Source of the DNA: a virus
Taxonomy: Duplodnaviria; Caudoviricetes
DNA: 36,268 nucleotides
Strand: one strand, 5' to 3'
IMG/VR virus record: IMGVR_UViG_3300035135_002180
Span: 1 to 36,268 of that record
Shown here: one piece after another, positions 1 to 36,268 of the stretch
Layout: every line of letters begins with the position of its first letter
Position numbering within the stretch: position 1 is the first letter of the stretch
Program-made: the position numbers and the translations under genes
The notes under the pieces: generated by a model
Told to the model about the DNA's origin: nothing
Databases searched by the model: none
The model's input: the letters and a program-made list of their open reading frames with translations, nothing else

Positions 1-259
1 AAGCATGATCCCATAGCTCCTTTATATCCCACAGTGTTGCGCAACTGCCTATTTCATTCAGAGAAATTTTTAATCCATTCATAGATCTGACATTTCTCCT
101 TATAAAATACCATGCTTCTTGTCTAGCTTCTACTAAAGGCCTCTTTCTTCCTCTCTTGAATAAAGCATGAGGGAAGAGCCCGTGCCATTCACAGACTCTT
201 TCCACTACAGCCTTGACCTTTTCGTTTCTTTTTCCTATTATATTAGAAAGGGAGGTCAT
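1..259 (-). CDS. DnaA domain IV (Bac_DnaA_C)-like helix-turn-helix DNA-binding protein, partial (runs off the window)
   Basis: Not in the ORF track. Manual translation from ATG 259, which overlaps the SSB end: MTSLSNIIGKRNEKVKAVVERVCEWHGLFPHALFKRGRKRPLVEARQEAWYFIRRNVRSMNGLKISLNEIGSCATLWDIKELWDHA. The pattern R-x-R-x-x-V-x-ARQ...Y...SL-x-EIG...DH matches DnaA domain IV. Confidence 0.7.
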   Translation of the reverse strand, partial: MTSLSNIIGKRNEKVKAVVERVCEWHGLFPHALFKRGRKRPLVEARQEAWYFIRRNVRSMNGLKISLNEIGSCATLWDIKELWDHA

Positions 260-572
260 CTGCTACTTCATTTGGTTCTCCTGCAGGCTCAAAATTTGCT
301 CCTTTTGGTGCAGGTTGTGACATTTCTCTTGAAGTTTTTGGAGTTAATCCGTCTGTCCAATAAGTTGATCCATTGCCCAACCATATAGGTGCTTCATCAG
401 GATTGTTTTTGTCTTTAGAAAACTTTACAGAAATGTTCTGATTATATTGATCGACCTCGTCTTTGACTGCGATCTCTAAATTTGCCCACTTCTCGCCTTT
501 TTTTGACGTAGAAATTTTTGCTTGATTTTGACCAAGTTTGGTCAGGTTAATTGAAATGTTTGCTTTGATCAT
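243..572 (-). CDS. ssb: single-stranded DNA-binding protein (Bacteroidota phage type)
   Basis: 109 aa beta-rich N-terminus with an acidic tail ending DDLPF; downstream of exonuclease and ERF genes. Confidence 0.75.
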   Translation of the reverse strand: MIKANISINLTKLGQNQAKISTSKKGEKWANLEIAVKDEVDQYNQNISVKFSKDKNNPDEAPIWLGNGSTYWTDGLTPKTSREMSQPAPKGANFEPAGEPNEVADDLPF

Positions 573-577
573 AATTA

Positions 578-629
578 AAAAATAAATAAATAAAAATAAA
601 TAAATATGATGATACTACTTATTATCATC
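578..629 (-). terminator. hairpin plus T-rich tract between exonuclease and ssb (weak terminator or attenuator)
   Basis: Inverted repeat GATGATA 608-614 / TATCATC 623-629, followed on the minus strand by (TTTA)n/T runs. Confidence 0.35.
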
Positions 630-647
630 GGTTCTACACTGTCGTTT

Positions 648-1376
648 TTAAATGATCCCATACTCAACAAATTGAGTTGGATCAATCGTTTTATTGACGT
701 ACATGTCAAGATAATTCTGTTCAGCCTCCATAGCTTTCATCTTGCCTTTTTCTAATGTTTCGTCAGAGACGTCAATTTGTTTCATTCTTAGTGATCCTTT
801 TTCGATCACAAAAAACATTACATCAAGATTAAATAATTCTCGATATATCCAAGCTTGGCTATCATAATTATAAAGCCTAGCTTTACTTCCAAAAGCATCT
901 ATATTACTTGTGGTTTTTAAATCAATAATTTTATTTACCACAGGGCTTATAATATCTGCTTTTCCTTTCCAAAGAACACCATTGCCAAATATATCTTTGA
1001 TCATTGGCTCTTCATAAATATTTTTGTCGTCAAACAAAATGTCTGCTGCTTTAGTTTGCCTCAGAGTTTTTGAAATTAATTTACATTGTTCCATTTCTTT
1101 AGCAAGAAGAACGTGACCGTCTATTTCTTTTTGACGATATATCTTTGTATTACGACTTGATGCATCGATCGATGTCAAATCGGTTTTACCAAAGAATGTT
1201 AGTTCATGGACTGCATTACCCATTATCATGTCCACTGTTTTCTCAGTTTCCTTTTTGAAATCTTTAGGGTTCTTTCTTAAAACTTCTATATTGGAATTAG
1301 ATAAATATTTTTTACCTATACCATTGTAATACTCCTCATCTATACGAAGAGTATTAATTATTTCTTTATATTTCAT
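648..1376 (-). CDS. PD-(D/E)XK exonuclease, RecE/exonuclease VIII (DUF3799)-like
   Basis: Motifs EEYY..., LSNS, GNAVH, KGKAD, IIDLKTT, YDSQAWIY; adjacent to ERF and SSB. Confidence 0.85.
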   Translation of the reverse strand: MKYKEIINTLRIDEEYYNGIGKKYLSNSNIEVLRKNPKDFKKETEKTVDMIMGNAVHELTFFGKTDLTSIDASSRNTKIYRQKEIDGHVLLAKEMEQCKLISKTLRQTKAADILFDDKNIYEEPMIKDIFGNGVLWKGKADIISPVVNKIIDLKTTSNIDAFGSKARLYNYDSQAWIYRELFNLDVMFFVIEKGSLRMKQIDVSDETLEKGKMKAMEAEQNYLDMYVNKTIDPTQFVEYGII

Positions 1377-1391
1377 TTGGATGTTTTATAA

Positions 1392-1892
1392 TTAAATTTT
1401 GAATTTATCTCTTATTAGTTTCCTATGTTCAGGAATTACGGTTCTGGTTTGTAAAGCTTTTTTCGCTTCTTCTACAGTTCCATTCTTCAGAAGATATTGA
1501 AGTCCATCGTTTGAAAGCATTTGTTTTTTAACTGCAGAATTTATGGTTGAATTACCATCATCATCTTCAGCTTGTAATGCTAACAATGAAGCGAGGCTAT
1601 AACGTCTGTAATATGTTATTGCTCCTCCCATTTTTTGAGGATCAGGAATATCGGAAAGAGGTATGCCTCCTTCAACGAAATTACCTGTTTCAACATCTAC
1701 AAGTCTAGTCATCACAGTTCCGTTATCAATAGGCTGTAAAAGTAATATCTTATGCTCCTTTAAAAGTGGCAAAACTTGTGCTATAAGACTGTTAATGTCA
1801 AAATATTTTGATTTGTAAAAAGGATTTTTTTGGTCCTTTGATATTGCTCCAATTTTTTGTTGGATATCGAATAATTTAGAATAAATACTCAT
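1392..1892 (-). CDS. erf: ERF-family single-strand annealing protein (recombinase)
   Basis: KNPFYKSKY and PQKMGGAITYYRRYSLASLLAL...EDDDGN, the ERF signature. Confidence 0.9.
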   Translation of the reverse strand: MSIYSKLFDIQQKIGAISKDQKNPFYKSKYFDINSLIAQVLPLLKEHKILLLQPIDNGTVMTRLVDVETGNFVEGGIPLSDIPDPQKMGGAITYYRRYSLASLLALQAEDDDGNSTINSAVKKQMLSNDGLQYLLKNGTVEEAKKALQTRTVIPEHRKLIRDKFKI

Positions 1893-2038
1893 ATTTCAAT
1901 AATTTTATTTGTTTTAGTGTCTATAATTTCCTGATGCTCCCCTCTGAAAGCGATACGTTTTGCATCACTGATTGTTTCGGCGTACCATGTTTCATCGTCG
2001 CCTTCGCCTCCGTGGTAAATATTTATTTTGTATCTCAT
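1889..2038 (-). CDS. hypothetical protein (49 aa)
   Basis: Not in the ORF track: MRYKINIYHGGEGDDETWYAETISDAKRIAFRGEHQEIIDTKTNKIIEI. ATGA overlaps with both neighbours fill the gap exactly. Confidence 0.7.
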   Translation of the reverse strand: MRYKINIYHGGEGDDETWYAETISDAKRIAFRGEHQEIIDTKTNKIIEI

Positions 2039-2457
2039 GAGTTTAAAATTAACTTTTTTGTATGTTTTAATTGTCTCATTTTAGATATTAATTGCGTTAT
2101 TTCTAATTCTTTTTCTTTGTATTTTTTAAATGCGCCTCGAGATTTATTCAAATATAAATGCTCTCTCAGTGCTTTTAATTTACTCCATGACCTTGTATAC
2201 GCAATTTTTCTAATACCCTCTAAAACACCATCTTTTAAGATTGTGTCGATGTCTTGGTCTGTTATATCCGGATATAGATTTGAATCAGTGTATACTGCGT
2301 TCAATTCTCCTCCCTCAATAGTTACCTTCATGTATGGCATTATAAATCCAATCTCACCTGTAAATACATTTATCACGTGAGGCGCACTGTAATCGGCTAA
2401 CTTCGCCCACAGTTTTTCTTTTTTGGTGGTTGATTCCACATTAACTAATTTTTCCAT
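2035..2457 (-). CDS. hypothetical protein
   Basis: 140 aa ORF tiled in the minus-strand operon with overlapping starts and stops. Confidence 0.7.
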   Translation of the reverse strand: MEKLVNVESTTKKEKLWAKLADYSAPHVINVFTGEIGFIMPYMKVTIEGGELNAVYTDSNLYPDITDQDIDTILKDGVLEGIRKIAYTRSWSKLKALREHLYLNKSRGAFKKYKEKELEITQLISKMRQLKHTKKLILNS

Positions 2458-2684
2458 TTGTTTAAAACTAGATTTACGATATCAAGTATTTCATTATAAT
2501 AATATTTCGAGCGATTAGCTGTGATATCATTCAACACATCGCTGTCATCAGGTTTTATATTGAAAGTTTTTACTTCCATTTCTACCCGTTCATCTACGAT
2601 TGAGCTTATTCTATCGTATACTTCACTAAAGACTTTCATGTTGTCTCCTTTGCTGAGTTTTTCAGAATGTAATATATCTCTCAT
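2445..2684 (-). CDS. hypothetical protein
   Basis: 79 aa ORF in the operon. Confidence 0.65.
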   Translation of the reverse strand: MRDILHSEKLSKGDNMKVFSEVYDRISSIVDERVEMEVKTFNIKPDDSDVLNDITANRSKYYYNEILDIVNLVLNKWKN

Positions 2685-2848
2685 ATACCATATCTTTTTA
2701 ATGTTTCTACAAATAACATTGCTTCATCTTTAGTATCAAAATCTTTATACCCAGCTCTTATTTTATCACAGCAAGCCCAATGAACTCTTACTGTATTAAA
2801 TATTGTTTCTTTTAATTTAAACTTAATTGATTCATCTGTTTTTATCAT
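2681..2848 (-). CDS. hypothetical protein (55 aa)
   Basis: Not in the ORF track: MIKTDESIKFKLKETIFNTVRVHWACCDKIRAGYKDFDTKDEAMLFVETLKRYGI, with an ATGA overlap into the next gene. Confidence 0.65.
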   Translation of the reverse strand: MIKTDESIKFKLKETIFNTVRVHWACCDKIRAGYKDFDTKDEAMLFVETLKRYGI

Positions 2849-2853
2849 ATTCT

Positions 2854-3213
2854 TTATTTAATTTTATTCTCGTTTTCTATTCTTTTTATTTCTTCAAGTT
2901 CTTTTTCATCTGAGTCACCCATATAATGAACATCATTTTTTTCATCATATAAATAGTATTTCTTATCTTCACATACAAGATTAGCTAAAGCATATTCTAA
3001 ATCAACCCACTGATCTGATCCCCATAAAAGTATTTGTGAAGTTTCATCAAAATCTTTGTTGTGTATGTCGTTGCCATTTTCATCGCCAACGTACTCGCCC
3101 ACAAAAATACTATCGGGGCGTTTCCAATAGTCGTTTTTACCATAGGAAAACTTAATTTGTTTACCTATTAGTTTTTCTAATTCTGAATAGTAAAGTTTAT
3201 TTATATGTTTCAT
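2854..3213 (-). CDS. hypothetical protein, first gene after a putative promoter
   Basis: 119 aa acidic ORF. Confidence 0.7.
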   Translation of the reverse strand: MKHINKLYYSELEKLIGKQIKFSYGKNDYWKRPDSIFVGEYVGDENGNDIHNKDFDETSQILLWGSDQWVDLEYALANLVCEDKKYYLYDEKNDVHYMGDSDEKELEEIKRIENENKIK

Positions 3214-3231
3214 AAATCTGAATATTTTATG

Positions 3232-3263
3232 TAAATATAATCAATGTTATCCACAAATACAAG
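3232..3263 (-). promoter_or_regulatory. Bacteroidota-type promoter with a DnaA box in its spacer
   Basis: Minus strand reads TTG-N20-TATATTTA, a near match to TTTG-N19-21-TAnnTTTG. A perfect TTATCCACA lies at 3247-3255. Confidence 0.5.
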
Positions 3264-3305
3264 TTAATAAGCATTAATTTTTATAAACTCGCCACATTCG
3301 ACACT

Positions 3306-3337
3306 GCCCTGCGTCGCCCTGCGTCGCCCTGCGTCGC
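3306..3337. repeat. GC-rich tandem repeat (GCCCTGCGTC)x3
   Basis: Exact 10-bp units at 3306, 3316 and 3326. Confidence 0.95.
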
Positions 3338-3354
3338 GCGTGATGATAGTGAAT

Positions 3355-3387
3355 CAACAAAAGATGTAATAAAAAGTTACATCTCTT
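3355..3387 (-). terminator. putative intrinsic terminator after the 569-aa gene
   Basis: AGATGTAA 3362-3369 / TTACATCT 3377-3384 stem, followed on the minus strand by TTTGTTG. Confidence 0.45.
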
Positions 3388-3482
3388 ATTTTAATTACTT
3401 AATAAGTAAATAAACAAAGTAATAAGTATAATAATACATATTACATTAAAAAATATATCTGAGAACTTGTTTCTAGGCATAA

Positions 3483-5192
3483 TTATATAGTTAAGGATTC
3501 AAAAGTTAATGGATAATGTTCAGCAATAGCACACATAGTTTCATGTATTTCTGTTGAGTAATTATCATTAATATCAATAATTATTTCTTCATTATTAAGA
3601 GTTTTAATAATTATTTGAATTACATGATAATTTGGTTCGGGTGATGCATTTTTGTTTCTAATATGTGAATACACACGATCCATAAATTGTTCCCAACAAT
3701 TTCTTGTATACCTTTGATGTAGTGATGCAACTAAATACCCTCCATCATGATTTTCATCTCTACTTTTAAAATCAATACGTAAAATTGGATCTTCACAATA
3801 GAATGGAACTGGTGCATATCTAGAAGTAACATCAGATTCAGGAACTATAAGATTTTCATGTTCGTTATTGTAAACTTCTATTATTTCATCGTAATGTGTA
3901 TATTGATCTATATAACTTCCAAAAGTAATTTTAACTGCATCATCATAATGTATATATGATGATATATGTTCACACCATGTAGCGTCATTTTCAAGAAAAT
4001 CACAGTCAGAATATTCTGAATATACTGTACAATCCGAACAGTATCTTTCATCATTTACCCATACTGAATCATCATCTTCAACATCAGAACCACAATTATT
4101 ACAAGAATAAGTATTATCATTAATATAGCCTTCTGTGCTATCAAGTATACAACCTTGACCATGATTTTTTAAACATGATTCATCCCAATCGATTCTGTTA
4201 AATGTATCCATATAAGGATATTCATCAAAGTTTATATTATCAAGATTCATACGACATCTTTTAACACATAGTTCGTAATCACCAGGAACACGCCATGTAT
4301 CATTTTCTTGAAATGTTTGTCGATTTTTATATACCCATTTTTTGTTTTGAGCATATATTTTAAATTTTTGAATAATATGATCTTTACCATATATTCTATC
4401 CATTATATAATCAACACCATCCCAATAGTTTCTGTTCCACATTTTTCTTGGCCATAGTAGTGCTCTACCATGAAGTTTATTTTCTGAATCAATAGCTATT
4501 AACATTTCTACAGGATTATCTCTATAAATATGTAAATAAGGTTGACATTTTCCATAACGCATACAACTACTTCCTAAAGAACCTGTATTACTAGCGTAGT
4601 TCGTACCATGATACCAATATAATATATCACTACCAGAAACAATTTTGAATTCTAAATTAGGATCAAGTTTTGCTTTTACTTGATTAACCATTGATTCAAT
4701 ATCTGAATCAGTTTTCTTTATAAGCCATGGTAAATTTTTAATTGCTTTACCTGCATTCATTACTTGATTGTTACCGTTTTCATCTTGGTATGTTGCTTCA
4801 ACTGCATTGCCATTCATTCTAAAATCTATACTATTATTTATAAAGAAAGGTATTTTCATACGATTCATATATTCTAGTTCCATACCATTTACACATAATG
4901 GGTCATAATTTTGAGAAAGAAATAAGTAATTTCTTGAATCATCATAAAACCATAATGCTGATTTATGATCATATAGTTTGTAATTAAATACAACCATATT
5001 TTTATGTTCAATATATTTGAACGATGGTGGTAGATCATCTTTAGTCATAATATCATTTTCGATCCAATTACCAAACCATCTGCATAATCTATCATCAGAA
5101 TAGATACTATTATCACCTCTTTCAATCAGAAGATTTAGAAGGAAGTCTGAAAGTTTGTACAGGTGTTTCCATTGTTGTAGATTTAGTCTCAT
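3483..5192 (-). CDS. uncharacterised phage protein with SCM/GRALLW/MDRIY/PYMDT core and Cys-rich zinc-ribbon region
   Basis: 569 aa with GSSCMRY, GRALLW, IMDRIYG and YPYMDTF, then CNNC...CSDC and acidic repeats. Confidence 0.75.
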   Translation of the reverse strand: MRLNLQQWKHLYKLSDFLLNLLIERGDNSIYSDDRLCRWFGNWIENDIMTKDDLPPSFKYIEHKNMVVFNYKLYDHKSALWFYDDSRNYLFLSQNYDPLCVNGMELEYMNRMKIPFFINNSIDFRMNGNAVEATYQDENGNNQVMNAGKAIKNLPWLIKKTDSDIESMVNQVKAKLDPNLEFKIVSGSDILYWYHGTNYASNTGSLGSSCMRYGKCQPYLHIYRDNPVEMLIAIDSENKLHGRALLWPRKMWNRNYWDGVDYIMDRIYGKDHIIQKFKIYAQNKKWVYKNRQTFQENDTWRVPGDYELCVKRCRMNLDNINFDEYPYMDTFNRIDWDESCLKNHGQGCILDSTEGYINDNTYSCNNCGSDVEDDDSVWVNDERYCSDCTVYSEYSDCDFLENDATWCEHISSYIHYDDAVKITFGSYIDQYTHYDEIIEVYNNEHENLIVPESDVTSRYAPVPFYCEDPILRIDFKSRDENHDGGYLVASLHQRYTRNCWEQFMDRVYSHIRNKNASPEPNYHVIQIIIKTLNNEEIIIDINDNYSTEIHETMCAIAEHYPLTFESLTI

Positions 5193-6177
5193 CTATATCA
5201 TTATTATAAAATTCATACATTTCATCAACATGCATCATGCAACTATCGCAAAAACCATTTCGCATTGCGCATTTTGATCCACATGTTTTTTTCACTGATT
5301 CTTCTAGTTCATCAGAAGTCAGATCATATACATCCTCATAGTTTTCATAATACATATCGTATCCATGACCCCAATTATTATAGTTACCATAATTATAACC
5401 TTTGAAATAAGAAGTTCTTTTTTTATTGTAACTATGTTTAACATTAATGTATTTAAATATATCTCTACATAGTTGATATGTATTAATAACATCATTTATA
5501 TTGATGTACTCTTGATCAGAGTGTGGTTTGTAATATCCACATGACATATTTGCAACAGGTAAATCTGTTTCATAAGCTATTTCTAAAACATCTGTCATAC
5601 CACCGCTACATGTAGTTCTGTTATGTTTTTGTAATATAACTTTGATAGCTTCAGCAAAATTATTATCATACAGTTCTGTGCCAGATATACTGTTTACAAA
5701 GTCTGTGTCACCTCTTCGATCACATTCAAGAACAAATAAACAATCATTAAAAAATTTAAAGTCACAACTTGATGAGCCAATACAACCTACTTCTTCATCA
5801 AGAAAGAAAACAGCTTTCATGTTGTCACGTTCTTTAAGTAATTCAAGAGTTATGTGAATACCAACTTTGTCATCACCACCAGTACCAACTTGTTCCATAC
5901 TTATAGTTTTGAAAGCCACAATATTACCTTTGATTATAGCTGATGCTATAGGTTCTTTTACAATATCATGCACTGTATCAGTATGACATACCATAGCTGG
6001 ATATGGACCAGAGCCCTTTGTTACATACATGTTACCATAATCATCGAAGGTAATAGTACAGCCACCAATTGACTGCACTACACCTTTGATGTAACGCATC
6101 ATAACTTTTGTTTGATATGATGCTGATTGAATAGTAACAAGTTTACAAAGATTTTTAGTAAACTTAGACCTGTTCAT
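5122..6177 (-). CDS. M28/M20-clan zinc metallopeptidase with C-terminal CxxC ribbon
   Basis: CHTDTVH, GGDDKVG, DEEVGCIGS, ECDRRG and GYYKPHS metal-ligand motifs. ATG at 6177 (the track starts at GTG 6186). Confidence 0.85.
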   Translation of the reverse strand: MNRSKFTKNLCKLVTIQSASYQTKVMMRYIKGVVQSIGGCTITFDDYGNMYVTKGSGPYPAMVCHTDTVHDIVKEPIASAIIKGNIVAFKTISMEQVGTGGDDKVGIHITLELLKERDNMKAVFFLDEEVGCIGSSSCDFKFFNDCLFVLECDRRGDTDFVNSISGTELYDNNFAEAIKVILQKHNRTTCSGGMTDVLEIAYETDLPVANMSCGYYKPHSDQEYININDVINTYQLCRDIFKYINVKHSYNKKRTSYFKGYNYGNYNNWGHGYDMYYENYEDVYDLTSDELEESVKKTCGSKCAMRNGFCDSCMMHVDEMYEFYNNDIDETKSTTMETPVQTFRLPSKSSD

Positions 6178-6574
6178 ACTTCGCACTTGTTAAATCGTTA
6201 ACAGTAATACTATCTGTTTCAAACAAAACTGTGTTATAAAACTTGTGAATTACATCAATTTGTTCATCATTGAATATGTCATTGATTACAGACCATGCAG
6301 TGTTCATATCTTTGAAACCAATTACTCTTGGTTTTAGATATACTCTGCCCTTAGTTTGTGTCACAGGTTTATCGAATTTACCCTTACGTTTTAGTAACCT
6401 ATATTTATCTACTATATATTTAGCAACATGATATTTTAACCCATGTTTTTTAGCAACAGCAGATATACTAGACTGTAAAGATTCATCACCTAATTGTTTT
6501 ACATATGCATCACTGTATTTGTGTGCAAAGTTTCCTACACGTTTTTTACGCATAGGTCTTTTAGAATTATTCAT
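6164..6574 (-). CDS. putative HTH DNA-binding protein
   Basis: KYSDAYVKQL...SISAVAKKHGLKYHVAKYIVDKY is helix-turn-helix-like; basic N-terminus. Confidence 0.55.
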   Translation of the reverse strand: MNNSKRPMRKKRVGNFAHKYSDAYVKQLGDESLQSSISAVAKKHGLKYHVAKYIVDKYRLLKRKGKFDKPVTQTKGRVYLKPRVIGFKDMNTAWSVINDIFNDEQIDVIHKFYNTVLFETDSITVNDLTSAKYEQV

Positions 6575-6588
6575 AATATATAAATTTT

Positions 6589-6647
6589 GTCAGGACGTCT
6601 CGCAGCCTGACTGTTAGAAATATAACGACACGAGACTTGAAGTCGTT
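6589..6647 (-). ncRNA. cis-acting structured RNA motif, copy A (two hairpins with a 6-bp kissing loop)
   Basis: Stems 6589-6594/6606-6611 and 6624-6629/6642-6647; loop-loop complement GTCTCG 6597-6602 / CGAGAC 6631-6636. Covaries with copy B. Confidence 0.75.
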
Positions 6648-6652
6648 TTGTT

Positions 6653-6934
6653 TTAAGATGTTGCAAGATCAATCAATTCTCTTACTGTGCTTGCACTCGC
6701 TTCTTGTTGTTCAGCTTTGCTTTGTTCTATTTTAGAACGCAGTAACCAGTCAGGAATCATAGCTTGTATATCACAAGGAACCTCAAGTTCAGCAACGTTT
6801 ACATCATTTAGCAGTTGTAATTGAGATGTTGCTAGATATGCTGAGTCGATGATAGTGATACCATCTAGTTTGATATCTTCTGCATATATACTCATACCAA
6901 CTTGATTGATGAAAGTAAATTCTATTTTTATCAT
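6653..6934 (-). CDS. hypothetical early protein
   Basis: 93 aa ORF with an AT-rich start region, flanked by both RNA motif copies. Confidence 0.7.
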   Translation of the reverse strand: MIKIEFTFINQVGMSIYAEDIKLDGITIIDSAYLATSQLQLLNDVNVAELEVPCDIQAMIPDWLLRSKIEQSKAEQQEASASTVRELIDLATS

Positions 6935-6949
6935 AATTTTTAAAATAAA

Positions 6950-7013
6950 CCAGGATAACTAGCAACCTGGATGTTAAACAAATCCGAATCTCTGACTAGT
7001 TTTGAACAGAGAT
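6950..7013 (-). ncRNA. cis-acting structured RNA motif, copy B
   Basis: Stems 6950-6954/6966-6970 and 6988-6994/7007-7013; loop-loop complement AACTAG 6957-6962 / CTAGTT 6996-7001. Loop sizes match copy A. Confidence 0.75.
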
Positions 7014-7055
7014 AAAAAGAAAAAAAAATTCATAAATTTTAACTGCGAAGCAGCA

Positions 7056-7580
7056 TTAATCAATACCGTAAGAGTAGGCATCGAATTCATCTTGTATTTC
7101 TGTACTTAGATTGATAGGTGAATCAAACATCATGTATTGAGCACCTGCCATATCAAGTCTGCGTAAATCAGATGAATGAGTCATGTCAGCCGATTGTTGT
7201 TCGATAATAGTGATAGGATCATTATCATTCTCAAACAAATCTAGTTGTTCATTGGATTGTGATCTCCAAGCTTTTAGATTAGAACCACACCATTCAGGTA
7301 TGTAGAATGTAAACCGTTTGATATGTGTTTCAGTAGATTTAGTAATAGGATTGTATACCTGTACTTCTTCTGGCTGTGCATCTGTAAATGATAGTTGCTT
7401 GCGTTGATTCTTTTTGTTGTACCATTCGAAAGGTAACCAACAATCTTTGTACTGTACTGTACGAGTAGTACCAGTTTCTGGATTAGTAACTTCACCAAAT
7501 ACGTGAGCAATACGTATTGATTGTGAGCGCTCACGTTGAACTCTTTTGACGACTGTACATGTAATAGTAGTGAATTTCAT
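7056..7580 (-). CDS. hypothetical early protein (174 aa from ATG 7580), first gene of the left arm
   Basis: ATG 7580 follows an AT-rich initiation region (the track starts at GTG 7634); acidic C-terminus. Confidence 0.7.
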   Translation of the reverse strand: MKFTTITCTVVKRVQRERSQSIRIAHVFGEVTNPETGTTRTVQYKDCWLPFEWYNKKNQRKQLSFTDAQPEEVQVYNPITKSTETHIKRFTFYIPEWCGSNLKAWRSQSNEQLDLFENDNDPITIIEQQSADMTHSSDLRRLDMAGAQYMMFDSPINLSTEIQDEFDAYSYGID

Positions 7581-7733
7581 AATAATAAATTTTTGATTAT
7601 GCTTATACTTCACAATGATAGAATATGTTATCACCGAATGGGAATGCTTGTTAGAGCAATAAACTTTTGTTTACAAAATGTTTTTGCTATGCAAGTATGA
7701 TAGCATATTGTTTCATTGTAATCTTGCTGCAAT

Positions 7734-7741
7734 CAAAAATA
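7734..7741 (-). promoter_or_regulatory. putative Bacteroidota -7 box (TATTTTTG) for the left arm
   Basis: Matches TAnnTTTG on the minus strand, about 150 bp upstream of ATG 7580. Confidence 0.35.
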
Positions 7742-8155
7742 TATTGTGAAATGAACATCTTATTTGTATAGCCGTTAAGATGTTGATAGTGAAGACAATG
7801 ATTGTAAAGCCAACACCAAACAATTATTTAAGGGGGTGGGATAATGGCAGGTGTGATAGCCCCACCTCTCCAAAAGCGTGAATTTTATCGCAAAATGCGA
7901 AGGCATGAAGCGAAAAGGGTAATAAAACGGCACAGTTGAGAAAAAAAAGGCAAAAAAATCTGAGAAAGTGTGACTGCGAAGTGATGGGGTGGGTCTGAAG
8001 AAAGTGTTTTTCTAAATTATGTAACTATCCTGATATGTAAGAGAACCCATTTACTCCAGACATTTAACTGCCCCAAACATGTGGCAACTTTTTTAAGCTC
8101 TATTAAGTAATTATATAGGTGTGTTAGGCTATTTTTTTTTATGCCACATTTTTAT

Positions 8156-8163
8156 TATATTTG
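8156..8163 (+). promoter_or_regulatory. Bacteroidota -7 promoter box TATATTTG
   Basis: Exact TAnnTTTG at the start of the right arm. Confidence 0.6.
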
Positions 8164-8182
8164 TTATGAGTTTCATTTGGAC

Positions 8183-8252
8183 AAGTCCAGGTATCTAGAT
8201 TATGGTTTTGTCTTTTATTTGAATGTTTTTTTCTAATACCTGGGCTTTTTTT
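8183..8252 (+). terminator. long-loop hairpin with U-tract (terminator/attenuator or sRNA 3' end)
   Basis: AAGTCCAGGTAT 8183-8194 pairs with ATACCTGGGCTT 8236-8247 (one G-U), followed by a T run to 8252. Confidence 0.55.
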
Positions 8253-8268
8253 AATTAAATCTAATACA

Positions 8269-8574
8269 ATGCCTAAAAAAAACGACCACAAAGGGCGGAC
8301 AGTAGAAGAAGAGTACCGTCACATAAGAAAACACGAGGGATCTGATCGTATGGTTATAAATCACTTAATAACCGAGAGATACTTTGCTGTTAAAACAATG
8401 ATAGAGATAAGAAATAAAGCCGTAGAGATTATTCTAAAAGATTTAGGTAACCTCATCGAAACGGATAATATGTTTGAACTACCAGTTGATATACACGATA
8501 AACTAAAGGAAATCGATAAGCTAGTGATGGAATGGTCACATGTGGCTAATATGAAGGATCACCCGATTGACTAA
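8269..8574 (+). CDS. hypothetical protein
   Basis: 101 aa helical ORF with an AT-rich start region. Confidence 0.7.
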   Translation: MPKKNDHKGRTVEEEYRHIRKHEGSDRMVINHLITERYFAVKTMIEIRNKAVEIILKDLGNLIETDNMFELPVDIHDKLKEIDKLVMEWSHVANMKDHPID

Positions 8575-8581
8575 TGGGACT

Positions 8582-8798
8582 GCACGAACTCCGCACATGT
8601 TTCAATGATAATAAACCTAGTAATAATAATGGTTTGCGGGGTTTGTGTTTTTTATTCCGCACGAAGTATCGCACACTGAAGGGGTTTGCTATACACCGTA
8701 TAATTACTAGTATATACAGAGTTATTGTATACAACAGAGTTATTATACTGCTATTATATAATATATATATATAATAAATATAAAATAAATAAAATATA
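8582..8798. repeat. short direct repeats plus an A/T-only tract (origin-like)
   Basis: GCACGAA-N3/4-CGCACA x2 (8582, 8659), ACAGAGTTATT x2 (8716, 8734), A/T-only run 8752-8798. Confidence 0.55.
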
Positions 8799-8822
8799 CA
8801 TTTAATGCAAATTTAATTTACG

Positions 8823-10418
8823 ATGATAGAAAAACAAATAACTTTTAAGAATGAAGCCTGGACCAAAATGCTTGATGGGGTTTATACCTTAAATTCAGCT
8901 GTAGGGTCTACATTAGGGCCAAACGGAAAGACAGTTATACTAGAAGATGCTCACGGAAGACCACACGTTACAAAAGATGGTATTACGGTGGCAGAAAGCA
9001 TTCTTTTAAAAGATCCAATAGAAAACCTAGCGATGAATACAGTTCGTCAGGCTAGTAAAAAAACAGCCCTTCGGGCTGGAGATGGGACTACTTCTTCGAT
9101 TGTACTTTGTAGTTCTATACTTGGATTGATAACTCGAAATGAAATAAGCAACGTGCATCAGTTTAAAAGAGGGATGTATGATGCAAAAGACTTTGTTCTT
9201 AAAAAATTAGATAAGATGAGTTCAAAGCTTAATAAAAAAGAACTAAAAGCAGTTGCATCTATATCTGCAAACAACGATCCATTATTAGGAGGTCTTATAG
9301 CAGATGCTTATCATAAAGTTGGTAAAGACGGGGTAGTAGCAGTTGAAGAGTCTTACAATGAAAAAAGTTATGTTACAATAAAAGAAGGTACTAAAATTGA
9401 TAGAGGCTGGGCATCCCACCACTTAGTCACGGATATTAATAAACGTGAATTTGTTGCTCAGTCTCCCCTTATTTTCATATCGTCTACTGAAATACAAAGT
9501 GCGCAGCAGATTTTACCTATACTTCAGTATTGTGCTGAAAAAAGTAAACCAATAATCATTGTTGCTGATACCTCTGATGAGTTTCTAGCCACTATGATAT
9601 TAAATAACAACAAAGGAAGGTTCAAAGCTTGTGTTGTAAAGCCAGCAGGAATAGGGTATAAGAGAGATGAATTATTATCAGACCTGGGTATTATGACAGG
9701 AGCTTCAGTTTTTTCAGAAGCCCAAGGAAATGATTTTGGACAAATAACACCAGAATATTTAGGAGGAGCTGATAAGGTTATTGTGTCTGAAGGCGAAACT
9801 GTATTTTTTGTAGAGCCTGAAGATCCAGAAACAATAAAGACTTTGAAAGATCATTTAGAAAAAGAGATATCGAAAGAAAAAGAAGCAGACAATGAGTGGC
9901 ACTTAAGAGATAGGTTGTCGAAGTTGACAGGAGGAGTTGCTACAGTACATGTAGGAGCTTCAACAGAAGTTGAAATGAAGGAGAAGATGGACAGAGTGGA
10001 TGATGCAATAAGTGCTACTCGGGCTGCTATGAAGCATGGGGTTGTTCCTGGAGGAGGTTGTGCTTTGTTACATATTTCAAGAGAAGTGACAAAGTATTGT
10101 GAAGATGCTAATTTTGAAGAACTTGATTCATCTTATTCAAAAGCATGGGAGGTTTTATCAATTGCTTTGGTTGCGCCACTAACAACAATACTTTCTAATT
10201 CTGGAGTTTCTGACAAATCATATACAATTATAGCTAAAAAAATTGTAGAAGATGATTATAAAATCGGTTACAATGCATTAACTAATAAAATAGTTGATAT
10301 GTTTGAAGATAAAATATTAGATCCTACAGCAGTAACTAAAAATGTAGTTGAAAACGCTGTAAGTGTTTGTTGCGAACTTATTACAACAGATTGTGTAATT
10401 ACAAATGTACGAGCATGA
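8823..10418 (+). CDS. groEL: phage-encoded chaperonin GroEL (Cpn60)
   Basis: TLGPNG, TKDG, AGDGTTS, ISANND, GGVA, DAISATRAA, GVVPGGG; no GGM tail. Confidence 0.97.
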   Translation: MIEKQITFKNEAWTKMLDGVYTLNSAVGSTLGPNGKTVILEDAHGRPHVTKDGITVAESILLKDPIENLAMNTVRQASKKTALRAGDGTTSSIVLCSSILGLITRNEISNVHQFKRGMYDAKDFVLKKLDKMSSKLNKKELKAVASISANNDPLLGGLIADAYHKVGKDGVVAVEESYNEKSYVTIKEGTKIDRGWASHHLVTDINKREFVAQSPLIFISSTEIQSAQQILPILQYCAEKSKPIIIVADTSDEFLATMILNNNKGRFKACVVKPAGIGYKRDELLSDLGIMTGASVFSEAQGNDFGQITPEYLGGADKVIVSEGETVFFVEPEDPETIKTLKDHLEKEISKEKEADNEWHLRDRLSKLTGGVATVHVGASTEVEMKEKMDRVDDAISATRAAMKHGVVPGGGCALLHISREVTKYCEDANFEELDSSYSKAWEVLSIALVAPLTTILSNSGVSDKSYTIIAKKIVEDDYKIGYNALTNKIVDMFEDKILDPTAVTKNVVENAVSVCCELITTDCVITNVRA

Positions 10419-10669
10419 AGGCGTTAGGAGAATATATAGTTGTAAATGCAATCACAGATGAAATTGAATCTGGAGGAGTTATACTTTCAAGTAAAACAGA
10501 CAAGAACGTCAGATATGTTAAAGGCATAGTAGAGTCTGTTGGAAACAAAGTAACAGAGGTCAAAACAGGAGATCATGTTTATTATGATAGAATGGCTGCT
10601 TCTGAAATGAGAATAAATGGTGAAATCAAGTTAGTTCTACTTGAAAGTGGCATCGTTGTCAAAGAGTAA
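10415..10669 (+). CDS. groES: co-chaperonin GroES (Cpn10), 84 aa
   Basis: ATGA overlap with the groEL stop; ALGEYIVV, SGGVIL mobile loop, GIVESVG, VKTGDHV. Confidence 0.9.
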   Translation: MKALGEYIVVNAITDEIESGGVILSSKTDKNVRYVKGIVESVGNKVTEVKTGDHVYYDRMAASEMRINGEIKLVLLESGIVVKE

Positions 10670-11394
10670 TGTACATACCTCTTTTCGAATATGAAAAAGA
10701 TAGAATCATTATGGAATCTTCTTTTAGATTCGAAGGAAAGAAATATCTGTTTTTTCCTGAAGGAGTGGAATATTATAGTTTATACAGGACTACAAGAAAA
10801 ATAAACTCTATTCAAGAAGTAGAGTACGTGGCGGAAAAATTAAGGTGGCTTAATCCAAAAATTGAATACTCTGTTTTTGTACGCCACATGAAGCAAATGA
10901 CAGATAGATCAAACGGACATGTTATTAGAACATACAGCGATAGAAGAATAGATGCAATTTGTGAAGATGTTTGGGAAAAAACTTTAACAAAACCTTATTG
11001 TAGAAAAAAGAGAAAGGTTATCTTTAACCCATCGAAAATGATACCAATTGAAGAGAAACGAAAGATTGTGCAGCAGTTAATTCATCCAAGTATAAGATTT
11101 GAATCATCTGATATATGGAGAGCCTGCAGCCAAATCCAAGGTAAACTTACGATGAAAAAAATCGGAGAAGTCCTTGGTTGTAGTGCACCTACGGTGCGCA
11201 GAAGTTTCGATAATAAGATGTTATTAAATCTTAAGCTTCGAAACAAGGACATAAAAAAGGAATCGGAGTTTCTTAAGTGCAAGCATGCTGTGGCTGAGAT
11301 AAAAGACGAAGGTCTACCTGTTACAATGAGGGAACTAAAAAGCAGGGTTTCCGTAAGAGATTACGATGTTTTGAAAAAGGCGGTCAGTCTTTGA
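10669..11394 (+). CDS. DNA-binding protein with C-terminal HTH
   Basis: LTMKKIGEVLGCSAPTVRR is a helix-turn-helix; translationally coupled to groES. Confidence 0.6.
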   Translation: MYIPLFEYEKDRIIMESSFRFEGKKYLFFPEGVEYYSLYRTTRKINSIQEVEYVAEKLRWLNPKIEYSVFVRHMKQMTDRSNGHVIRTYSDRRIDAICEDVWEKTLTKPYCRKKRKVIFNPSKMIPIEEKRKIVQQLIHPSIRFESSDIWRACSQIQGKLTMKKIGEVLGCSAPTVRRSFDNKMLLNLKLRNKDIKKESEFLKCKHAVAEIKDEGLPVTMRELKSRVSVRDYDVLKKAVSL

Positions 11395-11872
11395 TTTTTC
11401 GATTCATCTTTTTTATTGCCATTCTATAAACCCTGTCAGTATAGGTTGTGCCCTTCATGACGGGGTTTATTCTTGGGTTTTCAGAAATTTTTTCTTCCAG
11501 TAACAACCTCTTATACACCAAGTTACATATTCTGGCAGATTTTACAGATAGCTCGTATATTGGTTTTCTATTAGCTACTTCATTTTTTTTTCTCCAAACA
11601 TTTATAAATTTATTTTGTTTTAAATTCCAAAAACGATTACGATCCCAATGCATTACGTTTGCATATTCTTTAAATTTATCCATGTTAAATTTACCTTCAT
11701 CATAAAGAAAAAGAAGCATTTCCAAATCAGATTCAGATAAATTATATTTTCTTTTTACATAATACTTTATAATCCTCCAATATTTGAGAAAATTATATTT
11801 TCTTTCTTTTTCATATGCTATATGATATTTATCGGAAGCTTTTTGTCGAATCCTTTTCGCTGGTCTTTTCAA
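11384..11872 (-). CDS. putative winged-helix regulator
   Basis: YNLSESDLEMLLFLY...IYELSVKS resembles a MarR-like wHTH; lone minus-strand gene with its own promoter box; TTG start. Confidence 0.55.
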   Translation of the reverse strand: MKRPAKRIRQKASDKYHIAYEKERKYNFLKYWRIIKYYVKRKYNLSESDLEMLLFLYDEGKFNMDKFKEYANVMHWDRNRFWNLKQNKFINVWRKKNEVANRKPIYELSVKSARICNLVYKRLLLEEKISENPRINPVMKGTTYTDRVYRMAIKKMNRKIKD

Positions 11873-11892
11873 GTAGATTTAATTTATAAACT

Positions 11893-11926
11893 CAAAAATA
11901 ACGAACTTTTTTTTATCGTATATTTG
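11893..11926. promoter_or_regulatory. divergent Bacteroidota promoter pair
   Basis: TATTTTTG on the minus strand at 11893-11900 and TATATTTG on the plus strand at 11919-11926. Confidence 0.65.
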
Positions 11927-11930
11927 TGCC

Positions 11931-12230
11931 ATGGCAAAGAGAGTAGATAAATCTAAGATGAAATGCAACTCACCACGCCCTAGCACTAGGCCAGGAAAGA
12001 AAAGAATGGTGAAGGCTTGTTCTGGAGGAACAGAAAAAATAATTCATTTTGGAGCTAAAGGTTATGGTCATAATTATTCGTCAGCTGCAAGAAAATCTTT
12101 TAAAGCTAGACATAATTGTTCTTCTGCAACCAATAAGTTGACAGCAAGATATTGGGCTTGTAAAAATTTATGGGCTGGAAAAGGAGGGTCCACTAAATCA
12201 TCTCCTAAATCAAGACAAGGAAAATATTGA
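11931..12230 (+). CDS. small basic Cys/His-containing phage protein
   Basis: KIIHFGAKG...ARKSFKARHNC...ARYWACKNLW; very K/R-rich. Confidence 0.8.
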   Translation: MAKRVDKSKMKCNSPRPSTRPGKKRMVKACSGGTEKIIHFGAKGYGHNYSSAARKSFKARHNCSSATNKLTARYWACKNLWAGKGGSTKSSPKSRQGKY

Positions 12231-12403
12231 TGGCAAATTTATTTAAAAATCATAAAGGTCTTGGGGATACGGTCGACGCATTTACAACAGCTACAGGAAT
12301 AAAAGCTATTGTAAAAGCTGGATCAAAATCATTAAATAAGCCTTGTGGCTGTGAAGGTAGAAGAAAAACTTTAAACGAAATATTTCCATATGGCAAAAAG
12401 TAA
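12230..12403 (+). CDS. small phage protein with GLGDTV...CGC motif (57 aa)
   Basis: Not in the track: MANLFKNHKGLGDTVDAFTTATGIKAIVKAGSKSLNKPCGCEGRRKTLNEIFPYGKK; TGATG coupling. Confidence 0.8.
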   Translation: MANLFKNHKGLGDTVDAFTTATGIKAIVKAGSKSLNKPCGCEGRRKTLNEIFPYGKK

Positions 12404-12557
12404 AACAAAAGCAAACAGAGGCAATAAAATATGTCCTGCAGGAATAGCTTGGGCTAAAAGAACATTTGATAGATATCCTAGTGCGTATGCAAACATGGCT
12501 GCATCAAAATACTGCAAAGATCCAAATTATGCTAAAAAGTCAAAAAGTAAAAAATAA
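12390..12557 (+). CDS. small basic protein with PSAYAN motif (55 aa)
   Basis: Not in the track: MAKSKTKANRGNKICPAGIAWAKRTFDRYPSAYANMAASKYCKDPNYAKKSKSKK; TAATG coupling to the next gene. Confidence 0.8.
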   Translation: MAKSKTKANRGNKICPAGIAWAKRTFDRYPSAYANMAASKYCKDPNYAKKSKSKK

Positions 12558-12799
12558 TGGGAGCCTTAAAAAAATGGAGAGATGAAAAGTGGGTTAGAAT
12601 TTCTACCAGCGGTAAAATCATGGGTCCATGTGGCACAAGCAAAAATAAAAAGAATCCAGACAGATGCCTTCCTCTCTCGAAAGCACGTTCTCTTTCCCAA
12701 GCCGAAAGAGCCAACACTGCAAAGAAAAAGAAAAGGGTAGGAAAAACTACACAATTTGTGTCAAACACAAAGAAAGCTAAAGTCAGAACAAAAAGATAG
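12557..12799 (+). CDS. small basic phage protein (LKKW..EKWV...CG...CLP type)
   Basis: 80 aa, K/R-rich, coupled to the previous gene. Confidence 0.8.
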   Translation: MGALKKWRDEKWVRISTSGKIMGPCGTSKNKKNPDRCLPLSKARSLSQAERANTAKKKKRVGKTTQFVSNTKKAKVRTKR

Positions 12800-12803
12800 T
12801 AAA

Positions 12804-12932
12804 ATGCCAAAACCTAAAGGAAGAAAAAAATATTCTGAAGCACAGAAAAGAATAGCAAGAATAGCTAAACCAAGAAATGTAATTACAGGTGCAGATTTTA
12901 AGGCTCTTAGAAAAAGAAAAAAAAGACGCTAG
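12804..12932 (+). CDS. small basic protein (42 aa)
   Basis: Not in the track: MPKPKGRKKYSEAQKRIARIAKPRNVITGADFKALRKRKKRR; fills the gap before the tail gene. Confidence 0.7.
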   Translation: MPKPKGRKKYSEAQKRIARIAKPRNVITGADFKALRKRKKRR

Positions 12933-12935
12933 TAT

Positions 12936-15900
12936 ATGGCACAAACAAAAATAAAATCAGGACAACTCGATTTAAGCGGAGCTGCACACGGCACTGATGG
13001 ACAAGCTTTATTGTCTAATGCTGATGGTACAATGCGATGGGGTGATATTCAAGTTGCTGGCCCTGGTTATACTTCTTTAGATTATCCTGGTGCTACAACA
13101 GCTTTAAATGCAGCAGGAGGTCAGACATTAATTATTAATGGATCAGGATATGATGCAAATACTACTGTTACATTTGGAACAACATCAGTTTCAGCTATAA
13201 GCGTTTTATCTGCAACACAGCTTTCTGTTACCACCCCTGCCTTAGCAAACGGAACATATGATTTAGTATTAGGAAATGCTGCTGGTGGTACAACCACACA
13301 AAGCAATGTTATTATTTATAACGCAACTCCTTCTTGGACAACAGCTGCTGGATCTTTAGGATCTGTAGTAAAAGACACTACCGCAAACTTTACTGTAGCT
13401 GCAACAGAACCAGATGGAGGTGCAATAACTTATGCTGTTACATCTGGAGCTTTACCTACAGGATTATCTTTAAATACATCTTCAGGAGCAATTACAGGTA
13501 CAGCAACACCATCTATATCTTCAAATACTACATATAACTTTACAATAACAGCTACTGATAATGAAAATCAAACTAACGCTAGAGCGTTTAGTATTGAAGT
13601 AACTGTTCCTTTACCATCTGAAAGATTTGAAGTTATTACATATACAGGTAATGGAGGCACACAGAAAATAGAAGGGGGTAAAATATTAAGAGGTGCAGTA
13701 TTTAATGGGAGTAATAGTACAATAACAATTCCTGACAGTTCTATTTTTGATTTTGTGAATGCCACAAGTATGAGTTTCTTTGTTAATAGAAACACAACAA
13801 ATAGAGATTTTATTATAGACAAAGCTAATGGTGGTAGTGGAAGCTATGGGTGGCAATTAGAATATTTCGGAACAACCAAAGGTTATCAATTTCAGATACA
13901 TAATACTTCTAATGGTGTAATAAGTAATTTAGAAACAGGAGCAAATTCTACTACAGGAAATTGGGAACATATTGTTGTAACACATAATGGTAGTGGAGAA
14001 TTTAAAATATATTTTAATGGAGTTTTAAAAGCAACTCAAACATTATCAGGTACTGTCTCAACAAATACAGGAGATGTCAAAATAGGTACATATCAGTTGT
14101 CGAGTGGATTTGAATTTGATGGTAAATTAGACCAATTAAGATTTTTTAACAAAGCATTATCCTCTTCAGAAGTAACAACTTTATATCAAGAAGATGATTA
14201 CACTTCTACAACTAAATCAACAACAGATATATTTAGCGATGGTAGTGGTGTTACTCTTTATGAATTTGAAACTAATGCAAATGCTACAGATAGTGTGACT
14301 GAAATTGCATTTGATTCTACAATAAATACAAGTTCTATTGCATATACTGTAAATAACAGAAAGATAGCAGGTAATACAGGCGGCTCTTATGCATCAACAA
14401 GAGTTACAGAAAGTAAAAGTTCAGGAAAGTGGTATTTTGAAATGTATTATGATAATTCAAGTTATTTCCCAAGTTCAAGAGGTGGTTTGGGATTACTTTG
14501 TCCTACTTGTACTATGACAACATATCTTGGTGGTACAAGTCAAGATGAATGGGCAGTATTTAATGGAGGTAATGTTATAAATAATGGCTCAAGTGTACAT
14601 AATGAAAGTTTAGGCGATTTTTCAATAGGTAATGTAATAATGTGTGCTTTAGATTTAGATAATCAAAAAGTATATTTTGGAAAAAATGGAAATTGGTTTA
14701 ATAGTGCAAACCCATCAAATGGAACTAATAGTTTTACATTATCAGGTAGTGAATACTATGCAGCAGGTTGGGTTTATAATACTTCTGACCAATTAACATT
14801 TAGATTTAGAGAAGGAGATTTTGCTTATACTGTACCTACAGGATTTTCAGCTTATTCAGAAACTAATTACGATGGAACTGCATCTAATGTAGCATTTAAA
14901 GAAGGAACTAAATTTTCTCCTGATTTGGTTTGGATAAAGCAAAGAACAGGAAGTGTTGCAAATCACGTAATATTTGATTCTATTAGAGGTGTGCATAAAC
15001 AGTTAGGGGCAAATACAACAAGTTCAGAAATAGACAGAACATCAACTGATAAAGGTGTAACTTCTTTTAATTCTAATGGATTTACTGTAAAAGATACAAG
15101 TGCAGGAGATTATGAAATTAATGGGCCTAGTGGTGGAACATATTCAGGAAATGGCTCTTATGTTGCTTGGTGTTGGAAAGCAGGAGGAAGTAGTACATCA
15201 TCAAATTCAGATGGAACAATCACAACAAATATTTCAGCCAACGTAGCAGCGGGATTTAATATAATATCTTATGCAGGTAATGGAACCGCTGACTCAACAA
15301 TAGGGCATGGATTAGGACAACAAGTAAAATTAGCTTTTTTTAAGAATAGAACTACAGGGTCAACTTATTGGTATGTTTATTCCGATGAATTATCAGGCAG
15401 CACTTATAATTTATATTTAAATGCTAGCTCGGCACAAACAGCTGATAATGTACTGCGAGGTGGTAATACTACAACTATTCAAATATCAAATAGTACAGCA
15501 GTAAATGCTACAAGTAATAATTATATTTGTTATGCTTTTGCTAATATAGATTCTTATCAAAAAATAGGTAAATATACAGGCAATGGCTCTACAAATGGAA
15601 CTATTGTAGAAACAGGATTTGAACCTGCTTTTTTAATGATTAAAAGGATTGATAGTTCTGCAAATTGGAGAATATTAGATAATGAAAGAAGTCTAAGCAA
15701 TCCAAGAGATAAAGAATTGTACCCTAACTTATCAAATGTAGAGGGTGATTATGATGCAATAGATTTTCTTTCTAATGGGTTTCAAAATATTTCTACTGAC
15801 TCAAGTTATAATGCTAATGGCGGAACCTACCTCTACCTTGCAATAGCAGCAGATCCAGATATAACACAACCAACACAAGCAAATAGCTTTGATGTTGTTA

Positions 15901-16850
15901 CTTATACAGGGAATGGTAGTACACAAGATATTGAAACGGATTTTAAACCTGACCTTGTTTGGATAAAAGAACGTACAAATGCATCACATCACGCATTATT
16001 TGATTCTGTTAGAGGTAATCAATATTTAATATCACCAAATCAAACTATATCTCAAATAGACCAATCTGCTAACCCTGCTTTAGAATCTTTTGATATAAAT
16101 GGATTTACAGTAGACCAAACAAATACGAGTAACTATTACGTAAACAGAAGTTCACAAACCTACGTAGCTTGGTGCTTCAAGGCAGGTTCACACGATGACA
16201 ACCTACCTGAAATAAACACAGAGGGTAGTATAGATAGTATTGTATCGGTTAATGATGCAGCAGGATTTTCTATTGTGAAGTATACAGGTACAGGTGCAAA
16301 TGCAACAGTTGGTCACGGACTTTCAAATCCACCTGAACTAATTTTTGTAAAAACTTTAGATTCAGTAGATAATTGGATGGTTTTAAGTACAGCTGTAGGT
16401 TCTGAAAAAAAAGCAGCTTTAAATGCAGATGTTGCTTTTGATGATGATTCATTACCTTGGAATAGTACAGACCCAACATCTTCTGTGTTTTCAGTAGGAA
16501 CAAAACCTGCTACTAATGCAAGTGGAGATAAGTTTATAGCATATTGTTGGTATTCAGTTACAGGACATAGTAAGATAGGGAGTTATGAGGGTAATAATGA
16601 TTCAGGAGACCAATCTATAACAGGACTTGGATTTCAGCCGAGATTTTTACTTCTTAAAAATGCAGATGATACAGGAAGATGGGTAATAATTGATTCAGTA
16701 AGGGGAAATGATGAAGAATTATATCCAAATTTATCTAATGTAGAATCAAATGAACCAAACAGAACTACTTTAGATTCAGATGGTTTTACAGTAAGAAGTG
16801 GTAGGTATAATAATAACGGAGATACGTTTATATATATGGCATTTAAATAA
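12936..16850 (+). CDS. large modular tail/receptor-binding protein A: IPT/TIG + Ig + LamG + SPRY + two YTGNG/PDLVWIK repeat units
   Basis: IPT (GGQTLIINGSGY...TVTFG), Ig (GALPTGLSLN), LamG (WEHIVVT...FDGKLDQLRFFNKALS), SPRY (SGKWYFE...VIMCALDLDNQKVYFGKNG); ends YMAFK. Confidence 0.85.
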   Translation: MAQTKIKSGQLDLSGAAHGTDGQALLSNADGTMRWGDIQVAGPGYTSLDYPGATTALNAAGGQTLIINGSGYDANTTVTFGTTSVSAISVLSATQLSVTTPALANGTYDLVLGNAAGGTTTQSNVIIYNATPSWTTAAGSLGSVVKDTTANFTVAATEPDGGAITYAVTSGALPTGLSLNTSSGAITGTATPSISSNTTYNFTITATDNENQTNARAFSIEVTVPLPSERFEVITYTGNGGTQKIEGGKILRGAVFNGSNSTITIPDSSIFDFVNATSMSFFVNRNTTNRDFIIDKANGGSGSYGWQLEYFGTTKGYQFQIHNTSNGVISNLETGANSTTGNWEHIVVTHNGSGEFKIYFNGVLKATQTLSGTVSTNTGDVKIGTYQLSSGFEFDGKLDQLRFFNKALSSSEVTTLYQEDDYTSTTKSTTDIFSDGSGVTLYEFETNANATDSVTEIAFDSTINTSSIAYTVNNRKIAGNTGGSYASTRVTESKSSGKWYFEMYYDNSSYFPSSRGGLGLLCPTCTMTTYLGGTSQDEWAVFNGGNVINNGSSVHNESLGDFSIGNVIMCALDLDNQKVYFGKNGNWFNSANPSNGTNSFTLSGSEYYAAGWVYNTSDQLTFRFREGDFAYTVPTGFSAYSETNYDGTASNVAFKEGTKFSPDLVWIKQRTGSVANHVIFDSIRGVHKQLGANTTSSEIDRTSTDKGVTSFNSNGFTVKDTSAGDYEINGPSGGTYSGNGSYVAWCWKAGGSSTSSNSDGTITTNISANVAAGFNIISYAGNGTADSTIGHGLGQQVKLAFFKNRTTGSTYWYVYSDELSGSTYNLYLNASSAQTADNVLRGGNTTTIQISNSTAVNATSNNYICYAFANIDSYQKIGKYTGNGSTNGTIVETGFEPAFLMIKRIDSSANWRILDNERSLSNPRDKELYPNLSNVEGDYDAIDFLSNGFQNISTDSSYNANGGTYLYLAIAADPDITQPTQANSFDVVTYTGNGSTQDIETDFKPDLVWIKERTNASHHALFDSVRGNQYLISPNQTISQIDQSANPALESFDINGFTVDQTNTSNYYVNRSSQTYVAWCFKAGSHDDNLPEINTEGSIDSIVSVNDAAGFSIVKYTGTGANATVGHGLSNPPELIFVKTLDSVDNWMVLSTAVGSEKKAALNADVAFDDDSLPWNSTDPTSSVFSVGTKPATNASGDKFIAYCWYSVTGHSKIGSYEGNNDSGDQSITGLGFQPRFLLLKNADDTGRWVIIDSVRGNDEELYPNLSNVESNEPNRTTLDSDGFTVRSGRYNNNGDTFIYMAFK

Positions 16851-16851
16851 G

Positions 16852-17001
16852 ATGGAAGATTTGAAGATATATGGAGCGAATTTAATAGCACTAGCGTTTA
16901 GTGTTTCAGCAATAAACCCCTACTTGCAGATGATATCAATGTTGTTAGCAATAGGGTATACTATTATATCAATAATAAAAAAATTAAAAAATAAAGACTA
17001 A
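16852..17001 (+). CDS. small two-TM membrane protein, holin-like (49 aa)
   Basis: MEDLKIYGANLIALAFSVSAINPYLQMISMLLAIGYTIISIIKKLKNKD; basic C-tail; ATG 16852 preferred to the track start. Confidence 0.6.
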   Translation: MEDLKIYGANLIALAFSVSAINPYLQMISMLLAIGYTIISIIKKLKNKD

Positions 17002-17023
17002 GTTTAATTATAAATTTATAAAT

Positions 17024-17149
17024 ATGGAAGCAAGACGTAGAGACGAGTCAAAGCAAGACTATAAAATCAGAATGGGTTTAGTTACTAAAGAAATTGAAGT
17101 TAAGCCAAGAGAAGTTAAAATAAAGAAAACAACCAAAAAAGAAGATTAA
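17024..17149 (+). CDS. small charged protein (41 aa)
   Basis: Not in the track: MEARRRDESKQDYKIRMGLVTKEIEVKPREVKIKKTTKKED. Confidence 0.6.
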   Translation: MEARRRDESKQDYKIRMGLVTKEIEVKPREVKIKKTTKKED

Positions 17150-17151
17150 TT

Positions 17152-17256
17152 ATGCCAAAAGTAGGAGGAAAAAAATTTGCATATACTAAAAAAGGAAAAG
17201 CTGCAGCTAAAAAATATGCAAAGAAAACAGGTAAAAAAATGAAAAGTAAATACTAA
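17152..17256 (+). CDS. Lys/Ala-rich microprotein (34 aa)
   Basis: Not in the track: MPKVGGKKFAYTKKGKAAAKKYAKKTGKKMKSKY; TAATG coupling. Confidence 0.7.
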   Translation: MPKVGGKKFAYTKKGKAAAKKYAKKTGKKMKSKY

Positions 17257-17498
17257 TGAATTTAGGCAAAACAGCTTTATACTATAAAAGCAATCCAAAG
17301 GCAAGAGCCAAGAAAGCTTCTTATGACAAACAGTTTCAGAAAAAAAAGAAACAAGTCAAAAAACGTGTAGAGTGTAATGCCTGGAATCGTAAATATGGAA
17401 AAAAGGGCGATAAAATAGATTGTTCACACAAGAACGGAACCATAGTCGCAGAACATAGAAAACGAAATAGAGCAAGAGGAGGTGCTAAAAGATTATGA
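17256..17498 (+). CDS. small basic protein with degenerate HNH-like motif
   Basis: DCSHKNG...HRKRNRAR resembles a minimal HNH core. Confidence 0.55.
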   Translation: MNLGKTALYYKSNPKARAKKASYDKQFQKKKKQVKKRVECNAWNRKYGKKGDKIDCSHKNGTIVAEHRKRNRARGGAKRL

Positions 17499-17572
17499 AA
17501 ACTAAACCATGTCAGTGTGGTAACACACAAAATACAGAAGGTAATTGTGACGGATCACATTTAAATAAATAA
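17495..17572 (+). CDS. 25-aa CDGSH-type iron-sulfur-binding microprotein
   Basis: Not in the track: MKTKPCQCGNTQNTEGNCDGSHLNK; ATGA overlap with the upstream stop, and it ends 4 bp before the next ATG. Confidence 0.75.
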   Translation: MKTKPCQCGNTQNTEGNCDGSHLNK

Positions 17573-17576
17573 TAAC

Positions 17577-17873
17577 ATGAATAATATAATTTTAATTTTA
17601 ATTGCTGTCATTGTAGCTTTAATTATAGTAAATATTTTGGCTATATGGATGACAAAAAAAGGTCTTACAAAAGATGAAAACAATAACATGATTCCTGATA
17701 TTCTAGAACAAAAATTCGCAGAGTTAAAGGATGACGTTACTATTCGAGTTGAACGTGTTGGCCAAGAGCTTAAGGATGTTTCAAAAGCAATCAAAGAGGT
17801 AGGAAATCAAGTAGGAGATATACCAAAAGCTGCTACAGGAAAAACTAGACCAGGAAGAAAGCCTAAGAAATGA
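17577..17873 (+). CDS. membrane-anchored coiled-coil protein (lysis accessory?)
   Basis: N-terminal TM helix, DENNNMIPD motif, coiled coil; directly upstream of the endolysin. Confidence 0.6.
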   Translation: MNNIILILIAVIVALIIVNILAIWMTKKGLTKDENNNMIPDILEQKFAELKDDVTIRVERVGQELKDVSKAIKEVGNQVGDIPKAATGKTRPGRKPKK

Positions 17874-18328
17874 AAATTAGCGATCATATTTCATATGCAG
17901 AAGCTATTAAATCGAACACAGCTCTTAGATTAGGTATCGAAAACAAACCAAGCGGTTATCAATTAACAAATATGGTTGGTGTCGCTTTTAATGTTTTCGA
18001 GCCCTTAAGAAAGTGGGTTGGCGGACCAATAAAAATTAATAGTTTTTTTAGGTGTCCAGATTTAAACAAAGCTATTGGTGGAAGTTCAAGAAGCCAGCAT
18101 TGTGAAGGTAGAGCGATTGATATAGATGACATATTTGGTCATAAAACAAATGCTGAAATGTTTCATTATATCAAAGACAACATAAATTTTGATCAACTCA
18201 TATGGGAGTTTGGAGATGAAAATAATCCAAATTGGGTTCATGTGAGTTATGTGTCTGAAGACGAGAATAGAGGTAGATGCCTTAAAGCAGTTAAATTGAA
18301 TGGTAAGACAAAATACGAATTAATATGA
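17870..18328 (+). CDS. endolysin, peptidase M15 family
   Basis: INSFFRC..LN.AIGG...SQH..GRAID...WVHVS zinc peptidase motifs. Confidence 0.9.
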   Translation: MKISDHISYAEAIKSNTALRLGIENKPSGYQLTNMVGVAFNVFEPLRKWVGGPIKINSFFRCPDLNKAIGGSSRSQHCEGRAIDIDDIFGHKTNAEMFHYIKDNINFDQLIWEFGDENNPNWVHVSYVSEDENRGRCLKAVKLNGKTKYELI

Positions 18329-18732
18329 GTAACGAAACTTTACAGAAAAGACCAAATACAAAAACTGATAAACCAAAAATGAAGAATAAAGAAATCAGAC
18401 ATTACGTAGGAGCTGCAGGTGTTTTTATACTTGTAGTCGCATTAATGCTTTTTTTAGCTTATAATGACATACCTCAATCTAATAAAGATATATTTGTTAG
18501 TATTATAGGTATGATTGTCGGATCATTATCTGTGGTTATATATACAATAATTGGTAAAAACCCAGATGAAGTAAATGCTTTACAACAAAAAGTTGAATCA
18601 CTTCAGTCTTTAGCTGATACAATGGAAAAAAGAAATGATCAGCTTGAAGCTATGATTATAGAACTTCAAAGAGAAATTATATCAAAGCTTTCAGTTGTTG
18701 GAGCGCAGTTTGTTTTAAAAGATAAAAAATAA
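18325..18732 (+). CDS. two-TM membrane protein with C-terminal coiled coil
   Basis: Two hydrophobic helices then heptad repeats; within the lysis cassette. Confidence 0.65.
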   Translation: MSNETLQKRPNTKTDKPKMKNKEIRHYVGAAGVFILVVALMLFLAYNDIPQSNKDIFVSIIGMIVGSLSVVIYTIIGKNPDEVNALQQKVESLQSLADTMEKRNDQLEAMIIELQREIISKLSVVGAQFVLKDKK

Positions 18733-18733
18733 A

Positions 18734-19111
18734 ATGTTAAAAGCATTATTAAGTCTTCTTGGAGGTGGTGGATCTGGAAGAAGTAAAATAGGAGGATTGG
18801 CTCTAGACCTTAGAGAAGCTATCAAAGGGAAGGAGCTTGATCCAAATCAAATATTAGAACTTCAAACAAAAATTAATGAGGTTGAAGCACAGCATAGAAG
18901 TATGTTTGTTGCTGGATGGAGACCTTTTATAGGCTGGATTTGTGGTATTGCTTTTGGGTATCATTTTATAGCCTTCCCTATAATAAGAACTATATACCCA
19001 GATATAGAGTTTCCTCAATTAGATTCTGAGCCTCTATTTACTGTTTTAATGGGTATGCTTGGACTTGGTGGATTAAGAACTTTTGAAAAGCTTAAGGGTA
19101 AAGCTAAATAA
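18734..19111 (+). CDS. holin, 3TM (GTA holin-like) family
   Basis: FVAGWRPFIGW...LMGMLGLGGLRTFEK signature. Confidence 0.85.
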   Translation: MLKALLSLLGGGGSGRSKIGGLALDLREAIKGKELDPNQILELQTKINEVEAQHRSMFVAGWRPFIGWICGIAFGYHFIAFPIIRTIYPDIEFPQLDSEPLFTVLMGMLGLGGLRTFEKLKGKAK

Positions 19112-19166
19112 AGATTTACATAGGCTTTGTGTTTTCGTATAAGAGTTTAGCACTTGTTTTTTTTTG

Positions 19167-19174
19167 TAAATTTG
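19167..19174 (+). promoter_or_regulatory. Bacteroidota -7 box TAAATTTG
   Basis: Exact TAnnTTTG in the intergenic gap before the tail operon. Confidence 0.6.
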
Positions 19175-19190
19175 CATTAAAAGTAAACCT

Positions 19191-19532
19191 ATGCCTAGAA
19201 TAAGTTCATATCCAATAGACACTAATATCAGTGGAAGTGATTTATGGATTGGGTCTGACGGAGACAACGGTCTAGTCACTAAAAATTTTAGCCCTGATTC
19301 ATTAGCTAGTTATTTCAATACACAGGGATCTGTTAAAGAGCCTACTTTTGTTTTTAATCAAACAAACTCTTCTGCGACTTGGACAATAAACCACAATCTT
19401 CAAAAGTTTCCAACTGTAACAGTTGTTGATTCTGGAGGAAACGTAGTAATGGGTTTTCAAACATATAACAATAATAACCAGATAGTCTTAACATTTTCAG
19501 CTCCTTTTACAGGGTCGGCATATCTAAACTAA
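19191..19532 (+). CDS. small tail-associated structural protein
   Basis: MPRISSYP...WIGSD N-terminal motif plus TWTINHNL..PTVTVVD domain. Confidence 0.65.
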   Translation: MPRISSYPIDTNISGSDLWIGSDGDNGLVTKNFSPDSLASYFNTQGSVKEPTFVFNQTNSSATWTINHNLQKFPTVTVVDSGGNVVMGFQTYNNNNQIVLTFSAPFTGSAYLN

Positions 19533-19538
19533 AAAACA

Positions 19539-20648
19539 ATGGCAATAGATTTTTTAAGTAGTATTGATTTAAATAAGAATGAACTTCAGAATGGAGTTAT
19601 TCATGTTTTAGCTTCTGCTCCAAGTAATCCTGTTGAGGGACAGATATACTACAATTCAACAGATAACAGGATATATTTCTTTGATGGAACATCTTTTGTA
19701 GATGCGTCTGGAGATATTAAAAGCGTACAAACCACTACATCTAATCAGTTAACAATAACAGATCCAAATGGACCAAATCCAAGTTTAGCTATTGTAACAG
19801 GTGCAGTAACAAATTCAGGAACATCTCTAGCCACAGGAGATCAGATATATGATTTTGTATATGGAGTTGCACAAGAAGTTACAATTAATGGCACTACAAA
19901 TGAAATAGAAGTAACAACTACAGGAGGTAGTGCAGCAGGTAAGTTTGGTCCTAGTGATACAATAACAGTTGGGCTTCCAAATGATGTAACAATAGGAAAT
20001 GACTTAACCGTAACAAACGACTTAACTGTAAACGGTAACGTAACTTTAGGTAATGCTAACACAGATACGGTTACCATCTCTGGAGATTTAACTGTCAATG
20101 GAACAACTACTACTGTAAATTCCAACACTGTAGAGATAGGGGATAGCATTATCACATTAAACTCTGACGAAACTGGTGCTCCTTCACAAGATGCAGGTAT
20201 AGAGGTTGAAAGAGGAACAGGTGCTAATAGAAGTTTAATATGGGACGAGAGCGATACAGACTGGAAGATCCAGCAATCTGGAGGAGCTTACGAAAGAATA
20301 GCAACGTATGCGGACTCTGTAGAGGACGTTACTATAACGGAAACAGGGGCAAGTGGTGTCACGGTTACAGAAACACTATCAGGCACAGGTAACAGAATAA
20401 AAACTTATGACATTGCTGTTAATCTTGACGACCTAAGATATAAAGCTAGTATTGGAGATGGATCAACAACAGCTATTGCTGTAACACATAATCTTGGAAC
20501 AGAAGATGTAATTGTTCAGCTTTTTGATAATTCAACAAAAGAAACGGTGTATGCTGATGTGTCTAGGAATAGCGTAAATCAAATTACTGTAACATTTGCA
20601 AACGCTCCTGCATCAAACGCAATTAGAGTGCTTATACAGAAATTATAA
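19539..20648 (+). CDS. tail fibre / structural protein
   Basis: PVEGQIYYNS, LTVxxDLTV repeats, AGIEVERG, C-terminal VTHNLGT..V.VQ domain. Confidence 0.75.
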   Translation: MAIDFLSSIDLNKNELQNGVIHVLASAPSNPVEGQIYYNSTDNRIYFFDGTSFVDASGDIKSVQTTTSNQLTITDPNGPNPSLAIVTGAVTNSGTSLATGDQIYDFVYGVAQEVTINGTTNEIEVTTTGGSAAGKFGPSDTITVGLPNDVTIGNDLTVTNDLTVNGNVTLGNANTDTVTISGDLTVNGTTTTVNSNTVEIGDSIITLNSDETGAPSQDAGIEVERGTGANRSLIWDESDTDWKIQQSGGAYERIATYADSVEDVTITETGASGVTVTETLSGTGNRIKTYDIAVNLDDLRYKASIGDGSTTAIAVTHNLGTEDVIVQLFDNSTKETVYADVSRNSVNQITVTFANAPASNAIRVLIQKL

Positions 20649-20656
20649 TTTAAAAC

Positions 20657-23600
20657 ATGGCAAATCGTTTTCTTAATAACATAACGATAAATGATGCCTA
20701 TACACTTCCATCTACAGATGGGACTTTAGGGCAAGCAATAGTAACAGATGGTGCGGGTAATTTAACTTTTTCTACTGTTGCTGCAGGAACAGCTGACGCT
20801 GCTCTGAAAATATCTTTTACAATTAAAAATGTATCTGGTGGAACTCTTAGTGCAGGAACAATAGTTCGTGCTGCGCCCACAACTAATCCACCAGCAGGAA
20901 ACGTGTTAGAGGTAGATGTGGCTGATAATTCAGCAGCCTCTACAATGCCCGCTATTGGTATATTGACAGATTCTGTAGCAGATGCGGCAGAAGGTGATGC
21001 AATCGCTTTTGGTAGAGCCTCTGGGTTTTCTACATCAGGATACACTGAAGGAGACCCAATATGGGTTGGATCAAGTGGGGCTTTTGTAGGCACAAAACCA
21101 ACAGGTTCTGATTTAATACAAAGGTTTGGTCAGATTGTAAAAGTTCATTCTACCAATGGTAGTATTGAAGTTTTTGGTGCTGGCAGAACAAATGATGTTC
21201 CTAACCTGTCTCAAGGTAAGATATGGGTAGGTACAGCTACAAATACAGCAGAATCAACTTTAATAGATGTCGATGAGACAAATAATATATTAACGGTAAA
21301 CGGTAAAGTATACTACGGTAATGTTTTTTCTCAAGAATCAGACCTACCATCTGCAACTACCTATCACGGGATGTTTGCTCATGTACATGGAACAGGATAT
21401 GCATACTATGCTCACGCAGGGTCTTGGGTTAAATTAGCTAAGTTAACAGACATAAACGATTCAACATTAACTGTAACTGCAGGAACTGGATTATCAGGTG
21501 GGGGAACATTTACGACAAATCAATCTTCAGACAGTGCTGTAACTGTTAATTTAGATGATACAGCAGTAACTCCAGGAACTTATGGAGATGCTAATAACAC
21601 TCCACAGATTACAATAGACCAACAAGGTCGTATTACTTCTGCTACAACAGTAACTACTGCAGGATCAGGGTCTGGAGGCGGTGGAGCAGAGCTTTCTATT
21701 GAAAGGAATGTATTTACTGCTACAGCAAATCAAACAGCTTTCACTATATCTTCTGACATAACAGCAAGTTCTAATACACAAGTTTATATTGATGGTGTAT
21801 ACCAAGCTAAAAGTAATTATACAACAAGCGGATCGGTAGTCACTTTTTCTACAGGAGTTCCTTTAGGTTCAGAAGTAGAAGTAGTACATTTTATAGCTGT
21901 TTATTCAAAAATATATACTGACACATTTACTGGTAATGGTTCTACAACTCAATATACGACTTCTAAAGACGTTTCAGATGAAAATGAAACACAAGTATAT
22001 ATTGATGGAGTTTATCAATCTAAAGACAACTATACAACTTCTGGCACGACTGTAACATTTTCTACGGCACCACCAAATGGAACTGCAATAGAAGTGGTTC
22101 ATTTTGATGCAGCAGAATACACATCCTTAGCATCAAATCAATTTACAGGTACAGGATCACAAACGGCTTTTACATTAACACAATCAGATGTTGATGAAGA
22201 CAGTTCGTTTGTTTTTATTCAGGGTGTTTATCAAGAAAAATCTACATATAGTATAAGCGGATCTACATTAACATTTACCACAGCACCACTTAGTGGTTAT
22301 ACTATAGAAGTAATAACAGCAGGTGTTGTAGCTAATGTTACATCAAGCCCTGTAACAAGTGTTAATGGACAAACAGGAGCAGTAACTATAGAAACACCAC
22401 CTGTAACAAGTGTTAATGGACAAACAGGAGTAGTAACTGTAGAAACAGGAACTGACTGGGACACTTCAATTAAAACAGCAAACTTTACAGCTGTAGCTGG
22501 GAAAGGTTATTTTGTAAATACTACAAGTGCAGAAATAACAGTTACAATGCCAAGCTCACCTAGTGCTGGTGACGAAGTGCATTTAGTAGATTATGCTGGA
22601 ACAGCTGACACTAATAAAATTATAATAACTTCATCTAATAAAATAAATAGCTCAAATAATAATGTAAAGATTGACTATGAAAGAGGAGGGGTTTCTTTGG
22701 TTTATTCGGATTCTACTCAAGGCTGGTTAGCTTATAATGCCGCTAATGAAACTGCAACTTCTTTAGTTAATGACCCTATTCTTTTAAATGTTGATTATTT
22801 AGTTGTTGCTGGAGGTGGCTCTGGTGGAATTTCTGGAGGAGGTGGAGGAGGTGCTGGAGGTTTAAGAACGTCTTATTCAAATTCATCATCTTTATCTGGA
22901 CATACTGAGTCATCTTTGTCAGTACCAGCAAATACAGATATTACTGTAACAGTTGGAGCTGGAGGAGCTTCTAAGTCTGGTGCTGGAAGTGGACAAGCTG
23001 GAAATACTGGTGACGATGGGGGAGATTCGATTTTTTCTACAATTACTTCAACTGGAGGCGGTGGAGGTCGTGCAAGACCAGCTGGCTCACCATACACAAC
23101 CCTAGTTGGTAGAGATGGTGGTTCTGGTGGTGGTGCAGCGAGTCCATATAGTAAGGGCAGTTCTGCTGTACAAGGAGGGTCAGCTGTAACAAGTCCAGTA
23201 GTTCAAGGATATGATGGAGGCGATGGAAACTGGTTTGCTTCTGGGTATCAAGCTATGAGCGGTGGAGGCGGAGGCGGTGCTGGGCAAGCTGGTGCTGATG
23301 GTGCAAATCAAGCTCAAGGAGCTGATGGAGGAGATGGTTTAGCTGTTTCTATTACTGGTTCTTCAGTTACTTACGCTGGCGGAGGCGCTGGCGATGGTGC
23401 AAATGGACCACCTGGCGGAGCTGGAGGAGCTGGAGGCGGCGGTGCTGGAGGCTATGGTCCAAATTATACTACTAATTTTAATTTTATAAGCGGAACTTCT
23501 GGAACAGTAAATACCGGAGGAGGTGGAGGAGGTGCTTCAGATGGCAGTTCTGGAGCAGGAGGCTCTGGCATTGTTATAGTACGCTATCCAAACACTTACA

Positions 23601-23713
23601 CAATAACAGAGACTACAAGCCCAGCAGTTTTAACGTTCTCAACTGCCACAGATGGCTCGGACAAAGTAACAACATTTACAGCTGGAACAAGTGGAACAAT
23701 TCAATTTAGTTAA
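20657..23713 (+). CDS. tail fibre protein with internal repeats and Gly-rich C-terminal domain
   Basis: VTPGTYG..ITIDQQGRIT, three F-T...VYIDGVYQ repeats, VTSVNGQTG duplication, DYLVVAGGG...GGSGIVIVRY Gly-rich domain. Confidence 0.85.
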   Translation: MANRFLNNITINDAYTLPSTDGTLGQAIVTDGAGNLTFSTVAAGTADAALKISFTIKNVSGGTLSAGTIVRAAPTTNPPAGNVLEVDVADNSAASTMPAIGILTDSVADAAEGDAIAFGRASGFSTSGYTEGDPIWVGSSGAFVGTKPTGSDLIQRFGQIVKVHSTNGSIEVFGAGRTNDVPNLSQGKIWVGTATNTAESTLIDVDETNNILTVNGKVYYGNVFSQESDLPSATTYHGMFAHVHGTGYAYYAHAGSWVKLAKLTDINDSTLTVTAGTGLSGGGTFTTNQSSDSAVTVNLDDTAVTPGTYGDANNTPQITIDQQGRITSATTVTTAGSGSGGGGAELSIERNVFTATANQTAFTISSDITASSNTQVYIDGVYQAKSNYTTSGSVVTFSTGVPLGSEVEVVHFIAVYSKIYTDTFTGNGSTTQYTTSKDVSDENETQVYIDGVYQSKDNYTTSGTTVTFSTAPPNGTAIEVVHFDAAEYTSLASNQFTGTGSQTAFTLTQSDVDEDSSFVFIQGVYQEKSTYSISGSTLTFTTAPLSGYTIEVITAGVVANVTSSPVTSVNGQTGAVTIETPPVTSVNGQTGVVTVETGTDWDTSIKTANFTAVAGKGYFVNTTSAEITVTMPSSPSAGDEVHLVDYAGTADTNKIIITSSNKINSSNNNVKIDYERGGVSLVYSDSTQGWLAYNAANETATSLVNDPILLNVDYLVVAGGGSGGISGGGGGGAGGLRTSYSNSSSLSGHTESSLSVPANTDITVTVGAGGASKSGAGSGQAGNTGDDGGDSIFSTITSTGGGGGRARPAGSPYTTLVGRDGGSGGGAASPYSKGSSAVQGGSAVTSPVVQGYDGGDGNWFASGYQAMSGGGGGGAGQAGADGANQAQGADGGDGLAVSITGSSVTYAGGGAGDGANGPPGGAGGAGGGGAGGYGPNYTTNFNFISGTSGTVNTGGGGGGASDGSSGAGGSGIVIVRYPNTYTITETTSPAVLTFSTATDGSDKVTTFTAGTSGTIQFS
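22349..22450 (+). repeat. 51-bp in-frame tandem duplication (PVTSVNGQTG[A/V]VT[I/V]ET)
   Basis: Units start at 22349 and 22400; the first 31 bp are identical. Confidence 0.95.
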
Positions 23714-23715
23714 TT

Positions 23716-24084
23716 ATGGCTCATTATGCACTTTTAAATTATAATAATATTGTAACTAAAGTTATAACTGGAAAAGATGAAGATTCTGTACATTATAATA
23801 TGGAATTAGTTTATCAAGACATGTTTAAGCAAGTTTGTAAAAGAACTTCCTATAATACTATAGGAGGCATCCATAAATTAGGAGGAACGCCTTTTAGAAA
23901 AAACTATGCTGGGATAGGATATACATACGATGAAAGCCGAGATGCATTCATCCCTCCAAAACCATTTGATAGCTGGACACTAAACGAAACTAGCTGTCTT
24001 TGGGAGGCCCCTGTAGCTTATCCTACAGACGGGAAAGCATATGAATGGAATGAAGAAGAACAACAATGGGATTTAATAACTTAA
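23716..24084 (+). CDS. tail fibre-associated protein
   Basis: MAHYA...PFRKNYAGIGYTYD...DAFIPPKP..SW.L...W.AP; directly follows the Gly-rich fibre. Confidence 0.7.
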   Translation: MAHYALLNYNNIVTKVITGKDEDSVHYNMELVYQDMFKQVCKRTSYNTIGGIHKLGGTPFRKNYAGIGYTYDESRDAFIPPKPFDSWTLNETSCLWEAPVAYPTDGKAYEWNEEEQQWDLIT

Positions 24085-24093
24085 AATAAAAAA

Positions 24094-24444
24094 ATGGCAC
24101 TAACTAAAGTAACATCAGCGGTATTAAATGACGATGCCGTATCATATGACAAGCTTGGGGCTGAATTTACAACAGCAGCAACTATATCTGCTAGTGCTGT
24201 TGATTTTAGTACAGCCCAAGTATTTACAAAAACACTATCAGCAGATACCACATTAACATTTTCAAATGTATCAACAGGTATGGTGAAAGATCTTGTAATT
24301 ACAGGATCGTTTGTATTAACTTTACCTGCATCTGTAAAAGTTATATCTGGAACATATGACGGCTCAGTAAGTAATCTGATTCAGATTGCTGTAACAAATG
24401 GAGCTACAGAACAATGGGCAACAATTAGTAAAGCAGCAACATAA
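24094..24444 (+). CDS. small tail structural protein
   Basis: MALTKV...AVSYDKL N-terminus; beta-rich body. Confidence 0.65.
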   Translation: MALTKVTSAVLNDDAVSYDKLGAEFTTAATISASAVDFSTAQVFTKTLSADTTLTFSNVSTGMVKDLVITGSFVLTLPASVKVISGTYDGSVSNLIQIAVTNGATEQWATISKAAT

Positions 24445-24923
24445 TGGCAACAAAAGCAATAAATAAAAACGGAACAATAAAGGTATATCAAGGAGTACCA
24501 AAAGTATTGTATGCATCGAATGGAACACATTTAAATGCTCCAGCTATGAGTGATGTTTCTTTAAGAGAAGCTGGATTATTTGATGTCGTTTTACCTACGG
24601 ACTATAATTCTGCTATACATGATCTAAGTGATATATTTTGGGATTCAGAAAATACTGTATTTACTTATACAAAAAGTAATAAAACTTGGGATCAGAGTTT
24701 AGCTGATATGAAAGCAGCAAAGATTGTAAATCTAAAATCTGTTTACAAATCAAAGCTTGCAGAAACAGATTGGTATACAAGCAGAAAATCAGAATTAGGA
24801 ACTGCAATACCTCAAGATATTTTAGATGCAAGAGCAGCTCTTAGGACAGAGTGCAATACAAAAGAAGCAGAAATAAACGCAAAAACAACTAAGGCTCAAG
24901 TAGTTCTTTATAATATAAATTAA
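24444..24923 (+). CDS. putative tail fibre assembly chaperone
   Basis: C-terminal LAETDWY...IP..I...RAALR motif typical of tail assembly chaperones. Confidence 0.6.
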   Translation: MATKAINKNGTIKVYQGVPKVLYASNGTHLNAPAMSDVSLREAGLFDVVLPTDYNSAIHDLSDIFWDSENTVFTYTKSNKTWDQSLADMKAAKIVNLKSVYKSKLAETDWYTSRKSELGTAIPQDILDARAALRTECNTKEAEINAKTTKAQVVLYNIN

Positions 24924-24928
24924 TATTA

Positions 24929-27900
24929 ATGCTTGGTAAGAGGCTTATAAAATCAGGTGCAGAAGCAACAAGCGGAGCAAATACTTTTGCTTCAGAAAAC
25001 TTTAATACAGTTCTTTATGCAGGTAGCAGCACTACACAACGTATAGGTGGGTTTATAAATAGAGGTGCTGTATTTAATGGGAGTAGTAGTTATATTTCTG
25101 CATCGAATCCTTTAGGAACAGGAAATGTTGCTTATTCTGTTAGTGCTTGGGTTTACTTAAACACATCTTCCCATACGGCAGGAATTTATACAATTTGGGA
25201 TGGCGGAACTAATGTGGGAACTTATTTGTTTTTTAAAGTAGAAGGAGGTAAAATATCAATAGGTAATTATGGTTCTTCCGTAACTTCTGTTAATAGCTTG
25301 TCTGTCGGTCAATGGGTACACGTTGCGGTTACAAGAGATACAAGTAACAATGTTGTATTATATGTAAACGGCTCATCTGATACAACAGGAACTTTATCCT
25401 TGAATTTAGGAAATCATTCGCCAAAAATCGGAGCATTAGATACTACCACACAAAATCTTAACGGCAAAATAGACCAAGTAAGAATATTTAATAAAGCATT
25501 ATCTTCTTCAGAAATAACAACTCTATATGGAGAAACCCACTCATCTACTACAATATCAACTACAGATATATTTAATGATAATAGTGGAGTTGCTTTATAC
25601 CAATTAGATGGTAATGCAAATGATACAGGACTTGTATCAGCAGGGACTATTGTAAGTTCTAATAAAATTATAGATTTAAATGTAGACAGTTATACAAGCG
25701 GCACTACTATAGATGATTCTACTTCAAATAATAACGATGCTACAATAGTTGGAGATGTTAGTTATGATAATTGGTTAGGTAGAGGTAGATTTGATTTACA
25801 AGGTTCTAGTGATTACTTAAAAATAGATGCAAGTACAACATTTAATGGTGCTACTGATTTAACGCTAGAGGGTTGGTTTAGACCTGATAATTTAACTGCT
25901 GTAGACCACTTTTTTTCAATATACGATGGAGGAGGTAGTAGTAAACTTTATGTACGATTAAATGATGCTGATGGGGACATTGACGCATTTGCTTACACTG
26001 CATCTGTTGGAACTGCTGCAAATTTAATAACAGGTAATTCAGCAGTTAGAGTACAAGCAAATAAATGGAATCATATTGTAATGACTTATGCAGATGGTGG
26101 AAGTGGAAAAATGGCTGTATATATAAATGGTGATTTAGCAGGTTCAACTACCCCTGTTGGAGCTATAAACACAGCAGGAACTGAAGATTTATATATTGGA
26201 GTATTAAAAAATTATATTGGCACTTATGATTTTGATGGAGAAGTAGGTGAAATAAGAGCTTATAGTAGTGCATTAACTGCATCTGAAGTTTTACAAAACT
26301 TTAATGCTACAAGATATTATTACGCTGCTTATGATGGAACTGCATCTAATATAACTTACCAAGAAGCTACGAAATTTGCCCCTGATATGGTTTGGATTAA
26401 AGACAGAACTTTAGGATATTCTCATTCATTACAAGATACTGTAAGAGGTCCTGGCACTTCAACTTCTTTATATCCAGATTTAACTTCAGCTGAAGGCACT
26501 TATGGTGCATACGGGCAAATTAGTGCTTTTAATACAAATGGATTTACAGTGGCAAGTGGTGGGCACTCACAATATGGCTATGCACAAGTAAATGAAAGTG
26601 GAAAAAACTACGTTGCTTGGTGCTTTAATGCAGGTAGTGAAAGTTCAGCATCTAACACAGATGGAACAATTACAAGTACAGTAAAAGCTAATACAGATGC
26701 AGGGTTTAGTATTGTAAATTTTACATCAAGTTTTAATGTTACTCAAACTGCAGGACACGGATTATCTTCTACTCCTGAAATGATTATTATTAAGCACGTT
26801 AATAATTCATCAAATTGGTATGTTTGGACAAAAGATTTGACATCTGGAAATTCACTTGCATTAAATTCAACAAGAGGAGAAAATACTGATTTAGCTTTTA
26901 CTGTTAATTCAAGTAATTTTACAACAAATTGGTCTAATACAAGTTATGAGTACATCGCCTACTGCTTCCATTCAGTACCAGATTACCAAAAAATAGGTAC
27001 TTATACTTCAGCATATCCTAATACAACTCACGTTGAAACAGGATTTGAACCTGCTTTTGTGCTTATAAAATCTCACAATCAGCCAAGAAATTGGTGTATT
27101 CACGACAATAAAAGAAAAGTTACAAATACAGACCAAAGGCAACTTTATGCAAATTTAGCTAATTCAGAAGCAGATATTGATGACCAAATTGAATTTACAT
27201 CTAATGGTTTTTTAATTAGAGGTGGGTCAAATGATTTAGATGGAGGGTCATCTTACAGTTACATTTACCTTGCAATAGCAGCAGACCCAGATACTACTAC
27301 TCCAACAGTAACAGATAGCTTTGATGTTGTTACTTATACAGGGAATGGGGGAACTCAAAGTATTGAAACGGATTTCAAACCTGACTTGGTTTGGATAAAG
27401 AATAGGGATTACTCAAGTGGAATTAATCATTTTTTATCTGATTCAGTTAGGGGTGGTCAACAAAGATTGTCTTCCAGTTCTACAAATGCTCAAGTTGACT
27501 TATCACCTTACGGAGATGGTATTATGTCTTTTGATTCGAATGGTTTTACCATTGCGGATGACCTTAACGGAGATAATGGCATAAATGGTCAAGTAGGGGG
27601 TACATATGGCTCTTCTTATGTTGCTTGGTGTTGGAAAGCAGGAGACCACGATGATAATCTCCCACAGATAAATACAGAAGGAACTATTGAGAGTACAGTT
27701 TCAGTAAATGATGCAGCAGGATTTTCTATTGTGAAGTACGTTGGCAACGCTACAGATAATGCTACTGTGGGAACAGGTTTATCGAGTGCTGCTGAATTAG
27801 TAATAGTTAAAGATTTGGATAATGCAAATTACTGGGTAGTAGGCGGCTCTGTAGTAGGAAATGGTAAAACATTATATTTAAATGATACTAGTGCTTCATT

Positions 27901-28315
27901 AACAAGGGATAGAGTAAAAAGCGTACAATCAAATACGTTTACATTAGGAAGTCATTTTGAATCTAATGGAAATAACGTAAACTTTATAGCCTACTGTTGG
28001 TATTCAGTTACAGGACATAGTAAGATAGGGAGTTATACAGGAGCAACAGGAAGTGTTAGTGTAACAACAGGATTTCAGCCAAGATTTTTGTTAATTAAAA
28101 AGACAAATACTTCTACTAATGGAGATTGGTCTATATTTGATTCAACAAGAGATACAAGTAGTAATAACTTCCAATTATTCCCAAATCAAAATTATGCTGA
28201 AATACAAAGAAGTAATTTAGTTACTTATAATTCAGATGGATTTACAATTAACAACAATACAGTACATCAACTAAATAATAGTGGTGATACATACATATAT
28301 ATGGCATTTAAATAA
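24929..28315 (+). CDS. large modular tail/receptor-binding protein B: LamG + LamG + two YTGNG/PDLVWIK repeat units; paralog of A
   Basis: Two LamG domains (WVHVAVT...GKIDQVRIFNKALS; WNHIVMT...FDGEVGEIRAY); shares motifs and DNA blocks with 12936-16850; ends YMAFK. Confidence 0.85.
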   Translation: MLGKRLIKSGAEATSGANTFASENFNTVLYAGSSTTQRIGGFINRGAVFNGSSSYISASNPLGTGNVAYSVSAWVYLNTSSHTAGIYTIWDGGTNVGTYLFFKVEGGKISIGNYGSSVTSVNSLSVGQWVHVAVTRDTSNNVVLYVNGSSDTTGTLSLNLGNHSPKIGALDTTTQNLNGKIDQVRIFNKALSSSEITTLYGETHSSTTISTTDIFNDNSGVALYQLDGNANDTGLVSAGTIVSSNKIIDLNVDSYTSGTTIDDSTSNNNDATIVGDVSYDNWLGRGRFDLQGSSDYLKIDASTTFNGATDLTLEGWFRPDNLTAVDHFFSIYDGGGSSKLYVRLNDADGDIDAFAYTASVGTAANLITGNSAVRVQANKWNHIVMTYADGGSGKMAVYINGDLAGSTTPVGAINTAGTEDLYIGVLKNYIGTYDFDGEVGEIRAYSSALTASEVLQNFNATRYYYAAYDGTASNITYQEATKFAPDMVWIKDRTLGYSHSLQDTVRGPGTSTSLYPDLTSAEGTYGAYGQISAFNTNGFTVASGGHSQYGYAQVNESGKNYVAWCFNAGSESSASNTDGTITSTVKANTDAGFSIVNFTSSFNVTQTAGHGLSSTPEMIIIKHVNNSSNWYVWTKDLTSGNSLALNSTRGENTDLAFTVNSSNFTTNWSNTSYEYIAYCFHSVPDYQKIGTYTSAYPNTTHVETGFEPAFVLIKSHNQPRNWCIHDNKRKVTNTDQRQLYANLANSEADIDDQIEFTSNGFLIRGGSNDLDGGSSYSYIYLAIAADPDTTTPTVTDSFDVVTYTGNGGTQSIETDFKPDLVWIKNRDYSSGINHFLSDSVRGGQQRLSSSSTNAQVDLSPYGDGIMSFDSNGFTIADDLNGDNGINGQVGGTYGSSYVAWCWKAGDHDDNLPQINTEGTIESTVSVNDAAGFSIVKYVGNATDNATVGTGLSSAAELVIVKDLDNANYWVVGGSVVGNGKTLYLNDTSASLTRDRVKSVQSNTFTLGSHFESNGNNVNFIAYCWYSVTGHSKIGSYTGATGSVSVTTGFQPRFLLIKKTNTSTNGDWSIFDSTRDTSSNNFQLFPNQNYAEIQRSNLVTYNSDGFTINNNTVHQLNNSGDTYIYMAFK

Positions 28316-28605
28316 TGAAAAAAATATATAACATAATATTATTCTCGTTTTTTTGTTTTACTATAGGATATAGTCAAAAAAACGACAGCCATATAGTAAG
28401 CTCTCCTACAGAGAGGCTTAAGATGGTATTATATTCTGAAGGAAAACCTGTAGCAGAAGGAAGTGTATTAGTTGTAAATGGAGATTTAATTAATGATGGG
28501 ATGTTTATTATATACAAGCCAGACGGTAGTGTATATCAAACAGTTCATTATGATATGGGTAAAATCGTTAAAGTGACAGATTTTACAGACAATGAAAAAA
28601 TGTAA
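28315..28605 (+). CDS. secreted/periplasmic protein with MORN-like beta hairpins
   Basis: Bacteroidota-style signal peptide MKKIYNIILFSFFCFTIGYSQ; DG.F.IY.PDG...Y..GK. Confidence 0.6.
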   Translation: MKKIYNIILFSFFCFTIGYSQKNDSHIVSSPTERLKMVLYSEGKPVAEGSVLVVNGDLINDGMFIIYKPDGSVYQTVHYDMGKIVKVTDFTDNEKM

Positions 28606-28823
28606 TGAATTATATTAGAAAAATATCAGTTGGCTCTGATTATAAAAACGCCATGCATTATGTTGTAGATCAAGATGTGATGGGTGGAAAGTGGAAAATA
28701 CATGCGGTTTCCCAAGATGAAGAAGGATATCATCTATGGATACAAAAAGATGAGGAGATAAAAAAATGGAAATTTTTTAATCAAAACACTCCAATAACAA
28801 TAGAATATAATGTTAACTTTTAG
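28605..28823 (+). CDS. hypothetical phage protein
   Basis: 72 aa, IRKISVGSDYKNAMHY; coupled to neighbours. Confidence 0.75.
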   Translation: MNYIRKISVGSDYKNAMHYVVDQDVMGGKWKIHAVSQDEEGYHLWIQKDEEIKKWKFFNQNTPITIEYNVNF

Positions 28824-29370
28824 ACCTACACGTTCGTTTTTAATAACACCGAAAAACAATCAAGAATACAACAGAGAGAAGGGTGGAGTTATAGTCACCT
28901 CATCTATAGAAAGTGCCAAAGATGTAAATAGATTTGGTATTATAAAAAAAACTCCATTATACTATGATGGCGACCTTGTAGAAGGTGACGAGGTCGTACT
29001 GCATCACAATGTATTTAGATCATATTACGATATGAAAGGATATGAAAGAAAAAGCAAAGAGTATTTTAAAGATAATTTATATTTAGTTGATGAATCAAAA
29101 ATATATCTAGTAAAAAGAAAAAAAGGATATTTAAGTTTTGATGATTATTGTTTTGTATCACCGAAAGGAGAAGAAAATTTAGAGGTGTCTTTAGGGTCTT
29201 ACGAACTTCATAAAGGAACTGTGAAATTTGTAAATCCAAATATAATAAATCAAGGCATAGAAGAGGGGATGGAAGTTGGATATACAAAAGATAGCGAATA
29301 TGAATTTGAAATTGAAGGAGAGCTTTTATATAGAATGAAAAGAAAGGATATATGTGTTAAATTTTTTTAA
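28810..29370 (+). CDS. tandem GroES-like (co-chaperonin fold) protein
   Basis: Domain 1: RP...LITP...GGVIV...G.I...EGDEV. Domain 2: DYCFVSP...GTVKF...EG.EV.Y...EFEIEGE.LY.MK.KDI. Confidence 0.7.
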   Translation: MLTFRPTRSFLITPKNNQEYNREKGGVIVTSSIESAKDVNRFGIIKKTPLYYDGDLVEGDEVVLHHNVFRSYYDMKGYERKSKEYFKDNLYLVDESKIYLVKRKKGYLSFDDYCFVSPKGEENLEVSLGSYELHKGTVKFVNPNIINQGIEEGMEVGYTKDSEYEFEIEGELLYRMKRKDICVKFF

Positions 29371-29371
29371 A

Positions 29372-29611
29372 ATGCAAGATTCTTTTATAAAAAACAATTT
29401 ATCTATTGTTGTATCTTTTGTTGTTGCGGTTTTTACAGCAGGAGGTGTTTTTTCAGAATTTACTTCTTTAAAAGATGAAATAAATTTAGTACATGATAGA
29501 TTAGATGAAAAAATATTAGTGATAGAAAATTTAGAAAAACGTATATTAGACATTGAAAAAAAATCAGAATACGAAAGAGGTCTTTTTGAATCAAGAAAAA
29601 AATTAAAATGA
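29372..29611 (+). CDS. membrane-anchored coiled-coil protein (i-spanin or holin-like)
   Basis: N-terminal hydrophobic helix then coiled coil; ATG at 29372. Confidence 0.6.
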   Translation: MQDSFIKNNLSIVVSFVVAVFTAGGVFSEFTSLKDEINLVHDRLDEKILVIENLEKRILDIEKKSEYERGLFESRKKLK

Positions 29612-29829
29612 GTAGTGAAATTAAAATAAAATCAAACGGATTAAGAAACGAATTGAAGGAAATACGTAAAAGTATTGACAAACTAACCAACGCTATTATT
29701 ATGGCACAAACAAACAAACATGATAAAAACAATTTATATTTTAGCTGCGACCCTAATGACGATGGGGTGCGGTGGACAGAAACATCTACGGATGGAAGCT
29801 TACAAACAAATGACGAAAGACGTTTGTAG
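29608..29829 (+). CDS. hypothetical protein
   Basis: ATGA coupling to the previous gene; helical N-terminal half; 3' part overlaps the next ORF. Confidence 0.55.
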   Translation: MSSEIKIKSNGLRNELKEIRKSIDKLTNAIIMAQTNKHDKNNLYFSCDPNDDGVRWTETSTDGSLQTNDERRL

Positions 29830-29956
29830 AGATAACCCACATGAGGTAAAAATGGCACAATTACTTTACATACAATATGTTTTAAATGAAAAACAAATTA
29901 AATACAATAGAAAGAGTAATACAGGCAGGGGAGAAAGCAGTGGAGGAACTAATTAA
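29720..29956 (+). CDS. putative lipoprotein (o-spanin-like)
   Basis: MIKTIYILAATLMTMG-C signal peptidase II-like signal. Confidence 0.55.
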   Translation: MIKTIYILAATLMTMGCGGQKHLRMEAYKQMTKDVCRDNPHEVKMAQLLYIQYVLNEKQIKYNRKSNTGRGESSGGTN

Positions 29957-30173
29957 GGTTGCTCATGATGAAATTATTACTGATGACCCTGATGATGATT
30001 TAGCTGCTGATAGATTAAAAAATGCTGCAGCAACAAAAAAACTTGCAATATTCGATGCTTTTGAGATATTGAATAGAATACAATTAGAGCGAGAAAAACT
30101 AAATGGAAGTGATACAGACAAAAAGGATACAGGTTTCCAAAGCTTCGCAGAATCTAGAGGAAGAAAATCTTAG
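29886..30173 (+). CDS. terS: putative terminase small subunit
   Basis: Helical 95 aa protein (AADRLKNAAATKKLAIFDAFEIL) directly upstream of terL; called mainly on position. Confidence 0.6.
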   Translation: MKNKLNTIERVIQAGEKAVEELIKVAHDEIITDDPDDDLAADRLKNAAATKKLAIFDAFEILNRIQLEREKLNGSDTDKKDTGFQSFAESRGRKS

Positions 30174-32391
30174 GCTGTACACGGTAATTGGCACAATATC
30201 TGACGAAGATAAAAGAAAAAAAAATAAAACTTCGTCATGGGAATATGGTTATAATCCTGATTATGATGTTGTTGTAATTTCTAAGACAGGAAAAATTGGA
30301 GATGTCATCAACATAAACGGAATAAAAATAGCTTTACCTTTGCAGCCGAAGAAAGTATTTTCAAGGAGTGGCAAAAAAGAAGAGCAATTCTGGGAAGCAC
30401 AAGAATATCCAAAACAACTGTCAAAGATTAAGACCGTTTTCCAGTGGAATGAGTACCCACCTCTATTCAAGGAAACGTGGGTTGATTACATTGAGGTTGA
30501 ATTCGAAAGAAGAGAAAATGGTTTTTGGTTTAAGAATAATGGCATTCCTGTTTATATTACTGGCTCTCATTACATGTACTTGCAGTGGACCAAGATTGAT
30601 GTTGGGCTCCCAGAGTTCAGAGAATCTAATAGAATATTCTATATCTACTGGGAAGCGTGTAAAGCCGACCACAGGTCTTATGGAATGTGCTATCTTAAAA
30701 ACAGAAGGTCTGGCTTCTCTTTTATGTCTTCATCTGAATCCGTCGCTCAAGCAACAATTACTTCCGATGCACGGTTCGGGATACTGTCCAAATCTGGTGC
30801 TGATGCTAAAAAAATGTTCACAGATAAAGTTGTCCCCATATCTACAAACTACCCCTTCTTCTTCAAACCAATACAAGATGGAATGGATAGGCCCAAAACA
30901 GAATTGGCGTATAGAGTCCCAGCTTCGAAACTTACCAGAAAAAATATCGAACAAAAAGAAAAAGACGAACTCACAGGTCTTGATACAACAATCGATTGGA
31001 AAAATACAGGCGACAATTCCTATGATGGTGAAAAGCTCAGACTCCTTGTCCATGATGAATCTGGAAAGTGGGAGCGACCCGATAATATCCTCAACAGTTG
31101 GCGTGTCACTAAAACTTGTCTCAGACTAGGTAGAAGAATTATAGGCAAGTGCATGATGGGATCGACTTCTAATGCATTAGATAAAGGAGGATTAAATTTT
31201 AAAAAACTTTTTTATGATTCAAACCCATTAGAAAGAAATGCTAACGGGCAAACTAAAACAGGTTTATACAATTTGTTTATTCCTATGGAATGGAACATGG
31301 AGGGCTTTTTAGATAAGTATGGTCATCCTGTTTTTAGAACTCCAGAATCTCCATTAATAGATATCAATGGTGATTTTATATATCAAGGAGTTTTAGATTA
31401 TTGGGAAAATGAAGTAGATTCATTAAAAAATGACGCTGATGCATTAAATGAATTTTACAGACAATTTCCTAGATCAGAAAATCATGCTTTTAGAGATGAA
31501 TCAAAAAATAGTTTATTTAATCTTCAAAAAATTTATGAACAAATAGATTTTAATGACACCAATGGAACTCACACTTTCGTTGATAGAGGAGATTTACATT
31601 GGGAAAAAGGCGAAAGAGGAACAAACGTAATATGGACACCAACGAGAAATGGTAGATTTTATGTAACTTGGATACCACCAAAAGATTTAAGAAACAATGT
31701 TAGAAGGGACGGCAGCAAATTTTGGCCTCTTAATGCTCATATTGGTAGCTTTGGTTGTGACAGTTATGACATATCTGGAGTAGTTGGAGGTGTTGGTTCT
31801 AAAGGAGCTTTACATGGGTTGACTAAAATTAATTTTGATAATGCACCATCAGAGCTCTTCTTTTTAGAATATATTGCTAGACCACAAACCGCAGAGCTTT
31901 TTTATGAAGACGTTTTAATGGCGTGTCATTTTTATGGTATGCCGATACTTGTTGAAAATAATAAGCCTAGGCTATTGTATTATTTAAAAGAAAGAGGTTA
32001 TAGGGCATTTGCTATGAATAGACCTGATAAATTAAAAAACGATTTATCAAAGTCAGAAAGAGAGCTTGGAGGTATACCATCTTCACAGCCAGTGATTTCT
32101 GTTCATGCTGAAGCCATAGAAGCTTATATAGAAAGAAACGTAGGAGTAGACACAATGGGTGTTTACAGAGATGTCGGAGACATAGGAAAAATGTATTTTA
32201 TGAGGACATTAAAAGACTGGTCCAACTATAATATATTTAACAGAACAAAGTTTGATGCCACGATAAGCTCAGGCTTAGCAATTATGGCGAATCAAAGGTA
32301 TGTAACCAAACCTGAGAAAAAGCGTAGCAAAATAAGTGTTAACTTTGCAAAATACGATAATTCAGGTCTAAATAGCGAAATTATAAAATAG
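30103..32391 (+). CDS. terL: terminase large subunit
   Basis: Walker A-like KNRRSGFS, Walker B LLVHDESGK, GST coupling motif, RNase H-like GCDSYD and FDATIS; precedes the portal. Exact start uncertain. Confidence 0.9.
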   Translation: MEVIQTKRIQVSKASQNLEEENLRLYTVIGTISDEDKRKKNKTSSWEYGYNPDYDVVVISKTGKIGDVININGIKIALPLQPKKVFSRSGKKEEQFWEAQEYPKQLSKIKTVFQWNEYPPLFKETWVDYIEVEFERRENGFWFKNNGIPVYITGSHYMYLQWTKIDVGLPEFRESNRIFYIYWEACKADHRSYGMCYLKNRRSGFSFMSSSESVAQATITSDARFGILSKSGADAKKMFTDKVVPISTNYPFFFKPIQDGMDRPKTELAYRVPASKLTRKNIEQKEKDELTGLDTTIDWKNTGDNSYDGEKLRLLVHDESGKWERPDNILNSWRVTKTCLRLGRRIIGKCMMGSTSNALDKGGLNFKKLFYDSNPLERNANGQTKTGLYNLFIPMEWNMEGFLDKYGHPVFRTPESPLIDINGDFIYQGVLDYWENEVDSLKNDADALNEFYRQFPRSENHAFRDESKNSLFNLQKIYEQIDFNDTNGTHTFVDRGDLHWEKGERGTNVIWTPTRNGRFYVTWIPPKDLRNNVRRDGSKFWPLNAHIGSFGCDSYDISGVVGGVGSKGALHGLTKINFDNAPSELFFLEYIARPQTAELFYEDVLMACHFYGMPILVENNKPRLLYYLKERGYRAFAMNRPDKLKNDLSKSERELGGIPSSQPVISVHAEAIEAYIERNVGVDTMGVYRDVGDIGKMYFMRTLKDWSNYNIFNRTKFDATISSGLAIMANQRYVTKPEKKRSKISVNFAKYDNSGLNSEIIK
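32340..32347 (+). promoter_or_regulatory. putative -7 box TAACTTTG upstream of the portal
   Basis: TAnnTTTG inside the terL 3' end, about 50 bp before the portal ATG. Confidence 0.4.
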
Positions 32392-32395
32392 CAAT

Positions 32396-34810
32396 ATGCT
32401 AAACGACGATTTTAAAATTGCCAACATATCCTTTCCAGATCAGTTAGCTTCTGATTCTGTAAAATCATCAAAGGAATATGGGTTATCTGTAGGTAAAGCT
32501 ATAGAATCCGAATGGTTTAGAAAAGACAATGGCGCAGCTCGTTTTTACAACAACAGAGATAATTTTCATAAGCTAAGACAATACGCTAGAGGAGAGCAGT
32601 CTGTTCAAAAATATAAAAACGAATTAGCGATTAATGGGGATACATCATATTTAAATTTAGATTGGACTCCTGTGCCAATAGTCCCAAAGTTTGTGGATGT
32701 AGTGGTAAACGGAATGACTAATCGTTTGTTTGATGTAAAAGTAGAAGCTATAGATGATGTAGCAAGAGCTAGAAGAAGTAATTATAGGAACACTATAGAA
32801 AAAGACATGCTAGCTAGACCAGTTTTAGAAATACTTGAAGAAGCGAGCGGACAAAATTTATTCTCTACAGATCCAAGTAAGTTGCCAGATTCTGACGAAG
32901 AGCTGGAATTACACATGGAATTGTCTTATAAGCAGAAGATAGAAGTAGCAGAAGAAAAAGCTTTACAGGCAATACTTGATGTTAATGATTATGAATTAAT
33001 AAAAAGACAAGTTGATGAAGACGCTACAGTGTTAGGATTGTCTTCTGTAAAACATTCTTTTAATACTCATGATGGAATTAAAATAGAATATGTTGATCCA
33101 ACTCAATTAATACATTCTCCTACGGAAGATCCAAATTTTAATGATTGTTATTATTTTGGAGAAGTTAAAAATGTAAACATTACTGAACTTAAAAAAATTA
33201 ATCCTTCTTTAACACAAGAAGAAATCAAAGAAATATCTAAACTTAGCGCTAAGTGGGATGCATACCAGGGAATCAGAGGTGGATATAAAACCGATAACTT
33301 CGATTCAAATACAGCAACACTTTTGTATTTCTGTTATAAAACAGATAGAAATATAATTTATAAGGTTAAAGAAAACAATAATGGAGGTCAAAGAGCAATA
33401 CGAAAGGATGAATCTTTTAATCCTCCAAAAACTGAGTCAGCTAAATTTGTAAAACGATCAAAAAGAATAGATGTATGGTACGAAGGTGTACTTGTTCTAG
33501 GAACAAACCAAGTGTTGAAATGGGAGTTAATGAAAAACATGGTGAGACCGAAGTCGGGTATACAGAAAGTACTTTCACCTTATATTGTAAGTGCCCCGAA
33601 GATGTACAGAGGGCAGATAGACTCTCTAGTAAAAAGAATGATTCCCTTCGCTGATCAAATACAACTTACTCATTTAAAACTTCAGCAGGTTATATCTAAA
33701 ATGATTCCAGACGGAGTTTATTTAGATTTAGATGGTATTGCTAGTGTGGACTTAGGAAACGGAGCAATGTACAATCCGAACGAAGCTTTGAACATGTATT
33801 TTCAAACAGGGAGTGTTGTTGGTCGTAGCTTTACAGAAGATGGAGAATTCAATAACGCAAAAGTTCCTGTTCAAGAACTTAATGGATCAGGGTCAAACGC
33901 AAAGATATCTTCATTAGTAAGTATGTATAATCATTATGTAGCTATGATACGTGATGTTACAGGAATTAATGAAGCTAGAGATGGCTCTATGCCAGATGCA
34001 AAAACTTTGGTTGGCGTGCAAAAATTAGCTGCTTTAAACTCCAACACAGCTACAAGACACGTATTAGATTCAGGTCTTAGGTTAACAAAAAGATTAATTG
34101 ATTCAATAACATATCGTTTTTCAGACATGCTGGAATATACTGATATGAAAGAGTCCTTAATGAATATGATAGGATCAAAATCTGTTGAGATTATTGATGA
34201 CATAAAAGACGCACACCTGCACGATTTTGGAATTGAGATAGAACTACACCCAGACGAAGAAGAGAGAAATATTTTGGAGCAAAGCATACAATTAGCGTTA
34301 CAAAATCAAATGATTGATTTGGATGACGCTATTGATATCAGAAATGTTAGAAATATTAAACTCGCTAATGCTTTACTAAAAGTAAGAAAGGATAAGAAAG
34401 AAATATTAGATTTGAAGAAAAAAGAAGCTAATATTAAAATGCAAACAGAGTCTAATATTGAATCTTCTAATGCAGCATCTACAAATCAAATAAAAGAAAT
34501 GCAGTTTAAAATGCAATCTGAATTAGAGCTTGAAAAGCAAAAAGCAATGCTTGAAATTCAAAAAATGCAAAAACAAGCTGAATTAGACATGATGCTGCAA
34601 AAACAAAAATTAGAGTTTCAAATGATGACTAAGCAATCAGAATTATCTCAGCTTTCATCAAGAGAAACTAATAGGGAGGATAGAAAAGATCAGAGAGTAG
34701 ATAAGCAAAGTGAGAATCAATCAAGGCTTATTGAACAAAGAAAAACAAATCAACCAGCTCAAGAATTTAGTGACGATACACAAGGAATAGTAGATCAATT
34801 ACTTAGCTAA
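32396..34810 (+). CDS. portal protein
   Basis: 804 aa between terL and scaffold; LNLDWTPVPIVPKFVD, IRDVTGINEARDG, C-terminal coiled coil. Confidence 0.85.
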   Translation: MLNDDFKIANISFPDQLASDSVKSSKEYGLSVGKAIESEWFRKDNGAARFYNNRDNFHKLRQYARGEQSVQKYKNELAINGDTSYLNLDWTPVPIVPKFVDVVVNGMTNRLFDVKVEAIDDVARARRSNYRNTIEKDMLARPVLEILEEASGQNLFSTDPSKLPDSDEELELHMELSYKQKIEVAEEKALQAILDVNDYELIKRQVDEDATVLGLSSVKHSFNTHDGIKIEYVDPTQLIHSPTEDPNFNDCYYFGEVKNVNITELKKINPSLTQEEIKEISKLSAKWDAYQGIRGGYKTDNFDSNTATLLYFCYKTDRNIIYKVKENNNGGQRAIRKDESFNPPKTESAKFVKRSKRIDVWYEGVLVLGTNQVLKWELMKNMVRPKSGIQKVLSPYIVSAPKMYRGQIDSLVKRMIPFADQIQLTHLKLQQVISKMIPDGVYLDLDGIASVDLGNGAMYNPNEALNMYFQTGSVVGRSFTEDGEFNNAKVPVQELNGSGSNAKISSLVSMYNHYVAMIRDVTGINEARDGSMPDAKTLVGVQKLAALNSNTATRHVLDSGLRLTKRLIDSITYRFSDMLEYTDMKESLMNMIGSKSVEIIDDIKDAHLHDFGIEIELHPDEEERNILEQSIQLALQNQMIDLDDAIDIRNVRNIKLANALLKVRKDKKEILDLKKKEANIKMQTESNIESSNAASTNQIKEMQFKMQSELELEKQKAMLEIQKMQKQAELDMMLQKQKLEFQMMTKQSELSQLSSRETNREDRKDQRVDKQSENQSRLIEQRKTNQPAQEFSDDTQGIVDQLLS

Positions 34811-34829
34811 AATGTGTTATAAAAAACTT

Positions 34830-34837
34830 TATTTTTG
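34830..34837 (+). promoter_or_regulatory. Bacteroidota -7 box TATTTTTG before scaffold/capsid genes
   Basis: TAnnTTTG in the intergenic gap. Confidence 0.55.
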
Positions 34838-34859
34838 TGCTATAATTTAATTTAATCAA

Positions 34860-35927
34860 ATGGCGGATATAAAAGTACGTGCTCTGGATGAAAACGCACC
34901 AGAGGTAAAAATAACATCTGAAACCCCACAAGTTGAGGAAAGTAAGATAGAAGAAAAAAAAGAGGAGCCTATAGAAAATCCTACAGAGGAAGTTTCTAAG
35001 GAGCCAGTAGAAGAACAGGTTGAAGAAACAAAAGTAGAAGAGCCTGTTCAAGAGGTTCAGGAAGAACCAGAACAAGAAGTTCTTACAAATACTGAAGAAA
35101 AACAAATCGAGCTTTCAGACGATGTCAAGTCTTATCTTAAATTTAATGAAGAGACTGGGCGTGGAATGGAAGATTATGTTAAGCTTAATATGAATTATGA
35201 CGAAATGGATCAATCAGATTTATTACGTCAGTATATAAAGCAAGAGAAACCACATTTCGATGAAGATGATATATCTTATTATATCGAAAGCAATTTTGTT
35301 TCATCAGAAGATGATGATGATAATGTGGCAAGAAAGAAAAAGCTCGATTTAAAAGAAACTATATATAAAGCGAAAAATCATTTTAATAGTCTGAAGGAAG
35401 AATACTACACCCCTGTTGAGTCATCAGGGCAAGTACCAGAAGATTATAAAAAAGCTTTTAGCTTTTATAGTGAATATAAGAAGGACCAGGAAAAGCAGGA
35501 TATTTTATCTAAAAAAAGAGGCCAATATTTTCTTGAGCAGACCAATAAGTTGTACGATCAGATCGAAGGTTTCGAGTTTGACTTAGGTGACAGCAAACAA
35601 GTTTATAAGATAAACGACAAGGAAAGCGCAAAAAAACAAACGGCAAGCTTAAATGATTTTGTCGGAGGATTTTTAGACAAAAAAGGCTATATAAAAGATA
35701 CTGTTGGTTATCATCGTGCGATGACTGTGGCTTCACAACCAGACAAATTTGCCAAGTATTTTTATGATCTTGGACAAGCAAGAGCAGTTAATGGAATTGT
35801 TAAAGAAACAAAAAACATTGACATGACTGTAAAAGCGAATACAGGGCAAACAGAAGATGGTAGAACGAAGTTTAGAGTTGTTGATACGGGGTCTGGCTCT
35901 TCGTTGAAAATTAGAAAACGAAAATAA
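34860..35927 (+). CDS. putative capsid scaffolding protein
   Basis: Glu-rich low-complexity N-terminus, helical body, basic C-terminus; lies between portal and capsid genes. Confidence 0.65.
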   Translation: MADIKVRALDENAPEVKITSETPQVEESKIEEKKEEPIENPTEEVSKEPVEEQVEETKVEEPVQEVQEEPEQEVLTNTEEKQIELSDDVKSYLKFNEETGRGMEDYVKLNMNYDEMDQSDLLRQYIKQEKPHFDEDDISYYIESNFVSSEDDDDNVARKKKLDLKETIYKAKNHFNSLKEEYYTPVESSGQVPEDYKKAFSFYSEYKKDQEKQDILSKKRGQYFLEQTNKLYDQIEGFEFDLGDSKQVYKINDKESAKKQTASLNDFVGGFLDKKGYIKDTVGYHRAMTVASQPDKFAKYFYDLGQARAVNGIVKETKNIDMTVKANTGQTEDGRTKFRVVDTGSGSSLKIRKRK

Positions 35928-35947
35928 AACTTTAAAAATTATTTATT

Positions 35948-36268
35948 ATGGCTGTTACTATGTCACCCACTCCTGCTGGAGTGCCGATTACGCCTGCTCC
36001 AACTAAGAGCACGTTGTCATCAAACTACATCACAGACTTTGATTTTTTAAATCAATATTTGCCTGATGTTTATGAAAAAGAATTTGAGCGTTATGGAAAT
36101 CGTTCTATCGCTTCTTTCTTAAGATTAGTAGGTGCTGAACTACCTTCTAACTCTGACCTTATCAAATGGTCTGAGCAAGGTCGTTTACACACTATTGTAA
36201 AAAGTGCGACTAGAAGTGGTGAAGTTATCACTTCAAACTCACACCCTTTCAGATTAAACCAAACTGTT
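35948..36268 (+). CDS. major capsid protein, partial (runs off the window)
   Basis: Not in the track: MAVTMSPTPAGVPITPAPTKSTLSSNYITDFDFLNQYLPDVYEKEFERYGNRSIASFLRLVGAELPSNSDLIKWSEQGRLH...; position after portal and scaffold. Confidence 0.8.
   Translation, partial: MAVTMSPTPAGVPITPAPTKSTLSSNYITDFDFLNQYLPDVYEKEFERYGNRSIASFLRLVGAELPSNSDLIKWSEQGRLHTIVKSATRSGEVITSNSHPFRLNQTV

What the first reader, a model, noticed from the sequence alone, without database searches (positions are those of the whole stretch)
6575..7013. Repeated kissing-loop RNA motif with covariation at a fixed distance from two early start codons
Seen, in mRNA sense. Copy A: AACGAC-UUCAA-GUCUCG-U-GUCGUU..UAACA-GUCAGG-CUG-CGAGAC-GU-CCUGAC..AUG(6574). 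Copy B: AUCUCUG-UUCAA-AACUAG-U-CAGAGAU..UAACA-UCCAGG-UUG-CUAGUU-AU-CCUGGU..AUG(6934). Both have a 12-nt first loop starting UUCAA, an 11-nt second loop, UAACA just before hairpin 2, and exactly 16 nt from CCUG to the AUG. Stem 1 sequences are entirely different yet both pair. The 6-nt loop-loop helix differs at 3 of 6 positions with compensatory changes, in the same register. This is the signature of selection on RNA tertiary structure rather than simple duplication. Copy A fills nearly the whole intergenic gap. I do not recognise it as a known riboswitch or ribozyme (not hammerhead, twister, pistol, preQ1 or guanidine-II consensus). Inference: a phage cis-regulatory RNA, such as an SD-independent translation enhancer, a protein- or ligand-binding switch, an antiterminator, a nuclease-blocking 5' stabiliser or a new ribozyme. 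UUCAA resembles a tRNA T-loop.
Basis: partly seen in the sequence, partly recalled or inferred. Interest (0 to 1): 0.92.

Follow-up and report, generated by a model that had tools for sequence, protein, structure and literature searches.

The report
Kissing-loop leader RNA of Flavobacteria-type phage
Two early genes of this uncultured phage each sit behind a pair of hairpins whose tips are complementary and change in step across related phages; this uncatalogued element is predicted to fold into a fixed RNA shape just outside the ribosome landing site and likely acts as a docking platform that sets how much of the next protein is made.

Summary
The element is real. Both copies are as described, and Rfam gives no meaningful match. 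All 12 related contigs that have DNA upstream of the 93-aa gene carry it. Both stems and the loop-loop helix covary: 14 of 20 pairs change on both sides and 95.8% of cells pair; 8 distinct kiss versions pair at 47 of 48 positions. A seventh, mostly U·G, pair points to the mRNA strand. Only CAGG/CCUG and the 11-nt second loop are invariant; UUCAA, UAACA and the 16-nt spacing vary (10-19 nt). Copy A occurs in 1 of 13 relatives and appears to have arrived with a new 5' half of its gene. No partner that buries the start site, no shared upstream ORF end and no invariant unpaired core were found, which disfavours a switch, riboswitch or ribozyme. The element appears confined to this clade. Best reading (0.45): a shape-recognised, gene-by-gene translation control platform; no function is shown. 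The scan has noted other kissing-loop leaders on other DNA, with different layouts.

The parts
6988..7013 (-). Copy B hairpin 1: 7-bp stem, 12-nt loop (UUCAA, kiss hexamer AACUAG at 7001-6996, U at 6995)
   Evidence: stem covaries in relatives (helix 1: 7 of 8 pairs with two-sided change)
6971..6987 (-). Copy B linker, 17 nt, single-stranded in the model; 11-22 nt across 12 copies, sequence not conserved
6950..6970 (-). Copy B hairpin 2: 5-bp stem with invariant CAGG/CCUG, 11-nt loop with kiss hexamer CUAGUU at 6962-6957
6935..6949 (-). A/U-rich translation initiation region of the 93-aa gene, left open by the fold; A at -3
   Evidence: PMC7797042 passage on A-3/-6/-12/-13
6653..6934 (-). 93-aa acidic protein (pI 4.1), predicted small beta-barrel plus C-terminal helix, no named family; the gene that carries the element in all 12 relatives with upstream DNA
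6624..6647 (-). Copy A hairpin 1: 6-bp stem, 12-nt loop (UUCAA, kiss hexamer GUCUCG at 6636-6631, U at 6630); starts 5 nt after the stop codon of the 93-aa gene
6612..6623 (-). Copy A linker, 12 nt
6589..6611 (-). Copy A hairpin 2: 6-bp stem with CAGG/CCUG, 11-nt loop with kiss hexamer CGAGAC at 6602-6597
6575..6588 (-). A/U-rich translation initiation region of the 136-aa gene; A at -3
6164..6574 (-). 136-aa basic protein (pI 9.8) with weak helix-turn-helix matches; N-terminal half only 28% identical to L024 while the C-terminal half is 77%
   Evidence: phrog_1303, E 0.001; PF13542, E 0.03
7056..7580 (-). 174-aa first gene of the leftward (early-type) operon, upstream of copy B; replaced by other genes in relatives L025 and L026

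Best explanation
The element is a pair of leader hairpins with complementary, co-varying loops, predicted to lock into one rigid kissing-loop shape 10-17 nt before the start codon, where it likely serves as a docking platform for the initiating 30S subunit (or bS1) or for a regulatory protein and so likely sets translation of the one gene behind it. Shown by sequence and calls: two stems, a 6-7 bp loop-loop helix in fixed register, mRNA-strand orientation, an open A/U-rich start region, no conserved alternative partner, and exchange of the whole leader between phage lineages. Inferred: near-coaxial stacking of stem 1, kiss and stem 2 (about 18-21 bp, which would need a linker of roughly 11 nt or more, the minimum seen); docking of the loop-1 AA into the GG/CC pairs of stem 2 as the reason CAGG/CCUG is invariant; recognition by shape. 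Within this reading I favour activation (enhancer or standby site in a host that does not use Shine-Dalgarno pairing, about 0.25) over an operator for a repressor (about 0.2).
For: Position: all 12 copies end 10-17 nt before AUG and none overlaps it; A at -3 in 12 of 12, a determinant of Bacteroidetes initiation together with low local structure (PMC7797042, passage). The linker pairs with the start region no better than with shuffled start regions (mean z +0.7, 12 of 12 positive), so the start stays open. One copy per gene: the second copy lies only 360 nt downstream, abuts its own start region and has a kiss that does not cross-pair with the first (4 and 3 of 6), which fits gene-by-gene rather than operon-wide action. 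Copy A came with a new 5' half of its gene (28% versus 77% identity), as a leader that belongs to a gene would. Shape, not sequence, is kept. Precedent for a pseudoknot that promotes initiation: ColIb-P9 rep (review PMC4705826, passages).
Against: No experiment and no expression data bear on function. No binding partner is identified: the 93-aa product is acidic and its small-barrel fold matches are weak (best Z 5.6). Neighbouring genes, and the 136-aa gene in 12 of 13 relatives, do without the element, so it is not needed for translation as such. A position just before a start region is also what any intergenic element in a compact genome would show. Unlike the rep pseudoknot, there is no inhibitory hairpin to relieve. 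In L026 hairpin 1 lies inside the end of an upstream ORF, so it may be unfolded often.
Confidence: 0.45

Rival explanations
1. A put-like nascent RNA that binds host RNA polymerase and suppresses pausing or termination in the early operon.
For: HK022 put is also about 70 nt, two stem-loops, in early operons, and putR lies 270 nt from its start site (PMC9378689, passages). No DxDxD motif in the 2282-aa virion protein of G001, so host polymerase probably transcribes these genes. Shape recognition by one host protein would explain the fixed geometry.
Against: No strong intrinsic terminator was found within 5 kb downstream in 6 of 6 early regions scanned (one at +11.5 kb in G001). A second copy 360 nt further on would be redundant. 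put has adjoining stems with a triplex, not a kiss with an 11-22 nt linker. Rho-dependent sites were not tested.
Confidence: 0.13
2. A processing signal or 5' stabiliser: cleavage in the U-rich stretch upstream leaves the fold as a protective end or barrier.
For: U-rich single strand upstream of copy B in most relatives. RNase E/G is present in the one Flavobacteriales genome tested.
Against: In E. coli, locking an RNA into tandem kissing stem-loops nearly abolished protection from RNase E scanning (PMC9943677, passages). RNase J (TIGR00649) was found in 0 of 21 genomes of one Flavobacteriales family; that family need not be the host's. Copy A has no U-rich stretch before it.
Confidence: 0.12
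3. Dual element: CAGG-N11-CCTG is a DNA operator for a dimeric protein (for example the 136-aa helix-turn-helix product), overlaid on the RNA fold.
For: The only invariant bases form a dyad with a fixed 11-nt spacer; rare elsewhere (2 in the window, 1 in G001, 3 in G002).
Against: It does not explain stem 1 or the kiss. The putative binding half of the 136-aa protein differs strongly between lineages (24-39% identity to the window or L024) while the dyad does not. No conserved Bacteroidota-type promoter overlaps the element.
Confidence: 0.08
4. The fold acts in trans or between molecules: a decoy that soaks up a host RNA-binding defence or regulatory protein, or a strand-swapped mRNA dimer.
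For: Shape conserved with free sequence; loop 1 of L025 has a 2+6+1 layout like retroviral dimerisation loops (recalled, no call).
Against: The kiss hexamers are not self-complementary; linker lengths allow an intramolecular kiss. No host look-alike: 0 of 151 Flavobacteriales genomes with model R2 and none among 120 pattern hits in GTDB genomes. One copy per genome in most relatives.
Confidence: 0.08
5. A metabolite- or ion-sensing riboswitch.
For: Leader position; kissing loops and T-loop-like UUNAA occur in known aptamers (recalled).
Against: No unpaired position is invariant across the 12 copies (L025 changes all loop-flanking bases). No expression platform: no conserved pairing with the start region and no conserved U-tract after stem 2 (2-7 U of 8). 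Downstream genes suggest no metabolite.
Confidence: 0.06
6. A new self-cleaving ribozyme that cuts the early message between genes.
For: Intergenic, compact, tertiary fold; phages carry such ribozymes (recalled).
Against: All 8 invariant bases are in a Watson-Crick helix; no invariant unpaired base that could be catalytic. No Rfam ribozyme match at E up to 10.
Confidence: 0.04
7. Chance complementarity in A/T-rich intergenic DNA.
For: A relaxed descriptor alone finds 0.45 hits per shuffled window; single-copy folding z-scores are modest.
Against: 12 of 12 orthologous positions; 47 of 48 kiss pairs, permutation p 6e-5; slid controls pair at 32-45% against 95.8%; of 230 loci matching the sequence pattern only the known copy has a full kiss.
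Confidence: 0.01

Closest known systems
Rep leader pseudoknot of IncI-alpha/IncB/IncL-M plasmids (ColIb-P9 repZ; review PMC4705826, passages read)
   Same: A loop-based long-range pairing in an mRNA leader, upstream of the start codon, that promotes initiation.
   Different: There a loop pairs with a single strand released by a terminating leader-peptide ribosome, opens an inhibitory hairpin over SD and GUG, and competes with an antisense RNA. Here two closed hairpins kiss, the start region is open, upstream ORF ends are not conserved, and no antisense RNA is known.
HK022 put RNA (PMC9378689, passages read)
   Same: About 60-70 nt, two stem-loops, early operon, more than one copy per genome, acts by shape.
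   Different: put has adjoining stems forming a V with a triplex and binds the polymerase zinc domain; this element has a loop-loop helix, a long linker and always abuts a start region.
PeSL mobile regulatory cassettes of T4-type phages (PMC2839356, abstract read)
   Same: Small regulatory leaders in a variable early region that move between genes and lineages by recombination.
   Different: PeSLs are promoter plus terminator stem-loop in many copies; here no conserved promoter or terminator tail, 1-2 copies, and a tertiary kiss.
Kissing-loop riboswitch domains (cobalamin L5-L13, lysine L2-L3, guanidine-II) and the HIV-1 DIS kiss (all recalled, no call; guanidine-II seen only in a search listing)
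   Same: Loop-loop helix of 6-7 bp; loop 1 is AA or AG, then 6 paired bases, then 1 base, like the DIS loop; UUNAA resembles a T-loop.
   Different: No Rfam match, no conserved ligand pocket, no ribosome-binding site inside the kiss (the loop is 25 nt or so from AUG and is SD-like in only some copies), not self-complementary.
T4 gene 32 operator pseudoknot (recalled, no call)
   Same: Tertiary fold upstream of an unstructured A/U-rich start region, serving as a nucleation site for a protein.
   Different: H-type pseudoknot bound by the gene's own product; here the downstream product is acidic and has no shown nucleic-acid binding.

Membership tests
Any Rfam 15 family | Covariance-model match at gathering score or a significant E-value | tested here: not met
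   0 matches at gathering over the window; best E 4.3 over 6500-7100; best E 0.48, away from the element's family types, in two relatives
Riboswitch (any class) | Invariant unpaired bases forming a ligand pocket | tested here: not met
   Only CAGG/CCUG invariant, all paired, over 12 copies
Riboswitch (any class) | Expression platform: alternative pairing with the start region or a terminator | tested here: not met
   Linker versus start region z +0.4 to +1.2; loops versus start region below the 5% tail in 2 of 24 tests; U-tract not conserved
Riboswitch (any class) | Ligand-dependent structural change | not testable with these tools
   needs probing
Self-cleaving ribozyme | Invariant unpaired catalytic bases | tested here: not met
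Self-cleaving ribozyme | Site-specific self-cleavage | not testable with these tools
   needs an assay
Rep-type activating pseudoknot (ColIb-P9, pMU720) | Inhibitory hairpin masking the start signal | tested here: not met
Rep-type activating pseudoknot (ColIb-P9, pMU720) | Leader ORF whose stop lies at a fixed place in the fold | tested here: not met
   Upstream frames end in stem 1, loop 1, the linker, near or past the AUG, or fuse in frame, depending on the copy
HK022 put | Two adjoining stems with triplex, no loop-loop helix | tested here: not met
   11-22 nt linker and covarying kiss
HK022 put | Binds RNA polymerase and suppresses termination | not testable with these tools
   few intrinsic terminators downstream; assay needed
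PeSL cassette | Strong promoter plus terminator hairpin | tested here: not met
   A TTG-N17-22-TAnnTTTG-like site (consensus recalled) lay in or at the element in 2 of 11 regions, at different places; sigma-70 scan at chance level
PeSL cassette | Exchanged between genes and lineages in a variable region | tested here: met
   Element type does not follow the 93-aa gene tree; copy A linked to a divergent 5' gene half; upstream genes differ
T-loop motif (consensus UUNRA, recalled) | 5-nt UUNRA directly on a stem | tested here: inconclusive
   9 of 12 copies fit; 2 have 7 nt and 1 has AG; geometry untested
RNase E scanning obstacle | Base pairing coaxial with the single-stranded path | tested here: not met
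   Model has orthogonal stems and a peripheral kiss, the arrangement reported as non-protective (PMC9943677)
Candidate viral structured RNAs of Fremin et al. 2023 (PMC10690425) | Listed among the 10,006 candidates | tested here: inconclusive
   No hit for 4 short motifs or 2 record ids in 4 of 6 held supplementary files; the two zip files and three larger files could not be searched

The most novel reading that the evidence does not exclude
A portable, sequence-free, shape-encoded translation enhancer: a rigid kissing-loop rod that docks on the Bacteroidota 30S platform (where the anti-SD is sequestered) and stands in for Shine-Dalgarno pairing, which phages swap between early genes as a cassette. 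It would be a natural bacterial counterpart of an IRES-like structured initiation element.
Probability: 0.15. Interest if true: 0.9.

Novelty: new variant of a known kind. Interest (0 to 1): 0.66.

Why it matters
It is a compact (about 60 nt), strongly covarying RNA tertiary motif with no catalogue entry found, and nature has already supplied 8 kiss variants and several stems, so disrupt-and-rescue tests are easy to design. Bacteroidota ribosomes ignore Shine-Dalgarno sequences, and how their phages give priority to particular early proteins is poorly known; a structured leader that works beside an open start site would be a direct handle on that question and a possible expression tool for Flavobacteria. 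The apparent swapping of the leader between genes also shows how phage early operons can rewire expression one gene at a time. Its reach is limited: so far one uncultured clade, with no cultured carrier found.

Tried and rejected
Sequence-pattern scans for further members: a strict two-copy pattern gave 18 loci, none with both stems; a type-B pattern gave 4 loci, 2 known and 2 inside a coding region; broad patterns gave 110 viral and 120 GTDB loci (the GTDB scan stopped at 55 of 64 parts), of which only the known copy had a 6 of 6 kiss. Model R2 found nothing in 151 Flavobacteriales genomes, in MW202828 or in NC_055852, and no extra copies in the window or 10 loci; it also missed the true L025 copy on the right strand, so it is not sensitive to divergent members. 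A weak R2 hit in G002 (E 0.06) lies in a coding frame. A relaxed descriptor found nothing in 16 kb of phi38:1, the early regions of MW202828 or 21 kb of elemoA. DNA around the distant homologues of the 93-aa protein (31-47% identity) could not be obtained, so their leaders are untested. No cultured phage encodes the 93-aa family by tblastn. No RNA holder was listed for the region; this is no evidence on expression. Virion-polymerase hairpin promoter: rejected because no DxDxD motif was seen in G001's largest protein (one low-complexity match each in G002 and MW202828) and wobble pairs favour the coding strand. Three-site switch, linker-start pairing, fixed upstream ORF and SD burial: not found. 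Fold searches of the 93-aa model gave no clear match; a first model from a shallow alignment was unusable. Profile comparison of the 93-aa family with the upstream 174-aa and L026 121-aa proteins was not significant. Literature searches for the motif found no description; subscription journals and some supplements were not covered.

Full report
Context. The window is the whole record held and is a fragment of a tailed phage: terminase, portal, GroEL/GroES, endolysin and holin run rightwards; an exonuclease, an Erf-like annealing protein, a peptidase and small genes run leftwards. The terminase is 36-41% identical to those of Elemovirus, Cellulophaga phi13:2 and phi38:1 and 66% to MW202828; the peptidase and 569-aa gene have their best cultured matches in phi38:1 and Calle phages. 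A Flavobacteriia host is therefore inferred, not shown. The two copies precede the second (93 aa) and third (136 aa) genes of the leftward operon, which I read as early from its position and content.

Observation. Rfam gives no match at gathering score in the window and nothing better than E 4.3 locally. The two copies alone are suggestive rather than decisive: folding z-scores are -1.9 and -1.1 and a sequence-free descriptor hits 0.45 times per shuffled window, with 4 of 60 shuffles reaching two hits.

Relatives. The 93-aa protein has 32 close homologues. Protein-based scans gave 13 related contigs (L019, L023 and L034 are one contig). One, L033, lacks upstream DNA. All other 12 carry the element before the 93-aa gene. 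Run without any sequence requirement over the window and loci L019-L035, the descriptor returned only true copies, missing the one version with a 5 of 6 kiss. For counts I used 12 instances (window A and B, L022 A and B, L024, L025, L026, L027, L028, L030, L031, L032) and dropped L023, L029 and L035 as repeats of L024 or L027.

Covariation. On alignment A4 (12 rows, 11 distinct; L025 absent because model R1 did not find it) 95.8% of cells pair, 14 of 20 pairs change on both sides, 0 of 500 shuffles reach these two values, and slid controls pair at 32-45%. A4 was fitted to the two stems but not to the kiss, where 5 of 6 pairs change on both sides. The eight distinct kiss versions, including the very different GAGUGG/CCACUC (L025) and AGCUUG/CAAGCU (L026), pair at 47 of 48 positions; permutation mean 33, p 6e-5. 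These sequences are related, so the number of independent events is smaller than the cell counts; about four deeply different kiss types are present. One kiss has an internal U·G, and the next pair is U·G in 8, U-A in 1, C-G in 1 and open in 2 of 12 copies. On the other strand these would be C-A mismatches, so the fold belongs to the coding (mRNA) strand.

What is and is not conserved. Invariant: CAGG/CCUG at the top of stem 2, an 11-nt second loop in 3+6+2 register, and one base after the kiss in loop 1. Variable: stem 1 (6-8 bp), the 5' part of loop 1 (UUNAA in 9 of 12, 7 nt in 2, AG in 1), linker (11-22 nt, UAACA not kept), CCUG-to-AUG distance (10-19 nt). The free stretch before AUG (10-17 nt, A at -3 in 12 of 12) resembles the plain 15-19 nt gap before the 136-aa gene in 9 of 9 relatives measured that lack copy A. 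So the 16 nt is an ordinary start region, not a special ruler. Inference: stem 1, kiss and stem 2 could stack into a rod of 18-21 bp, which an 11-nt linker could just span, and loop-1 purines could dock in the GG/CC pairs; neither was modelled in 3D.

History. Copy A is present in 1 of 13 relatives (L022). It aligns better with the L025 element (score 13) than with copy B (7), although the L025 and L024 93-aa genes are 90% identical and carry unlike elements. In the window lineage the N-terminal half of the 136-aa protein is 28% identical to L024 and the C-terminal half 77%; in other lineages the N-terminal half is also the more variable (36-39% against L024), so this supports but does not prove a swap. 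Upstream genes differ in L025 and L026. The simplest reading is that leaders move with gene 5' ends by recombination, as PeSL cassettes do in T4-type phages (PMC2839356, abstract).

Range. No further member was found by pattern in IMG/VR or GTDB (230 loci), by model in 151 Flavobacteriales genomes and two phage records, or by descriptor in parts of three named phages. The model missed the divergent L025 copy, so distant members may be overlooked, and leaders of the distant 93-aa homologues could not be fetched.

Mechanism tests. Switch on the start site: linker-start pairing is no stronger than shuffled controls in 12 of 12 copies; loop-start pairing falls under the 5% tail in 2 of 24 tests. 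Leader peptide: upstream frames end at unrelated places. Terminator: 2-7 U in the 8 nt after stem 2. Promoter: no conserved site (the Bacteroidota consensus used is recalled). Ribozyme or aptamer: no invariant unpaired base. Nuclease barrier: kissing stem-loops gave almost no protection from RNase E scanning in E. coli (PMC9943677, abstract and passages); RNase J was found in 0 of 21 genomes of one Flavobacteriales family and RNase E/G in 1 of 1 tested. Antitermination: put is comparable in size and setting (PMC9378689, passages), but strong intrinsic terminators were absent within 5 kb downstream in 6 of 6 regions; L025 and L026 have one upstream. What remains is a fixed shape beside an open start site, one per gene. 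In Flavobacterium the anti-SD is sequestered, initiation favours low structure and A at -3, -6, -12, -13, and bS1 contacts are suspected to matter (PMC7797042, passages). I therefore put 0.45 on translation-level control through shape recognition. Each functional step is inferred.

Downstream proteins. The 93-aa protein is acidic (pI 4.1), predicted at pLDDT 82 as a small beta-barrel plus a long helix; structure matches are weak (PDB best E 0.44; VIA best Z 5.6, rmsd 1.9, 50 aligned; one unnamed viral model at E 7e-4), so autoregulation by it has no support beyond a generic fold. The 136-aa protein is basic with weak helix-turn-helix matches.

Novelty. Not in Rfam. No description was found in four library searches aimed at the motif. 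The Fremin 2023 catalogue could be checked only in part: main-text passages and 4 of 6 held supplementary files, not the zip files or three larger files. Earlier notes of this scan report other kissing-loop leaders in Bacteroidota-type phages on other DNA, with third pairing sites, upstream ORFs, terminators or buried ribosome-binding sites; none shares this DNA or protein, and those features were tested and not found here. Verdict: a real, apparently undescribed structured leader, a new variant of phage cis-regulatory RNAs, function open; interest 0.66.

Noticed in passing
window 7791, 6857, 3351 (minus strand); L025, L031, L035; L286 (phi38:1 20000-36000): The word CACTATCA recurs on the sense strand of the early region, in both intergenic and coding DNA: 6 to 0 by strand in L025, L031 and L035, and 9 to 0 in 16 kb of phi38:1. 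In elemoA (L040) 4 copies lie on the strand opposite to the leftward genes. Unexplained; possibly a protein-binding or nuclease signal shared across these phage families.
   Followed up: partly
L020 42700-50000 and L021 (MW202828): A perfect 16-bp palindrome occurs 11 times in L020's early part and 5 times in L021 (the two overlap by 2 kb), often just before genes, and never in the first 42.7 kb. Its left part shares 12 bases with the 3' side of copy A hairpin 1; may be coincidence.
   Followed up: partly
L025 4799-4878 and L026 4340-4419: A second shared structured element upstream in the two divergent relatives: a GGCAG/CTGCC terminator-like hairpin whose loop is complementary over about 8 bases to an upstream segment, with matched changes between the two; looks like a terminator/antiterminator pair. 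Not in the window.
   Followed up: partly
window about 3230-3350 (minus strand), after the 569-aa gene: G+C-rich short tandem repeat (three copies of a 10-mer) right after a CACTATCA, followed by a conserved promoter-like stretch; similar in all relatives that reach this far. Possible origin or promoter region.
   Followed up: no
window 7056-7580 and 6653-6934; L026 3890-4255; L025 4185-4709: The first early genes share W-x-P and IPxW-like motifs with the 93-aa family and may be distant paralogues; profile comparison was not significant (E 0.02 and 0.07).
   Followed up: partly
window 8823-10669 and 28810-29370: Phage-encoded GroEL with GroES, plus a second GroES-like gene beside the terminase, as in Elemovirus.
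   Followed up: no
window 14498-14546: Two adjacent hairpins with 8-base complementary loops inside the 1304-aa structural gene; not checked in relatives, may be chance.
   Followed up: no
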